From contig OZ025743.1 of the NCBI GenBank assembly GCA_964019335.1, positions 124,001 through 188,000 on the forward strand: a stretch of DNA of 64,000 nucleotides, in the 5' to 3' direction. The DNA is from Diplonema japonicum. Taxonomy: Eukaryota > Protista > Euglenozoa: Diplonemea. The notes under the pieces are model-generated. The model did no database searches and was not told the DNA's origin. It worked only from the letters and a program-made list of their open reading frames with translations. The position numbers and the translations under genes were made by a program. Position 1 is the first letter of the stretch. Every line of letters starts with the position of its first letter. Positions 1 through 64,000 of this stretch are shown here, piece after piece.

Positions 1-1163
1 TCACCGGTAGTGCCCTCGAGCCAGTAGGTGGACCCCACAGCGATGCAGGTGGGGATGGAGGCGGGGAAGGAAGGGGAGAGCTTCCCACCGTTGCTGCCCT
101 GCCTGGTCTCGCCACCACTGCCGTCGTCACCGGAGGAGATCATGACGGTGATCCCCATGGTCCCCATCTTCTGGATGTCGTCGGAGAGACGGGTCGTGAT
201 GGTCTTCGAGCAGTAGTCGATCTTCTGGCTCCCGTAGCTGATGCTGATGCTGTACGGGAAGGTCGACTCGCCGGTCACGTCCGACCCGAAGGTACCGAGG
301 TCCGCGCAGAAGTCGAAGTTGGGGTAGGAGTACACCCAGGTCTCGGCGGTGTTGCTGAGGGACATGATGTACTCGGTGTCGAGCATGGACTCGATCCCAG
401 GCTGCTGCTCGTTCTTCCCGATGTACTTGCTGATCTTGCAGTCGGAGCCCGCGTCGTACTTGGTGCAGAACTCGGCGAGGTCCTTGTCGTCCACGTACTG
501 GCCCTGGAACTGCGCGATGGCCTGGATGTTCTGCTTCCCGGTCTTGGGGACGGCTGTCACGTTGTAGGTCTTCCTGAAGACAGCGGGGTCGACCTTGCCG
601 GCCGCCTGGAGCTTCTCCTTCAGCTTCTTGTCGACGACGATCGGGTTGAGGGGGAAGCCGTGGAAGCCAGCGAAGGTGTCGATGGCAGCGGCCACCTCGG
701 CAGCCACGCGGACACCGCTGGTGAGACGCCAGATCTTGGCACCGCTGGTGTGCTCGTAGGTCAGGAACTCACCGTTCGCCATCTTCTGGAGCTGGGCAAC
801 AGTCGCCTCGGCGTGGATGTAGTCCCCGTGGGGGTGCACCCTCGTCACCTCCACACCGTTGGAGCTGAGCCACTCTTTCACGATCCTGGTGTGCTCCGCA
901 GAGGGCCTCACGATGTCGCCGATCTCCTCGTACGAGGGGTACTGCAGGTAGTTCTCGCTCTGAGGGTTCGACACCTCCTCGAAGATCCTGTCCAGGACTG
1001 CCTTGTTCGACCTCTTCACCCCCACCGTCACGGGGAACCTTCCCTCCGCACTCACCTTCTCAGAGGTCGCCCTCCACCCGTTCGGGATCATCGAAGGCTC
1101 GTGAACCTGCACGAGGGACCCGGCGGACGCTGCCACCAGGGCCATGAAGACGGCCGATCTCAT
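1..1163 (-). CDS. Secreted sedolisin / tripeptidyl-peptidase-I-like serine protease (family S53), N-terminal part; runs off the left edge
   Basis: Own translation from ATG at 1163: signal peptide MRSAVFMALVAASAG, a pro-domain (VSNPQSENYLQYPSYEEI...VKEWLSSNG...GDYIHAEATVAQ), catalytic ESMLDTEY, SISISYGS, the oxyanion motif SSGDDGSG and FPASIPTCIAVGST. It is absent from the ORF track because the stop is outside the window. Confidence 0.9.
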   Translation of the reverse strand, partial: MRSAVFMALVAASAGSLVQVHEPSMIPNGWRATSEKVSAEGRFPVTVGVKRSNKAVLDRIFEEVSNPQSENYLQYPSYEEIGDIVRPSAEHTRIVKEWLSSNGVEVTRVHPHGDYIHAEATVAQLQKMANGEFLTYEHTSGAKIWRLTSGVRVAAEVAAAIDTFAGFHGFPLNPIVVDKKLKEKLQAAGKVDPAVFRKTYNVTAVPKTGKQNIQAIAQFQGQYVDDKDLAEFCTKYDAGSDCKISKYIGKNEQQPGIESMLDTEYIMSLSNTAETWVYSYPNFDFCADLGTFGSDVTGESTFPYSISISYGSQKIDYCSKTITTRLSDDIQKMGTMGITVMISSGDDGSGGETRQGSNGGKLSPSFPASIPTCIAVGSTYWLEGTTG

Positions 1164-1873
1164 CTTAATTTTTAAAGGTTCCCTGTGAATATGAAAGCTA
1201 AGTTGTTGTTTTTTTTAGAAAGAAAAAAAAAAAAGAATGGAAGCAAAGTGTCGAAGTGCGGGAGAAGGGGGGGGGGGGGGGGGGGGGGGAGAGAGAGAGG
1301 AGAAGTGTGCTTTTTTTAGATAACCGACAACAAACAAAAAAAAAAGGAGTCCAATCCTAAAAAAATCCTCGAAAACAACCCCAAACATATTAAAGGTTGC
1401 AAGGTATGGTGTATTCTACTCTCCCCCCCCCCCCCCCCCCCCCTCTTTTTCTTTTCTTACATTCAAAATCAAATCCCGACGAGGTATATAAATATATTTA
1501 CATTATTTACATGTTATCGGAAGATAAGGTGTATGCGGGTTTCTCACTGTTATGTCCCTGCCTGTGGTGTGGCTGCCTCGGGAATGAGGTCTCGCAAACA
1601 ATCAGACGACTCGTTCTTTATCGGGGTTATTGGGGACATGCTTGGGGGGCTTTCTTCTCTGTTGCTCTGTGAAAAAGAGACACTTATGCGGCAGCTGAAA
1701 TGATATTGTAAGTGGGAATAAAAAGCGAAAGGACGCCTGAAGAGCCTCACAGCCTACCTCTTGATCGAACATTCTGTTGTGGTGTGGCCTTCGGCCCTTC
1801 GCTTATTTTGTTTTGATCACTTTATCCTATGGGTTCGCTTGGGGGGCTTTATTCTCCGCCGTTCCGTGTCACG

Positions 1874-4540
1874 TCACCCCGTCGTCCTCGGCCTTGTTCG
1901 CATTAGCTTTACCTCCGTGATGAGGACCTGCAATGCTTCGGTATGTCCTTCTTCAGTCGCCACGTCACACGGGGTAATACCGTCGTTGTCGGCCTTGTTC
2001 ACATCTGCTTTCCCCTCAGTGATGAGGATACGTAATGCGTCGGTGTGTCCCTCTTGAGCCGCCACGGAACACGGGGTACAACCGTCGTTGTCGGCCTTGT
2101 TCACATCTGCTCCTCCTTCAGTGATGAGGATGTGTAATGTGTTGGCGTGTCCCTTCTGAGCTGCCTTGTAACACGGGGTAATACCGTCGTTGTTGGCCTT
2201 GTTCACATCTGCTCCTCCTTCAGTGATGAGGATGCGTAATACGTTGGCATGTCCGCCTTGAGCCGCCATGTAACACGGGGTAATGCCATCAGTTTTGGCC
2301 TTGTTCACATCAGCCTTTCCTTTCGTGATGAGGATGCGTAACGTGTCGGCTTGTCCGATCAAAGCCGCCACGGAACACGGGGTAGTACCATTCTTGTTGG
2401 CCTTGTTCACATCGGCTTTTCCTTCAGTGATGAGGATGCCCAATGCATCGGTGTGTCCCCATTTAGCCGCCAGGTAACACGGGGTATTTCCCCAGTCGTT
2501 GTCGGCCTTGTTCACATCGACTTCTCCTTCAGTGATGAGGACACGCAATGCTTCGGTGTGTCCATTGCGAGCCGCTTTCAAACACGGGGTAAGACCTTCC
2601 TTGTCAGCCTTGTTCGCATCTGCCTTTCCTTCAGTGATGAGGATCCGCAAAGCGTCCACGCAGTCGTGTTCAGCGGCGACAGAGCACGCAGTGCTGCCAA
2701 ACGCATCCACCGTATCCACCGCCAGCCTCCCAGAGAGGAGGACATCCTTCAGAAGGTCAGCACGATTCCTTGCCGCCGCCGCATGAAGCACTGTCCACCC
2801 TTCCCGAGGTCCCTCTTCCTTGTGCACTCCCCAGAACCTGTCGCCAAGTGCCTCCACCACCTTGTCGAACACAGCCCGCTTGCAAGCACACGCAAGAAGC
2901 CCGACACCTGCTGTCCGCAGCTCCTCTCCTACGCCTCTGAGGTCAGCTCCCTTGCTCAGCAGCACCGCCGCACTGTTGTCGTGGCTGCCGTTCTTGTTCA
3001 CCCGCAACACTGCTGCGAGTGCGGCGTTGAGGATCTCAGAGTGACCTGTGGGTCCCAGGTTGGCACAGCACAGCGACACCACCTGCTCGTTGTGCTCCAA
3101 CTCTGCAGCCACCTCCAGCAGTGTCTTCCCGTCCACAACAGGCATTCTCGTGCTGGGTGGGTAGTCTACCCACCTTCCTTCGCGTGTCACCGGATGGAGT
3201 TCAAAACGATTCTTAGCTAACATGACCATCGTCTTGATCGTGTCGAGGAGCCGTGCATTGCGAACCTGCTCCACCTGTGTCATGACGTCGGCAAGCCTGC
3301 CCCAGTGATCGAAGTCCATTTCCTGAAGCTCCACCACCACCACGCGACGCAGGCTTGTGTCCAGCGCCACCTCCAGCAGACGCATCACACCAACATCAGG
3401 GCGCCCCACCACCCGGAACTGGGTGTTCGCTGCGATCAGAACCTCCTGTTCCTCGGGGAAGCGGCTGAACTGAGCGATGCTCCGACCCGTCTGCACCCGA
3501 AGAACGAGGATCGTCCCCTGAACCTCTTCGTCTCCACCATCACCCTTCCCAAGGAAGTCTTTCACCACCCCAGGATCCTCGCTTGCACTCGTGGGGTGAG
3601 GCATCGTCACCACCGCCCCCACAGAGTACAGCGACTCGCTCACCCGGAAGTCCATCGCACGGAACACGGTCCCCTCGTACTTCGGCTGCGACACCATTGC
3701 TCGGTGCAGGGAATAGGCGAAGTCCTTCATCGGCTCGTAGCGCTGTCGCTCCCCACGGAACGCCACCTCACGCATCGCCGCGTTCACCTCATAGCACAAG
3801 GGGCTCTCCAGCGTGTACAGCCGAAGGTACGGCTCAGACTTCCCTTCCACATGCTGCACCGCCCACTCCGCAGTCATCTTCTGGAACACCCCACCAGCAG
3901 CCCGCTGAGCCGCCTCCAGCTTCTCGCACTTCGAGAGGTGCCGCTCCTTGCTCCCAGCGTTCAGAGCAGTCCCACACGCAGCGCACGTCACATACCTCTC
4001 GCACTCCGCCCCCATCGCAGCCTCCACAGTCGCCAGCATCGGCCTCGCACACGACGCACCACCCTCGAAGAACTCGCTCCACCCTCGGTCCACGTCGATC
4101 TCGCCGAGCCCGTCGCTGTACCGGCTCACCCCTCCCTTCTTGCTCGCCGGTACCACCCCTCCAGCCACCTTGAACGCCTTCACAGCCTTCTGCAGCTCTT
4201 TCCGCCCCTCCGACACCAGCGATAACACGCAGTCCCCCACACCGCGCTCCTCGCTCCGTTTCAGGAGCTTCTGCATCACAGCAATCACGCTGTGGCACAG
4301 GGCGTCGTGCCACCTCCCCACCGCCGCCTCCAGCTCCCTGCGTGTTGTCTCCATGGGCGTGCCGGCGGCGGCGGTACTGGGCGTGGCGGTGGTGGTTGTG
4401 GTGGTAGTCGCACTGCTCTCCAACTGTCCACGCAGCTGCTCCACCGCTTCCCACGCTGTCTTCACAGCTCCCTCTCCTGCTGGAGGAGGCGACGACAGGG
4501 CCTTCGCAGCCTGCACACCAGATCCCGCTGTCGTTGTCAT
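1874..4540 (-). CDS. Mono-ADP-ribosyltransferase (R-S-E, ARTC-type) domain protein with a CxxC...HxxxC zinc-finger-like motif and C-terminal ankyrin repeats
   Basis: LRLYTLES...VFRAM...TSASED...GRSIAQFSRFPEEQEVLI gives the R / S-x-S / E-x-E motifs. CAACG...HLSKC precedes it and about 9-10 ankyrin repeats (G.TPC..AA..GH...LRILITEGKADVNKA) follow. The likely start is MTTTAG at 4540, downstream of a T-tract. Confidence 0.85.
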   Translation of the reverse strand: MTTTAGSGVQAAKALSSPPPAGEGAVKTAWEAVEQLRGQLESSATTTTTTTATPSTAAAGTPMETTRRELEAAVGRWHDALCHSVIAVMQKLLKRSEERGVGDCVLSLVSEGRKELQKAVKAFKVAGGVVPASKKGGVSRYSDGLGEIDVDRGWSEFFEGGASCARPMLATVEAAMGAECERYVTCAACGTALNAGSKERHLSKCEKLEAAQRAAGGVFQKMTAEWAVQHVEGKSEPYLRLYTLESPLCYEVNAAMREVAFRGERQRYEPMKDFAYSLHRAMVSQPKYEGTVFRAMDFRVSESLYSVGAVVTMPHPTSASEDPGVVKDFLGKGDGGDEEVQGTILVLRVQTGRSIAQFSRFPEEQEVLIAANTQFRVVGRPDVGVMRLLEVALDTSLRRVVVVELQEMDFDHWGRLADVMTQVEQVRNARLLDTIKTMVMLAKNRFELHPVTREGRWVDYPPSTRMPVVDGKTLLEVAAELEHNEQVVSLCCANLGPTGHSEILNAALAAVLRVNKNGSHDNSAAVLLSKGADLRGVGEELRTAGVGLLACACKRAVFDKVVEALGDRFWGVHKEEGPREGWTVLHAAAARNRADLLKDVLLSGRLAVDTVDAFGSTACSVAAEHDCVDALRILITEGKADANKADKEGLTPCLKAARNGHTEALRVLITEGEVDVNKADNDWGNTPCYLAAKWGHTDALGILITEGKADVNKANKNGTTPCSVAALIGQADTLRILITKGKADVNKAKTDGITPCYMAAQGGHANVLRILITEGGADVNKANNDGITPCYKAAQKGHANTLHILITEGGADVNKADNDGCTPCSVAAQEGHTDALRILITEGKADVNKADNDGITPCDVATEEGHTEALQVLITEVKLMRTRPRTTG

Positions 4541-7260
4541 GGTTTTGTTTTCCTTTTTGTGTTGTTCTGTGTGGGTGTGACTGAATTGTAAACAGAAAAG
4601 CAAAAGAAAAAAAGAAAAAAAAAAAAGAAAAAAAAAAAGAGATGAGATAAAGGAGGTTCCTGTTTTGGAACGTCCCCCTTGTCTCTACTTATCTACCCCT
4701 TTCTCCCTTCTGGGGCCTCGGCCTTTCTTTCTTTTTTGGCTGTGTTGCCTTCCTCAAAGTATCCTCCCTTTCTTCTTGCCACTTTCTGCCCAGTTTCTTA
4801 AGGTCCTTGGTTTTCTCTGATGCAAAAACTGGCCTTCTGTTCCATCCCAGACTCTTCTTCGCACCTATGGTTCTAAGCGCGTGGTTCTTCTTGCTCTCCG
4901 CTGGGAAGATCCGCTTGCCTCTGACCTTCTTCTGTGTGCGTGCTGTGTCCCACCTTTCTTGGATTCTTTCCAGGAGGCCGTGGAAACTCCGCGCTTTCTT
5001 CTGTATCATGTCTAGATCACCCTTCTTCCCCGTGATCGGCTCGACGCCCAGCGTGTTCTCGAAGTCTAGTACGAGTTCCATTGTGGTGACTGTCGTCTTC
5101 CTCGGTCCATCGTACCACTTCAGCTTTTTGAGCCACTTGACGATGTCTTCACCGTGCTTCATCATCAGGCTCCCGCTCACATGCTTCCTCAGCTCCTTCC
5201 ATTCAGGTGGCGCATGAGCGTTTCCTTCCGTTATCTGTTCCCAGGAGTGCGTCGTGTACGTTTCTAGCTTTCTCTTGTCCCGGAGAAGCTGGTCCCGTTT
5301 TGCCACCACTTCCAGCAGGTAGTATTGCGTCTTCCTCAGCCGGTGTTGGTGTGTTCGGTGACCACGCGGGAGCGTTCCATGTAGCTGCATGCAGATTGGC
5401 ATTTCCGTCTTGTTGGCCACTACTTCTGCATGTACTTCCTTCTGTTGCACCTCCTTCGCCACACTGCATTCCCATAATGCGTGTCGCAGCATGTTGCTCT
5501 CGTCCTCCTCCGCATCGCACGCGTCGCATGTGACCTCGTCTGTTGTTGGTCTCTTGTTCACACGCTCGTGTGTCTCGTCCCCTTCCTCTTCCGAGCTGTC
5601 CTCGCTTTCGCTCTGCTCGCCCTCTGGGGGTGGTACCCGTCTGGTGATTTTGTCCTGGTACCACGCCTTTGGGTGGGTGTAGAAAACCCCTCCCGCCACG
5701 ATCCTCCGGAGGTCTCTCGCTGCCATTGCTCCTTGTGGTCCGAGTCTCATCAGCTCTCGCCACAGGTCGTTCGTGCGTGGGTCTGCGCCCCGGTCTAACC
5801 CCTCCATCGAGCGTCTTCTGTCCTGTATGTGTTCCGCACGTCCCGACCTTAGCTTTTCTCGCACTACATGTGCGAATTTGTCCTTGTTCTCAGCTAGCAT
5901 TTCGGTGAACTGCCCCCAGTTTGTGCTGATCTTCGGGAGCCACCGCTTCATCGCGTTGCCTATCGGGCCCAAAGGTGTCGTTCTTGTCGGGTCTTGGTAC
6001 CCTTTGGCAAGTCTCTGGCACCGCTCCCACACCTCTCCCAATTTTCGTCTCGTTCTGTATATGGCTGCTAGTGCTCTGTAGGGCGCTGCTACCTCTGGGT
6101 CGTGTGTGTCCGCTGAACAGGTTTGACAGCACCGCCGCTGGTGATCTTGTTCTGTACCTCGGTCCCCACAAGGCGTATGTCGCGGTTGATGTGAGCGATT
6201 TGAGGTATCCTTCCGACGGCGGCGCGAATGCAACATCATACAGACAGCTGGGTAGCATCGTTGTTCGCAGGACTTCCGCTTTCTGCCAGAAAGAGAGCTG
6301 AGTGGTCGCGAGCCTCCGTAGCGTGTCGCCCGCCGCCCTGGCCCTGGTGTTGTCCGTCTGTGTCTGACCATCCGTGCGTATCCTCGCCCCCAGGATCTTG
6401 ATCTTGTTCGTGGACCGCAGCTGCCTTCCTGCTACCTCTATCCCTGGTGCCTTCGCTCCTGCTGCGAACACTTCGGACTTCTTCGTGTTGAGCTCCATGC
6501 CAACTATGTCGCAGAATGCGGATGCACTGTCCGTGGCTTTTTGTAGTACTTCTGCTAGTTTCGCCAACAGGTATGCGTCGTCCGCATACGACAGAGTTTC
6601 CGCTCCCGTTCGTTCCTCCACACTCCTCATCAAGACCGCTAGTAGAGCGTTGATCATGATGATGGAGATCGGGCACCCTTGCAGGATTCCGTTTGTGGTT
6701 GTGAACTCCTCGCCTACTCCTGTCGCGTATCTGAATCTCCTTCTGAGACCCTTGTACATCCCTTCTAACGCTCTCAGGATACCTTTGTCCATTCCCATCC
6801 GTTCCATCAGCTTCAGCACCAGTTGTTGTGGAACTGTGTCAAAACACTTGGCGAAGTCTAGTGCGACACCCAACAACGGTGTCTTGTCCATCGCTGCTTC
6901 CTCTATCCTGGTGCAGATGTCCATGAGAACGTCCTCTGTCCCATGTCTGGCCCTAAACCCGTGTTGAGTTTTGTGGATCCAGGATTCTTGCCATTCGAGA
7001 ATATCACCAAGCCTTGTGCACGCCCCTAATCTGTACACTGCCGACGTGACTGTTATGGGCCGATGCTCGAGTGGTCCTGCGTTCTTGGTCTTCGGGATAA
7101 GGGTCACCAGAGCTGTCAACGCCGACTCCGGCCATTTTCCTGTCTCCTCTACCTCATTGAGGAAAACAGCCCTTGGTAAACGTTCTTCTTCTTTCAATCG
7201 ATTGTTATATGTACTTATAAAATATAAAATATAGCGCGCATTCGACGACACTGATCAAGC

Positions 7261-7337
7261 GACTGGCACCTTCCGAAGAAGGGCCTCCCACGTCCGCCGG
7301 GTTGAGCAGAGGATGCCCCGGGGCGGCCGTTCCAGTC
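7261..7337 (-). ncRNA. Structured RNA motif B (pseudoknotted three-way junction), divergent copy
   Basis: GACUGG...CCAGUC outer stem, a long P2 capped by GGCA-UCCUC-UGCU, a junction GGGAGG complementary to the loop, and a CCUUC-UUCG-GAAGG hairpin. It covaries with the copy at 24489-24562. Confidence 0.7.
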
Positions 7338-7393
7338 TGATCATGTCGCACTATAATATATGCTCTCATCTCCAAGGAGAAAAGAGGTTTTTT

Positions 7394-7437
7394 GCCCTCG
7401 TAGCTCGCCGGGCCAGCACTCTTACTTGCGTAAGGTC
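7394..7437 (-). ncRNA. Structured RNA motif A (GNRA hairpin plus H-type pseudoknot), divergent copy
   Basis: GACCUUAC-GCAA-GUAAGAGUGCUGGCCCGGCGAGCUACGAGGGC aligns to 24806-24850 with a compensatory U-A/C-G change. Confidence 0.65.
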
Positions 7438-9789
7438 TTGGTGGTTCTTGGGGGGTGGCGCTGTCCCACATTATGCCACTGCAGCGTGGTGAAGAACAGC
7501 CAGTTAGTGGCCACGAAGTAGTGATCCTTCAAGGCTCTCATATCTCCGTGCCGCGTGAACTGCTGCCGTCTCGACGTCCCCCTTCGCCTTCCAGCCTTCC
7601 GAGTCATACCTGGCCATGATCCACGTCTTGTCAAAGTCCAGGATGAGGGCGAACCGGACAAACTTCATGTGAATCCCGAGTTCCTTCGCGGTTTTAGGCT
7701 CTTCGCCGAGCACGTGTTTGCAGACCCGTATCATGGCTTCTGGCGTCCACTCCCCTTCCGCTTCGACGATCCCGGCCGTCGCCATGAGGAAAACAGCCCA
7801 TGCGTCCAATATGGATACTGGTAGCCTTCGTAGCTCTGCCATCCGCCAGCCGTCTACCCCCGCTGCGCTTCTGGCCGTCTTTTTCTTCAGCACCTGCTTC
7901 AGGCGCATCCCAGTGATCGGTGTCCACACCATGTCTCTTTTTTCGATGTACGCACCGTACTCCTTCTCGAATGTTGCGTACGCGGGCTGGGGCTTGTCTC
8001 TGTATTTCGCAAAGACATGTTCCCAATGTTCCCTCATTGTCCTGTCCAATTCCTGCGGGTTTGCAATCGTGTCCTTTTCCATCTCCACAGTTGCTGTCCC
8101 CCGCTTGTCCTCGATTCCTTTCGCGCTGTCCACGAGCTCCTTCGTCTCTTTTCCTTGTTCGACTGAGTCAAGGTAGCTCCTGTGCCTTGCCGTGCGCTGT
8201 TCCTTCACCATCTCCCGTTCGCGTCTCTCCACCGCCTCTGACATGATCTCTGCATCCGCCACCATGTCCTCGATGTTGGCCTGCGTCGGGTCAATGGGTA
8301 GGCACTTCACGCGCGTGTGTTCGAGCTCCCCGTTCAGATTGTGGATTGTGTTCACCGTAACCTTACTGAGCTGCCCTCCTCCTCTTTCTGCAACATGTTG
8401 AGCTGCGTCTGAATGGCTCTCAGCCTGCCTCGCATTTTCTCCAGCCGTACTTGCATGATCGACGCTGCCCCACACGAGCCAGTTGTTGTTGGTGCACATA
8501 GTTGTCTCTGTTGCGGTTGTCTCACCTTGCCGCGGCCCCTATAAGGTGCCGTGCCGACGGTCTCGTCCCCCAGAAGTATCTTCTCGCTCGCCTCAGCTAG
8601 CGCGAGGTAGGCCGCCTCCGGGTCTTTTCGCATGTGTTCCCTGAAATTGCTCTCCTGGAGTGCCTTACTCCCCTCTTCTTCTGCTGGTTCCACGCCTCCT
8701 GGGATTTCTCGGGGTATCATGTATCTCTTCACAGTCTGCTGGAATCTCGCAAGTCTCAGCTCTACCGTCAGAGTCATATGGTCCGCCCCCTTTACATCCC
8801 TGCTTGTTCTGCAGCCCTGTAGCGCCTGTGCTGCGAAAGCGTTCAGGAGGATGTAGTCGATCCTCGATGCACAGTTCTTCCGAGTGAAGGTTGGCATCGG
8901 GTCTTCTCCTTTTCCCGCTGCGCATGCTCCTGCCGCATCAGTCCATCCGTTCATCAGCGCGTGACGAAGCTCATACGATCTTTTCTCGTCCGTGTTGAGG
9001 TCGCCTGCCACAATCACGGGGACGTTCCCGAGCTCCATCGCCTTCTTCCTGAGGACGTGCTGCAAGAGTCGTTCTCGTTGCCTCCTTGGTTCCTCTCCCT
9101 CCCCTGCTGGGCAGTACACGGTGATGATGTGCAGCCACATATTTTCCCCGTCTATGCTGACCCTTGTGTGTTGCCACCTACTGTTGATGTCTTGCTTAGC
9201 GTCATCCCTCTCGAGTGATGTTCCCAGAGCTGTTCGTGGCTCGCGTACAAAAGTCGCCAGGCCTCCATAGATATCAGACCTTCCTTGATCCTTCCCTGTT
9301 GCGGGTCTGCCCACATAGGTCTGTATTTTCGCTTCTTGTTCTTCTCTGTCGCGGATTTCATTGCGTGTGCCACCTCTTTCTGTCCTGCTGCCGTAAGTGC
9401 AGTCTCTTGTAGGCAGATCACGTCGACGTCGAGCTGCATGACGCTTTCCAGCCTGTTCCTCAGAGACGCTACATTTGCAGTTGCGAGATGGAAAACCTGT
9501 GTCGGTGGCTTCTTGGTACTGCCTGTTTGTTCACCCTCACTACTTAGGACTTTAAGTGTGCGGTTACCAGCCTTCTCATAGGGGGTATGGCGCCCCTGAC
9601 TCGCCCCCGTCCCAGTGGTCAGGACACCCCTTCATTCAGGGCCGGGTAGATTTCCCCGTTGTTGTAGAGTCGAAGTCTGGCCAGGTGCTGTAGCCTTCTT
9701 GTTCCGAGTACCAAGTGCCACCTTCAGCAGGTCCTCCATCTGCACTACCGTGGCCTCCGTCTTGCCCAACCAATCCATCATGTGTAGCG

Positions 9790-10135
9790 GCGCGAGTACA
9801 GCGTCGTAGTGCTGGGAATCGTAAGCAACTATAATCGTCTGCTTCGCCCCGTCTGGCTTCGTGGCTCGCACCATTCTCTTTTTGTGGAGGATCCAGATAC
9901 ATGTCTGGGTTGCCCATCCTGCCGCTCCGAGGGTGTAGTAGTCCCCCCACTCTCCGTCATGCTCAATCCTTCTGAGAGAAAGGGAGTGTTTCCTTGCTTC
10001 TTTGTAAAACTCCGGGTTCGTCGCGATGTACTCTGCTGCCTGTGCGCGTACTGTGCTGGCGTTCCCTGCTCCTCGCGCCCTAGCAATTGCAGCGAACTGG
10101 CAATTTCCGTCCCCTTCCACTGGCATGTATCTCAT
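9790..10135 (-). pseudogene. OTU-family cysteine protease (deubiquitinase-like) domain within the LINE polyprotein
   Basis: VEGDGNCQFAAIA (Cys box), VRAQAAEYI, GEWGDYYTL and IVAYDSQHYDAV (His box). Confidence 0.88.
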
Positions 10136-12619
10136 GAGCAGCTGTTCGGCTGTGCTTCGCAGGAGTTGCCTCTCCGTTCCCTCTGTCCTCCCGCCGCCCC
10201 TCCATGCTCCTGCGTTTCATCGCCTCACGCACGCGCGGCATACCTTGCGGCTGCATCCGTCAACCTGGCACCTAAGCTGGTACCGCTTCTTCGGCTGCTG
10301 CTTCTCGCAGCCGTCGCACCACCACCTCCCCTGCTTCTTCTCGCCCTCGTCGCGGTCTGGGTAGATGTGGGCGTGCCTGTCCGTGTCCCTCTCCCTCCGC
10401 CTTCGCTCGGTGTCCCTCGCTAGGCTCCGGCTCTTCGACTTCGACGACGCGCTCGACTTCGTCTTGGCCCTCGAGGTCGTCGTCTCCGCCGCGTATCCTG
10501 CCGTGGCCTGTTCCTCGGGCTCCACCGACATCCTCACCCCAGACGGGGATCTCATCCTCGGCTTCGGTGATGGTGATCGTGATGCCGATTGTGTGGGGGG
10601 TGTCGTCTCCCTTGTTGACTTCCCTCCAACCTTCCGTTTCTTCTCTGTTGGCTTCCCAGAGAGCTTCTCCAGCATTGCCTTCAGTTCTTGCACTTCCTTT
10701 CTGAGAGCTACCACCTCCTGTTCGAGCATCTCTTCTTTTTTCGTAGGGCCTTGCAGTTGCTGCTGCTCCTTCTGTTGTTGTTCCCGCGTGTGCTGCTTTC
10801 CTTGTTGCTGTTGTTTTTCTTGCTGCGGGTGCTGTTGCTCAGGTGCTACCTTCCCAGCTTCGACCCACGCCTTCTGCCCGTGTGTCTTCCCGTATAGCGC
10901 CAGGAACTGGCGCTTCGTGTACGTGCGCCCCGCGTACTCTTCCGGGTCTGCGGGGTCCGTCCTCTTCTCCTCCTCCTGCTTTCGCACTGCCTTCGGCGGC
11001 GGCTTCCCTGCCTCCCACACCTCCGCCGTTCCTCCCTGCCATTTTATCTCCCCGAAACTTGGGGGTGCCTCCGCCTGCAACACAGCCACTGTGCCCCCCT
11101 GCTTCGGGATGGTGCGGATGACCACCGCTTTCCACCCTGCTTCTTTGACAACCTCCTCGATGGTGGTTGTGTCCGCGCCCTTCGGGAGACCTCGGATGTC
11201 GTAGGTGGTCTTTCTGACAACCCCGAGGCCTTCCTTCAGGAGGTACTCCTGCACTTCCTCCCTTCTCTCGCTGACCTGCAGGCCCTATCCCTTGCCGTTC
11301 AGCGTCAGTGTCGCCGAGGGGGTGATCCGTGTCATCACTGCCCCAAGTACGTTTTGTGCCAGCCAGTGCTGCCTTGTGGACATCCACAAGGCCCCCCTTT
11401 CCCTCCTCTCGATCTTCCAGGGACCGTCCTCGTTCCCTAGCGCGGTCCCCTCCTGTTCCGGTGCCATCCAGATTAGGAAATCCATGACAGATTCCCCCTT
11501 CTTGCCTTCCCTCTCCATGTGTGGCCCTACGTGCACTCCCGTCAGGCCCGCCTTGCCGAGAAAAGCCATCACACTCTTTCTCGGGTCTTCCTTCGCCGCT
11601 TTCCATGCCTCGTCTCCTGCCGCCCACTCAGCCATGATGGCCCTGCAGGCGACCTCCTCCTTTGCGCCCTTCACCGGCGCCTTCTTCCTTTCCCCTCCTT
11701 TCCCGCTGGCCGCCTCCCTTGGCGCCACCAGCCGCTGCACCGTCACCGTCCCGCCACTCACCTTCTTCCCCACCCTCTCCGCCCAGTTTGGGCCCTGCCC
11801 GTCCCGGCGCGTCTGCACCGAGCTTTGCTCGGTCCCAGGGGCACCGCTTGGAGGTGCGCCGGGTTTGCTTGCTGATTGCTCTGATTGATGTTCGCTCATG
11901 TTAGTTCCGCCCCCTGAAAAAAAAAAAAAAAAAAAAAAGAGGGAGAACGTTAGCAAGGGAAGGAGGATAGTATATATTTCTTTTGAAGGCCATCCTCTTC
12001 CGCTCATTCATGCGATCTTTTTTTTCTTTGGGGAGAAAAAAAGAAAATGAAGAGAGGGGAGAGAGAGAGAACCGTTATCGATACGACAGTGTGCGGGGGT
12101 GTTCACTGTTCATGAAGAAGTCCACGCTGCGGGGGCTGTTTGTTGCAAGGAAATGACATGGCATAAGAGACGTACTAGGGTAGAAAAAGAAAATTATTTT
12201 TTGTGCAATACCTTCCCCTTCAAGAAAACAAAAGAGAGCGGGGTGGGGGCTGGCATATTCTCGCAAAATCAGCGCCATAGTCGCCTTCCCGCTCCTCACC
12301 CCGTCTTTCTAAAAAGATGGGGAGAAGCAGAAGGGGGAGCGAAGAAATTGAAGGGAAAAATAAAAGTTCATGCTATTCCTTTTTTTTTTCCTTCTCTTTT
12401 TTCCTGTTCTTTGAAACTTGAACGCAGATTGTAGTTGAAAGGAAGGGAGGGAAGGGTGTAAGATGAATTTCTTTGTTTTCCGGTCAGCACCTTGTAAGTA
12501 AGAGCATGAAGGGGTTACTGAGCGGGGGGGGGAAGAAGAAGAAGAAAAAGAAAACAAAGTAGTTTTTCTCTCACCATAAGGTCGTCGGTGGTGACCCCCT
12601 GTTTTGAAAGGTCTAACTG

Positions 12620-13814
12620 TGCCATGCTTCACGTTCCCCAGGAAGTTAATAGGTGGACACAGCTCCTGACGATGGTCTCGTCTGCAAGCACACGCTGCAC
12701 ACCGGCGCATTCGCCATTGCTGACCTTCACAGTAACCTTGCGGGGTGCCGTCCCAAAGTCGTGCTCAGCACAAGCTAAGCCCCCTGTAGGTTTCCTTACA
12801 ATAGTGTCCGGACCCCACACACATGAAGGTGTAAATGAGCTCCTCGGTAACCTCAGAAGCGGCCATGGTGCAGAAAGTCTCAGTGTACTAGGGTACGGCA
12901 ACAGAGACTCTGGGAGTAGCTATATTAATTGTTCAATCTCGTGCCTCTGGGAGACCCCACGCCCATTGGCTATCATTAGAGCACACGTGGGGGACTATGA
13001 GAGACTCTGGGAAGATCGCTCTGGCGTGAAATGGGGACTGAAGCAAAGCGGGGTATAAAAGAGAAACGAAAAAAAGGGGGAATAAAAGTAGCAAGTAAAA
13101 ACGAGTTAACCCCCGTTCACAACTGTGTGGCGGATGCCGCCCAGCCGGACTGCGCTGTGATCACTGTTTCCAGCAGCAGAAAATCAGCTGCATAGAGAAG
13201 TTGCGCCACCTTCCCCGCAGAGTGATGGTGTGAAGACGGTTATGGAGCTGCTAGAACAAAAAAGAATATATGAGTTAAAGGAGGCCGGTGTTGGCGGCGC
13301 CCTGCACAAGAACTGTCTACTTGATTACAGGGGGCGCGCCGCGGCCGAGTTGTAGCTTCTTCTGCGTTCCGCGTCGTGTCCTTAATGCGTGCGGTGTACA
13401 GCTCAACCCCAGCCGGTACGTCCCGGGTAACCAAGATTCTGCGCTCGTGCAGTTTGCATGATGATGTTCATGCCGGTTTAAGTAAGAAAGGTACAGGTTG
13501 ACCTCGTCACCCTGAATCCTTCGGAGCCATGGGCGCTTAGTCTGAACATGGTTTTCATGACGGTGCTGCGTTCGCCATCGCCGCATCCGAAGTTGAAAAA
13601 AGTTGGCGGTTCGTCGGGTCTGAGGGGTCTGAACACCTTCCAGAGAAGGATGGAACCAAGCTTGTTTTTGTTTTGGAGAAAATACGATAGAATGAGCAGG
13701 ATCGGTGCAAGCATGGCGTTCAGGATGAAACCTGCCAGCAAACCTTCGGATTTGAAACCCATTTTCTTTTTTTTTTTTTTTTTGCTGTTAATGAGGGTCG
13801 GAAGGTTGTTTTTT

Positions 13815-13850
<36 letters not shown>

Positions 13851-14880
13851 TCTGAACATGTTTTTCGGAATGGAACGCTTTCTTGATGGATGCTACCAGG
13901 TCCAGGGCTGTCTGTGCCATGTCGTCAGCGGCTGCTTTTGTCGCGTGTTGTTTCTTCTTGAAGCGTTTGTCGATTTTGGCGGCTTCTTCTTCGGCGAGTT
14001 TTTTCTCCTCTTTTTCTTTTTTTTTTTTCGTTTCTTTAAAGCGGGCGACGCTGAACTGTTCCAGCAGCAACGTCCACCCAACAGCCTCTTCGTCCACAAC
14101 ACGAAGGCGGGAGACCCTTTCGGTTTCAAGGAACTCTTTTGTGGTTTCACCCAGATAGCCGCCTAGGTACAGGTGGCGAAGCAGCATTTTCGAATGAAAT
14201 TTTTTAATGAGGGTACGGTGCTCCATAGTGAATGAACCTGACGGCTTGACCCGTTTCCGTTTCGCTTGTTCTTCATGGCAAATCTTGGTACACGGGGGGA
14301 AGCAACAACTTGCTGCTCTGCCGCAACAGTGCTGTCCAGTTCAGTCACCACAGGGCGAAGGTACACAGGCTCGGAGGGGTCCATTGCCTGAGGGGAAGAC
14401 CCATCACCGAAGTAGAAGTACCACTTGTCCACACCTTTGACGAATTCTGTGTCAATTTTCATCTTCCAGTTGTCATTTGTGGGCAGCCCGTCGATGGCAC
14501 CGCTGTCGGTGTTTTTGGCGAAGTTCCAGTTCCCACCGAGGTAGGGACCGGTGCCGGTGAGCTTGCCGAGGGTCGTGCTGCTGGTCCACTCCCACTCGCC
14601 AGCCGGGTGGTCGTCCCTCTGCACGATGGTGACACCGCTTGGAACACCTGTCACGAGGCCATCCTTGACCGTTGCAGCCCTGTGCTCTTGACTCGACACC
14701 TGTCACGAGTGCGAGACAGGTGTGTGGCCGTCGTCTACTTATCTGCAGGTTGCGTCCCCTCCACAGCAGGGACAGTCCGGTGTACCTTGCGGCGGTTCTT
14801 CCCGTTCTCCTACTCCACCACGAACTGCTTCACGTCCCCCACGAAGCTCAAGGGACAAACCCCTGCACCCACCGTTCCAG
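12620..14880 (-). pseudogene. Decayed paralog of the secreted NTDGG/PKD-like module family, split by an insertion
   Basis: Fragments CPLSFVGDVKQFVV, WNFAKNTDSGAIDGLPT...FGDGSSPQAMDPSEPVYLRPVVT (14323-14870) and ETFCT...PDTIV...LACAEHDF...LADE (12620-12904), with frameshifts. Confidence 0.8.
12905..14322 (-). mobile_element. ~1.4-kb insertion, probably the 5'-truncated end of an unidentified retroelement
   Basis: gcaacag is repeated at 12898-12904 and 14323-14329, exactly where homology to the module gene breaks and resumes. The insert contains broken ORFs and a stem-rich tail. Confidence 0.55.
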
Positions 14881-16193
14881 CAATCGCACATAAAATAAAA
14901 ATGTGGTTTTTCATTTTTTTTTTTTTTTTATATAAAACATAGTGTGAGGCGGACGCGACGCATCTCTCCGAACTTGGCGTCGATCGAGGAGAACACCGCG
15001 TCCACGGCTGTTACCAGGCTGCGTGTACAGCAGCGACAAGGCCCTGTCATGCAAAACAGGGAGAGCAGCTTTCTGAGCCAGCCACCACGCTTCGATATCG
15101 AATGAGGTCGTCTCAAGGCTGTATTTGGGCTATGGCCGAGTAGGACAGCCATCCCCCCTCAGACACGTCTGCAGAGGTAGGCTGTCGCGTACCGTTGCGA
15201 AGCCGCGCTAGAAAAACTAGTTGATGGCAGCGTCATGAGCTATTTTTATTAGGTAAAATTCCGCTCGTGCATAAACAGACCCTGACCCGGTATATAATAA
15301 CAAGTCTGAAAAACCAGTTTTTTTCAAAACTGCATTTAAAGCCTTAAATAAGGCTCTATTTTGGGTTTTAATGGTTGGAATGGGCTCAGATCGTCAAAAT
15401 AGGGTTTTTGAAGTGTCAGTCTTGGCATTTTTTGCCAGAAATATGGGTTTTGGACCGATCAAACCGATCCAAAATTTAAAAAAAACCGATCCGAAATTAC
15501 AAAAAAACCCATCGTTAACCCGACTATGATCGAAAATCCAAAATTGCTCGGGTCGGGTTTCAAAACCCGAAGGTGATCGGTTAACCCTGGATACTATGAT
15601 AAAAACCAGGAAATGAAACGGAGGAAAAAAAAAAAAAAAAAAAGAGAGGAAAGAAAAAGGAAAAAGAAAAAAAAAAGAAAATGGGGAATTAAGTCCCCCA
15701 TCACGAAGTGACAAGAAAAAAAAAAAAAAAAAAGTGGGGTAAAAGGTAAAGTGAGAGGACCAGAAGAGAGGTAGGAATAAAGAGGGGGTCAAAAGAAAGA
15801 AGCACCAAGTCCTTTGCAGAAGAGAATAAAGACTTTTTTTGGTTGTTGCTATTTTCTTTGGGACGTATCGAGGGGAGTGGGGAAATTCTGTAGAGTGCCC
15901 ACGAGCATCAGAGGACCTAAGAGCAAAGGAAGAAAAAAGAAAGGAGAATAGGGACAGGGAGGTAGGGAAAAAAAAGGAGATTAAAACACCCGGATAAGGG
16001 CCAAGGGTGGCCTTTCCTTTGGGTGATGTGCTCCTTTTGATGCTTTTATTCTCCCTCCCTTCCCCCATTCTCGTTCTCTCTCTTTCTCGTCTTCATTTCT
16101 CTTTTTAACCTCACTTTCATTATGTATATATATTTACGTCTGTTGATATTTCTTTTAAAAAAAAGAAGAAAAAAAATAGAGAATAACAGCGTA

Positions 16194-16369
16194 CATGGTA
16201 ACCAAATAACTTTTTTCCACTCAAGTCTGTAAGCAGAATTTCCACCACTGTTTACGGTAACCCACAACTTTTTTTCCAAAGGGTGAAAAAAAGGTGTGGT
16301 TACCGTGGACGGTGGAAAAAAAGTTGGAGGTTTAAGGCGACGGTGGAAAAAAGTTATTTGGTTACCGTG
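16194..16369. mobile_element. TA-flanked MITE (Tc1/mariner-like)
   Basis: ~27-bp terminal inverted repeats catggtaaccaaataacttttttccac / gtggaaaaaagttatttggttaccgtg, TA on both sides, and an internal second inverted pair. Confidence 0.75.
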
Positions 16370-16452
16370 TACGATGTTTTTCCCAAAAAAAAATATTAAA
16401 AAAAAAAAAAAAAAAAGAGAACATAATTTTATTTTTTCTTCAGTATTTTTTT

Positions 16453-17010
16453 TTTTATTTCACTCTTCGTCATTTTCTTCACTCACTAGGGGCCTCATTA
16501 TTTAACGCGAAATGGCCATTATTTAACGCGAAATCGCCATTATTTAACTAGTTAAATAATGAGATTTTGCAGTTAAATAATGGCCCTTTAGAGTGGAAAA
16601 ATGAGTCTCGCCGTGGAAAAAAATGCACCCAACAACCCCTTGAAAAATCTTTTTGGGGTGGGCGTATTTTGACTATTTTTGGCCATCTGAGGCCATTCCA
16701 GCCCTTAAAAGTGGGAATAAGTGCCTTACTTCCCCTTTAAATGCCATGGCGAAATAGCAACCCCATATTACCTTAGGAAACTCCCCAAAAAGGCTGACCT
16801 GCGTGAAAAAAAACAGCAGTGAAAGCAGTGAAGAGTGAGTGACTCAAATGACGAAGAGTGAAATAAAACGACTTACTTGCCGCCAAATGAGCCATTATTT
16901 AACTCTCGTTACCCGTTTTTTTGCACTCGGGCCCTGCGGGCCCTCGTGCAAAAAATTCGGGAACTCGAGTTAAATAATGACTCATAATTTGTTGGCAATA
17001 AATAGTTATT
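16453..17010. repeat. Dispersed ~560-bp non-coding repeat with 21-bp tandem units and a strong subterminal hairpin
   Basis: Inverted copies lie at 37998-38572 and 47468-48042. Units read attatttaacgcgaaatggcc and the hairpin is ttgcactcgggccctgcgggccctcgtgcaa. Confidence 0.85.
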
Positions 17011-17079
17011 TTTTTCCCGTCCCCTTCCCATCATATTGCTAACAAGTAAAATAAAAAAAAAAAAGAAAAAAAAAATTAA

Positions 17080-17556
17080 CCACTAAAGGACCGGGGGTTT
17101 TGGCGAAAAAAAGTGCCACCGAATGTGATGTGGCATACACCTTCGAACAGCTGCTCAGCAAGCTGTTTGTGATAAACAAACAGAAAAGTTGTAGCCTATC
17201 CATGTTGCTGTTCGATGTTGCTGGACCCCTGTACCCATGTCACTTCCTGGCCGGTATACGGTTTATATTTGTCCCCCAGCGCACACCACCCTCATCTGAG
17301 GTGGTGCTGGGGTTGGAAGAAGCACTTCAGAAGGTCCTGAGGAGCTGCTCTCAAATAATAAGTACAAAAGGACATCAAGCAACCCCCTTGGGGACGGGTT
17401 TTTGTGTTTATTCTTCGCGCAAAAGGGTATTTCAAATAAAAAAAATCGAGGAACAATGGGTCTTAGTAAAGTCCAGGGGCTGTGGGGCACAAAAAGTGTC
17501 ACATTGAAAAGATAATTTTTCTTAAGGACACATATGTCCTCATGGTCCTTTAGTGG
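17080..17556. mobile_element. piggyBac-type MITE
   Basis: TTAA at 17076-17079 and 17557-17560, with perfect 13-bp TIRs ccactaaaggacc / ggtcctttagtgg. Confidence 0.85.
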
Positions 17557-18435
17557 TTAAGCATATCCAAAAGAGAATATTTTCAGCTTCAGTGCTTATT
17601 TCGTCTTCGCTTGTACAATGGGGAGGGGGAAAAGAATAGAAAGAAATAAAAAATTGGTTCTCTTTTTTCTTTTTTTTTTTTTTCAATTTTTTTTTTATTT
17701 TTTTTTTTTTTTCCCATTATCCTATTTTTCTTACAATAAAAGAAAAAAAAAGCACCCCTTTTGTTCCCTTTTTTTATTTCCCCGCTTACTTTGTTTCGCC
17801 CCGAGAGGGGAAAAAAGAAAACAGTACGGGGGAGGAAAAAGAAAGGAAAGCAAAGAAGGACTCTGGATGGAAAGTAAAATAGAATCAGAAAGATATTTAG
17901 AAGAAAAAAAAAAAGCACACATAGACTGAATCGGTTCGAGTGGGAATCTTCATTTCTTGTCTTTTATTTTCTTTATTGTATTTCTGCTTCACAAAAAAAA
18001 AATAAGATTTTCTTTTTTTTTTTTGTGAAACAAAAAAGATTTTTTTTTGTTCTTCGTTCTCCAGATTTGAAACAAATCCCATTTCAAAAGAGAAAAAAGA
18101 GGGGGGGGGGGGAATTCACTATGATAGGAGATTAGTGGTTAGCAACGGCCCACCGCGGTGGCGTCCCTACCAAAAAAATGCAACAGGAGAGAGCGCATGT
18201 GGGAAAGAACAATAATTCAAAATAAAACATAAAATAGATGAGTTAAAAAAAAGGTTGAAAGGATATCTTTGTGCGCGACCCTCTCTTGTTCTCATCCACC
18301 AAAAAAAAAAAAAAAAAAGGATCTTTTGCTTTGATAAGAAACAATCACTGCTATAGAATTCAAAGGTTCAATTTACATTATCATATTGCTGTCACACTCT
18401 TTTTTTTTGTTTTGTATCTTTTCTTTTTGTAGCCC

Positions 18436-20793
18436 CTAACAAGTGCACTTAGAAGGAGGACAGGGACCGCCACACCCAAACTTCTTAGCTTTCTGGCACC
18501 ACGGGTCCGCCAGCTCACCAATCTTGCTGAAGATGACGAAGGATGTGGCCTCCTCGGTGGTCTCGGGAAGGACCAGAGAGGCCCCCGCATCCACCTGAAC
18601 CCTGTACGACACCATCTTCTGCTCTGCCAACCCCCACTTGGGAGCGCAGGAGGCCGACTCGAACCCAGCCAGAGGGAGCAGGGCGGGGAAGCCACCGTTC
18701 ACCTTCCCCGAGCACGGAGGGCAGTGGTAGTGCGACACGATGAACTCGCAGACCTCAGTCCCGCAGCATGTGAGGGTGATGGCGGTGTCCTTGGGAATGG
18801 CAGCAGGGGTGTGCACCTGCATCTCCCTCATGTTCTCGGGGATCATCGTCAGCACCGCCTCGCTGTTGCTGAACTCCATCTCCCCGTTCACATCGTTCCC
18901 CGGAACGGTGGCCCCCTCGATGCTCACCTTCACGCCCTCGTGGTTCCCGCAGGTCACATCGTCCACCTTCTCGTCCGCAAGGATCCTGTCCATCTCCACG
19001 CAGCCCGTCTTCTTCACGAACACACGCACCTTGCGGGGGGCCGTCCCACCACAGGTCTGCGAGATGGCTCCGCAGAAGTTGTGCGTCGCACAGGCAAGGC
19101 TCCCAGCAGGTCCAGTCACAACGGTGTCGGGGGTGTTGTCGCCCCACTTGAAGGTGTAGGTCAGCTGCTCCTGTGTCGTGGACTCCACGAGGGTGCAGAA
19201 GGTCTCAGGACCGGCCACAGTCGGGTAGGGGGCCACCCCAAGATCCACAGAGGTCACCACAGGGCGAAGGTACACAGGCTCGCTCATGTCCATGTCCTGC
19301 TGCAGGGACCCGTCGCCGAAGTGGAAGGACCAGGTGTCGATCCCCCTGATGAAGTTCGCTTGGATCTTGATCTCCCAGTTCAGGTTCGTGGGGAAGCCGT
19401 CAAGAGCACCACCGTCGGTGTTCTGGTGGAACCACCAATGCCCGCCGATGTTCCCGCCGTTGTGGGTGATGTCCCCGAGCTTGTTGCTGCTGGTCCAGTC
19501 CCACTCGGCCGTCCTGTCGTCGCTCTGCGCAATGGAGACACCTCCCGGGATCCCAGTGATGAGGGCGTCGACGTCGGACTCAGGCTGGTTCCCCTGGGGG
19601 CTGTCGATACCGTGGATCCAGAAGAAGGACAGGTGGTGGGGGTTCGTGAGGTCCCTGTACAGGAACATGTTCGAGGTCCCAGCCTTCTCAAACCCGGTGT
19701 GCGCGCTCCAAGAGTCGAAGTCGTAGAACTGCTTCGCTGTCATCGCCCTCTCCACAGCAGGGACAGTCCGGCGGTTCTTCCCGTTCTCCTGCTCCACCAC
19801 GAACTGCTTCACGTCCCCCACGAAGTTCAGCGGCGGGCAGGTGTCGATCTCCTCATCTGCAAGGATCTTGTGAACTGGGGTGCAACCGGACCCCTTCGCA
19901 AACACACGCACCTTGCGGGGGGCCGTCCCACCACAGGTAGCCGACACAGGACCGCAGAAGTCGTGCTCGGCACAGGCAAGGTTTCCTTCCGTCTTCGTCA
20001 CAACAGTGTCGGGGGTCTCGTCGCCCCAGCTGAAGGTGTAGGTCAGCTGCTCCCCATCGTTGTCCGACTTCACAAGGGTGCAGAAGGTCTCCTTCCCTGC
20101 CGTCTTGGGGTAGGGGGCAACACCAGTGTCCACAGTCGTCACCACAGGGCGAAGGTACACAGGCTCGGAGGGGTCCATTTCTTGTTCCGTGGACCCGTCG
20201 CCGAAGTGGAACTGCCAGCTGTTGATCCCGAAGCGGAACTTGGTCTCCACCTTCAGCTCCCAGTTCAGGTTCGTGGGAAGCCCTTCGATGGCACCACCGT
20301 CGGTGTTCTCCTTGAACCACCAGTCCCCACCAATGCTCCTGGTCCCAGAGGTGTGCTGCTGGTGGTTGATGTTGCCAAGCTTACCGGTGGTGGTCCAGTC
20401 AAACTCAGAAGACCTGTCGTCCATTTCAGCAATGGTGACCCCATCGGGGATGCCGCTGATGAGACCGTCGACTTCTGCTTCGGGCTGGTTGCCGTGGGGG
20501 TGGTCGATACCGTGGGTCCAGAAGAAGGACAGGTGGTCGGGGTGGTTCAGGTCCCTGTACAGGAACATGTTCGAGACCCCAGCCTTCTCAAACCCGGTGT
20601 GGCTGCTGTATGAGTTGAAGTCGTAGAACTCCTTCGCTGTCATCGCCCTCTCCACAGCAGGGACAGTCCGGCGGTTCTTCCCGTTCTCCTGCTCCACCAC
20701 GAACTGCTTCACGTTCCCCACGAAGTTGAGGGGGCATGTTTGAAGAGCAGTTGCCGTCCCGAGGGACAGCACGCACAAGAGCGCACCCGACAT
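18436..20793 (-). CDS. Secreted modular protein: signal peptide, two ~297-aa modules (NTDGG domain plus PKD-like WGD domain) and a Cys-rich C-terminal domain
   Basis: Start MSGALLCVLSLGTATA at 20793, a repeated module QFVVEQENG...NTDGG...YTFSWGDETPD, and C-terminal CPPCSGKVNGGFP...SCAPKW. Confidence 0.88.
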   Translation of the reverse strand: MSGALLCVLSLGTATALQTCPLNFVGNVKQFVVEQENGKNRRTVPAVERAMTAKEFYDFNSYSSHTGFEKAGVSNMFLYRDLNHPDHLSFFWTHGIDHPHGNQPEAEVDGLISGIPDGVTIAEMDDRSSEFDWTTTGKLGNINHQQHTSGTRSIGGDWWFKENTDGGAIEGLPTNLNWELKVETKFRFGINSWQFHFGDGSTEQEMDPSEPVYLRPVVTTVDTGVAPYPKTAGKETFCTLVKSDNDGEQLTYTFSWGDETPDTVVTKTEGNLACAEHDFCGPVSATCGGTAPRKVRVFAKGSGCTPVHKILADEEIDTCPPLNFVGDVKQFVVEQENGKNRRTVPAVERAMTAKQFYDFDSWSAHTGFEKAGTSNMFLYRDLTNPHHLSFFWIHGIDSPQGNQPESDVDALITGIPGGVSIAQSDDRTAEWDWTSSNKLGDITHNGGNIGGHWWFHQNTDGGALDGFPTNLNWEIKIQANFIRGIDTWSFHFGDGSLQQDMDMSEPVYLRPVVTSVDLGVAPYPTVAGPETFCTLVESTTQEQLTYTFKWGDNTPDTVVTGPAGSLACATHNFCGAISQTCGGTAPRKVRVFVKKTGCVEMDRILADEKVDDVTCGNHEGVKVSIEGATVPGNDVNGEMEFSNSEAVLTMIPENMREMQVHTPAAIPKDTAITLTCCGTEVCEFIVSHYHCPPCSGKVNGGFPALLPLAGFESASCAPKWGLAEQKMVSYRVQVDAGASLVLPETTEEATSFVIFSKIGELADPWCQKAKKFGCGGPCPPSKCTC

Positions 20794-20916
20794 TATATTT
20801 ATGTTTTTTTTTCTCTTTCTTTTTGTAAAAATACTAGAATCTGTGTTTTTTCCCCCCATTTTTTTTTTTTTTTGTGGCGAAGCGAGAATAAAAAAAAATA
20901 AAAAGGTCATCGGAGG

Positions 20917-21093
20917 AAACTGAAATGATATTGCAAGTGGGAATAAAATGTGAAAAAGTAAAAAAACAGGTGAAGAAGGAATAATACTGCATACGAAACA
21001 GAGACTTGAATTATAAAGTGATTGACATCCTCAAGAGGAGCCTCCCACGTACCAGGAATTAATCAGAGGTTGCTTCCATGGCCCGTATCAGTC
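20917..21093 (-). mobile_element. Short solo PLE-terminus insertion consisting of RNA motif B plus the 3' tail
   Basis: Similar to the pLTR 3' end (tgaaatg..., atactgcatacgaaa, motif B at 21020-21093). gtcatcggagg is repeated at 20906-20916 and 21091-21101. Confidence 0.65.
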
Positions 21094-21404
21094 ATCGGAG
21101 GTAAATTTCTCCAAATGTGTATAACTTACACAAGCTGGTGAAAGGGACATGCAAGAGACAACATGTGGGTTATCATCTTCGTTGTGTCCTTCCAACACAG
21201 GGCAGGGTCGCCGCCTAAGAGGAAAGGGGGTCTTGTGAGGAATCCTCGACCACAGACGAGAGGGCACCGTTGGAGGATCGCGAAAGGGAGCTGCAGAGCT
21301 CTGTAACGCCGAGGCTAGAACAAAATGGCGGCCCGTCTGCAGAAACAAGAGGAGATGGGAGAACAAACAGATGTGACAAAACCACACTAGCTCTTCACTG
21401 CCTT

Positions 21405-23972
21405 TCATCGCGGTTCTTCGTACTTCCTTTTCACGCCCCTCCTTTCGGGAGAAGTCTCCTTGCGCCTTGACAGAAGAAGTCCCCGAATGGACTCAACGTT
21501 GCCCCCCTCAGCCGCGTAGAACAGTGGGGTGAGTCCCTCCCCGTCCCTCACACATGGGTCTTGCTCGTAGGACTCCAGCAGCAGCTGCATCGCCTCAGTA
21601 CATTTTGCAGCAGCAATGTGCAAAGGAGTAAGCCCCCGATTGTCCTTCACACAAGGGTCTTGCTTGTACTCATCGACGAGGACCTTCACCATCTCCAAGC
21701 CTCCCCTTGCTGCATAGTGCAAGGGTGTCTCGCCATTGTTGTTCCTCATGCTAGAGTCCACTCTGCATTCATCTAGGAGGTACCTCATCACTTCTATGCA
21801 CCCCTCACTTGCTGCATCGTGGATGGCGGTGTTTCCAATGTCTGACACGGTGCAAGGGTCAACTTTGCACTCTTCGACAATGAACTTCACCACATCAACT
21901 TTGTTCTTCATTGCCGCCCTGTGCAGAGGTGTGATGCCCATCCCATCCTTCATCCCAGGGTCAACCTTGCAAATTTCAGTAAGATACCTTACCACCTGTA
22001 GCTCTCCACTCTGTGCTGCTACGTCCATGGGTGTGAAGCCGCCTGTGGTCCTTGAGCCAGGGTTTTGCTTGTGAACTTCAACAAGGTGCTTCACTGCCTC
22101 CAGCTGACCATCTCTCGCTGCAAACATAATCGGCGTGAATACCTTGTCCTCGACTGTCAGCTCCTGCTTGTAAACATTGATGAGACAGTCCATTGCCGCA
22201 ATCTTGCCTGCTTGTGCAGCGAGGTGGAGAGGTGTGGTGCCATTTTTGTTCCTTGCCCCAGGGTCCACCTTGTACTCGTCGATGAGGAGCCTCATGGCCT
22301 CCACGTGACCACCCAGTGCCGCCCTGTGAATGTGAGCATAGCCCTCATCATCCTCACCGCTCGGGTCTTGCTTGCAAACTTCGACAAAATACCTCATCAC
22401 ATCAACTTGGTTGTTCATTGCTGCCCTGCGCAGGGGTGTGGTGCCTCTCCCATCCTTCATCCCAGGGTCAACCTTGCAGACTTCAGTGAGATACTTGACC
22501 ACCTGCAGCTGTCCCTTCTCTGCTGCAACGTCCATTGGTGTGAAGCCGCCTGTGGTCCTTGAGCCAGGGTTTTGCTTGTGAACTTCAACAAGGTGCCTCA
22601 CTGCCTCCAGCTGACCATATTGTGCAGCACACATAATCGGCGTGAATACCTTGTCCTCGACTGTCAGCTCCTGCTTGTAAACATTGATGAGACAGTCCAT
22701 TGCCGCAAGCTTGCCTGCTTGTGCAGCGAAGTGTAGAGGTGTGGTGCCGTCCTTGTCCCTTGCCCCAGGGTCCACCTTGTACTCGTCGATGAGGAGCCTC
22801 ATGGCCTCCACGTGACCATTACTTGCTGCCATATGAAGGAAGGAGGTTCCGTTTCCATCCACAAGGCTGGGGTCAAGCTTGCACTCTTCGATGAAATACC
22901 TCATCACATCAACATTGTTCGCTACCGCCAAGAACAAGCCTCTTCTGTTCTTCATCCCACCAAGGTCAACCTTGCAGACTTCAGTAAGATACTTGACCAC
23001 ATGCAAGTGATTGCAACACACAGCAAGGTCTAGAGGTGCCATGCCACTATTGTTTAGCAAACTGGGATCCAACTTAAACTTACTCACGAGCCACTCCAGT
23101 GATTGAAGCCTTCCCGCTTCCGCTGCGTGGTGGACGAGAGTTGCACCGCAGGGTTCCACAAACGCAGGGTCTTGCTTGCACTCCTCAATGAGATACTTCA
23201 TAGCCTCGAACTGGCCTCTTGTGAGAAGGACCGCAACAAGGCCATCAGCAGTCGGGGTCGCAGGGTCTATCTTGCACACCTCAATGAGGTACCTCAAGGC
23301 CTCCACGTGACCTCTCACTGCCGCCCTGTGAATGTGAGCATAGCCCTCATCATCCTCACCGCTCGGGTCTTGCTTGCAAACTTCGACAAAATACCTCATC
23401 ACATCAACTTGGTTCTTCATTGCCGCCCTGCGCAGGGGTGTGGTGCCTGTCCCATCCTTCATCCCAGGGTCAACCTTGCAGACTTCAGTGAGATACTTGA
23501 CCACCTGCAGCTGTCCACTCTGTGCTGCTACGTCAATGGGTGTGAAGCCGCCTGTGGTCCTTGAGCCAGGGTTTTGCTTGTGAACTTCAACAAGGTGCCT
23601 CACTGCCTCCAGCTGACCATCTTGTGCAGCACACATAATCGGCGTGAATTCCCTGTCCTCGACCGTCAGCTCCTGCTTGTAAACATTGATGAGACAGTCC
23701 ATTGCCGCAAGCTTGCCTTTTTGTGCAGCGAGGTGGAGAGGTGTGATGCCCCTCTTGTCCCTTGCCCCAGGGTCCAGTTTGAACTCGTCGATGAGGAACC
23801 TCATGGCAGCGAGCTGACCGTGCCATGCTGCAGTGTGCAAAGCTGTCTCACCACTCGGACCAGTCACACTTCTGTGAACTCCGTACTTCTGAATGACTGC
23901 CTTCATGTGTTGGAGGTTGCCTGTCGCAGCAGCGGACGCCACCTCGCCAAACACTTTATAGTCTTCATCCAT
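21405..23972 (-). CDS. Ankyrin-repeat protein (~855 aa), paralog 1
   Basis: Continuous ankyrin repeats (G.TPLH.AA..G.L..M..LI) with a 169-aa higher-order unit and a basic C-terminal tail. The likely start is MDEDYKVF at 23972. Confidence 0.88.
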   Translation of the reverse strand: MDEDYKVFGEVASAAATGNLQHMKAVIQKYGVHRSVTGPSGETALHTAAWHGQLAAMRFLIDEFKLDPGARDKRGITPLHLAAQKGKLAAMDCLINVYKQELTVEDREFTPIMCAAQDGQLEAVRHLVEVHKQNPGSRTTGGFTPIDVAAQSGQLQVVKYLTEVCKVDPGMKDGTGTTPLRRAAMKNQVDVMRYFVEVCKQDPSGEDDEGYAHIHRAAVRGHVEALRYLIEVCKIDPATPTADGLVAVLLTRGQFEAMKYLIEECKQDPAFVEPCGATLVHHAAEAGRLQSLEWLVSKFKLDPSLLNNSGMAPLDLAVCCNHLHVVKYLTEVCKVDLGGMKNRRGLFLAVANNVDVMRYFIEECKLDPSLVDGNGTSFLHMAASNGHVEAMRLLIDEYKVDPGARDKDGTTPLHFAAQAGKLAAMDCLINVYKQELTVEDKVFTPIMCAAQYGQLEAVRHLVEVHKQNPGSRTTGGFTPMDVAAEKGQLQVVKYLTEVCKVDPGMKDGRGTTPLRRAAMNNQVDVMRYFVEVCKQDPSGEDDEGYAHIHRAALGGHVEAMRLLIDEYKVDPGARNKNGTTPLHLAAQAGKIAAMDCLINVYKQELTVEDKVFTPIMFAARDGQLEAVKHLVEVHKQNPGSRTTGGFTPMDVAAQSGELQVVRYLTEICKVDPGMKDGMGITPLHRAAMKNKVDVVKFIVEECKVDPCTVSDIGNTAIHDAASEGCIEVMRYLLDECRVDSSMRNNNGETPLHYAARGGLEMVKVLVDEYKQDPCVKDNRGLTPLHIAAAKCTEAMQLLLESYEQDPCVRDGEGLTPLFYAAEGGNVESIRGLLLSRRKETSPERRGVKRKYEEPR

Positions 23973-24379
23973 GTTGCCAATAAAGCACAGAATTGTTAAA
24001 AAAAAAGGGGGGGGGGCTTTTGGGTTGGGTTTGTAATGGATAATCAAGTCTGACAAAAAAAAAGAATATTTTAAAGGCCCCCCCGAATAATTCCATCCCA
24101 AAATAATAATGTGGTTTCCCCAAATACCGTAAAGCGAAAAAATCCCAGGAGAAAAATGCCGGAAGGGAAAAAAAGCCGGATATTTTTTTTCTCCAGCCGG
24201 CATTTTTCGGCTTGGGGGAAGGGGTGGGGGGGGACCCTGGAGTATTTCGCCAATCTTCCTTGGGACCTTTCTTGGGACAAAGCTCGCCTCCCATCTGAAC
24301 AACAGTGCCCACGTGCTGTCCCATGGAACCTTACAGCTTCCAGGACATAACTGATGAACCCATCCAAAAAGGTAGGTGC

Positions 24380-24787
24380 TGAAATGGTTTTAAGTTAGGA
24401 TGAAGAAGCGAAGAAATAGATAAAAAGGGGTGGGAAAGAATAAATACTGCATACGAAAACAGAGAGTCGAGTAAAAAAGGGAAAAGGTGACTGACATCCT
24501 CAAGAGGAGCCTCCCACGTACCAGGAATTAAGCAGAGGTTGCTTCCATGGCCCGTATCAGTCTATCGCCAGAAAGAATAATGAAAATAACATAACAAAGA
24601 GAAGGGGAGAAGAAACGGAAAAAGACGGCTTGGTCATCAGAGAATGTTGACCCAAATGCGTCGGCGGACGCAGTTTAACGTCATACCCGGGACGGAAACC
24701 ATGTTGGGAAAGCAGAAGGGAAGTTAAAAGTCAAGAAGTGGAAAAGGAAAAGGTGGAAACTAAAATCATAGGGTGCGAGGTCTGTGA
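24380..24787 (-). repeat. 3' pseudo-LTR of the PLE
   Basis: Near-identical 408-bp direct repeat of 32233-32640. Confidence 0.92.
24489..24562 (-). ncRNA. Structured RNA motif B in the pLTR (other copies at 32342-32415, 21020-21093, 33768-33841 and 7261-7337)
   Basis: GACUGAU-ACGGGCCAUGGA-AGCA-ACCUC-UGCU-UAA-UUCCUGGUACGU-GGGAGGC-UCCU-CUUG-AGGA-U-GUCAGUC. G-U pairs and a UUCG loop in the homolog indicate the minus (sense) strand. Confidence 0.7.
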
Positions 24788-24805
24788 GACCCTGCATAGC
24801 CTATC

Positions 24806-24850
24806 GCCCTCGTAGCACGCCGGGCCGGCACTCCTACATTGCGTAGGGTC
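24806..24850 (-). ncRNA. Structured RNA motif A immediately 3' of the PLE stop codon
   Basis: GACCCUAC-GCAAU-GUAGGAGUGCCGGCCCGGCGUGCUACGAGGGC, conserved with 7394-7437 while the flanks are not. Confidence 0.65.
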
Positions 24851-24864
24851 GTCTCCAGTAGTTC

Positions 24865-26097
24865 CTAGTTGTAGGAGTTCAGCACAGTCGACCACTGTGA
24901 CTCGCTGTAGTAGAGGGTCCCTGCCCCCACGAAGTCAGCGAGTAGGGCTGCCACAGTCGGATACGACTTGTCCTTGAACCCTTGGGTCTGCAACCGAAAG
25001 CCCTGTTCCTGGCGGGAAGCGTAGAGCCACGTCGAGTCATAACAGACCAGCAGACACGGGATCGCGACGCGTGTGTCGAGGGGGACCGTGACCATGGGGG
25101 TCTCACCCAGGAAGTGTGTGCAAGCCCTGGACATGCAGCTGAGGTCAAAGACGGCCTCGCCCTGGGAAAGGAAGCCCAGGTGTCGAAGCTCATCCAGGTC
25201 CTCAGGGCCGTCGACGTCTGCTTCCCTGGTGAGCCTCTTAAGGGCGACAAGTCCAGTGACTCTGGTGTTCGGCCTCGTCGCGGCGAGATCCCGTTTGGCC
25301 GCGGGAAGGGCGGGGCCGTCTTCGGGTTCCGGGCGTTTGTTCCTCTGCCCGTTGTAGGTGAGCAGGAGAGGGGTCCTCCCTGGAGTCCTAGTCTCGTCAC
25401 CTCTTGGGGCCTCGGAACCGAAGAGTGGGTGTTTCCAGCCGCCTTGGGCGAAGAACTCCGACCACCACTGTTGCTGTACCGCGGTGTTCAGCCCCGAGTG
25501 CCATTCGTGAGACAACCGAAGACGTTCGGTGGTAGGCAACGCCTTGTGCGCAATCAGAAGAAGCTGTTCCTGGTTGGCGACGGTTGCCTGTTGGTCGGCA
25601 GTTCTATCCGTGTCACGGGCCTCGAGCAGCAGTTGATGTGGAGAGGTGTCCAGGTGCATCGGGAGGGGACCGACCGACAGGAGCTGACGCTGGTGTTCGT
25701 CCAAGAGCTCCGGGTGTCGCCGGAAGTAGACCAAGAGACTGAGGTATCGATCCATCCGTCTCTGGAGGGCCCTTCGGTTGAGGGCTTCCTGATCAAAACC
25801 CTGTGACTGCTCGCGCAGGATGAGAAGATCCCCATCGCCTGTGGAGGAACTCTTACCACGACGGCTTTCGTGCTCGTAAGCAGTACCGTCGTGCTTCTTC
25901 TTGCGCGAGGGTCTGTCCGGGGAGTCCTGCGTGAGGTCGATCATTTCTAAACCACCATCCGCCTGGTGAGGGTCTAGGGGAGCGTCTGCCTCGGCTCGGG
26001 CCACGGGCGGCTCCAGGGTCAGCGTCGTGTCTCTCTGGGCGTTGACCACCGGTTGAAGCGTCGCGTGTCCCATGGCGGGAGCCATCGGCGTATCCAT
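24865..26097 (-). CDS. PLE polyprotein C-terminal segment (frameshifted) ending in a degenerate Josephin-like repeat
   Basis: It continues the upstream repeat (MGHATLQPVV) in a shifted frame. MSRACTHFLG...PCLLVC..STWLYA resembles LSRACLMVVG...PCLIVG...GHWFIA upstream. Confidence 0.7.
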   Translation of the reverse strand: MDTPMAPAMGHATLQPVVNAQRDTTLTLEPPVARAEADAPLDPHQADGGLEMIDLTQDSPDRPSRKKKHDGTAYEHESRRGKSSSTGDGDLLILREQSQGFDQEALNRRALQRRMDRYLSLLVYFRRHPELLDEHQRQLLSVGPLPMHLDTSPHQLLLEARDTDRTADQQATVANQEQLLLIAHKALPTTERLRLSHEWHSGLNTAVQQQWWSEFFAQGGWKHPLFGSEAPRGDETRTPGRTPLLLTYNGQRNKRPEPEDGPALPAAKRDLAATRPNTRVTGLVALKRLTREADVDGPEDLDELRHLGFLSQGEAVFDLSCMSRACTHFLGETPMVTVPLDTRVAIPCLLVCYDSTWLYASRQEQGFRLQTQGFKDKSYPTVAALLADFVGAGTLYYSESQWSTVLNSYN

Positions 26098-26113
26098 CCC
26101 GAGTCCGATGTTC

Positions 26114-29100
26114 TCATGGACGGACTGGATGCAAGGAGTGAGCTGTACCTGGCGGGCGCCGAGGGGCGTCTGCCAGAACGGGCGTTGTCACGGCTCGGGC
26201 GAGCGATGACTCCACAGCCGACGTTGTCACAATCTGGGAGCCGACCACTGGTTGGAGTGTCGCGTGTCCCATGGTAGACGACGGCATCGGTGTGTCACTC
26301 CCGTGTCCGGTGTCCCGACGGGTGGACTGAGTGCAGGCCGCGAGCTGGGTGGATGACACGTCCGTTGGCGGTGGAAGGCATGGTGTCAACCGAGGCTCAG
26401 TAACCAGCCGCTTCGACAGGGTCGCGCGGGGCGTCGGAATTTCGACAGACTTCGTAAGTCTGAGTCCGGCGTCCATCGGGGGCAGTCTACTGCTGGGAGG
26501 ATCCGTCTGGAGCGTCGATGATATCGAGAACAGTACAGGTGCTGTGACACGGTCCGTCTGACAGGTTGCGACTGCTGTCTGTGGTGTAGACTTGTGCAGA
26601 CTCGAGACCTTCAGGAAGAGCGGGACAGTTCCGACCACGTTAGTCTGGCTTGCCGTAGACGTGGTGGTGACAGAGCATCCGGTGTGCACGGCTCGCGCGG
26701 CCACGGCGGCAGCTAGGGCTATGATGGCGGTGGCGACGGGCCGCCCGAAGTGAGCGGTGTGCGCATCCACACCTGATGCGGCGACTCCTGTGTCGAGCCG
26801 TCGGGTGCGTGCGGCATATGTAGCTATAGCTGCAGCTAGGGTGACATAAGTTAGGAGGGTGCGATCTTCCGGGGTGTTGAGAGCGGTCTCAGTCTTTCGC
26901 GCGCTCGAGTCGCTTACCTGGGGTGCCGCCGGGGTGATGACCGGCTCAAACTGGCGAAACTCAGCCTCAGGGTCTAGAACACGTGTGTTGTGTTTCCTGC
27001 CTGGGGTTGTCCTGGCCCACACATCGTCTGGGATGCAGAGGATGTTGTGTTCGGAGTATGTCGCGCAGATGTGTTTGAAGCTCTGGAGCCTTAGCCGTAC
27101 GTCGGTGTCTTTGACCATGTACCTTCCCTTCTTCCTGAGAGCGATGAACCAGTGGCCGCTGAGACTTCGTTTCAAGGGACCAACGATCAAGCAGGGGCTT
27201 TCTTTCATGCCCGCACGGAAGACCTCCAAGTTTGCACCAACGACCATGAGGCAAGCACGTGACAAGGTCGAGCGGGAAAAGTTGCCAAGAGGATCGGGCG
27301 CTTCATCAGTGCTGGAAGGGGAGATGAGTCGTGAGAAGCCGTGGTACATCTCCTGGATCTCCTGCATTGTAGAGAAGGGGATGCGGTCCACACCAGCATA
27401 GTCCCAGCCGCATTCCAGGCCCAGGCGACCTTCCCCGCTGTTGGTGTGCAGGTTGATGGGGGGCGAAAAAACCTGGTCCGTGACACCAGATGGTGAGACC
27501 ACGGAGGCTGCTCGGGGTTGTGACGGTTCGACAAGACCTGAAGAGCTGTCCGAGGAACTGTCCGAGGGCTCGTCTGAGGGGCCCCCCGAGAAGGCGACTG
27601 AGGAGACGACTGAGGAGTCAGCTGAGGAGTCGTCCGAGGAGTCGTCCGTGGGAAGCGCACGGGGTTTCTTGGGGCCTATGTACGTTTTTTCCGGCAACCA
27701 AGAATCTACCGGGGCTTTGGCGTCGTATCGGTGGAGGACTTGCGTGAAGAAGGCCAGCAGGTTGCTTTTCTCCATGGCGAAGCGTCGATCCACGCGTTCG
27801 ATAAGGAAGGCGTTGTACGCTTTCCGCAGGCCGCCCTTGTCGTGACCGCGATCTAGGAGCAGGTAGATCACTGAAGCGATCTCCCGTTTGAGGTCCGCGA
27901 TGTTGTTGGTCAGGGCGCAGGCACGGATGACCATGCCCTTGAAGATGCCTGGTCCCTGGGTGGTGGGCGCCGCGGTGTGCCCGTGGGTGAACCGCGTAGG
28001 CCGGAAGCGCCAGTTCTGCGCCTTATCGTTAATGCTAAGTCTAATATAGTTGTGCTTAGCTTGTTCGTGGCGCTCTATCCGGATGCGAATCCCGATAAAG
28101 GGGACGTCGCATGGGTCTGAAGAGGTCTTTACATAAGCCATGCCATAAAGCTCCTCCGGGGGTGGCGCAGTGCTCCACAACAGGAAGTCGTCGATGTAGC
28201 GACACGCGTTGCAGTAGCGTTTCAAGGTCTCCCAGTCCTCTTCGGCGAGGAGCTTGTCGATGTATGCGGCCTCCACGGCGTAGCAGAACAGGTTCGCCAG
28301 GTCGGGGGAGGCGTTCCCACCCATGGGGATACCCTTTACTTGACGAACGGCGCGGCCACCCTGCACAACATAGGTGTTGTCAACGACGAGGTCCAGGAGC
28401 TTATGGACTTGGATCCGTTCCGGGGTGTAGACATCGTCCTCGTCGGCATCTGTGAAGGAGCTCCCGTCCTTGCCACGGGTGAGGTTCTTGCCGGTGAAGT
28501 CGAACGCTTCTTGGACTGCTTTACGAACCCCCTCTTTCAGACGCTCTTGGTCGAGGTTGGTGTACATGTCCCGGAAGTCGTACGTGGCAGGGGACAGGCT
28601 TTTGTAAGCCGTGTACTGCTGCTTGATATCCGCAGCTACGTTCTCGGCCGAGTCGACGATCCAGTACCGCTTTAGTCGGATACCGTCGGGACCGTGGGTC
28701 TTGGACCTGCCCTCCAGATCCTTGTCCAGCAGCGCGCGTTGGACAGCCTTCAGGAGGGAAGACAGTTCTAGATGGAGGGCCGTGGTGGCAGCTGTGGGTT
28801 TCTTAGCTTTATTGCCCGTTGTATCGCCGCCTGCTGCGACCAAGTTCTCCATAATTTCCTGCGTGCTGACCGCTGCTGGTTGGTCCACAGGGGGTGCATC
28901 AGTGGAGGAGACACCAGAGATCCACCTGACGCCCACTTTGTCTTTGTGTAGCTTCAGGGTACCGTACAGGTATGGCATGCGACGTGTGGAATCGAGGTTG
29001 AAGGTCTTGGCTTGATCAGCTATTTCGGAGAAGATCGAGTCCAAGGGCTTCGAGACCGGCTCGAAAGCTTGGCTATCAAGCTGTTGGTGCAGGATCCTGA

Positions 29101-29299
29101 GGTAGTGATCCTTGCAACAGACGCCAATGTCGTGGGTGCTTTTGTCTATGGGGAGGAAAACGTAGACCTCCTGAAGTTTCCGGAGCTTTGTCTTGATGAA
29201 CTCCGGGACTGAGGGGTCGAAGACCGGAGACTGAGTGTGGGGGTGGAGAAGGTTCTGTGCCTTGGCGAGGAGGACCTTCCGGAAGGAATCCTTTTTCAC
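26114..29299 (-). CDS. PLE reverse transcriptase, thumb, Josephin-like protease and low-complexity linker
   Basis: RT motifs as above. At ~27030-27450: LECGWD...DPLGNFSRSTLSRAC...CLIV...GHWFIALRKKGRYMVKDT. Confidence 0.9.
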   Translation of the reverse strand: MKKDSFRKVLLAKAQNLLHPHTQSPVFDPSVPEFIKTKLRKLQEVYVFLPIDKSTHDIGVCCKDHYLRILHQQLDSQAFEPVSKPLDSIFSEIADQAKTFNLDSTRRMPYLYGTLKLHKDKVGVRWISGVSSTDAPPVDQPAAVSTQEIMENLVAAGGDTTGNKAKKPTAATTALHLELSSLLKAVQRALLDKDLEGRSKTHGPDGIRLKRYWIVDSAENVAADIKQQYTAYKSLSPATYDFRDMYTNLDQERLKEGVRKAVQEAFDFTGKNLTRGKDGSSFTDADEDDVYTPERIQVHKLLDLVVDNTYVVQGGRAVRQVKGIPMGGNASPDLANLFCYAVEAAYIDKLLAEEDWETLKRYCNACRYIDDFLLWSTAPPPEELYGMAYVKTSSDPCDVPFIGIRIRIERHEQAKHNYIRLSINDKAQNWRFRPTRFTHGHTAAPTTQGPGIFKGMVIRACALTNNIADLKREIASVIYLLLDRGHDKGGLRKAYNAFLIERVDRRFAMEKSNLLAFFTQVLHRYDAKAPVDSWLPEKTYIGPKKPRALPTDDSSDDSSADSSVVSSVAFSGGPSDEPSDSSSDSSSGLVEPSQPRAASVVSPSGVTDQVFSPPINLHTNSGEGRLGLECGWDYAGVDRIPFSTMQEIQEMYHGFSRLISPSSTDEAPDPLGNFSRSTLSRACLMVVGANLEVFRAGMKESPCLIVGPLKRSLSGHWFIALRKKGRYMVKDTDVRLRLQSFKHICATYSEHNILCIPDDVWARTTPGRKHNTRVLDPEAEFRQFEPVITPAAPQVSDSSARKTETALNTPEDRTLLTYVTLAAAIATYAARTRRLDTGVAASGVDAHTAHFGRPVATAIIALAAAVAARAVHTGCSVTTTSTASQTNVVGTVPLFLKVSSLHKSTPQTAVATCQTDRVTAPVLFSISSTLQTDPPSSRLPPMDAGLRLTKSVEIPTPRATLSKRLVTEPRLTPCLPPPTDVSSTQLAACTQSTRRDTGHGSDTPMPSSTMGHATLQPVVGSQIVTTSAVESSLARAVTTPVLADAPRRPPGTAHSLHPVRP

Positions 29300-30561
29300 T
29301 GCAGGGGATCTCCGAAAGTCTGAGTGATGAACCCGTTGATGTCCTCCTCGAGACTTTGGGAAGAGAGGAGGGCGTGTGTTGAGAGGCGGAACTTCATGCC
29401 TCTGTTCAGAACCTCCTTCACTTCGTCGTCATCGATGACCTCTGCTGCTAGTCCGCAGGCGTGTCCCTCATGTGTGTGTGAGGTCTTGCGCTTCGAGCAA
29501 GGGCAGTTTGTTGTAGGCTCGGCCGCTTCTGGACGCGGGGTCTCGATGCTGAGCTTCGTCACATTGCACACTGTGGCCTTGAGGGTTTGACCAAGCTTGT
29601 TGCACATGTGTACTCTGCGAAGGAGGGCTGGCTTGGGGCATGCCGCAATTACCTCCTTGTCCTCGAAGACCTTACGCCAGAGGATCATCTCCTTGGCCTT
29701 GTGGTCAAAACTCGTTTTGAACCACACGAAGCCTTCGTCTCGGCGGACCACCTTTTTCAAGAGGGCAGGGCTGAGGCGGTTGGTGAGGCCTCGTTCGATA
29801 GCCGCGATCTTGGCGGTGAAGAAGTTCCCGACGAAGTAACGTCTCAGGAAGTTCAGGTACCTGAAGACGGTCTTGGGGGCCCAGGTAGTGAAGTCGTAGT
29901 TCAGCACATCGGGGTGTGCACACATCGCGGTGATCTTCATACACAGGGACTTGTAGTTGGACCCAGTAGCCTGGATCGACAGCTCCCCGTCGTCGTTCAG
30001 CCGTATCGAGGGAGCAGTAGATCTGGTGGGGGTGTTGTTGGGGTTCGAAGGGGACGTAGTAGTGTTGCTGCTGGGGTCCTGTTTGGCATTCGAGCGCCCC
30101 TGGTGTTGGTGTCGCTGCTGTTGCTGCTCGCGTACCGTCTTAGGTTTACGTCTCGTGTTGCGGCGGCGACGGGTCTGCGTCTTAGCAAACCTACCACGCA
30201 TGTTAAGGGAGCAAGCCAGCCTATTGATGTACTGGTTCTCCCTGGGGATCGCAACACGACGGAAGGACTTGGCGTCGTCGAAGAACTTGGGGTTGATCGA
30301 TTCGACGGGGAAAGCGAATAACGGGCCCCCGTTTTCCCTGAGGGCCTTGTGAAAGCGGGTGTCGTTGCTTTCAGCGTTCTCTCTGTGCGATCTGGCGCTG
30401 CTCCAGTGGCCCTGCATACGACGACGTAAGGTGTTAAACGTCTGCCCTGCGTACACAGGTTCACCGTGTTTGTCGACAGCGAGGTAGATGATACCTGCTG
30501 CGTCCTGTTCGGGGGCCTTTCCTTGGCGCATGTTCTTTACGATGCGGCTGTACTTGGCCAT
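29296..30561 (-). CDS. PLE GIY-YIG endonuclease and linker, frameshifted from the RT at a C-run near 29303
   Basis: AGIIYLAVDKHGEPVYAGQTFNTLRRRMQGH...FPVE...RENQYI...LN. Confidence 0.88.
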   Translation of the reverse strand: MAKYSRIVKNMRQGKAPEQDAAGIIYLAVDKHGEPVYAGQTFNTLRRRMQGHWSSARSHRENAESNDTRFHKALRENGGPLFAFPVESINPKFFDDAKSFRRVAIPRENQYINRLACSLNMRGRFAKTQTRRRRNTRRKPKTVREQQQQRHQHQGRSNAKQDPSSNTTTSPSNPNNTPTRSTAPSIRLNDDGELSIQATGSNYKSLCMKITAMCAHPDVLNYDFTTWAPKTVFRYLNFLRRYFVGNFFTAKIAAIERGLTNRLSPALLKKVVRRDEGFVWFKTSFDHKAKEMILWRKVFEDKEVIAACPKPALLRRVHMCNKLGQTLKATVCNVTKLSIETPRPEAAEPTTNCPCSKRKTSHTHEGHACGLAAEVIDDDEVKEVLNRGMKFRLSTHALLSSQSLEEDINGFITQTFGDPLQ

Positions 30562-30643
30562 GAACTTGGCGGCTGCGTCCTGGCTGAGAGACTCCCAGAG
30601 GGCCCAGTCAATGCTGCCGTTGTTTCGTTTGCAGCTGACCGGG

Positions 30644-31279
30644 CTAGGCGGAGATGTCCCGCGACTTCTTGACTTGGTCCTTTGCCATTGTGCTAAGGAA
30701 GAAGTCCTTGCGGATCTCGTACCTGTTTTGATCTTTGCCCCAGCGGTTATCGTAGGCAGCTTGGTATCCGTGACGATAGGCGGGCTGGGGGCCAGACCGG
30801 TGGTTCGGCCGGTGGGCCGGTTGAGGAGTAGTAGGCGTTTTCCGTAAGGTCTTGACGGGACGCGTCGGTGCTACACCTTCGGTGAAACAGGCACGGACTC
30901 CATGGTGGTGTAGGAGTGCCTGCGTGAAGAGTGCATAGGGAATATGTGTGTCCCTGGTGGCGATCTCCAGGTGGACTTTTAGCACGTTGCCGTTTTGTAC
31001 GACATCACGTACGAAGAGGGCCTTTCGGACACCCGCACCATAGGCGTCACAGATGGTGCGGATGACTTCCTCTCTGGAGGGCGACCTGTTGATTGCACGG
31101 TAGTTGAAGGGGTGGGAGTTATATATGCGCGACTGACTATACTTCTTATAAGTGTTTGTTTTATTCGTTGTTGACGGAAAGGTATTGATCTTTAGGGGTG
31201 CATTTCCTGCGGCACGCCGCACCTGTGATGCGCGCGTGTCATAACGAGTTGGAAAGCGGCCGTAGGCGGGTCTCTTCAT
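30644..31279 (-). CDS. Basic N-terminal segment of the PLE ORF (211 aa; probably joined to the GIY-YIG frame by a frameshift)
   Basis: ATG-initiated ORF inside the element. The GIY-YIG frame is open upstream across its stop codon. Confidence 0.55.
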   Translation of the reverse strand: MKRPAYGRFPTRYDTRASQVRRAAGNAPLKINTFPSTTNKTNTYKKYSQSRIYNSHPFNYRAINRSPSREEVIRTICDAYGAGVRKALFVRDVVQNGNVLKVHLEIATRDTHIPYALFTQALLHHHGVRACFTEGVAPTRPVKTLRKTPTTPQPAHRPNHRSGPQPAYRHGYQAAYDNRWGKDQNRYEIRKDFFLSTMAKDQVKKSRDISA

Positions 31280-32232
31280 CGCTATGAAAATGCTTGATGC
31301 TTTAGAAAAACGGAGGGTTTCTACAAAGGTGGATTGGTTACCTGACTCCTAGCAGCAGTTTTATTTAGGACAGCTTTTAGAATGACAGTCACAAGTTGGT
31401 CAAAGCACTAGACGGGTTAGAGGACCGGGGACAAGGAGGTCTAGACATGTCATAATGAGCTGATGGTGGGTATGAACTGCACCCGTTGCCGTAACGGGGT
31501 CCGACCGGAGTATTTCAACATGAGCCGAGTTGCCTACTGAGGGCTTTTTTTCCACCACTTTCCTGAGCGTGCAGGATGGTCCTGTGAGAGGGACGTAGCC
31601 TGTGCGGGCAGCAAAGCTAACGAAGGGTTCTCCTTGTCTAGGTAAGAACGGGGGGGAAAAGGAATAGTTGGGTGCATAGAATGGATATAGGGCACTATAT
31701 GTATGTGCAAATATACGTTCAGTCATATAGCGCGGCTCACCTCATCAAAAAAACGTGCATGCCTTGCCTGTATGTTCACCCGTGCAGTCAGGACTATCAC
31801 TGCACGGTCGAGAGCTCCCCAGGGCCAGTTTACGAAACCTATCATCGCCCAACTAACGCCGTGTCTCGCATGGACCCCCTCTTTGACGTACAAGGGGCTG
31901 AGCGGATTTCTCAGGATGTTGGATGTAGAGGTGGGGAGTCTCTAGTTGTGCGGTCAAAAGGCATTTTATCAAAAACGGGCTTTTTTCGGAAGAAAGCCCT
32001 CGAAAACTTCGGCTTTCAACGACGAACGGGAGGAGATCAGTTTCGTATTTGGGTCTACATAAATGCGACCCTGCAGAGTGACCTACGGTGAAGTAAGTCC
32101 CCATTGTTGGTCGCTGGGGTTGGTACAGCAAAGCTGTGAGAAGTCTTAAAAACTAATCTTAAGAGTTAAAAACCTGCAGAGCCTCTGGTTGCGTCTAAAC
32201 GGCGCCCACAAGGTAGTGCAGTTAGAGGCAAC

Positions 32233-32640
32233 TGAAATGGTTTTAAGTTAGGATGAAGAAGCGAAGAAATAGATAAAAAGGGGTGGGAAAGAATAAATAC
32301 TGCATACGAAAACAGAGAGTCGAGTAAAAAAAGGAAAAGGTGACTGACATCCTCAAGAGGAGCCTCCCACGTACCAGGAATTAAGCAGAGGTTGCTTCCA
32401 TGGCCCGTATCAGTCTATCGCCAGAAAGAATAATGAAAATAACATAACAAAGAGAAGGGGAGAAGAAACGGAAAAAGACGGCTTGGTCATCAGAGAATGT
32501 TGACCCAAATGCGTCGGCGGACGCAGTTTAACGTCATACCCGGGACGGAAACCATGTTGGGAAAGCAGAAGGGAAGTTAAAAGACAAGAAGTGGAAAAGG
32601 AAAAGGTGGAAACTAAAATCATAGGGTGCGAGGTCTGTGA
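32233..32640 (-). repeat. 5' pseudo-LTR of the PLE (partial tandem)
   Basis: Direct repeat of 24380-24787, abutting the TSD. Confidence 0.92.
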
Positions 32641-33073
32641 TCATCCAAAAAGGTAGGTGCCTTTCACTCACCGTTTTTTTATTTCTTCATTTTTTTTTTT
32701 TTTTTTAATTCCACCAGACCAGACCGACCCCACCCAGCTGGGCTGTGTGGAGCCAACGGAAGTGTGTTAAGACGTTCGTGCTTACGTGTCGGCCTGAGTT
32801 ATTGTTCTAGCACCTTTTATGACATGGGTATTCTCTTTCCACAGTTAGCTAATGGGTTTTTTTTTTTTTTTTTTTTGTTCCCCTCCTTTGGTTGCCAGTC
32901 CTCAGGATTTTTCTTTTTTTTTTTTTTTATATTGGCAGGCCGACCTAGTGCGACGTCCTTGGATGACACAGAGATAAATTCTGATCATCTAGCAGCCAGC
33001 CAGCCAACATCGCGGGTCCTCCGGCGTCTCACACGCGAACGCCACAGGATGACTACCGTAAGGACCACTCGAG

Positions 33074-33725
33074 GTGTCATATCAAGATGTTTTTCAGTCA
33101 TCCACCCTTATGAATAAGATTTCCTATTCAACATTCCGAAGGAGGAGAGGGAAGGAATTTATGCAGTGTGCCAAACCCACGGATATGTGCGAGTACTGTA
33201 CAAAAGCACAACGGATGCGTCTTTCGCTAACGATGCCATCGCGTGGGGTCAAATGGGACCTGCAGTTCAGTGTTTCGGACATGCAAGAGACCCTAAATTG
33301 TATTGATGCGATTCGATGGAAGTACCCAAAGAAAAAGGTACGTGAACTTGTTGCAAACTTGAAGCCTTGGGAGCAACATGTTGAAAGGTTGTACAATGAG
33401 CACAGGACTTCTCCCCACCGAATGCATTAGTTCTTGACATCGACTTCAAGTCCAAGGGGTCCCTACCAATGGGTCCTGTATCAAACAAGCTACGATTTTT
33501 ACCATTCGCAATCGTTCGGTGTTTTGGGAATCGGGGTGTACTGGATTGACGGGCATGGTGTCCGTAGGCGCTGCATGTTGATTGTGTGCTTTCAAGTCTG
33601 AATACTGACGTGAAATGCGTTATCGAGTGCCTGAAAACTGTCCTGGCTAGTGGGTTTGCGATCCCCCAAAAAAATGGAGTGGATTCTCTGGACTGACAGT
33701 GGGCGTCACTTTCGTGCAAAGGAAT
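33074..33725 (+). pseudogene. DNA-transposase remnant (Sola-like DDD, tentative)
   Basis: Across frameshifts: ISYSTFRR...KPTDMCEYC; ALVLDIDFKSKGSLP; WILWTDSGRHFR. Confidence 0.45.
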
Positions 33726-33760
33726 TTTGCTATTTTCTTCTTTTTCGTCTTCGTGACGTC

Positions 33761-36700
33761 TATAAGTGACTGACATCCTCAAGAGGAGCCTCCCACGTAC
33801 CAGGAATTAATCAGAGGTTGCTTCCATGGCCCGTATCAGTCATCGGAGGTAAATTTCTCCAAATGTGTATAACTTACACAAGCTGGTGAAAGGGACATGC
33901 AAGAGACAACATGTGGGTTATCATCTTCGTTGTGTCCTTCCAACACAGGGCAGGGTCGCCGCCTAAGAGGAAAGGGGGTCTTGTGAGGAATCCTCGACCA
34001 CAGACGAGAGGGCACCGCTGGAGGATTGCGAAAGGGAGCTGCAGAGCTCTGTAACGCCGAGGCTAGAACATGGCGGCCCGTCTGTAGAAACAAGAGGAGG
34101 TGGCTGAAACGATTGTAGAATAAAAGTGGGAGAACAAACAGAAGAGAAAATACCACACTAGCTCTTCACTGCCTTTCATCGCGGTTCTTCGTACTTCCTT
34201 TTCACGCCCCTCCTTTCGGGAGAAGTCTCCTTGCGCCTTGACAGAAGAAGTCCCCGAATGGACTCAACGTTGCCCCCCTCAGCCGCGTAGAACAGTGGGG
34301 TGAGTCCCTCCCCGTCCCTCACACATGGGTCTTGCTCGTAGGACTCCAGCAGCAGCTGCATCGCCTCAGTACATTTTGCAGCAGCAATGTGCAAAGGAGT
34401 AAGCCCCCGATTGTCCTTCACACAAGGGTCTTGCTTGTACTCATCGACGAGGACCTTCACCATCTCCAAGCCTCCCCTTGCTGCATAGTGCAAGGGTGTC
34501 TCGCCATTGTTGTTCCTCATGCTAGAGTCCACTCTGCATTCATCTAGGAGGTACCTCATCACTTCTATGCACCCCTCACTTGCTGCATCGTGGATGGCGG
34601 TGTTTCCAATGTCTGACACGGTGCAAGGGTCAACTTTGCACTCTTCGACAATGAACTTCACCACATCAACTTTGTTCTTCATTGCCGCCCTGTGCAGGGG
34701 TGTGGTGCCTCTCCCATCCTTCATCGCAGGGTCAACCTTGCAGACTTCAGTGAGATACCCTACCACCTGCAGCTGTCCCTTCTCTGCTGCAACGTCCATG
34801 GGTGTGAAGCCAGCTGTGGTCCTTGAGCCAGGGTTTTGCTTGTGAACTTCAACAAGGTGCTTCACTGCCTCCAGCTGACCATCTCTCGCTGCAAACATAA
34901 TCGGCGTGAATACCTTGTCCTCGACTGTCAGCTCCTGCTTGTAAACATTGATGAGACAGTCCATTGCCGCAAGCTTGCCTGCTTGTGCAGCGAAGTGTAG
35001 AGGTGTGGTGCCGTCCTTGTCCCTTGCCCCAGGGTCCACCTTGTACTCGTCGATGAGGAGCCTCATGGCCTCCACGTGACCATTAATTGCTGCCACATGA
35101 AGGAAGGAGGTTCCGTTTCCATCCACAAGGCTGGGGTCAAGCTTGCACTCTTCGATGAAATACCTCATCACATCAACATGGTTCGTCGCTACCGCCAAGA
35201 ACAAGCCTCTTCTGTTCTTCATCCCACCAAGGTCAACCTTGCAGACTTCAGTAAGATACTTGACCACATGCAAGTGATTGCAACACACAGCAAGGTCTAG
35301 AGGTGCCATGCCACTATTGTTTAGCAAACTGGGATCCAACTTAAACTTACTCACGAGCCACTCCAGTGATTGAAGCCTTCCCGCTTCCGCTGCGTGGTGG
35401 ACGAGAGTTGCACCGCAGGGTTCCACAAACGCAGGGTCTTGCTTGCACTCCTCAATGAGATACTTCATAGCCTCGAACTGGCCTCTTGTGAGAAGGACCG
35501 CAACAAGGCCATCAGCAGTCGGGGTCGCAGGGTCTATCTTGCACACCTCAATGAGGTACCTCAAGGCCTCCACGTGACCTCTCACTGCCGCCCTGTGAAT
35601 GTGAGCATAGCCCTCATCATCCTCACCGCTCGGGTCTTGCTTGCAAACTTCGACAAAATACCTCATCACATCAACTTGGTTCTTCATTGCCGCCCTGCGC
35701 AGGGGTGTGGTGCCTGTCCCATCCTTCATCCCAGGGTCAACCTTGCAGACTTCAGTGAGATACTTGACCACCTGCAGCTGTCCCTTCTCTGCTGCAACGT
35801 CCATTGGTGTGAAGCCGCCTGTGGTCCTTGAGCCAGGGTTTTGCTTGTGAACTTCAACAAGGTGCCTCACTGCCTCCAGCTGACCATCTTGTGCAGCACA
35901 CATAATCGGCGTGAATTCCCTGTCCTCGACCGTCAGCTCCTGCTTGTAAACATTGATGAGACAGTCCATTGCCGCAAGCTTGCCATTCTCCGCAGCGAGG
36001 TGGAGAGGTGTGGTGCCGTCCTTGTCCCTTGCCCCAGGGTCTACTTTGTACTCGTCGATGAGGAGCCTCATGGCCTCCACGTGACCACCCAGTGCCGCCC
36101 TGTGAATGTGAGCATAGCCCTCATCATCCTCACCGCTCGGGTCTTGCTTGCAAACTTCGACAAAATACCTCATCACATCAACTTGGTTCTTCATTGCCGC
36201 CCTGCGCAGGGGTGTGGTGCCTCTCCCATCCTTCATCCCAGGGTCAACCTTGCAGACTTCAGTGAGATACTTGACCACCTGCAGCTGTCCCTTCTCTGCT
36301 GCAACGTCCATTGGTGTGAAGCCGCCTGTGGTCCTTGAGCCAGGGTTTTGCTTGTGAACTTCAACAAGGTGCCTCACTGCCTCCAGCTGACCATCTTGTG
36401 CAGCACACATAATCGGCGTGAATTCCCTGTCCTCGACCGTCAGCTCCTGCTTGTAAACATTGATGAGACAGTCCATTGCCGCAAGCTTGCCATTCTCCGC
36501 AGCGAAGTGGAGAGGTGTGGTGCCGTCCTTGTCCCTTGCCCCAGGGTCTACCTTGTACTCGTCGATGAGGAGCCTCATGGCAGCGAGCTGACCGTGCCAT
36601 GCTGCAGTGTGCAAAGCTGTCTCACCACTCGGACCAGACACACTTCTGTGAACCCCGTACTTCTGAATGACTGCCTTCATGTGTTGGAGGTTGCCTGTCG

Positions 36701-37055
36701 CAGCAGCGGATGTCACCTCGCCAAACACTTTACTGTCTTCATTCATGTTGCCAATAAAGCACAGAATTGTTAAAAGAAAAAAAAGGGGGGGGGGAGCCTT
36801 TTGGGTTGGGTTTGTATTGGACAAGCAAGTGGAAAAAAGCCCGGATATTTTTTTCTCCAGCCGGCATTTTTCGGCTTGGGGGAGGGGTTGGGGGGGGGGG
36901 GGGGGACCTTTCTTGGGATAAAGCTCGCCTCCGCATCTAATATACCAAAAGGTAGGACTGAGCCCCCCATCTGAACAACAGTGCCCACGTGCTGTCCCAT
37001 GGAACCTTACAGCTTCCAGGACATAACTGTTATAACTGTTATCCAAAAAGGTAGG
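33761..37055. repeat. Diverged duplicate of ~21012-24376 (motif B, ankyrin gene and upstream region)
   Basis: Colinear near-identity, including the empty PLE target atccaaaaaggtagg at 37041-37055. Confidence 0.85.
34176..36746 (-). CDS. Ankyrin-repeat protein (~856 aa), paralog 2
   Basis: Same repeats and identical C-terminus as paralog 1. The likely start is MNEDSKVF at 36746. Confidence 0.88.
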   Translation of the reverse strand: MNEDSKVFGEVTSAAATGNLQHMKAVIQKYGVHRSVSGPSGETALHTAAWHGQLAAMRLLIDEYKVDPGARDKDGTTPLHFAAENGKLAAMDCLINVYKQELTVEDREFTPIMCAAQDGQLEAVRHLVEVHKQNPGSRTTGGFTPMDVAAEKGQLQVVKYLTEVCKVDPGMKDGRGTTPLRRAAMKNQVDVMRYFVEVCKQDPSGEDDEGYAHIHRAALGGHVEAMRLLIDEYKVDPGARDKDGTTPLHLAAENGKLAAMDCLINVYKQELTVEDREFTPIMCAAQDGQLEAVRHLVEVHKQNPGSRTTGGFTPMDVAAEKGQLQVVKYLTEVCKVDPGMKDGTGTTPLRRAAMKNQVDVMRYFVEVCKQDPSGEDDEGYAHIHRAAVRGHVEALRYLIEVCKIDPATPTADGLVAVLLTRGQFEAMKYLIEECKQDPAFVEPCGATLVHHAAEAGRLQSLEWLVSKFKLDPSLLNNSGMAPLDLAVCCNHLHVVKYLTEVCKVDLGGMKNRRGLFLAVATNHVDVMRYFIEECKLDPSLVDGNGTSFLHVAAINGHVEAMRLLIDEYKVDPGARDKDGTTPLHFAAQAGKLAAMDCLINVYKQELTVEDKVFTPIMFAARDGQLEAVKHLVEVHKQNPGSRTTAGFTPMDVAAEKGQLQVVGYLTEVCKVDPAMKDGRGTTPLHRAAMKNKVDVVKFIVEECKVDPCTVSDIGNTAIHDAASEGCIEVMRYLLDECRVDSSMRNNNGETPLHYAARGGLEMVKVLVDEYKQDPCVKDNRGLTPLHIAAAKCTEAMQLLLESYEQDPCVRDGEGLTPLFYAAEGGNVESIRGLLLSRRKETSPERRGVKRKYEEPR

Positions 37056-37064
37056 GATCCGCTT

Positions 37065-37240
37065 TCACCAATTCTGTCCAGAAACCCTCGTATCTTCCAC
37101 AACACATCACCGTTTGACCCTTTTGTGTGAGTGAAGTGGAGGCTACTTTTAATTTCCTGGTAGCGTTTCCTGGGCATCGTGTTACTGAAAAGGGAGATTT
37201 TCATGGGTCCTGCACGCCGTAAACCCATCGCAACGCTCAA
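37065..37240 (-). pseudogene. piggyBac transposase fragment (truncated copy)
   Basis: MPRKRYQEIKSSLHF...LWKIRGFLDRI. Confidence 0.7.
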
Positions 37241-37997
37241 TCCGAGTAAGCGGCGGAGTCCTGGGTCGAAATTTTATCAATCTCAGCGTCCTTTTGCTTG
37301 TTTGTCACTTCTTGGATGACGTCTGTGAGCTTCTGATCAAAAAACCGAAAGGGATAACCATTTTGCGTCGTCACAGCTTTTTTTTTTTCTCCCCCACCGG
37401 CCTATTTTATGTGTCTCTATGTACCAACTCCCTTACCCATGAAGGTTAGGACCTCGTCCGTAGCTGTTTTGACTATACCTTTGCGCTATCTACTCGGATT
37501 TGGGACCCACTTGGTGGGTAGATAGCAAGGTAAAGTGATGCAGCGCAGCATGAAATGGCAGTTGAAAATACCGGTTTCGCTGGTGTTCTGGTTGTGGTTG
37601 CTGTTGGGGAAACACAGAAGGCGGACGATGACTGGGGTGAACGGTTTTTTTTTTTTTGGATTGGGATGAGGGCTACGACCTGTATAACAGCCCTTGCTCA
37701 AACTCTTGAAATGGGCATCTACGGACACGAGCACGGTTGCAGCTGATTCTCGTTCGTGTGGGATGAAGCAAAAAATAAAAAATAAAAAAATCAATCAAAA
37801 AAAAAAAAGGAGAAAGAAAAAAAAAAAAGAAAGAAAGAGGGAAGAGGATGGAAAATAGGGAAACAATTAAAATCTTTTTTTCATGTTCACGATGGACCAG
37901 GGGTTTAAAAGCACCACATTTGCCAGGGTAGACAAAAAATATATATATATAAAAAAAAGACTTCTTTTTTCCCCATTGAATAAAGAAGAAGAACAAT

Positions 37998-38572
37998 AAT
38001 AACTATTTATTGCCAACAAATAATGAGTCATTATTTAACTCGAGTTCCCGAATTTTTTGCACGAGGGCCCGCAGGGCCCGAGTGCAAAAAAACGGGTAAC
38101 GAGTGTTAAATAATGGCTCATTTGGCGGCAAGTAAGTCGTTTTATTTCACTTTTCGTCATTTGAGTCACTCACTCTTCGCTGCTTTCACTGCTGTTTTTT
38201 TTCACGCAGGTCAGCTTTTTGGGGATTTTCCTAAGGTAATACAGGGTAGCTATTTCGCCGTGGCATTTAAAGGGGAAGTAAGGCACTTATTCCCACTTTT
38301 AAGGGCTGGAATGGCCTCAGATGGCCAAAAATAGTCAAAATACCCCCACCCCAAAAAAAATTTTCAAGGGGTTGGGTGCATTTTTTTCCACGACAAGACC
38401 CATTTTTTCACTCTGAAGGGCCATTATTTAACTGCAAAATCTCATTATTTAACTAGTTAAATAATGGCGATTTCGCGTTAAATAATGGCCGTTTCGCGTT
38501 AAATAATGGCCATTTCGCGTTAAATAATGAGGCCCCTAGTGAGTGAAGAAAATGACGAAGAGTGAAATAAAA
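37998..38572. repeat. Inverted copy of the 16453-17010 repeat
   Basis: Reverse-complement similarity, with one extra 21-bp unit. Confidence 0.85.
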
Positions 38573-39468
38573 CAAATGAAAGATAGGGATGAAAATGGAG
38601 AAAACAAACCATTCACTCTGTTTTGTAGAGCCACTAGATATCTTTCGTGCAAAAACTTTCATTTCTTTCAAATTTCTTTTTTTTAAAAAAAAAAAAAGAC
38701 CTTCGCGGAAAAGGAAGTTGGAACGCACGATTAAAAATTCTTTGCAGCAAAGACAATTATCAAAGTATAAATGTTTATAAACTCCAAAAAACAAAACAAA
38801 AAAAAAAAACAAGAAAAAAAAAAGGGACCGCGTGTGTTCTTTGGTCCTGAGAGGGAAGGCAAATGGAGAGAGTAAAATATTTTTAACACACAGAAAAGGC
38901 GGATTCTCATAAATATCTTTGGGGGATGGGTGGGGGGGATTTTCTTCCCCTTCTTCTTCGCTTTTACGCTCCTCATTTCATTCCCAGAGTCAAAAACACC
39001 TAGTTCAGCAATAAATAAAAGTGAAAGAAAATGAAACGAGGAGGGAGGGGGGGGGGGGGGGGGGCGGGAAGAAGAAGAAGAAAGAGAGAAAGGTTCCTGT
39101 AATTCTCTTAGTGCCACCTAGCGATCCAAAAGATCAGTATTCTCTTTTTTATCGAAAAACCATTGTTTTGATTTGTCCATAAATCAACCCCCGGAAAAAA
39201 ACACGGGAGCCGAATTGTTCTTCTTTTTTTTTTCTCTTTTTTTTTTTCTCCATTCATTCTGGATAAGGTTAAGAGGATTTACAGTATTCTTTTTTCTTTT
39301 TTCCTATTTCTTGTTTATGTGTCACTAATATTCCTGATCCCTACTTAACCCCTTCAGATGCTGCCTTCGCACACGATGCATTTGATAGGGGGGAGTGGGC
39401 AGAGACCTTCTTCGCTTTCTTACATATCCTGCAACAGAATAGAGAATCCCTTTCTGTTCAGACACCCT

Positions 39469-39504
<36 letters not shown>

Positions 39505-39677
39505 ACCAATCTATGGAGAGCAATTAAAAAAAAAAAAAATGTCTTTGAAGGGAACCTGCAGTATGTGACAGGATCGCCTAAAAAAGAAAGAGAGAGAGAG
39601 AGGTAAAAATAATACAAACCAATCACTTTGTCTTCTTTTTTGTTTATTTTCTCTTTTTTCTCTTCTTTTTGTAGCCC

Positions 39678-42600
39678 CTAACAAGTGCACTTAGAAGGAG
39701 GACAGGGACCGCCACACCCAAACTTCTTAGCTTTCTGGCACCACGGGTCCGCCAGCTCACCAATCTTGCTGAAGATGACGAAGGATGTGGCCTCCTCGGT
39801 GGTCTCGGGAAGGACCAGAGAGGTCCCCGCATCCACCTGAACCCTGTACGACACCATCTTCTGCTCTGCCAACCCCCACTTGGGAGCGCAGGAGGCCGAC
39901 TCGAACCCAGCCAGAGGGAGCAGGGCGGGGAAGCCACCGTTCACCTTCCCCGAGCACGGAGGGCAGTGGTAGTGCGACACGATGAACTCGCAGACCTCAG
40001 TCCCGCAGCATGTGAGGGTGATGGCGGTGTCCTTGGGAATGGCAGCAGGGGTGTGCACCCTCATCTCCCTCATGTTCTCGGGGATCATCGTCAGCACCGC
40101 CTCGCTGTTGCTGAACTCCATCTCCCCGTTCACATCGTTGGCGGGAACGGCGGCGCCACCGACAATCACCTTGGCGTCGGCAGTGGTGCAGCTCACATCG
40201 TCCACCTCCTCGTCAGCGAGGATCTTGTCAACTGCGGTGCACCCTGCAGACGCGACGAGCACACGGACATTACGGGGAACAGTCCCACCACAGGTAGCCG
40301 ACACAGGACCGCAGAAGTCGTGCTCGGCACAGGCAAGGCTCCCAGCCGCCTTCGTCACAACAGTGTCGGGGGTCTCGTCGCCCCACTTGAAGGTGTAGGT
40401 CAGCTGCTCCCCATCGTTGTCCGACTTCACAAGGGTGCAGAAGGTCTCCTTCCCTGCCGTCTTGGGGTAGGGGGCAACACCGGTGTCCACAGAGGTCACC
40501 ACAGGGCGAAGGTACACAGGCTCCGAGGGGTCCATGTCCTGTGCGGTGGACCCGTCGCCGAAGTGGAAGGACCAGGTGTCGATCCCGTAGTGGAACTTCG
40601 TGGTCATCTTCATCTCCCAGTTCAGGTTCGTGGGAAGCCCTTCGATGGCACCACCGTCGGTGTTCTGGGCGAATCTCCAACGGCAACCGATGTTCCTGGT
40701 CCCAGAGGTGATCTGCTTGTGGTCGATGACACCCATTGTGCTGCTGGTGGTCCAGTCAAACTCAGAAGACCTGTCGTCCATTTCAGCAATGGTGACCCCA
40801 TCGGGGATGCCGCTGATGAGACCGTCGACAGAAGCGGAGGGCTGGTTGCCGTGGGGGTGGTCGATCCCGCTGGTCCAGAAGAAGGACAGGTGGTCGGGGT
40901 TGTTCAGGTCCCTGTACAGGAACATGTTCGAGACGCCTGCCTTCTCAAACCCGGTGTGGCTGCTCCAAGAGTTGAAGTCGTAGAACTTCTTCGCTGTCAT
41001 CGCCCTCTCCACAGCAGGGACAGTCCGGCGGTTCTTCCCGTTCTCCTGCTCCACCACGAACTGCTTCACGTTCCCCACGAAGTTGAGCGGCGCGCAGGTG
41101 CCGACCTCCTCGTCCGCAAGGATCTTGTGGACGGTGCTGCAACCGGACTTCGAGACGAACACACGCACCTTGCGGGGGGCCGTCCCACCACAGGTAGCCG
41201 ATACAGGACCGCAGAAGTCATGCGACGCACAGGTAACATGGCCAGCAGGTCCAGTCACAACGGTGTCGGGGGTCTCGTCGCCCCACTTGAAGGTGTAGGT
41301 CAGCTGCTTCTGTGTGATGGACTCCACGAGGGTGCAGAAGGTCTCGGCACCAGCCACCTGAGGGTAAGGGGCCACCCCAAGATCCACAGAGGTCACCACA
41401 GGGCGAAGGTACACAGGCTCGCTCATGTCCATGTCCTGCTGCAGGGACCCGTCGCCGAAGTGGAAGGACCAGGTGTCGATCCCCCTGATGAAGTTCGCTT
41501 GGATCTTGATCTCCCAGTTCAGGTTCGTGGGGAAGCCGTCAAGAGCACCGCCGTCGGTGTTCTGGTTGAACCACCAATGCCCGCCGATGTTCCCGCCGTT
41601 GTGGGTGATGTCCCCGAGCTTGTTGCTGCTGGTCCAGTCCCACTCGGCCGTCCTGTCGTCGCTCTGCGCAATGGTGACACCACTCGGGATCCCGGTGATG
41701 AGGGCGTCGACGTCGGACTCAGGCTGGTTCCCCTGGGGGCTGTCGATACCGTGGATCCAGAAGAAGGACAGGTGGTGGGGGTTCGTGAGGTCCCTGTACA
41801 GGAACATGTTCGAGGTCCCAGCCTTCTCAAACCCGGTGTGCGCGCTCACAGAGTTGAAGTCGTAGAACTGCTTCGCTGTCATCGCCCTCTCCACAGCAGG
41901 GACAGTCCGGCGGTTCTTCCCGTTCTCCTGCTCCACCACGAACTGCTTCACGTCCCCCACGAAGTTCAGCGGCGGGCAGGTGTCGATCTCCTCGTCCGCA
42001 AGGATCTTGTGGATGGCGCTGCAACCGGACCCCTTCGCAAACACACGCACCTTGCGGGGTGCCGTCCCACCACAGGTAGCCGACACAGGACCGCAGAAGT
42101 CGTGCTCGGCACAGGCAAGGTTTCCTTCCGTCTTCGTCACAACAGTGTCGGGGGTATCGTCGCCCCAGCTGAAGGTGAAGGTCAGCTGCTCCCCATCGTT
42201 GTCCGACTTCACAAGGGTGCAGAAGGTCTCCTTCCCTGCCGTCTTGGGGTAGGGGGCAACACCGGTGTCCACAGAGGTCACCACAGGGCGAAGGTACACA
42301 GGCTCCGAGGGGTCCATGTCCTGTGCGGTGGACCCGTCGCCGAAGTGGAAGGACCAGGTGTCGATCCCGTAGTGGAACTTCGTGGTCATCTTCATCTCCC
42401 AGTTCAGGTTCGTGGGAAGCCCTTCGATGGCACCACCGTCGGTGTTCTGGGCGAATCTCCAACGGCAACCGATGTTCCTGGTCCCAGAGGTGATCTGCTT
42501 GTGGTCGATGACACCCATTGTGCTGCTGGTGGTCCAGTCAAACTCAGAAGACCTGTCGTCCATTTCAGCAATGGTGACCCCATCGGGGATGCCGCTGATG

Positions 42601-42932
42601 AGACCGTCGACAGAAGCGGAGGGCTGGTTGCCGTGGGGGTGGTCGATCCCGCTGGTCCAGAAGAAGGACAGGTGGTCGGGGTTGTTCAGGTCCCTGTACA
42701 GGAACATGTTCGAGACGCCTGCCTTCTCAAACCCGGTGTGGCTGCTCCAAGAGTTGAAGTCGTAGAACTTCTTCGCTGTCATCGCCCTCTCCACAGCAGG
42801 GACAGTCCGGCGGTTCTTCCCGTTCTCCTGCTCCACCACGAACTGCTTCACGTTCCCCACGAAGTTGAGGGGGCATGTTTGAAGAGCAGCTGCCGTCCCG
42901 AGGGACAGCACGCACAAGAGCGCGCGCGACAT
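39678..42932 (-). CDS. Secreted modular protein, 3 modules (A-B-A) plus Cys-rich C-terminal domain
   Basis: 1084-aa ORF with a signal peptide; modules 1 and 3 are near-identical. Confidence 0.9.
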   Translation of the reverse strand: MSRALLCVLSLGTAAALQTCPLNFVGNVKQFVVEQENGKNRRTVPAVERAMTAKKFYDFNSWSSHTGFEKAGVSNMFLYRDLNNPDHLSFFWTSGIDHPHGNQPSASVDGLISGIPDGVTIAEMDDRSSEFDWTTSSTMGVIDHKQITSGTRNIGCRWRFAQNTDGGAIEGLPTNLNWEMKMTTKFHYGIDTWSFHFGDGSTAQDMDPSEPVYLRPVVTSVDTGVAPYPKTAGKETFCTLVKSDNDGEQLTFTFSWGDDTPDTVVTKTEGNLACAEHDFCGPVSATCGGTAPRKVRVFAKGSGCSAIHKILADEEIDTCPPLNFVGDVKQFVVEQENGKNRRTVPAVERAMTAKQFYDFNSVSAHTGFEKAGTSNMFLYRDLTNPHHLSFFWIHGIDSPQGNQPESDVDALITGIPSGVTIAQSDDRTAEWDWTSSNKLGDITHNGGNIGGHWWFNQNTDGGALDGFPTNLNWEIKIQANFIRGIDTWSFHFGDGSLQQDMDMSEPVYLRPVVTSVDLGVAPYPQVAGAETFCTLVESITQKQLTYTFKWGDETPDTVVTGPAGHVTCASHDFCGPVSATCGGTAPRKVRVFVSKSGCSTVHKILADEEVGTCAPLNFVGNVKQFVVEQENGKNRRTVPAVERAMTAKKFYDFNSWSSHTGFEKAGVSNMFLYRDLNNPDHLSFFWTSGIDHPHGNQPSASVDGLISGIPDGVTIAEMDDRSSEFDWTTSSTMGVIDHKQITSGTRNIGCRWRFAQNTDGGAIEGLPTNLNWEMKMTTKFHYGIDTWSFHFGDGSTAQDMDPSEPVYLRPVVTSVDTGVAPYPKTAGKETFCTLVKSDNDGEQLTYTFKWGDETPDTVVTKAAGSLACAEHDFCGPVSATCGGTVPRNVRVLVASAGCTAVDKILADEEVDDVSCTTADAKVIVGGAAVPANDVNGEMEFSNSEAVLTMIPENMREMRVHTPAAIPKDTAITLTCCGTEVCEFIVSHYHCPPCSGKVNGGFPALLPLAGFESASCAPKWGLAEQKMVSYRVQVDAGTSLVLPETTEEATSFVIFSKIGELADPWCQKAKKFGCGGPCPPSKCTC

Positions 42933-43622
42933 TTCTTTTTTTAGTAAAAAAAAAAAAAAAAAACGGAAACCTGCGAGGACGTGTCATACGGAAAGCTGGT
43001 GGTATAAGGAAAGAATCCCTTCGTTAGTGACATGTGAGCACAGAAGAAGTAACGTCCGACGTGATGCCACCAGAGGGATAAGCAAGGAGAAGCCCAGTTC
43101 AACAGAGTCGAGTCAGGCAGACTCAGAGGGCGAAGATGAAATACCACGCAGGTATAGAACTGCAAACTCAATGCAAAACAAAAAGAGCGAGAAAATGGGG
43201 GGAGGGGGGAAATAGTGTAAACTGGGGGGGGGGGGGGGATATCAAAAAAAGAGAGGGAAATAATGTAGTGTAGCAGGAAGGGAACGAAAAGAAAAAAAGA
43301 AAAAAGAGAGAGGGGCGGTTTGTAGGTAGAAGCAAAGTGCTCATAACGCGAGTATTATATACATGGGCTTTTTGCAAACAATTCTGTAAACGGAAAAAAA
43401 AAAAAAAAAAAAAAAAAAAAACAAAAACAAATAGCAAAAAAAAAAGTAAATAGACCGGTGGTTCGATAAAGGTGGCTTCTTAGTTAGCTACCAAATGAAG
43501 AAGAAAAAAAGCAAGAAATATGGGGGAGGAGAGCGAAGGGTTTTTGTACAATAATTGTGACTGCGGTCTGACTATCTTCCTTTTTTTTTGTTTTGTTTTT
43601 GTTCCTATTATTATTCTACTCC

Positions 43623-46001
43623 CTACTTCTCACACGTGCAGACGGTAGGGGGGCAGGGACCGCCACACCCACTCCTAGTCGGCTTCGGGCACCAAGGATC
43701 ATCCAGCTCACCAAACTTGCTGAAGATGACGAAGGAGGAGGCCTCCTCGGTGGTCTCGGGAAGGACCAGAGAGGCCCCCGCATCCAATCGAATCCTGTAC
43801 GACACCATCCTCTGCTCTGTCGATCCCCACCTGGGAGCGCAGGAGGCCGACTCGAACCCAGACAGAGGGAGCAGAGCGGGGAAGCCACCGTTCTCCTTCT
43901 TCGAGCACGGAGGGCAGTGGTAGTGCGACACGATGAACTCGCAGTTCTTGCTCCCGCAGCATGTGAGGGTCATGGCGGTGCCCTTCGGTATGGTCCCAGG
44001 GGTGTGAACCTGCATGTCCCTCATGTTCTCGGGGATCCTCGTCAGCACCGCGTTGTTGTTGCTGAAGTCCATCCCGTTCACGTTGTGCCCAGTAAGAAGG
44101 TTCTTGTCGATGCTCACCTTCACGCCCTCGTGGTTCCCGCAGGTCACATCGTCCACCCTCTCATCCGCAAGCAGCCACCCGACTTCGTTGCAGCCCGTCT
44201 TCTTCACGAACACACGAACCTTGCGGGGCACCGTTCCACCACAGGTCGCCGAGGCGACTCCACAGAAGTTGTGCGACGCACAGGTAACATGGCCAGCAGG
44301 TCCAGTCACAACAGTGTCGGGGGTGTTGTCGCCCCACTTGAAGGTGTAGGTCAGCTGCTGCTGTGTGATGGACTCCACGAGGGTGCAGAAGGTCTCAGGA
44401 CCGGCCACCTGAGGGTAAGGAGCCACCCCAAGATCCACAGAGGTCACCACAGGGCGAAGGTACACAGGCTCGCTCATGTCCATGTCCTGCTGCAGGGACC
44501 CGTCGCCGAAGTGGAAGGACCAGGTGTCGATCCCCCTGATGAAGTTCGCTTGGATCTTGATCTCCCAGTTCAGGTTCGTGGGGAAGCCGTCAAGAGCACC
44601 ACCGTCGGTGTTCTGGTGGAACCACCAGTGCCCTCCCACGCTCAATGGTGGCGAGGCCGCCTTCTGGTGGTTGATGACACCCACTGTGTTACTGGTGGTC
44701 CAGTCCCACTCGGCCGTCCTGTCGTCGCTCTGCGCAATGGAGACACCTCCCGGGATCCCAGTGATGAGGGCGTCAACGTCGGACACTGGCTGGCTGCCCG
44801 GGGGGCTGTCGATACCGTGGATCCAGAAGAAGGACAGGTGCGTGGGGTTCGTGAGGTCCCTGTACAGGAACATGTTCGAGGTCTTAGCCTTCTCAAACCC
44901 GGTGTGCGCGCTCACAGAGCGGAAGTCGTAGAACTGCTTCGCTGTCATCGCCTGCTCCACAGCAGGGACAGTCCGGCGGTTCTTCCCGTTCTCCTGCTCC
45001 ACCACGAACTGCTTCACGTCCCCCACGAAGTTCAGCGGCGGGCAGGTGTCGATCTCCTCATCTGCAAGGATCTTGTGAACTGGGGTGCAACCGGACCCCT
45101 TCGCAAACACACGCACCTTGCGGGGGGCCGTCCCACCACAGGTAGCCGACACAGGACCGCAGAAGTCGTGCTCGGCACAGGCAAGGTTTCCTTCCGTCTT
45201 CGTCACAACAGTGTCGGGGGTATCATCGCCCCAGCTGAAGGTGAAGGTCAGCTGCTCCCCATCGATGTCCGACTTCACAAGGGTGCAGAAGGTCTCCTTC
45301 CCTGGTGTTTGGGGGTAGGGGGCAACACCGGTGTCCACAGAGGTCAACACAGGGCGAAGGTACACAGGCTCCGAGGGGTCCATGTCCTGTGCCACAGACC
45401 CGTCGCCGAAGTGGAACTGCCACGTGTCGATTCCGTAGTTGAACCTTGTCTGCACCTTCAGCTCCCAGTTCAGGTTCGTGGGAAGCCCTTCGATGGCACC
45501 ACCGTCGGTGTTCTTGGCGAATCTCCAACGGCCACCGACGTTGAACGGGGCTCCGATCCCCTTGTTGTGGTTGATGCTGCCGAGAGAGGAGCTGGTGGTC
45601 CAGTCCCACTCAGCGGCCCTGTCGTCTCTCTCGGCGATGGTGACCCCATCAGGGACACCAGACACAAGACCATCGACAGAAGCGGAGGGCTGGTTGCCGT
45701 GGGGGTGGTCGATACCATGGGTCCAGAAGAAGGACAGGTGCGTGGGGTTGTTCAGGTCCCTGTACAGGAACATGTTGGAGACGCGTGCCTTCTCAAACCC
45801 GGTGTGGCTGCTCCAAGAGTTGAAGTCGTAGAACTCTTTCGGGGTTTTATTGCTCTCCACGGCCGGTACCTTGCGGCGGTTCTTCCCGTTCTCCTGCTCC
45901 ACCACGAACTGCTTCACGGTCCCCACGAAGGTGAGGGGGCATGTTTGGACAGCAGCTGCCGTCCCGAGGGACAGCAAGATGCACGCGAAAGCACGCGACA
46001 T
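43623..46001 (-). CDS. Secreted modular protein, 2 modules plus a variant C-terminal domain
   Basis: Start MSRAFACILLSLG at 46001; same architecture as the other family members. Confidence 0.88.
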   Translation of the reverse strand: MSRAFACILLSLGTAAAVQTCPLTFVGTVKQFVVEQENGKNRRKVPAVESNKTPKEFYDFNSWSSHTGFEKARVSNMFLYRDLNNPTHLSFFWTHGIDHPHGNQPSASVDGLVSGVPDGVTIAERDDRAAEWDWTTSSSLGSINHNKGIGAPFNVGGRWRFAKNTDGGAIEGLPTNLNWELKVQTRFNYGIDTWQFHFGDGSVAQDMDPSEPVYLRPVLTSVDTGVAPYPQTPGKETFCTLVKSDIDGEQLTFTFSWGDDTPDTVVTKTEGNLACAEHDFCGPVSATCGGTAPRKVRVFAKGSGCTPVHKILADEEIDTCPPLNFVGDVKQFVVEQENGKNRRTVPAVEQAMTAKQFYDFRSVSAHTGFEKAKTSNMFLYRDLTNPTHLSFFWIHGIDSPPGSQPVSDVDALITGIPGGVSIAQSDDRTAEWDWTTSNTVGVINHQKAASPPLSVGGHWWFHQNTDGGALDGFPTNLNWEIKIQANFIRGIDTWSFHFGDGSLQQDMDMSEPVYLRPVVTSVDLGVAPYPQVAGPETFCTLVESITQQQLTYTFKWGDNTPDTVVTGPAGHVTCASHNFCGVASATCGGTVPRKVRVFVKKTGCNEVGWLLADERVDDVTCGNHEGVKVSIDKNLLTGHNVNGMDFSNNNAVLTRIPENMRDMQVHTPGTIPKGTAMTLTCCGSKNCEFIVSHYHCPPCSKKENGGFPALLPLSGFESASCAPRWGSTEQRMVSYRIRLDAGASLVLPETTEEASSFVIFSKFGELDDPWCPKPTRSGCGGPCPPTVCTCEK

Positions 46002-46425
46002 ATTGAGGTAGGTAAACCTTTGATAATGGTGTGGGAGAAGAAAAAAAGAAACATTGACCCATAACACTCGGGGTGTATCTACCGAGGGGTCCCTTTTTTG
46101 TTCCTTTCATAATTTGAGGGGGGAAATGGCAGCATTTAACCCCCGTTGCAGGTAAAACGGGTTTTTTGGACCAGGAAAATTTAAAAGAAAAGTTCAAAAA
46201 TTTATAAAAATACAAAGAGTTGAATGGCCGTAGGGTGCTCAAAAACGACCATGTCAATGGGTTGTGCACAGGGGGGGGGGGGGGGGGGGGGGGTGGTGGT
46301 GGTGCAGATTGAGCATCTTGGGGGAAAAAAAAAGGCAGCATCAGGACCCCTCAAATTTCTCAGACCGAGAGAAGTGCTGTGAAAACGCGAAAGATAACCC
46401 GTGCTCGTGAAGTTTACCATATCTT

Positions 46426-46710
46426 TTACGCTTGAGAGTAAACAGTAGACCCGAAGCCCCAATTGCCCCGTGACGGTACGAGTGTCTCGTCAATGCTTAA
46501 ATATTTTCCTGGCACTGCTGCTTTTGCCCACTTGTCACCAATTCTGTCCAGAAACCCTCGTATCTTCCACAACACATCACCGTTTGACCCTTTTGTGTGA
46601 GTGAAGTGGAGGCTACTTTTAATTTCCTGGTAGCGTTTCCTGGGCATCGTGTTACTGAAAAGGGAGATTTTCATGGGTCCTGCACGCCGTAAACCCATCG
46701 CAACGCTCAA
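46426..46710 (-). pseudogene. piggyBac transposase fragment
   Basis: MPRKRYQEIKSSLHF...DVLWKIRGFLD...VPGKYLSIDETLVPSRG, which includes the first catalytic Asp motif. Confidence 0.82.
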
Positions 46711-47467
46711 TCCGAGTAAGCGGCGGAGTCCTGGGTCGAAATTTTATCAATCTCAGCGTCCTTTTGCTTGTTTGTCACTTCTTGGATGACGTCTGTGAGC
46801 TTCTGATCAAAAAACCGAAAGGGATAACCATTTTGCGTCGTCACAGCTTTTTTTTTTTCTCCCCCACCGGCCTATTTTATGTGTCTCTATGTACCAACTC
46901 CCTTACCCATGAAGGTTAGGACCTCGTCCGTAGCTGTTTTGACTATACCTTTGCGCTATCTACTCGGATTTGGGACCCACTTGGTGGGTAGATAGCAAGG
47001 TAAAGTGATGCAGCGCAGCATGAAATGGCAGTTGAAAATACCGGTTTCGCTGGTGTTCTGGTTGTGGTTGCTGTTGGGGAAACACAGAAGGCGGACGATG
47101 ACTGGGGTGAACGGTTTTTTTTTTTTTGGATTGGGATGAGGGCTACGACCTGTATAACAGCCCTTGCTCAAACTCTTGAAATGGGCATCTACGGACACGA
47201 GCACGGTTGCAGCTGATTCTCGTTCGTGTGGGATGAAGCAAAAAATAAAAAATAAAAAAATCAATCAAAAAAAAAAAAGGAGAAAGAAAAAAAAAAAAGA
47301 AAGAAAGAGGGAAGAGGATGGAAAATAGGGAAACAATTAAAATCTTTTTTTCATGTTCACGATGGACCAGGGGTTTAAAAGCACCACATTTGCCAGGGTA
47401 GACAAAAAATATATATATATAAAAAAAAGACTTCTTTTTTCCCCATTGAATAAAGAAGAAGAACAAT

Positions 47468-48042
47468 AATAACTATTTATTGCCAACAAATAATGAGTCA
47501 TTATTTAACTCGAGTTCCCGAATTTTTTGCACGAGGGCCCGCAGGGCCCGAGTGCAAAAAAACGGGTAACGAGTGTTAAATAATGGCTCATTTGGCGGCA
47601 AGTAAGTCGTTTTATTTCACTTTTCGTCATTTGAGTCACTCACTCTTCGCTGCTTTCACTGCTGTTTTTTTTCACGCAGGTCAGCTTTTTGGGGATTTTC
47701 CTAAGGTAATACAGGGTAGCTATTTCGCCGTGGCATTTAAAGGGGAAGTAAGGCACTTATTCCCACTTTTAAGGGCTGGAATGGCCTCAGATGGCCAAAA
47801 ATAGTCAAAATACCCCCACCCCAAAAAAAATTTTCAAGGGGTTGGGTGCATTTTTTTCCACGACAAGACCCATTTTTTCACTCTGAAGGGCCATTATTTA
47901 ACTGCAAAATCTCATTATTTAACTAGTTAAATAATGGCGATTTCGCGTTAAATAATGGCCGTTTCGCGTTAAATAATGGCCATTTCGCGTTAAATAATGA
48001 GGCCCCTAGTGAGTGAAGAAAATGACGAAGAGTGAAATAAAA
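47468..48042. repeat. Third copy of the hairpin/21-bp-unit repeat (within the duplication)
   Basis: Matches 37998-38572. Confidence 0.85.
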
Positions 48043-48938
48043 CAAATGAAAGATAGGGATGAAAATGGAGAAAACAAACCATTCACTCTGTTTTGTAGAG
48101 CCACTAGATATCTTTCGTGCAAAAACTTTCATTTCTTTCAAATTTCTTTTTTTTAAAAAAAAAAAAAGACCTTCGCGGAAAAGGAAGTTGGAACGCACGA
48201 TTAAAAATTCTTTGCAGCAAAGACAATTATCAAAGTATAAATGTTTATAAACTCCAAAAAACAAAACAAAAAAAAAAAACAAGAAAAAAAAAAGGGACCG
48301 CGTGTGTTCTTTGGTCCTGAGAGGGAAGGCAAATGGAGAGAGTAAAATATTTTTAACACACAGAAAAGGCGGATTCTCATAAATATCTTTGGGGGATGGG
48401 TGGGGGGGATTTTCTTCCCCTTCTTCTTCGCTTTTACGCTCCTCATTTCATTCCCAGAGTCAAAAACACCTAGTTCAGCAATAAATAAAAGTGAAAGAAA
48501 ATGAAACGAGGAGGGAGGGGGGGGGGGGGGGGGGCGGGAAGAAGAAGAAGAAAGAGAGAAAGGTTCCTGTAATTCTCTTAGTGCCACCTAGCGATCCAAA
48601 AGATCAGTATTCTCTTTTTTATCGAAAAACCATTGTTTTGATTTGTCCATAAATCAACCCCCGGAAAAAAACACGGGAGCCGAATTGTTCTTCTTTTTTT
48701 TTTCTCTTTTTTTTTTTCTCCATTCATTCTGGATAAGGTTAAGAGGATTTACAGTATTCTTTTTTCTTTTTTCCTATTTCTTGTTTATGTGTCACTAATA
48801 TTCCTGATCCCTACTTAACCCCTTCAGATGCTGCCTTCGCACACGATGCATTTGATAGGGGGGAGTGGGCAGAGACCTTCTTCGCTTTCTTACATATCCT
48901 GCAACAGAATAGAGAATCCCTTTCTGTTCAGACACCCT

Positions 48939-48974
<36 letters not shown>

Positions 48975-49147
48975 ACCAATCTATGGAGAGCAATTAAAAA
49001 AAAAAAAAATGTCTTTGAAGGGAACCTGCAGTATGTGACAGGATCGCCTAAAAAAGAAAGAGAGAGAGAGAGGTAAAAATAATACAAACCAATCACTTTG
49101 TCTTCTTTTTTGTTTATTTTCTCTTTTTTCTCTTCTTTTTGTAGCCC

Positions 49148-52100
49148 CTAACAAGTGCACTTAGAAGGAGGACAGGGACCGCCACACCCAAACTTCTTAG
49201 CTTTCTGGCACCACGGGTCCGCCAGCTCACCAATCTTGCTGAAGATGACGAAGGATGTGGCCTCCTCGGTGGTCTCGGGAAGGACCAGAGAGGTCCCCGC
49301 ATCCACCTGAACCCTGTACGACACCATCTTCTGCTCTGCCAACCCCCACTTGGGAGCGCAGGAGGCCGACTCGAACCCAGCCAGAGGGAGCAGGGCGGGG
49401 AAGCCACCGTTCACCTTCCCCGAGCACGGAGGGCAGTGGTAGTGCGACACGATGAACTCGCAGACCTCAGTCCCGCAGCATGTGAGGGTGATGGCGGTGT
49501 CCTTGGGAATGGCAGCAGGGGTGTGCACCCTCATCTCCCTCATGTTCTCGGGGATCATCGTCAGCACCGCCTCGCTGTTGCTGAACTCCATCTCCCCGTT
49601 CACATCGTTGGCGGGAACGGCGGCGCCACCGACAATCACCTTGGCGTCGGCAGTGGTGCAGCTCACATCGTCCACCTCCTCGTCAGCGAGGATCTTGTCA
49701 ACTGCGGTGCACCCTGCAGACGCGACGAGCACACGGACATTACGGGGAACAGTCCCACCACAGGTAGCCGACACAGGACCGCAGAAGTCGTGCTCGGCAC
49801 AGGCAAGGCTCCCAGCCGCCTTCGTCACAACAGTGTCGGGGGTCTCGTCGCCCCACTTGAAGGTGTAGGTCAGCTGCTCCCCATCGTTGTCCGACTTCAC
49901 AAGGGTGCAGAAGGTCTCCTTCCCTGCCGTCTTGGGGTAGGGGGCAACACCGGTGTCCACAGAGGTCACCACAGGGCGAAGGTACACAGGCTCCGAGGGG
50001 TCCATGTCCTGTGCGGTGGACCCGTCGCCGAAGTGGAAGGACCAGGTGTCGATCCCGTAGTGGAACTTCGTGGTCATCTTCATCTCCCAGTTCAGGTTCG
50101 TGGGAAGCCCTTCGATGGCACCACCGTCGGTGTTCTGGGCGAATCTCCAACGGCAACCGATGTTCCTGGTCCCAGAGGTGATCTGCTTGTGGTCGATGAC
50201 ACCCATTGTGCTGCTGGTGGTCCAGTCAAACTCAGAAGACCTGTCGTCCATTTCAGCAATGGTGACCCCATCGGGGATGCCGCTGATGAGACCGTCGACA
50301 GAAGCGGAGGGCTGGTTGCCGTGGGGGTGGTCGATCCCGCTGGTCCAGAAGAAGGACAGGTGGTCGGGGTTGTTCAGGTCCCTGTACAGGAACATGTTCG
50401 AGACGCCTGCCTTCTCAAACCCGGTGTGGCTGCTCCAAGAGTTGAAGTCGTAGAACTTCTTCGCTGTCATCGCCCTCTCCACAGCAGGGACAGTCCGGCG
50501 GTTCTTCCCGTTCTCCTGCTCCACCACGAACTGCTTCACGTTCCCCACGAAGTTGAGCGGCGCGCAGGTGCCGACCTCCTCGTCCGCAAGGATCTTGTGG
50601 ACGGTGCTGCAACCGGACTTCGAGACGAACACACGCACCTTGCGGGGGGCCGTCCCACCACAGGTAGCCGATACAGGACCGCAGAAGTCATGCGACGCAC
50701 AGGTAACATGGCCAGCAGGTCCAGTCACAACGGTGTCGGGGGTCTCGTCGCCCCACTTGAAGGTGTAGGTCAGCTGCTTCTGTGTGATGGACTCCACGAG
50801 GGTGCAGAAGGTCTCGGCACCAGCCACCTGAGGGTAAGGGGCCACCCCAAGATCCACAGAGGTCACCACAGGGCGAAGGTACACAGGCTCGCTCATGTCC
50901 ATGTCCTGCTGCAGGGACCCGTCGCCGAAGTGGAAGGACCAGGTGTCGATCCCCCTGATGAAGTTCGCTTGGATCTTGATCTCCCAGTTCAGGTTCGTGG
51001 GGAAGCCGTCAAGAGCACCGCCGTCGGTGTTCTGGTTGAACCACCAATGCCCGCCGATGTTCCCGCCGTTGTGGGTGATGTCCCCGAGCTTGTTGCTGCT
51101 GGTCCAGTCCCACTCGGCCGTCCTGTCGTCGCTCTGCGCAATGGTGACACCACTCGGGATCCCGGTGATGAGGGCGTCGACGTCGGACTCAGGCTGGTTC
51201 CCCTGGGGGCTGTCGATACCGTGGATCCAGAAGAAGGACAGGTGGTGGGGGTTCGTGAGGTCCCTGTACAGGAACATGTTCGAGGTCCCAGCCTTCTCAA
51301 ACCCGGTGTGCGCGCTCACAGAGTTGAAGTCGTAGAACTGCTTCGCTGTCATCGCCCTCTCCACAGCAGGGACAGTCCGGCGGTTCTTCCCGTTCTCCTG
51401 CTCCACCACGAACTGCTTCACGTCCCCCACGAAGTTCAGCGGCGGGCAGGTGTCGATCTCCTCGTCCGCAAGGATCTTGTGGATGGCGCTGCAACCGGAC
51501 CCCTTCGCAAACACACGCACCTTGCGGGGTGCCGTCCCACCACAGGTAGCCGACACAGGACCGCAGAAGTCGTGCTCGGCACAGGCAAGGTTTCCTTCCG
51601 TCTTCGTCACAACAGTGTCGGGGGTATCGTCGCCCCAGCTGAAGGTGAAGGTCAGCTGCTCCCCATCGTTGTCCGACTTCACAAGGGTGCAGAAGGTCTC
51701 CTTCCCTGCCGTCTTGGGGTAGGGGGCAACACCGGTGTCCACAGAGGTCACCACAGGGCGAAGGTACACAGGCTCCGAGGGGTCCATGTCCTGTGCGGTG
51801 GACCCGTCGCCGAAGTGGAAGGACCAGGTGTCGATCCCGTAGTGGAACTTCGTGGTCATCTTCATCTCCCAGTTCAGGTTCGTGGGAAGCCCTTCGATGG
51901 CACCACCGTCGGTGTTCTGGGCGAATCTCCAACGGCAACCGATGTTCCTGGTCCCAGAGGTGATCTGCTTGTGGTCGATGACACCCATTGTGCTGCTGGT
52001 GGTCCAGTCAAACTCAGAAGACCTGTCGTCCATTTCAGCAATGGTGACCCCATCGGGGATGCCGCTGATGAGACCGTCGACAGAAGCGGAGGGCTGGTTG

Positions 52101-52402
52101 CCGTGGGGGTGGTCGATCCCGCTGGTCCAGAAGAAGGACAGGTGGTCGGGGTTGTTCAGGTCCCTGTACAGGAACATGTTCGAGACGCCTGCCTTCTCAA
52201 ACCCGGTGTGGCTGCTCCAAGAGTTGAAGTCGTAGAACTTCTTCGCTGTCATCGCCCTCTCCACAGCAGGGACAGTCCGGCGGTTCTTCCCGTTCTCCTG
52301 CTCCACCACGAACTGCTTCACGTTCCCCACGAAGTTGAGGGGGCATGTTTGAAGAGCAGCTGCCGTCCCGAGGGACAGCACGCACAAGAGCGCGCGCGAC
52401 AT
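49148..52402 (-). CDS. Secreted modular protein, 3 modules (duplicate of 39678-42932)
   Basis: Same translation in the ORF track. Confidence 0.9.
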   Translation of the reverse strand: MSRALLCVLSLGTAAALQTCPLNFVGNVKQFVVEQENGKNRRTVPAVERAMTAKKFYDFNSWSSHTGFEKAGVSNMFLYRDLNNPDHLSFFWTSGIDHPHGNQPSASVDGLISGIPDGVTIAEMDDRSSEFDWTTSSTMGVIDHKQITSGTRNIGCRWRFAQNTDGGAIEGLPTNLNWEMKMTTKFHYGIDTWSFHFGDGSTAQDMDPSEPVYLRPVVTSVDTGVAPYPKTAGKETFCTLVKSDNDGEQLTFTFSWGDDTPDTVVTKTEGNLACAEHDFCGPVSATCGGTAPRKVRVFAKGSGCSAIHKILADEEIDTCPPLNFVGDVKQFVVEQENGKNRRTVPAVERAMTAKQFYDFNSVSAHTGFEKAGTSNMFLYRDLTNPHHLSFFWIHGIDSPQGNQPESDVDALITGIPSGVTIAQSDDRTAEWDWTSSNKLGDITHNGGNIGGHWWFNQNTDGGALDGFPTNLNWEIKIQANFIRGIDTWSFHFGDGSLQQDMDMSEPVYLRPVVTSVDLGVAPYPQVAGAETFCTLVESITQKQLTYTFKWGDETPDTVVTGPAGHVTCASHDFCGPVSATCGGTAPRKVRVFVSKSGCSTVHKILADEEVGTCAPLNFVGNVKQFVVEQENGKNRRTVPAVERAMTAKKFYDFNSWSSHTGFEKAGVSNMFLYRDLNNPDHLSFFWTSGIDHPHGNQPSASVDGLISGIPDGVTIAEMDDRSSEFDWTTSSTMGVIDHKQITSGTRNIGCRWRFAQNTDGGAIEGLPTNLNWEMKMTTKFHYGIDTWSFHFGDGSTAQDMDPSEPVYLRPVVTSVDTGVAPYPKTAGKETFCTLVKSDNDGEQLTYTFKWGDETPDTVVTKAAGSLACAEHDFCGPVSATCGGTVPRNVRVLVASAGCTAVDKILADEEVDDVSCTTADAKVIVGGAAVPANDVNGEMEFSNSEAVLTMIPENMREMRVHTPAAIPKDTAITLTCCGTEVCEFIVSHYHCPPCSGKVNGGFPALLPLAGFESASCAPKWGLAEQKMVSYRVQVDAGTSLVLPETTEEATSFVIFSKIGELADPWCQKAKKFGCGGPCPPSKCTC

Positions 52403-52866
52403 TTCTTTTTTTAGTAAAAAAAAAAAAAAAAAACGGAAACCTGCGAGGACGTGTCATACGGAAAGCTGGTGGTATAAGGAAAGAATCCCTTCGTTAGTGA
52501 CATGTGAGCACAGAAGAAGTAACGTCCGACGTGATGCCACCAGAGGGATAAGCAAGGAGAAGCCCAGTTCAACAGAGTCGAGTCAGGCAGACTCAGAGGG
52601 CGAAGATGAAATACCACGCAGGTATAGAACTGCAAACTCAATGCAAAACAAAAAGAGCGAGAAAATGGGGGGAGGGGGGAAATAGTGTAAACTGGGGGGG
52701 GGGGGGGGGGAATATCAAAAAAAGAGAGGGAAATAATGTAGTGTAGCAGGAAGGGAACGAAAAGAAAAAAAGAAAAAAGAGAGAGGGGCGGTTTGTAGGT
52801 AGAAGCAAAGTGCTCATAACGCGAGTATTATATACATGGGCTTTTTGCAAACAATTCTGTAAACGG

Positions 52867-52897
<31 letters not shown>

Positions 52898-53097
52898 AAA
52901 AACAAATAGCAAAAAAAAAAGTAAATAGACCGGTGGTTCGATAAAGGTGGCTTCTTAGTTAGCTACCAAATGAAGAAGAAAAAAAGCAAGAAATATGGGG
53001 GAGGAGAGCGAAGGGTTTTTGTACAATAATTGTGACTGCGGTCTGACTATCTTCCTTTTTTTTTGTTTTGTTTTTGTTCCTATTATTATTCTACTCC

Positions 53098-55476
53098 CTA
53101 CTTCTCACACGTGCAGACGGTAGGGGGGCAGGGACCGCCACACCCACTCCTAGTCGGCTTCGGGCACCAAGGATCATCCAGCTCACCAAACTTGCTGAAG
53201 ATGACGAAGGAGGAGGCCTCCTCGGTGGTCTCGGGAAGGACCAGAGAGGCCCCCGCATCCAATCGAATCCTGTACGACACCATCCTCTGCTCTGTCGATC
53301 CCCACCTGGGAGCGCAGGAGGCCGACTCGAACCCAGACAGAGGGAGCAGAGCGGGGAAGCCACCGTTCTCCTTCTTCGAGCACGGAGGGCAGTGGTAGTG
53401 CGACACGATGAACTCGCAGTTCTTGCTCCCGCAGCATGTGAGGGTGATGGCGGTGCCCTTCGGTATAGTCCCAGGGGTGTGAACCTGCATGTCCCTCATG
53501 TTCTCGGGGATCCTCGTCAGCACCGCGTTGTTGTTGCTGAAGTCCATCCCGTTCACGTTGTGCCCAGTAAGAAGGTTCTTGTCGATGCTCACCTTCACGC
53601 CCTCGTGGTTCCCGCAGGTCACATCGTCCACCCTCTCATCCGCAAGCAGCCACCCGACTTCGTTGCAGCCCGTCTTCTTCACGAACACACGAACCTTGCG
53701 GGGCACCGTTCCACCACAGGTCGCCGAGGCGACTCCACAGAAGTTGTGCGACGCACAGGTAACATGGCCAGCAGGTCCAGTCACAACAGTGTCGGGGGTG
53801 TTGTCGCCCCACTTGAAGGTGTAGGTCAGCTGCTGCTGTGTGATGGACTCCACGAGGGTGCAGAAGGTCTCAGGACCGGCCACCTGAGGGTAAGGAGCCA
53901 CCCCAAGATCCACAGAGGTCACCACAGGGCGAAGGTACACAGGCTCGCTCATGTCCATGTCCTGCTGCAGGGACCCGTCGCCGAAGTGGAAGGACCAGGT
54001 GTCGATCCCCCTGATGAAGTTCGCTTGGATCTTGATCTCCCAGTTCAGGTTCGTGGGGAAGCCGTCAAGAGCACCACCGTCGGTGTTCTGGTGGAACCAC
54101 CAGTGCCCTCCCACGCTCAATGGTGGCGAGGCCGCCTTCTGGTGGTTGATGACACCCACTGTGTTACTGGTGGTCCAGTCCCACTCGGCCGTCCTGTCGT
54201 CGCTCTGCGCAATGGAGACACCTCCCGGGATCCCAGTGATGAGGGCGTCAACGTCGGACACTGGCTGGCTGCCCGGGGGGCTGTCGATACCGTGGATCCA
54301 GAAGAAGGACAGGTGCGTGGGGTTCGTGAGGTCCCTGTACAGGAACATGTTCGAGGTCTTAGCCTTCTCAAACCCGGTGTGCGCGCTCACAGAGCGGAAG
54401 TCGTAGAACTGCTTCGCTGTCATCGCCTGCTCCACAGCAGGGACAGTCCGGCGGTTCTTCCCGTTCTCCTGCTCCACCACGAACTGCTTCACGTCCCCCA
54501 CGAAGTTCAGCGGCGGGCAGGTGTCGATCTCCTCATCTGCAAGGATCTTGTGAACTGGGGTGCAACCGGACCCCTTCGCAAACACACGCACCTTGCGGGG
54601 GGCCGTCCCACCACAGGTAGCCGACACAGGACCGCAGAAGTCGTGCTCGGCACAGGCAAGGTTTCCTTCCGTCTTCGTCACAACAGTGTCGGGGGTATCG
54701 TCGCCCCAGCTGAAGGTGAAGGTCAGCTGCTCCCCATCGATGTCCGACTTCACAAGGGTGCAGAAGGTCTCCTTCCCTGGTGTTTGGGGGTAGGGGGCAA
54801 CACCGGTGTCCACAGAGGTCAACACAGGGCGAAGGTACACAGGCTCCGAGGGGTCCATGTCCTGTGCCACAGACCCGTCGCCGAAGTGGAACTGCCACGT
54901 GTCGATTCCGTAGTTGAACCTTGTCTGCACCTTCAGCTCCCAGTTCAGGTTCGTGGGAAGCCCTTCGATGGCACCACCGTCGGTGTTCTTGGCGAATCTC
55001 CAACGGCCACCGACGTTGAACGGGGCTCCGATCCCCTTGTTGTGGTTGATGCTGCCGAGAGAGGAGCTGGTGGTCCAGTCCCACTCAGCGGCCCTGTCGT
55101 CTCTCTCGGCGATGGTGACCCCATCAGGGACACCAGACACAAGACCATCGACAGAAGCGGAGGGCTGGTTGCCGTGGGGGTGGTCGATACCATGGGTCCA
55201 GAAGAAGGACAGGTGCGTGGGGTTGTTCAGGTCCCTGTACAGGAACATGTTGGAGACGCGTGCCTTCTCAAACCCGGTGTGGCTGCTCCAAGAGTTGAAG
55301 TCGTAGAACTCTTTCGGGGTTTTATTGCTCTCCACGGCCGGTACCTTGCGGCGGTTCTTCCCGTTCTCCTGCTCCACCACGAACTGCTTCACGGTCCCCA
55401 CGAAGGTGAGGGGGCATGTTTGGACAGCAGCTGCCGTCCCGAGGGACAGCAAGATGCACGCGAAAGCACGCGACAT
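53098..55476 (-). CDS. Secreted modular protein, 2 modules (duplicate of 43623-46001)
   Basis: Same translation except TAIT versus TAMT. Confidence 0.88.
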   Translation of the reverse strand: MSRAFACILLSLGTAAAVQTCPLTFVGTVKQFVVEQENGKNRRKVPAVESNKTPKEFYDFNSWSSHTGFEKARVSNMFLYRDLNNPTHLSFFWTHGIDHPHGNQPSASVDGLVSGVPDGVTIAERDDRAAEWDWTTSSSLGSINHNKGIGAPFNVGGRWRFAKNTDGGAIEGLPTNLNWELKVQTRFNYGIDTWQFHFGDGSVAQDMDPSEPVYLRPVLTSVDTGVAPYPQTPGKETFCTLVKSDIDGEQLTFTFSWGDDTPDTVVTKTEGNLACAEHDFCGPVSATCGGTAPRKVRVFAKGSGCTPVHKILADEEIDTCPPLNFVGDVKQFVVEQENGKNRRTVPAVEQAMTAKQFYDFRSVSAHTGFEKAKTSNMFLYRDLTNPTHLSFFWIHGIDSPPGSQPVSDVDALITGIPGGVSIAQSDDRTAEWDWTTSNTVGVINHQKAASPPLSVGGHWWFHQNTDGGALDGFPTNLNWEIKIQANFIRGIDTWSFHFGDGSLQQDMDMSEPVYLRPVVTSVDLGVAPYPQVAGPETFCTLVESITQQQLTYTFKWGDNTPDTVVTGPAGHVTCASHNFCGVASATCGGTVPRKVRVFVKKTGCNEVGWLLADERVDDVTCGNHEGVKVSIDKNLLTGHNVNGMDFSNNNAVLTRIPENMRDMQVHTPGTIPKGTAITLTCCGSKNCEFIVSHYHCPPCSKKENGGFPALLPLSGFESASCAPRWGSTEQRMVSYRIRLDAGASLVLPETTEEASSFVIFSKFGELDDPWCPKPTRSGCGGPCPPTVCTCEK

Positions 55477-56709
55477 ATTGAGGTAGGTAAACCTTTGACA
55501 ATGGTGTGGGAGAAGAAAGAAAAAAAAAAACATTGATAAAAAAAAGTGGAGAAGGGGGGGGGGGGGGGGGGGGCGGGTTTGGGTATTTTGAATAAAAAAA
55601 AAACAAAATGAAAAAAGAGGGCAAACACAAAGAAAATGGAGAGGCAATGTGGAAAGGAACTTTTTTTTTTTTTGAAGCTCTCCTGCTTTAATGTTGAAAA
55701 AGAGATAGCGGTATGATAGCAAAAAAGATAAAAAGTGTGAAATAGAAGGAAGAAAAAAAGAAATCCAGGAAAAAAAAAAGCCCTGAGGATTCCTCCTATT
55801 TGAAACCTGTCTTTCTTGCCCGGCTTCTTATCAAACCAACATTTGAGGAATTAAAGAAGAGACAAAAAAAAGGGGGGGGAGGGGGACGAGAAAAAAGGAT
55901 TTTTATTCAAGATTATGAATTGAGTGGTTATTGTTTTATTTTTACTGTATGGAAAAAAACAAAATGAAAAGTGCTAAAAAAAAAAAGGGAAAGAAAATAA
56001 ATAAGACAGAAAATGAAACCCTAATCAAGAGAAGTAAAAAAAAAAAAAAGAAAAAAAAAATGATACAAAAAAAAAAAGAAAAAAAAGAACACAAGCACAC
56101 GGAAAGGAAGAAAGTTAAAAAAGAAAAAAAAAAACAGAAAAGTTAAAAGCGCCCCGCGCTTGCTTCTTTCAGGTTTTTTTTCTCTCCTTTTTTTCTTCCC
56201 CTCCCCAACTTCAAGTAGTCTTTTTTATTTCTTTTTTTTTTTTTTTGCATTTCATACTTTTTTTTTCTTTCCCCCCCTTAAATAGGGTTTGATTTCATTT
56301 CTGTCCTCACTGGTCGCAATAAGAAAAATAAGGATAAAAAAAGAAGAAGAAAAAAATGGATGTTAAGGATACCTCCGCTGAAATTCCTTGTACCGCATGA
56401 TGTGGCTAAAAACACGGTCTGCGACTACCCCATGCCCAGAGACAAAGTGGGTGCATCCAATAACCAATGTCAAAATGCCTCATCTTTCAAAGTACAAAAG
56501 TGTGATTCACGGGGTAAAAAAAAAAAAGGTCTGGAAAAGGAAAACTGCAGCAAGCCAAAAGGGGGATAGATTAAAAGAAGGTCAAGAAAGAGGTGGAGGG
56601 GTAACGAGTTATTTCTTTTTTCTCTTTTTCTTAAAAAAAAGAAAAAAAAATAGAAATTGCTCCTTCCCTTCACCCCTACTTCACATCTTGAGAACACTAT
56701 TTAACCCTT

Positions 56710-58188
56710 TCAGATGCTGCATGTGCACTTTGTAGGGGGACAGGGACCGCCACACCCGGCCTTCTTCGCCTTCTGGCACCACGGGTCCGCCATCTCACCA
56801 ATCTTGCTGAAGATGACGAAGGATGTGGCCTCCTCGGTGGTCTCGGGAAGGACCAGAGAGGTCCCCGCATCCACCTGAACCCTGTACGACACCATCTTCT
56901 GCTCTGCCAACCCCCACTTGGGAGCGCAGGAGGCCGACTCGAACCCAGCCAGAGGGAGCAGGGCGGGGAAGCCACCGTTCACCTTCCCCGAGCACGGAGG
57001 GCAGTGGTAGTGCGACACGATGAACTCGCAGACCTCAGTCCCGCAGCATGTGAGGGTGATGGCGGTGTCCTTGGGAATGGCAGCAGGGGTGTGCACCCTC
57101 ATCTCCCTCATGTTCTCGGGGATCATCGTCAGCACCGCCTCGCTGTTGCTGAACTCCATCTCCCCGTTCACATCGTTGGCGGGAACGGCGGCGCCACCGA
57201 CAATCACCTTGGCGTCGGCAGTGGTGCAGCTCACATCGTCCACCTCCTCGTCAGCGAGGATCTTGTCAACTGCGGTGCACCCTGCAGACGCGACGAGCAC
57301 ACGGACATTACGGGGAACAGTCCCACCACAGGTAGCCGACACAGGACCGCAGAAGTCGTGCTCGGCACAGGCAAGGCTCCCAGCCGCCTTCGTCACAACA
57401 GTGTCGGGGGTCTCGTCGCCCCACTTGAAGGTGTAGGTCAGCTGCTCCCCATCGTTGTCCGACTTCACAAGGGTGCAGAAGGTCTCCTTCCCTGCCGTCT
57501 TGGGGTAGGGGGCAACACCGGTGTCCACAGAGGTCACCACAGGGCGAAGGTACACAGGCTCCGAGGGGTCCATGTCCTGTGCGGTGGACCCGTCGCCAAA
57601 GTGGAAGGACCAGGTGTCGATCCCGTAGTGGAACTTCGTGGTCATCTTCATCTCCCAGTTCAGGTTCGTGGGAAGCCCTTCGATGGCACCACCGTCGGTG
57701 TTCTGGGCGAATCTCCAACGGCAACCGATGTTCCTGGTCCCAGAGGTGATCTGCTTGTGGTCGATGACACCCATTGTGCTGCTGGTGGTCCAGTCAAACT
57801 CAGAAGACCTGTCGTCCATTTCAGCAATGGTGACCCCATCGGGGATGCCGCTGATGAGACCGTCGACAGAAGCGGAGGGCTGGTTGCCGTGGGGGTGGTC
57901 GATCCCGCTGGTCCAGAAGAAGGACAGGTGGTCGGGGTTGTTCAGGTCCCTGTACAGGAACATGTTCGAGACGCCTGCCTTCTCAAACCCGGTGTGGCTG
58001 CTCCAAGAGTTGAAGTCGTAGAACTTCTTCGCTGTCATCGCCCTCTCCACAGCAGGGACAGTCCGGCGGTTCTTCCCGTTCTCCTGCTCCACCACGAACT
58101 GCTTCACGTTCCCCACAAAGGTGAGGGGGCATGTCTGGGCAACTGCCGTCCCGAGGGAGAGCAGGACACAGGCGAAAGTGCGTGACAT
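56710..58188 (-). CDS. Secreted modular protein, 1 module plus Cys-rich C-terminal domain
   Basis: 492-aa ORF with signal peptide MSRTFACVLLSLGTAVA. Confidence 0.9.
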   Translation of the reverse strand: MSRTFACVLLSLGTAVAQTCPLTFVGNVKQFVVEQENGKNRRTVPAVERAMTAKKFYDFNSWSSHTGFEKAGVSNMFLYRDLNNPDHLSFFWTSGIDHPHGNQPSASVDGLISGIPDGVTIAEMDDRSSEFDWTTSSTMGVIDHKQITSGTRNIGCRWRFAQNTDGGAIEGLPTNLNWEMKMTTKFHYGIDTWSFHFGDGSTAQDMDPSEPVYLRPVVTSVDTGVAPYPKTAGKETFCTLVKSDNDGEQLTYTFKWGDETPDTVVTKAAGSLACAEHDFCGPVSATCGGTVPRNVRVLVASAGCTAVDKILADEEVDDVSCTTADAKVIVGGAAVPANDVNGEMEFSNSEAVLTMIPENMREMRVHTPAAIPKDTAITLTCCGTEVCEFIVSHYHCPPCSGKVNGGFPALLPLAGFESASCAPKWGLAEQKMVSYRVQVDAGTSLVLPETTEEATSFVIFSKIGEMADPWCQKAKKAGCGGPCPPTKCTCSI

Positions 58189-59223
58189 TTTTTTTTTTGT
58201 TTTTTTTTTTTTTTGTTGTAAAAGAAGAAAAAGGGGGGGAAAAAAAGGTTTAAGATCTGTTTGAATTTTGTATCAAGCAAGCAGGGGGGAGGGGGGGAAA
58301 TAAAAAAAAGCAAAGTTTACTTTCCCCAGAAGAGGAACAAAAGAGAGAGGTTCATTCTATTCCCCCCCCCCCCCCCCCTCCCCCCTTTCCTATTTGTCCG
58401 ATTTCATCTCCACTTGCCGCAGCCTGTCCACCTCGTCTTGTCTGGGCACGTTTCAAGATGTTCGTTCGGCTGTGCGGGAGTCGGTGGCTGACGATCACCG
58501 GCTTTCCTTCTCAACCTCCTCCTGCTGCTGTAGAACCGCCTTCGTCCCGTCGCTGGCTTTCTGCGCAAGATATCAGTACCTCTAGGTGGCTGCTCCCGTC
58601 TACGGAGTGCCCCGAGATTCTTGGCCTTCTTCTTGAAATTTCCATTTTTTTTTCCACATTTCTTTTATTGAAGTGGGGGGGGGGGGGCAGGAAGAAAACT
58701 AAAAACAAAGAAATATAGAGAAGATAAAGAAAAAAATGGAGAGGGGGGCACAAAAAAAAAAAGAATCCCCCCCCCTCCCCTTCTGTTATGTGCTACAACG
58801 TGCCATTTTGATGGGAAAAAAAAAACAAAAAAAAAAAAAGGGGAACAACGGGGATAATAGGAGACACGACAAACAAAAAAAAAAAAGCAAACAAAGAAGG
58901 GAAGAGGGGGTGAAAGAAGGGGATGTAGCGTAGAAAAAAAAAAAAAAAAAGAGGAGAAAGAAGAAGAAGAAGAAGAAGAAAAAGAAGTTCCCTGAGGCTA
59001 CTTCTCTCTCATTCTTTCATCTCCCCCCCCCCCCCCCTCCCCCCTCCCCTCCCCCTCTTCAATTCTTTTTTTACCTCCTTCCCCTTCCACCCCCGTATTT
59101 TTGAAACACTTTCTTTTTTTTTCATATTTTTTTTTTTTTTTTCAATCTTCCTCTTCCTCTAATTTTCTCAGGGCATCCCCAATCTTATCGACTTCTAATT
59201 TTTTTTTTAAAAATTTTTTTTAA

Positions 59224-60211
59224 TTATTTCCCACCCAACAAACCTTCTTCATCTTGCACACCCTCCATATCCTCTGTATCATGCATTGAAAGCTCAGGGG
59301 GTGGGTTGGGCTGCGCACGGGTTTCGTCCTCCTGAGGTTCCTCCTTGGGGGTGAGAAGTTTTGCAGTGGCGGACCCGTACCCGGTTAAAATCTTCCGTTT
59401 TTTAAGCGCGGCCGCTTTTTGATACTTTTCAGCGTATTTCCTTTTAAGCACAGAACGCTTCTCCTCGTAGGCGGCACGACGGCCGAGTGCATCGTCGTCC
59501 TCGGCGGTTTTGGCAAGGTCTTCCTCCCAAGAGAAGATGTACTTTGTCGTTTTCCGGCCTTGCCCTGGGATCGGGACATCGGTGAGCTTGTGGTGCATTA
59601 AGCCGTTTCGGTTTTCAGCTATTCTATCAGCCGAGAAGTCGAGAACAAGCCTTTTCGGTGGATACGAGATCTTGACGTCTGTGGCTGTCTCCCTGAAAAC
59701 GAAGGCAGATTCACGTTGATGCATGAGCCGGCCGTCATATGTGTTGACAACGTTGTACTCTTCCGGCAGGCGTTCGCCTGATGGAAGGGAAGGTGCGTTC
59801 CAGGAAGCTTCTATCAATGTCTCGTGTTGTAGTTCCTTCACCTTTCTCTGCTTATCGTCGTCTACCTTTTTGCTCGGAAGCAGGAATTCCGCATCGATTT
59901 TCCCAGTCAAATCTCGTTTCCAGTAGAGCATCGAGCCTTCATACTGGACATCGTCAGCGTTGTGTTTTTTCGCCAGCTGTTCCTTGTTCTCAAGCTCAAA
60001 AAAGTCGACCCCTTCGGGCACCAATCTGTCCACAGGGAGCGGGTCCGAGGTCTCGAAGTGCGCCAAAAGCATTTCCCTTTCTTCTCGAATCACCGGGTCT
60101 TCTGTCTGAATTTCTTTGACTGATACGAGGTTTGCCCTTCGGTCAGTTGGATGCAGGAGTTCGTTCTTTACCTTTTTTTGTTTTTTTTTTTGTTGTTGTT
60201 GTAGAAAAAAG

Positions 60212-60247
<36 letters not shown>

Positions 60248-62134
60248 TCCCTTTTTTTTACCTTTTTGTTGTTCCTGTCCATGATTGTTGTCTGTGCGAT
60301 GGTCTTCAAGACCTCTTCGATCGCCTTCGCGGTCGCTACCTTTTTTTATTTGAATAAAAAAAAAAAAAAAAAAAAACATTACCCTCTTGTTTCTCTGCCC
60401 CTCCGTGACATTGAATCGCTTCATTTCTTCAACATAAAGTACGCCCCACAACACCCATGCCTCCTGCCATTGCTCCAAGTCAGATGGGGTGTGCGGGCTG
60501 TTCAGCTCAGGGTAAATGAGCTCATTCGGGAGAGAAGTTAGAGTAGATGAAGGGGTGACGGACAAGAAAGTATTCTTGAGCGAAGAGAGGGCGGCGGGGG
60601 AGCAGTGCGAAGCGAGCTTCAATGTTTGCTGTCTGAGAAGCTTGAAAGAGGCACGGAAGCGAGGATCATCACTCAACGCCCTGAGGATGGTGTCCTTCTC
60701 CTTGTTGTTGTTGAGACCAAGCCCGAGTACTTCTCCCGTTCTAACAAGCACGATGAGCCATTGATTGTCGATGGTGTCAGTGGCAGAGAAACTCTTTTTG
60801 ATCCCTGCGGCGAACCTTGCTTGGCGTTCTGAGTCCTTCTCACGCGCGTCTCTTGTTTTACGCAGTTCGACGAGAGACTCTTCCATGACCTGTCTCTTCG
60901 CCTTTCTCTTTGAGCCTCGCAAACCAATCTCAGTGTATGCTGGCCTCACCGTGAAGATGGGGACCTTTCCGCGTCCCTTCCAAACATCACGCTCCGAGTT
61001 GCGGTCGTAAGGAATCTGCGAGATTAAAAGCTGTTTGTCCCGCGCATCGATTTGAGGCTGGTGGTGCGGTGCCCTGCCCTTGCCGTACACAGACGGGCTT
61101 GTCATGTTAATGTCGCCGACACCGACCCAGTCTATGTGCGACAGCAGTTTCTTGTTCCACTCGAGCTCCAGCTGTGTTGGTTTGTATTCTGTTACGTCTT
61201 CCAAGCTCGGCACGGGTTTCATTAGTCTAGGGTACCTTGGTGCCATCGGTGTTGCTAGAGCGAATGTGGTGTTGGTGGATATGGCCTGTTCGATTTGCCC
61301 CATCAAGGTTTTCGCCTGTCGTTTCCTTTGGCTTCGTTGCTCCTCAACCTCCGCCCGCTCCTTGTCGTGGCCGTACTTTTTGTAGATCCGGTCTTTCTCC
61401 GCTTTCTCGTTCTCGTGTTTCTTCAGCCGAACGGAGTGCACCACCTGCTGTTTCTTCGCGCGCCTTTTCTCGACGGGTTCCTCGTCGGGCAGCACCAGGC
61501 CCTCAGCGGCGTTCACGATGTCAACATTGAAGTCATTCCGCGGTTTTCCTAACTCTGCACTAGTTAAATCGTCAAGTACTGCTTGGGTGTACTCGTCAGG
61601 GGCTGCCAGGTCCACCACGGCAGAGGTGTTGTCCATCTCCTCCAGCTGTTCTATCTCCTGCGAAGTGACCAACGGGGTAACATTCATCCTTCTCATCTGC
61701 CTCGTGTGCGGCCTTACGATCTGGTCGAAGTTTACGTTGGAGTCCGCAGTGGTGTCCTTGGACCGCGTCCGAAAGCTCTCCATGCTGACAGAGTGAATGT
61801 CAAACCCTGCATCACCGTCGCCACCCCCTGAGTATATGTCGTCCGTGTCCTGCGAAGGAGGGGGACCCGTTACTACAGAGTGCGCTGACTCCGGAGGGCC
61901 CAACGATACCTCAGACTTCACCCCGCTTTGAAATGATCCCTTTTTTTTTTTTTTTTTTTTTTTTTTGGTTCTTTTGTCGGACACACCTTGCTTGTCAGCG
62001 ACTCATACACTGTGCTGCCACCCTTCGTGCTCCCGTGATCCGTTGTGGGGTTCCCCGTCACCGTCGTGAAGTTGTTCCGCGACAATGCTGTCACTGCTGA
62101 GTTCTTGCCGGTCTATAGGGGGGTTTTTATTTTG

Positions 62135-62179
<45 letters not shown>

Positions 62180-62677
62180 TACCACACGAGACAGCATCTC
62201 CGTTTCTACGAGAGGTTGATGAGGAGGCCTCGGTTCTTGCTTGACATGGTCGAAGCTTCTCCCTGAAAGCTCCACAGACGGAGAGGTGAGGGAAATGTCC
62301 CCTGAGGGCCCAAGTGAGTTTTCCAACGGTGTGGCTAAAGGAGTCACCAGACCAGAATTGATGGACCCAGCGCTCGAAAGTGTTGCACCGGCAGAGACGG
62401 TGCTGACATCGCTGAAGGCTGCGGGGCCTGCCCTCCCTGGATCGATGGAGAGGAGGCTGCTGACACTGCCACCGGAAGGCACGCTGGGAATGCTCCCCTT
62501 GCTCAGTTTACTGACTTCCGACAAATTGTCGGTTCCCACAATGCTTGTCCCCACACCGCTCCCTGCGTAACCCACACCCCCCGAGACCGATGAGGGCACG
62601 TGGACTGACACCCCCGACACCTGGGACCCGTCCTTCTCTACCCCTTCTCCAGGTTCTTTTTTAACATTGGGCGGCAT
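59224..62677 (-). CDS. PAF1: Paf1-like RNA polymerase II elongation factor with a long Ser-rich N-terminus; exons 62183-62677, 61987-62112, 60383-61939, 60262-60339, 59224-60171 (1067 aa)
   Basis: Four phase-0 GT-AG introns join three ORFs into one frame. YKPTQLELEWNKKLLS, IDARDKQLL, AGIKKSF and LHPTD...VSVKEI resemble conserved Paf1 blocks as I recall them. Confidence 0.68.
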
Positions 62678-63048
62678 TTTCTTTTTCCTTCTTCTTTTTC
62701 CCTTTTTTTGGGGGGGGGGCTTTTAATTTTATATAAATAGAGTTACTAAAAAAACAAAAACAAAACAAAAAAAAAAACTGATTTTCTTTTTTCTTTTTTT
62801 TTTTTTCCTCCTCCCAATGGATATGTTGTGTCATCATTTCTCGTCCTGCCCCCTTTTCTGCAAGAGGGGGGGCTATGCAAGGTCGCCGGGAATTAAAAAA
62901 AAAAAAAAAAAAAAAAAAAACGGTGGAAGAGTTAGACACTGCGAAAAAAAAACGGAAAAAAAAAAAACGAAAAAAAAAAACAAAGAGAGAGAGATTTCCC
63001 TCCCTCTTTTTTTTTTTTTCTCTCCCTTGCGGGGGTCCGTCTTTTTTT

Positions 63049-63811
63049 TTAAAGCGCAGTACCCCTCTCCAAGTTTTGCCGTATCTCGGTGGTGAAGGGG
63101 TCGAAGTGCCTCTTGAGCTTGTCGTTGAACTTTTTGTTCCTGTTTTTTTTTTCTTTTTTTTTTTTTTTTTTTTTTTCCAGACCTGTCATTAATGTAATCA
63201 ACATCGGCGTCTTCATCAAACGCCCTACGGCGCGAGAAGGTACCCCTTCGTGACTCTGTCACTGCAAGCTCTGTCTTCAGCCTAGAGCGCATAGCGTCAG
63301 TTGGGTCATCAACAATGGAATATTCAAGATCGTCTGCCTTAGATGGGTCTGCCTCGAAGAGGGCTTTGTCTTCTTCGTTCTTCTTCTGCAGCCCGTCCCC
63401 AAAGGAGTCGTGTACTCTGTTAATTCTTTTCTTGTAGGTCTTGACCTGCGTGTCTATGTTGAACATTTCCCACCCGTGAGAGGCCTGGCCTTCCTCCTTC
63501 TTTCGCTTCTTCTTGTAACGTTCCTGTGCTACGGCAGCGGTGATTCCCAAATCGCTGTTCCCGGCCTCAGCGATACCATCGGTCACGTCTCTTTCGTGCT
63601 GCTTCTTGCGCTCGAGCCAAGCATCTTTCCTTCTCTTCGCCTCCACAGCCGCCTCGCCTTCCGTCTTCCGTCTTATCTCGTCCTGTGCAGCTACCTTGTT
63701 CACCACCTTCGCCTGGTTCATCTTCGCCCGGAGGTTTTGCAGACGGCGTTCTCTCATCGTTGCCGGGTCCTCCTGCTCCTCCTCTTCTGGTTTTTTGTTT
63801 TCGTCGGTCAT
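63049..63811 (-). CDS. SYF2: Pre-mRNA splicing factor SYF2; exons 63183-63811 and 63049-63139 (239 aa)
   Basis: FSRRRAFDEDADVDYINDR|NKKFNDKLKRHFDPFTTEIRQNLERGTAL after removing the 43-nt GT-AG intron at 63140-63182. Confidence 0.93.
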
Positions 63812-64000
63812 TTTTTTTTTCTTTTTTTTTTCTCTTCCCTCCCCGCTTTTTTTTTTTTTTTTTTTTTTTTGATTTTTCCTTTGTTTTGCAAAAAAAAAAA
63901 AAAAAAAAAAAGGGGGTATTCATATGTTGGAAAACACACGGGGGAGAAAAAAAAAAAAAAAAAAAAAGGGTCATCCGCGAAGCTTATCGGTAATCGTGAG

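What the first reader, a model, noticed from the sequence alone, without database searches (positions are those of the whole stretch)
24489..24562. Conserved pseudoknotted three-way-junction RNA (motif B) in the 3' ends of two divergent Penelope-like families
Seen: the pLTR motif and the one at 7261-7337 have unalignable flanks but the same fold, with compensatory changes. The outer stem is GACUGA/UCAGUC versus GACUGG/CCAGUC. P2 is ACG-(G.A)-GCCA-GGA/UCC-UGGU-CGU versus ACG-(G.A)-CCGCC-GGG/CCC-GGCGG-CGU. Both have a YAA bulge and a cap RGCA-WCCUC-UGCU whose invariant loop CCUC is complementary to the invariant junction GAGG. The final hairpin has swapped sequence (UCCU-cuug-AGGA versus CCUUC-uucg-GAAGG). 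Known: PLE pLTRs typically carry hammerheads, and PLE RTs are the sister group of telomerase RT, whose RNA uses a pseudoknot and a three-way junction. Inference: this is a cis-acting RNA that I cannot assign to a known family. It could be an RT-recognition element, an exonuclease block or a new self-cleaving ribozyme.
Basis: partly seen in the sequence, partly recalled or inferred. Interest (0 to 1): 0.9.

Follow-up and report, generated by a model that had tools for sequence, protein, structure and literature searches.

The report
Conserved structured RNA in Penelope-like retrotransposons
A 75-letter RNA fold with fixed loops and freely co-varying stems sits near the 3' end of two distantly related Penelope-like jumping genes in a protist genome, matches no known RNA family, and occupies the place where other such elements carry a hammerhead ribozyme; its function is still untested.

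Summary
The motif is real. It is read on the minus strand, which is the sense strand of the elements. The window holds five copies and the 62.5-Mb genome holds at least 150-195.

There are only two sequence classes. Class A lies in the 3' UTR and pseudo-LTRs of the full Penelope-like element (PLE) at 24361-32660. Class B lies in the 3' UTR of a second PLE lineage with only 41-57% protein identity.

The two classes share an identical 11-nt junction (ACGUGGGAGGC) and an identical apical block (GCA-N-CCUC-UGC-UYAA). Ten of the 25 base pairs change on both sides and stay paired. Among diverged class-A copies the motif differs by 2.3%, against 18-20% in its flanks.

Rfam 15 gives no match, even at E<=10, and these elements carry no hammerhead. 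The CCUC/GAGG pseudoknot is only a complementarity: both sides are invariant, and it is sterically strained in cis.

Function is not settled. My estimates are:
- RNA handle for the element's reverse transcriptase complex, 90-110 nt upstream of the element's 3' end: about 0.4.
- New self-cleaving ribozyme replacing the hammerhead: about 0.25.

No read-end data were available, and no copies were found outside this organism group. Other first-stage notes flagged the same motif on other pieces of this genome; none had been followed up.

The parts
24489..24562 (-). Motif B, class A, in the 3' pseudo-LTR of PLE-A. In RNA 5'->3' order: P1 24557-24562 with 24489-24494; P2 arm 24516-24555; P3 hairpin 24497-24508.
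   Evidence: (63.4 bits)
24509..24519 (-). Invariant junction block ACGUGGGAGGC (the A of the G.A pair, the P2a 3' strand, and J2/3)
   Evidence: identical in classes A, A2 and B
24528..24542 (-). Invariant apical block GCA-N-CCUC-UGC-UYAA (3-bp cap, 5-nt loop, 4-nt bulge)
32342..32415 (-). Motif B, class A, in the 5' pseudo-LTR of the same element
21020..21093 (-). Motif B, subclass A2 (2 changes from A). It lies within a 5'-truncated PLE insertion (20913-21093) with a 14-bp target-site duplication, downstream of an ankyrin gene.
33768..33841 (-). Motif B, subclass A2, the duplicate copy after the second ankyrin gene. An ~830-bp dispersed repeat starts 5 nt downstream of it.
7261..7337 (-). 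Motif B, class B
   Evidence: 110.6 bits
7171..7784 (-). 5'-truncated PLE-B copy (end of the last ORF, motif A, motif B, 90-nt tail) inserted in a LINE
24361..32660 (-). Full PLE-A: ORFs with GIY-YIG (29296-30561), RT (26114-29299) and a C-terminal ORF (24865-26097). Its ends carry the 19-bp target-site duplication GCACCTACCTTTTTGGATG at 32642-32660 and 24361-24379.
24379..24787 (-). 3' pseudo-LTR (409 nt, 99.5% identical to 32232-32640). Motif B is at offset 225-298, and the element's 3' end lies 110 nt after the motif.
32232..32640 (-). 5' pseudo-LTR
24806..24850 (-). Motif A, a second 3'-UTR module shared with PLE-B (21-nt core at 7394-7414; the hairpin 5' of it runs to about 7434)

Best explanation
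Motif B is a selectively maintained ~75-nt three-way-junction RNA. It is encoded on the sense strand of the 3' UTR, and therefore of the pseudo-LTRs, of two divergent PLE lineages that have an N-terminal endonuclease (the Chlamys/Naiad type) and lack hammerheads.

My preferred mechanism is that it serves as the RNA handle by which the element's RT-endonuclease protein recognises its own transcript. The protein would dock there and start reverse transcription at a fixed site downstream. The element's 3' boundary lies 110 nt (PLE-A) or 90 nt (PLE-B) after the motif. On this reading the invariant loop and junction are the contact surface, and the stems act as spacers of fixed length (14 pairs plus a G.A in both classes).

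Shown here: existence, strand, copy number, the fold, covariation, selective conservation, position, and absence from Rfam.
Inferred: protein binding and a role in target-primed reverse transcription.
For: - Two PLE lineages with 41-57% identity in the RT ORF and 29% in the last ORF keep the motif in otherwise unalignable 3' UTRs.
- Ten pairs change on both sides and stay paired. Arm length is the same in both classes.
- Divergence among older class-A copies is 2.3% in the motif, against 19.5% upstream and 17.9% downstream.
- Contigs of runs X1 and X3 carry the motif unchanged, and every difference in them lies outside it.
- Every 5'-truncated copy I fetched by way of the motif runs on towards the 3' boundary, mostly to +183-196, as expected for 3'-terminal cis elements copied by target-primed reverse transcription. 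This sample was chosen by the motif, so it cannot show copies that lack it.
- In the one PLE studied in vitro, RT starts internally at a stem-loop about 90 nt 3' of the hammerhead cut site, the RNA requirement maps to that neighbourhood, and hammerhead cleavage is dispensable (PMC11167929).
- PLEs with an N-terminal endonuclease lack hammerheads yet proliferate (PMC8557442).
Against: - No binding or retrotransposition data exist.
- Elements usually co-evolve with their RNA handles. Complete invariance of about 26 unpaired or core nucleotides across such diverged proteins fits a constraint intrinsic to the RNA (catalysis) or a conserved host factor at least as well.
- Only two independent sequence classes exist.
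- The motif is not at the RT start site itself.
- The predicted fold is not unusually stable (z -0.7 and -0.2). In class B it lies 3 kcal/mol above an alternative fold.
Confidence: 0.4

Rival explanations
1. It is a new class of small self-cleaving ribozyme that does, in PLEs with an N-terminal endonuclease, the job the hammerhead does in canonical PLEs: cutting unit-length RNA out of tandem or polycistronic transcripts.
For: - It occupies the hammerhead's niche: the pseudo-LTR / 3' UTR, about 90-110 nt upstream of the element's 3' end.
- These elements have no hammerhead or other known ribozyme. The clade as a whole lacks canonical hammerheads (PMC8557442).
- It shows the usual ribozyme signature: about 75 nt, invariant junction and loop, and stems that change freely but stay paired.
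- The junction strands are 1, 7 and 2 nt long. From memory, a type III hammerhead has 1, 7 and 3.
From memory, another retroelement of that group, L1Tc, uses an HDV-like ribozyme.
Against: - There is no evidence of cleavage. Only assembled contigs were available, and they cannot show RNA ends.
- 5' ends of truncated copies do not pile up at one motif position. They spread from -225 to -1, and some lie inside the motif.
- The proposed loop-junction contact is sterically strained.
- Most conserved RNA motifs proposed as ribozymes do not cleave when tested (general knowledge).
Confidence: 0.25
2. It binds a conserved host factor, or is a processing or stability signal. Examples are a block to 5'->3' exonuclease, which would leave a protected RNA starting at the motif, or a signal for 3'-end formation, export or localisation in an organism whose mRNAs are made by trans-splicing and coupled polyadenylation.
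For: - Invariance of unpaired nucleotides across diverged elements suits a slowly evolving host partner.
- The architecture, a three-way junction with a possible pseudoknot, resembles exonuclease-resistant RNAs in outline.
- Two truncated copies start within 1-3 nt of the motif's 5' edge.
- In PLE-A a conserved polypyrimidine-AG island follows the motif.
Against: - The start of two copies at the 5' edge is within chance (my estimate, about 0.5 expected). One of them is explained by GAC microhomology with the target site.
- The PLE-B tail has no polypyrimidine tract.
- No Rfam family of this kind matches.
Confidence: 0.17
3. The loop CCUC and junction GAGG pair between two RNA molecules, as a kissing dimer. 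This would bring two templates together for the template jumps that create the partial tandems and pseudo-LTRs of PLEs.
For: - Cis pairing is strained, but the complementarity is perfectly conserved.
- PLE-A shows the partial-tandem structure, with a 409-nt 5' copy of the 3' end joined directly to the body.
- The PLE protein is predicted to be dimeric (PMC11167929).
Against: - This is purely inferential.
- A 4-5-bp complementarity between a 5-nt loop and a 7-nt junction is not rare by chance.
- There is no covariation.
Confidence: 0.08
4. There is no RNA function: it is a conserved DNA-level signal (an endonuclease target or a promoter piece), or a chance fold within a repeat.
For: - Stability z-scores are unremarkable.
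- Only one G.U pair distinguishes the strands.
Against: - Compensatory changes in 10 pairs, with no loss of pairing, are not expected of a DNA-binding site.
- The conservation boundary coincides with the ends of the fold.
Confidence: 0.05

Closest known systems
Hammerhead ribozymes of canonical Penelope-like elements (Cervera & de la Pena 2014, PMC4209133; Frangieh et al. 2024, PMC11167929)
   Same: - A small three-way-junction RNA in the pseudo-LTR / 3' region of a PLE, roughly 90-110 nt upstream of where reverse transcription starts.
- An invariant core with variable stems.
- Junction strand lengths of 1-7-2, against 1-7-3 in the hammerhead.
   Different: - None of the hammerhead core (CUGANGA, GAA, the cleavage-site H) is present. 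The junction is GGGAGGC / UG.
- No Rfam hammerhead model matches, even at E<=10.
- Self-cleavage has not been shown.
HDV-like ribozymes of retrotransposons (R2, L1Tc)
   Same: A 3-bp stem capped by a (U/A)CCUC loop whose C's could pair with the GG that directly follows a long helix, then a hairpin, then the closing strand. This is like P3/L3, P1.1 and P4 of HDV (my comparison, from memory).
   Different: - The strand that should form P2 lies 5' of the P1-like helix instead of between P1 and P3, so the double pseudoknot cannot form.
- The alternative HDV-type P2 pairing exists only in class A (GGAA/UUCC downstream), not in class B.
- There is no unpaired catalytic C in the J4/2 position.
- No Rfam HDV, CPEB3 or drz model matches.
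3'-UTR recognition elements of non-LTR retrotransposons (R2 3' UTR; stem-loops of stringent-type LINEs and their SINEs) and the internal RT-initiation region of the Anolis PLE
   Same: - A structured RNA near the 3' end that is retained by all 5'-truncated copies.
- Helices conserved in shape rather than in sequence.
   Different: - Those elements are usually specific to one family. Here the unpaired nucleotides are identical across lineages with 41-57% protein identity.
- The motif lies 90-110 nt upstream of the 3' boundary, not at it.
Pistol ribozyme and exonuclease-resistant RNAs (loop-to-junction pseudoknot architectures)
   Same: A hairpin loop complementary to a single-stranded junction next to a second hairpin, all within a closing stem.
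   Different: - The strand order differs from pistol.
- The Rfam models do not match.
- The hairpin arm is 14 pairs long and the linker is only 2 nt.

Membership tests
Hammerhead ribozyme | Conserved core CUGANGA ... GAA ... cleavage-site H around a three-way junction | tested here: not met
   The junction strands read U/A, GGGAGGC and UG. No hammerhead model matches at E<=10 or at gathering score in the window, PLE-B or A2 loci.
Hammerhead ribozyme | Site-specific self-cleavage | not testable with these tools
   Only assembled contigs were available.
HDV-like ribozyme | Nested double pseudoknot in the order P1-P2-P3-L3-P3'-P1'-P1.1-P4-J4/2-P2' | tested here: not met
   By inspection, the P2-like 5' strand precedes the P1-like strand, and the alternative P2 pairing is absent in class B. 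No Rfam match.
Twister, twister-sister, pistol, hatchet, hairpin, hovlinc and other Rfam ribozymes | Match to the family covariance model | tested here: not met
   cmscan of 241-561-nt stretches around both classes at E<=10 returned only chance hits to unrelated families.
SECIS element | AUGA / GA quartet, an AAR motif on the 5' side or in the loop, and in-frame UGA codons in the ORF | tested here: not met
   No conserved AUGA. The UYAA bulge is on the 3' strand. The intact PLE-A ORFs have no internal stops.
Penelope-like element of the N-terminal-endonuclease (Chlamys/Naiad) type, as host of the motif | GIY-YIG domain upstream of the RT, pseudo-LTRs from partial tandems, no canonical hammerhead | tested here: met
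   GIY-YIG in ORF 29296-30561 and RVT_1 in 26114-29299. 409-nt pseudo-LTRs and a 19-bp target-site duplication. No hammerhead. Clade assignment by phylogeny was not done.
Structured functional RNA (general criterion) | Compensatory base changes, and conservation exceeding that of the flanks | tested here: met
   Ten of 25 pairs change on both sides, 94.4% of cells pair, and 0 of 500 shuffles reach the covariation score. Divergence is 2.3% in the motif against 18-20% in the flanks. Caveat: there are only two deep lineages.
Pseudoknotted RNA (loop CCUC with junction GAGG) | Covariation or a geometry that supports the tertiary helix | tested here: inconclusive
   Both sides are invariant. Duplex energy is -6.2 to -6.8 kcal/mol. 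A 2-nt linker across a 14-pair arm is strained (inference). The J1/2 nucleotide and the first loop nucleotide stay complementary (U/A in class A, A/U in class B), which is a weak hint.

The most novel reading that the evidence does not exclude
Motif B is a new class of self-cleaving ribozyme, possibly protein-assisted like the Anolis PLE hammerhead. On this reading it replaces the hammerhead in PLEs with an N-terminal endonuclease and processes element RNA out of the long polycistronic transcripts of a diplonemid.
Probability: 0.25. Interest if true: 0.9.

Novelty: new variant of a known kind. Interest (0 to 1): 0.62.

Why it matters
PLEs with an N-terminal endonuclease (Naiad/Chlamys) are very successful yet lack the hammerhead found in all other PLEs. 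What, if anything, replaces it is an open question (PMC8557442). This is a compact candidate, well supported by comparative evidence, that sits in the same position. If it cleaves, it would be a new ribozyme class. If it binds the RT, it would be the first defined RNA recognition element of a PLE, a group whose RT is the closest relative of telomerase. Both outcomes can be tested with a 75-nt transcript.

Tried and rejected
- Rfam: gathering thresholds on the whole window and on PLE-B and A2 loci, and E<=10 on three short stretches. Only chance hits.
- Hand-threading onto the HDV-like fold: rejected, because the strand order is wrong and class B lacks the P2 partner.
- Hammerhead core, SECIS, and superficial 5S and 7SL resemblances: rejected on sequence and on the absence of Rfam hits.
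- A third sequence class in the genome: all intermediate and weak hits to the model were degraded A or B copies.
- Copies elsewhere: a pattern scan of JGI metagenomes gave 1 hit with no fold. Scans of IMG/VR (18 hits) and of prokaryotic genomes (3 hits) gave nothing scoring above chance with the model.
- Protein relatives of the PLE: only 3 hits.
- Homology breakpoints as a proxy for RNA ends. Several comparisons break at the motif's edges. On inspection these are an ordinary 5' truncation with microhomology, an unrelated repeat inserted 5 nt downstream, internal deletions, and a sharp drop in conservation. They are not evidence of cleavage.
- I first read the class-B copy in the window as a 245-nt SINE-like unit inside a LINE. 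I corrected this to a ~600-nt 5'-truncated PLE-B copy.
- Read laying: only contigs were available, so it gave no RNA starts or ends.

Full report
**What is there.**
The finding's sequence reads as RNA on the minus strand: GACUGA-U-ACG-G-GCCA-U-GGAA-GCA-ACCUC-UGC-UUAA-UUCC-UGGU-A-CGU-GGGAGGC-UCCU-CUUG-AGGA-UG-UCAGUC (window 24562 down to 24489). The copy at 7337-7261 reads GACUGG-A-ACG-G-CCG-CC-CCGGG-GCA-UCCUC-UGC-UCAA-CCCGG-CGG-A-CGU-GGGAGGC-CCUUC-UUCG-GAAGG-UG-CCAGUC.

Shuffles give a mean of 1.14 and never more than 3. Four of the copies are near-identical: class A at 24489 and 32342, and subclass A2 at 21020 and 33768. The fifth is class B.

**Copy number and classes.**
- A loose pattern finds 195 matches in the 62.5-Mb genome, against 2 for the reversed control.
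- A covariance model built only on class B (R1) finds class A full-length at 63 bits and 143 places in the genome.
- A model built on both classes (R2) fills its 150-candidate limit with hits of 80 bits or more.
- Every intermediate or weak hit I fetched was a degraded A or B copy.
- So the genome has two deep sequence classes only.

**The hosts.**
Class A lies in a full Penelope-like element on the minus strand, 32660 down to 24361.
- Its ORFs carry GIY-YIG (29296-30561), then RT (26114-29299), then a C-terminal ORF (24865-26097).
- It has 409-nt pseudo-LTRs (24379-24787 and 32232-32640, 99.5% identical).
- Its ends carry a 19-bp target-site duplication.
- The motif starts 303 nt after the stop codon and ends 110 nt before the element's 3' end.

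Class B belongs to a second PLE lineage.
- Protein matches of 41-57% identity to the PLE-A RT ORF lie 2.4-3.9 kb upstream of class-B motifs on six contigs.
- In two fetched copies the motif starts 83-84 nt after the stop of the last ORF. The C-terminus of that ORF is 29% identical to the PLE-A last ORF (E 3e-9).
- The class-B copy in the window is a ~600-nt 5'-truncated PLE-B (7784 down to about 7171) inserted in a LINE. Its coding remnant is 99% identical to the end of the PLE-B ORF.
- Most other class-B copies ride in a 1.55-kb non-coding repeat that captured a 245-nt PLE-B 3' fragment.
- The A2 copies are one 5'-truncated insertion with a 14-bp target-site duplication, later duplicated together with an ankyrin gene.

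**Is the fold real?**
- On an alignment of 16 distinct copies fitted to the model, 94.4% of cells form standard pairs, against 33-40% when the partners are slid by 1-3 columns.
- Ten of 25 pairs change on both sides. No shuffle of 500 reaches the covariation score.
- The changes are concentrated in P2b (7 pairs), P3 (2) and the inner pair of P1 (1).
- The P2 arm has 14 pairs plus a G.A in both classes, although the bulge shifts by one pair.
- The unpaired junction ACGUGGGAGGC, the cap GCA/UGC, the loop CCUC and the UYAA bulge are identical in both classes.
- The one G.U pair (class A) favours the minus strand.
- Caveats: almost all covariation comes from a single A/B split, and some within-class "compensation" is CpG decay hitting both strands of a CG-rich stem.
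- Thermodynamics alone is unremarkable (z -0.7 and -0.2). The shared fold lies about 3 kcal/mol above the minimum-energy fold in both classes.

**Selection.**
- Among class-A copies less than 97.5% identical to the reference, the motif differs at 48 of 2062 positions (2.3%). The flanks differ at 829 of 4242 positions upstream (19.5%) and 507 of 2825 downstream (17.9%).
- The A2 motif differs from class A at 2 of 74 positions, while its tail is only about 67% identical (36 differences in 110; the wider blast alignments give 80-83%).
- Contigs from runs filed under other organism labels gave the following:
  - X1 and X3 carry the motif with no change, and all of their listed differences fall outside it.
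  - The X1 and X3 alignments end exactly at the motif's 3' edge.
  - X4 shows 8 changes in the 18 nt just downstream of the motif and none listed inside it; 3 of its differences are unlisted.
- The same profile shows further conserved islands: motif A, and a polypyrimidine-AG stretch at 24435-24465.

**The pseudoknot.**
CCUC(U) and (G)GAGG can form 4-5 pairs (-6.2 to -6.8 kcal/mol). Both sides never vary, so there is no test.

Geometrically (my inference), the quasi-continuous helix CCUCUGC / GCA+GAGG would need the base of a 14-pair arm to sit within two nucleotides of the arm's own tip. That needs sharp bends at the bulges, or pairing between two molecules.

The only hint for proximity is that the J1/2 nucleotide and the first loop nucleotide stay complementary (U and A in class A, A and U in class B).

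**Known families.**
- Rfam 15 has no match at gathering score in the window or in the PLE-B and A2 loci. At E<=10 on short stretches there were only chance hits.
- The hammerhead core is absent.
- The HDV-like fold fails on strand order.
- SECIS features are absent.
- Pattern scans of metagenomes, viral contigs and prokaryotic genomes gave nothing that folds.
- The literature states that Naiad/Chlamys PLEs lack canonical hammerheads, with the consequence unknown (PMC8557442).
- In the Anolis PLE, RT starts internally at a stem-loop about 90 nt 3' of the hammerhead cut site, cleavage is dispensable in vitro, and the hammerhead cleaves only with protein present (PMC11167929).
- I found no paper on PLEs of diplonemids.

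**Mechanism.**
I could not test function. Homology breakpoints that seemed to coincide with the motif's edges have mundane explanations. 5' truncation points are spread out, and some lie inside the motif.

My estimates:
- About 0.4 for an RNA handle of the element's RT-endonuclease complex that positions initiation 90-110 nt downstream.
- About 0.25 for a new self-cleaving ribozyme. The invariant unpaired core across very diverged proteins, and the hammerhead-like position, speak for it. The lack of any cleavage evidence and the low base rate speak against it.
- The remainder for host-factor or stability signals, RNA dimerisation, or no RNA function.
- The first two are not exclusive, as the protein-assisted Anolis hammerhead shows.

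**Limits.**
- The sequencing runs were available only as contigs.

Noticed in passing
window 24806-24850 and 7394-7434 (minus strand): A second 3'-UTR module (motif A: a GNRA-capped hairpin CUUAC-GCAA-GUAAG / CCUAC-GCAA-U-GUAGG, followed by GGCCCGGCG-N-GCUACGAGGGC) is shared by PLE-A and PLE-B almost at sequence level. It has one compensatory change in the hairpin. The 245-nt PLE-B fragments begin at its first nucleotide.
   Followed up: partly
window 7171-12007 (minus strand): A LINE with an OTU protease (9632-10135), an APE endonuclease (8352-9314) and an RT (5890-7251) is interrupted between endonuclease and RT by the 5'-truncated PLE-B copy.
   Followed up: partly
L011 790-2340 and about 15 other loci: A 1.55-kb non-coding dispersed repeat flanked by T- and G-runs carries a 245-nt PLE-B 3' fragment. 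The fragment is bounded by a direct repeat (GTATTGTGAGGCTG), and the repeat was amplified together with it. It accounts for most class-B motif copies.
   Followed up: partly
window 20913-21093 and 21012-24376 / 33761-37055: Two ankyrin-repeat genes (965 and 956 aa) are duplicates that share a 5'-truncated PLE insertion just downstream (target-site duplication TTWCCTCCGATGAC). The full PLE-A inserted between the two gene copies.
   Followed up: partly
window 32829-33763 (approximate): An ~830-bp dispersed repeat (at least 8 copies at 92-94%) begins 5 nt after the A2 motif. It is followed by a ~250-bp repeat with dozens of copies.
   Followed up: no
window 24435-24465 (minus strand): A conserved polypyrimidine stretch ending in AG (CUCUCUGUUUUCGUAUGCAG) lies in the PLE-A tail and is also kept in A2. 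It looks like a trans-splice acceptor or polyadenylation determinant.
   Followed up: no
L004, L006, L015, L017, L019, L020, L022, L028: Older class-B copies show CpG to TpG/CpA decay throughout, including inside the stems. This mimics compensatory change and suggests cytosine methylation of repeats.
   Followed up: no
window 37059-46051 and 46528-55527: A 9-kb tandem duplication at 99.9% identity contains long ORFs on both strands (1084 and 992 aa). The same family occurs at 18400-20800 and 56720-58200.
   Followed up: no
G000:C66:427570-452094 and G000:C91:377590-391120: Motif copies are spaced regularly, at about 8.1 kb (4 copies) and at 6732/6725 bp (3 copies). These may be tandem arrays of PLE-derived units.
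   Followed up: no

What the first reader, a model, noticed from the sequence alone, without database searches (positions are those of the whole stretch)
24806..24850. Second conserved 3'-UTR motif (A): GNRA hairpin plus compact H-type pseudoknot just after the PLE stop codon
Seen: a 45-nt block is ~85-90% identical between 24806-24850 and 7394-7437, although the adjacent protein is only weakly similar. The hairpin is CCUAC-gcaau-GUAGG versus CUUAC-gcaa-GUAAG (compensatory). It is followed by UGCY/GGCG and GCCC/GGGC, which can form a classical pseudoknot. Both elements keep the order stop - motif A - spacer - motif B - terminus. Inference: a bipartite RNA signal for retrotransposition or translation control.
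Basis: partly seen in the sequence, partly recalled or inferred. Interest (0 to 1): 0.8.

Follow-up and report, generated by a model that had tools for sequence, protein, structure and literature searches.

The report
Conserved knotted RNA in plankton retrotransposon
Two jumping-gene insertions in a marine protist share a nearly identical 45-letter stretch beside the end of otherwise very different proteins; it matches no catalogued RNA family, is predicted to fold into a hairpin plus a small knot, and likely helps the element's enzyme pick out its own RNA.

Summary
The block is real: 40 of 45 nt identical (E 1e-8) between a full-length Chlamys-type Penelope-like element (PLE) of a Diplonema species and a 5'-truncated relative whose protein is only 27% alike. 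Assembly contigs show it on further flanks and more conserved than its neighbours. The hairpin has one compensatory pair. 'GNRA' is not conserved: the loops read GCAA, GCAAU and ACAAU. The pseudoknot can form in both copies but has no compensatory change and no folding signal. Motif A sits at the stop codon (14 nt after it, or likely overlapping it), at a variable distance from motif B, and is left out of the pseudo-LTR. No Rfam match; no true homologue in three public collections. Hammerhead, HDV, twister, SECIS and readthrough readings fail their tests. Best reading (0.4, untested): a cis signal through which the element's protein captures its own RNA, working like the R2 3'-UTR pseudoknot. 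A new ribozyme class is not excluded (about 0.13). Chlamys PLEs lack hammerheads and were not reported from diplonemids in the papers searched. The scan's notes held no earlier record of this motif.

The parts
24806..24850 (-). Motif A, element 1 copy (45 nt)
   Evidence: 40 of 45 identical to 7394-7437
24833..24847 (-). Hairpin P1 (5 bp, 5-nt loop)
   Evidence: one double-sided change C-G/U-A; pair probability 0.73 in element 1 and 0.98-1.0 in element 2 when folded in context
24806..24830 (-). Predicted H-type pseudoknot: S1 24830-27 with 24821-18, L1 1 nt, S2 24825-22 with 24809-06, L3 8 nt
   Evidence: 8 of 8 pairs possible in both copies, 1 one-sided change, no double-sided change; not shown to form
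7394..7437 (-). Motif A, element 2 copy (44 nt, GCAA tetraloop)
   Evidence: the same block on further flanks in contigs
24865..24867 (-). Stop codon of element 1's last frame, 14 nt before motif A
7422..7424 (-). Likely true stop codon of element 2, inside the 3' arm of P1
   Evidence: needs a frameshift near 7530-7570, inferred from weak tail homology
24489..24562 (-). Motif B in element 1 (multi-stem structure about 109 nt from the 3' end)
   Evidence: 8 double-sided changes against element 2's B
7261..7337 (-). Motif B in element 2 (about 88 nt from the 3' end)
24380..32641 (-). Element 1: full-length Chlamys-type PLE insertion between 19-bp target-site duplications (24361-24379, 32642-32660)
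32232..32640 (-). Upstream pseudo-LTR, copy of 24379-24787; contains B, lacks A, begins 18 nt 3' of A
   Evidence: 407 of 409 identical
29296..30870 (-). Element 1 frame with N-terminal GIY-YIG endonuclease and CxC motif
   Evidence: PF01541 E 1.4e-4, 22.5 bits against cut-off 22.6; CxC aligned with relatives
26114..29428 (-). Element 1 frame with PLE-type reverse transcriptase
   Evidence: PF00078 E 1.3e-4, below cut-off; best named relatives from Diplonema papillatum at 38-39%
24865..26187 (-). Element 1 C-terminal frame; no Pfam family; ends in the domain shared with element 2
   Evidence: a transcript-derived protein is 100% identical over 239 aa
7173..7784 (-). Element 2: 5'-truncated insert (C-terminal coding tail, A, B) between 15-bp duplications (7158-7172, 7785-7799), inside the RT gene of an APE-type non-LTR element; PLE identity inferred, no RT left

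Best explanation
Motif A is a conserved 45-nt block at the end of the coding region of diplonemid Penelope-like elements, predicted to fold as a hairpin plus a small pseudoknot, and it likely serves as a binding site by which the element's own endonuclease-reverse transcriptase captures the RNA that encoded it. Shown: the block, its place at the stop codon, its conservation above the flanks, its absence from the pseudo-LTR. Inferred: after the ribosome leaves, A folds and the new protein binds it in cis; motif B, at a near-fixed distance from the 3' end, would then position the start of reverse transcription. Untested: folding of the pseudoknot and any binding.
For: Selection on the block: 40 of 45 nt kept where the protein is 27% identical and flanking 20-mers are at shuffle level (10-15 of 20 against 17-19 in A). 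An 87%-identical subfamily contig shows 1 listed change in 24812-24849, in the loop, of 25 differences over 191 nt (Fisher p 0.03; 19 of the 25 were displayed). A contig with another coding-side flank matches element 2 at 45 of 46 nt across A but about 19 of 25 in the adjoining spacer (read by eye). All 5 differences between the two window copies keep the 13 pairs and include a double change; simulated chance 0.5-1.0% (structure chosen after seeing the sequences). Precedent: A-clade R2 proteins bind a small 3'-UTR pseudoknot with base-specific contacts, needed for insertion (PMC11601368, PMC12222951, passages); the anole PLE protein needs an RNA region next to its ORF boundary and starts reverse transcription internally (PMC11167929, parts 1-2 of 4). 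The family is transcribed up to within about 30 nt of A.
Against: No binding or probing data. R2's pseudoknot lies within the last 65-67 nt of the RNA; A lies 221-426 nt from the 3' end, where B is the better-placed candidate. Near-invariance across families with diverged proteins fits an invariant partner (host factor, catalysis, DNA site) at least as well as a co-evolving RT. The pseudoknot has no compensatory change, 8 pairs survive 5 random changes 19-27% of the time, neither copy folds better than shuffles, and element 1's lowest-energy fold is a different long hairpin. Only 2 full copies could be aligned. No homologue was found outside this lineage.
Confidence: 0.4

Rival explanations
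1. A is an mRNA-stability or turnover element read by host proteins, placed where the 3' UTR begins; it would protect a transcript with a long 3' UTR from decay.
For: A stays within about 15 nt of the stop while its distance to B and to the 3' end varies. Near-invariance across families fits an invariant host partner. Diplonema 3' UTRs are long and proposed to bind regulatory proteins (PMC10161547, passages). Naiad SECIS elements sit in the same place, 1-21 bp after or overlapping the stop (PMC8557442).
Against: No copy of A in any host gene 3' UTR of the window (covariance model, 2 hits at E<1e-16, next best E 0.76). No expression data.
Confidence: 0.2
2. A (alone or with B) is a self-cleaving or processing RNA of an undescribed class that replaces the hammerhead missing from Chlamys PLEs and would cut tandem transcripts near the pseudo-LTR start.
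For: Chlamys elements lack canonical hammerheads (PMC8557442). Loop and linker bases are as conserved as the stems. The pseudo-LTR begins 18 nt 3' of A and one loose contig end lies 3 nt from that point (24784). A has twister's strand order by eye (GC, CCC, GC, GA-GGG; twister layout recalled, core elements listed in PMC11662667).
Against: No Rfam ribozyme match even at E<=10. No hammerhead, pistol, twister-sister or hairpin core; only an HDV-L3-like 7-mer on the antisense strand without P1, P2 or J4/2. No P4 or shared P1 for a twister. The other loose ends shown are scattered from 24441 to 25137, so one near the junction is weak. B, not A, lies where other PLEs carry the hammerhead.
Confidence: 0.13
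3. A acts as DNA: a recognition site for the element's GIY-YIG endonuclease, or a promoter element that would start transcription at the pseudo-LTR boundary.
For: The host sequence about 25 nt upstream of element 2's target duplication matches A's 3' end at 12 of 13 nt; only 2 such matches exist in 64 kb outside A. The anole PLE cuts at its own ORF-pLTR junction (PMC11167929). S2 and L3 never vary.
Against: Found after the fact, and in 1 of 3 true insertion flanks; element 1's flank and the 21-kb copy's flank lack it. The compensatory change in P1 points to RNA structure.
Confidence: 0.1
4. A is shared only because 3' modules were recently swapped between families by template switching or gene conversion, with no function.
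For: PLE 3' ends here are mosaic: contigs branch at 24658-24659 to another 3' sequence in 4 of 4 runs, and the element-2 type of A has at least three coding-side flanks.
Against: A is more conserved than both flanks in three comparisons, which would need repeated swaps of the same 45 nt; the changes seen keep the pairs.
Confidence: 0.1
5. A is a readthrough or frameshift pseudoknot that would extend the element's protein.
For: Size and geometry resemble small viral recoding pseudoknots (recalled, no call); it lies at the stop.
Against: Stop-to-S1 distance is 34 nt in element 1 and likely 3 nt in element 2; readthrough would add 36 or 26 unrelated codons in different frames relative to A; no slippery site seen by eye.
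Confidence: 0.05

Closest known systems
A-clade R2 3'-UTR pseudoknot-hinge-stem (R2Tg, R2Pm; PMC11601368, PMC12222951)
   Same: Small pseudoknot with an adjacent helix in the 3' UTR of a target-primed retroelement; sequence-constrained
   Different: R2's element forms the last 65-67 nt and has the order pseudoknot then stem; A has hairpin then pseudoknot, sits at the stop codon 221-426 nt from the end, in a PLE; no sequence relation was tested or is claimed
Hammerhead ribozymes of canonical PLE pseudo-LTRs (PMC8557442, PMC11167929)
   Same: Conserved small RNA near the 3' end of a PLE
   Different: No hammerhead core in either 3' region; A lies outside the pseudo-LTR
SECIS elements of selenoprotein Naiads (PMC8557442)
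   Same: Same superclade of PLEs and same position, just after or overlapping the stop
   Different: A has no SECIS core spacing and the element's frames have no in-frame UGA to recode
Twister ribozyme (RF03160 and relatives; PMC11662667, PMC8501958)
   Same: Similar order of short GC, CCC and GA-GGG strands by eye; occurs in retrotransposons
   Different: No P4/L4 inversion, no shared P1, no Rfam hit; the conserved hairpin competes with the would-be P2
Chlamys clade of N-terminal GIY-YIG PLEs (host element; PMC8557442)
   Same: N-terminal GIY-YIG without CCHH, CxC, DK motif, pseudo-LTR, 5' truncation, no hammerhead
   Different: Host is a diplonemid, not among the hosts named in that paper; clear 11-19-bp target duplications; two conserved 3' RNA motifs not described there

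Membership tests
Chlamys PLE (element 1) | GIY-YIG endonuclease N-terminal to the RT | tested here: met
   PF01541 in 29296-30870 upstream of PF00078 in 26114-29428, both just under curated cut-offs
Chlamys PLE (element 1) | CxC linker and DK motif; no CCHH in the endonuclease | tested here: met
   CPC and DKS read from the translation and alignment; no CCHH by eye
Chlamys PLE (element 1) | Pseudo-LTR and 5'-truncated copies | tested here: met
   32232-32640 copies 24379-24787; truncated copies at 20952-21097 and 33766-33845
Chlamys PLE (element 1) | RT falls inside the Naiad/Chlamys clade in a tree | not tested
   no reference Chlamys proteins were fetched; no tree built
Hammerhead ribozyme | CUGANGA and GAAA cores | tested here: not met
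   pattern scan of both 3' regions, both strands; Rfam
HDV-like ribozyme | Nested double pseudoknot with L3, P1, P2 and J4/2 cytosine | tested here: not met
   only an L3-like 7-mer on the antisense strand; no P1 partner or J4/2 by eye; Rfam negative
Twister ribozyme | P1/L1, P2/L2, P4/L4 plus PK1 and PK2 | tested here: not met
   no P4, no P1 shared by both copies (helix list); L4 pattern absent; Rfam negative
Any self-cleaving ribozyme | Site-specific self-cleavage | not testable with these tools
   needs an in vitro assay
Eukaryotic SECIS | RUGA...AA...GA kink-turn core and in-frame UGA | tested here: not met
   no such spacing starts within A; three loose matches lie elsewhere in the UTRs
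GNRA tetraloop hairpin | GNRA loop kept in all copies | tested here: not met
   GCAA, GCAAU and ACAAU loops
H-type pseudoknot | Two interleaved stems supported by covariation or probing | tested here: inconclusive
   8 of 8 pairs possible in 2 of 2 copies; 0 double-sided changes
R2-like RT-binding 3'-UTR element | Bound by the element protein and needed for target-primed reverse transcription | not testable with these tools
   needs binding and TPRT assays

The most novel reading that the evidence does not exclude
Motif A, alone or with motif B, is a new class of small pseudoknotted self-cleaving or processing RNA that replaces the hammerhead in Chlamys-type Penelope-like elements and sets where the pseudo-LTR begins.
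Probability: 0.13. Interest if true: 0.88.

Novelty: new variant of a known kind. Interest (0 to 1): 0.52.

Why it matters
PLE reverse transcriptases are the closest relatives of telomerase, and how Naiad/Chlamys elements select their RNA without a hammerhead is open (PMC8557442). A 45-nt motif kept almost unchanged across diverged families gives a small, cheap substrate to test binding, cleavage and priming. It also points to Chlamys-type PLEs in diplonemids, which the papers searched do not report. If the motif cleaves itself it would be a new ribozyme class.

Tried and rejected
No whole genome is held, so the genome-wide A/B co-occurrence count could not be made. Rfam: 0 hits at gathering score in the window; only chance-level hits at E<=10 around both copies. 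Pattern scans: viral contigs 0, 0 and 1 chance hit for A and 0 for B; metagenome contigs 31 hits to a 20-mer, 0 of 31 extending into S1 or the hairpin, GC-rich (58-75%) and reading like coding DNA by eye; GTDB genomes 0. RT-profile scans: viral 0 of 52 candidates; GTDB 6 of 12 candidates, 21-25% identical RT loci, none with A; these are too distant and partly too short to count as a test within the family. C-terminal domain searches found only one near-identical transcript product and no Atlas hit at 0.9. No long-range A-B helix is shared by both elements. Summed contig depth rises over A but is no copy number and was not used. No RNA holder is on record; runs guessed to be RNA hold A but were not counted as expression. 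Runs X15 and X16 gave 0 laid contigs, no proof of absence. Run labels 'organism A-D' were not treated as separate species. Two GGCCCGGCG matches in the Chlamys supplement lie in a different hairpin context by eye and were rejected as homologues. In one search three pairs of motif B were entered one column off and score as unpaired; one search has them right. Scan notes: nothing by sequence, place or words bore on this. Supplements of bioRxiv preprints were not visible; none is relied on.

Full report
Observation. The two stretches align at 40 of 45 columns (blastn E 1.2e-8; alignment). A 21-nt core occurs twice in the window against 0.00 expected. Both lie on the sense (minus) strand of their elements. 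The five differences are a C-G to U-A double change in the hairpin, one loop indel, a C-G to U-G change in S1 and one change in L3; all 13 proposed pairs are standard in both copies. In simulation, five random changes keep all 13 pairs and include a double change in 0.5-1.0% of trials, but keep the 8 pseudoknot pairs alone in 19-27% (the structure was chosen after seeing the sequences). So the hairpin has some support and the pseudoknot is only compatible. Neither copy folds better than shuffles (z -0.26, -0.19); that program cannot form pseudoknots. In context P1 has pair probabilities 0.73 and about 0.99, S1 0-0.36 and S2 0.16-0.29.

Host and elements. RT and host-gene searches give Diplonema papillatum as the best named relatives (38-39% and 57-60%). 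A transcript-derived protein named to Diplonema japonicum is 100% identical to element 1's last frame over 239 aa, and that species has A-rich intron ends like this window (PMC12621601, passages). The host is therefore likely D. japonicum or a close relative. Element 1 (24380-32641) has an N-terminal GIY-YIG, a CxC linker, an RT, a 409-bp upstream pseudo-LTR (407 of 409 identical) and a 19-bp target duplication. These are the features of Chlamys PLEs (PMC8557442, section 9 read whole); no tree was built. Its coding region is split into three frames; related unnamed proteins reach 1279-1350 aa in one piece. Element 2 (7173-7784) is a 5'-truncated insert with a 15-bp duplication inside the RT gene of an APE-type non-LTR element. 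It has no RT left; its kinship rests on a 27%-identical C-terminal domain (E 2e-6) and on motifs A and B.

Anatomy. In element 1, A starts 14 nt after the stop, and the pseudo-LTR starts 18 nt after A, so A is not in the pseudo-LTR. In element 2 the frame that likely continues the homologous tail ends inside the hairpin (tail alignment weak, E 0.18). A is about 243 and 56 nt from B; B is about 109 and 88 nt from the 3' end (read). A thus tracks the stop codon and B the terminus. The window holds 5 B copies and 2 A copies; the three B-only copies are the pseudo-LTR and two truncated copies duplicated with an ankyrin gene. B shows 8 double-sided changes between the elements. No A-B helix is shared.

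Further copies. With no genome held, I laid public contigs. An 87%-identical subfamily contig (X1 record 4) has 25 differences over 191 nt, of which 19 were displayed; one falls in 24812-24849 and changes the first loop base, breaking GNRA (Fisher p 0.03, indicative only). For element 2's copy, 2 of 4 runs gave contigs: besides its own flank there are at least two unrelated coding-side flanks that join at 7433-7436, and one 240-nt contig matches A at 45 of 46 nt while its spacer matches about 19 of 25 by eye. In a third comparison, 20-mers of element 2 match element 1 at 17-19 of 20 in A and 10-15 elsewhere outside B, against 13-15 as the best from shuffles. Together these favour selection over a neutral recent swap. 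Outside this lineage nothing was found: viral contigs, metagenomes (31 of 31 hits chance), GTDB, six distant RT loci.

Mechanism. Recoding is unlikely because the stop-to-pseudoknot spacing differs (34 nt against likely 3 nt) and no frame is conserved beyond. Known ribozyme and SECIS cores are absent. The closest working model is the A-clade R2 3'-UTR pseudoknot, bound base-specifically and needed for insertion (PMC11601368 and PMC12222951, passages), together with the finding that the anole PLE protein needs an RNA region near its ORF boundary, primes internally and does not need hammerhead cleavage in vitro (PMC11167929, parts 1-2 of 4). I therefore commit, at 0.4, to a cis signal for capture of the RNA by the element's own protein. 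Against it: A is far from the 3' end, B is better placed, and near-invariance across families also fits a host partner (0.2), catalysis (0.13) or a DNA site (0.1). The DNA reading has one post hoc lead, a 12-of-13 match about 25 nt upstream of element 2's insertion site, absent at two other true flanks. A neutral swap (0.1) and recoding (0.05) remain.

Comparison and novelty. A is not a member of the hammerhead, HDV, twister or SECIS families by the features tested; twister core elements were taken from PMC11662667 (passages), with PMC8501958 and PMC10085705 seen as passages and the base-by-base layout recalled. I found no description of the motif in print: searches, and supplement searches of PMC8557442 and PMC10161547. 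PMC8557442 does not mention euglenozoans, diplonemids or Discoba; the D. papillatum genome paper does not mention Penelope; PMC12278014 and bioRxiv 10.64898/2026.07.22.740005 (passages) add nothing on it. The library lacks most subscription papers and Repbase was not searched.

Verdict. A real, selectively conserved, undescribed motif at the coding-UTR boundary of diplonemid Chlamys-type PLEs. The hairpin has modest support, the GNRA claim fails, the pseudoknot and the function are unproven. New variant of a known kind (structured 3' cis element of a retroelement); interest 0.52.

Noticed in passing
window 24489-24562 and 7261-7337 (also 32340-32420, 33766-33845, about 21020-21097): Motif B has 8 double-sided changes between the two elements and contains a 3-bp stem whose 5-nt loop can pair with an invariant downstream GAGG, the same small geometry as A's predicted pseudoknot; no Rfam match. 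It sits where other PLEs carry the hammerhead and is the stronger structured-RNA candidate.
   Followed up: partly
window 20906-21101 and 33766-33845: Two 5'-truncated copies begin right at the 5' edge of motif B; the first has an 11-bp target duplication. They lie downstream of duplicated ankyrin genes and likely stem from one insertion.
   Followed up: partly
window 24380-24400 and 32233-32253: Element 1's 3' end reads like a splice acceptor (branch-point-like CUAAC, then CAG at the terminus); in a tandem it could serve spliced-leader trans-splicing or the pLTR intron known from other PLEs.
   Followed up: no
window 7824-7836: The host sequence about 25 nt upstream of element 2's target duplication matches A's 3' end at 12 of 13 nt; an ankyrin paralogue's empty site near 37080-37090 has an 8-nt match at a similar distance.
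   Followed up: partly
window 4689-12007: A non-LTR retroelement with OTU-like protease, APE endonuclease and RT frames, interrupted by element 2 inside the RT.
   Followed up: partly
window 26900-27500 (minus): Element 1 carries, after the RT, a segment that looks by eye like a papain- or Josephin-type protease; related diplonemid PLE proteins carry UCH or OTU domains there. No Pfam hit for this segment.
   Followed up: no
window 24658-24659: Contigs in 4 of 4 runs branch here into a different 3' sequence, so the 3' UTR of this family is mosaic.
   Followed up: no
window 7360-7385: A small hairpin in element 2's A-B spacer appears kept, with one compensatory change by eye, in the third family's contig.
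   Followed up: partly
window 37065-38500 and 46535-47970; arrays at 18436-21030 and 39678-58272: Large tandem duplication (100% identical over 1436 bp) and an array of repeat-domain secreted-type proteins; may include an assembly artefact.
   Followed up: no
window 1874-4684: A gene with an ADP-ribosyltransferase-like region followed by ankyrin repeats, judged by eye from the translation.
   Followed up: no
L033-L038: Six AT-rich contigs in bacterial MAGs encode PLE-like RTs (21-25% identical), likely eukaryotic contamination of those bins.
   Followed up: partly
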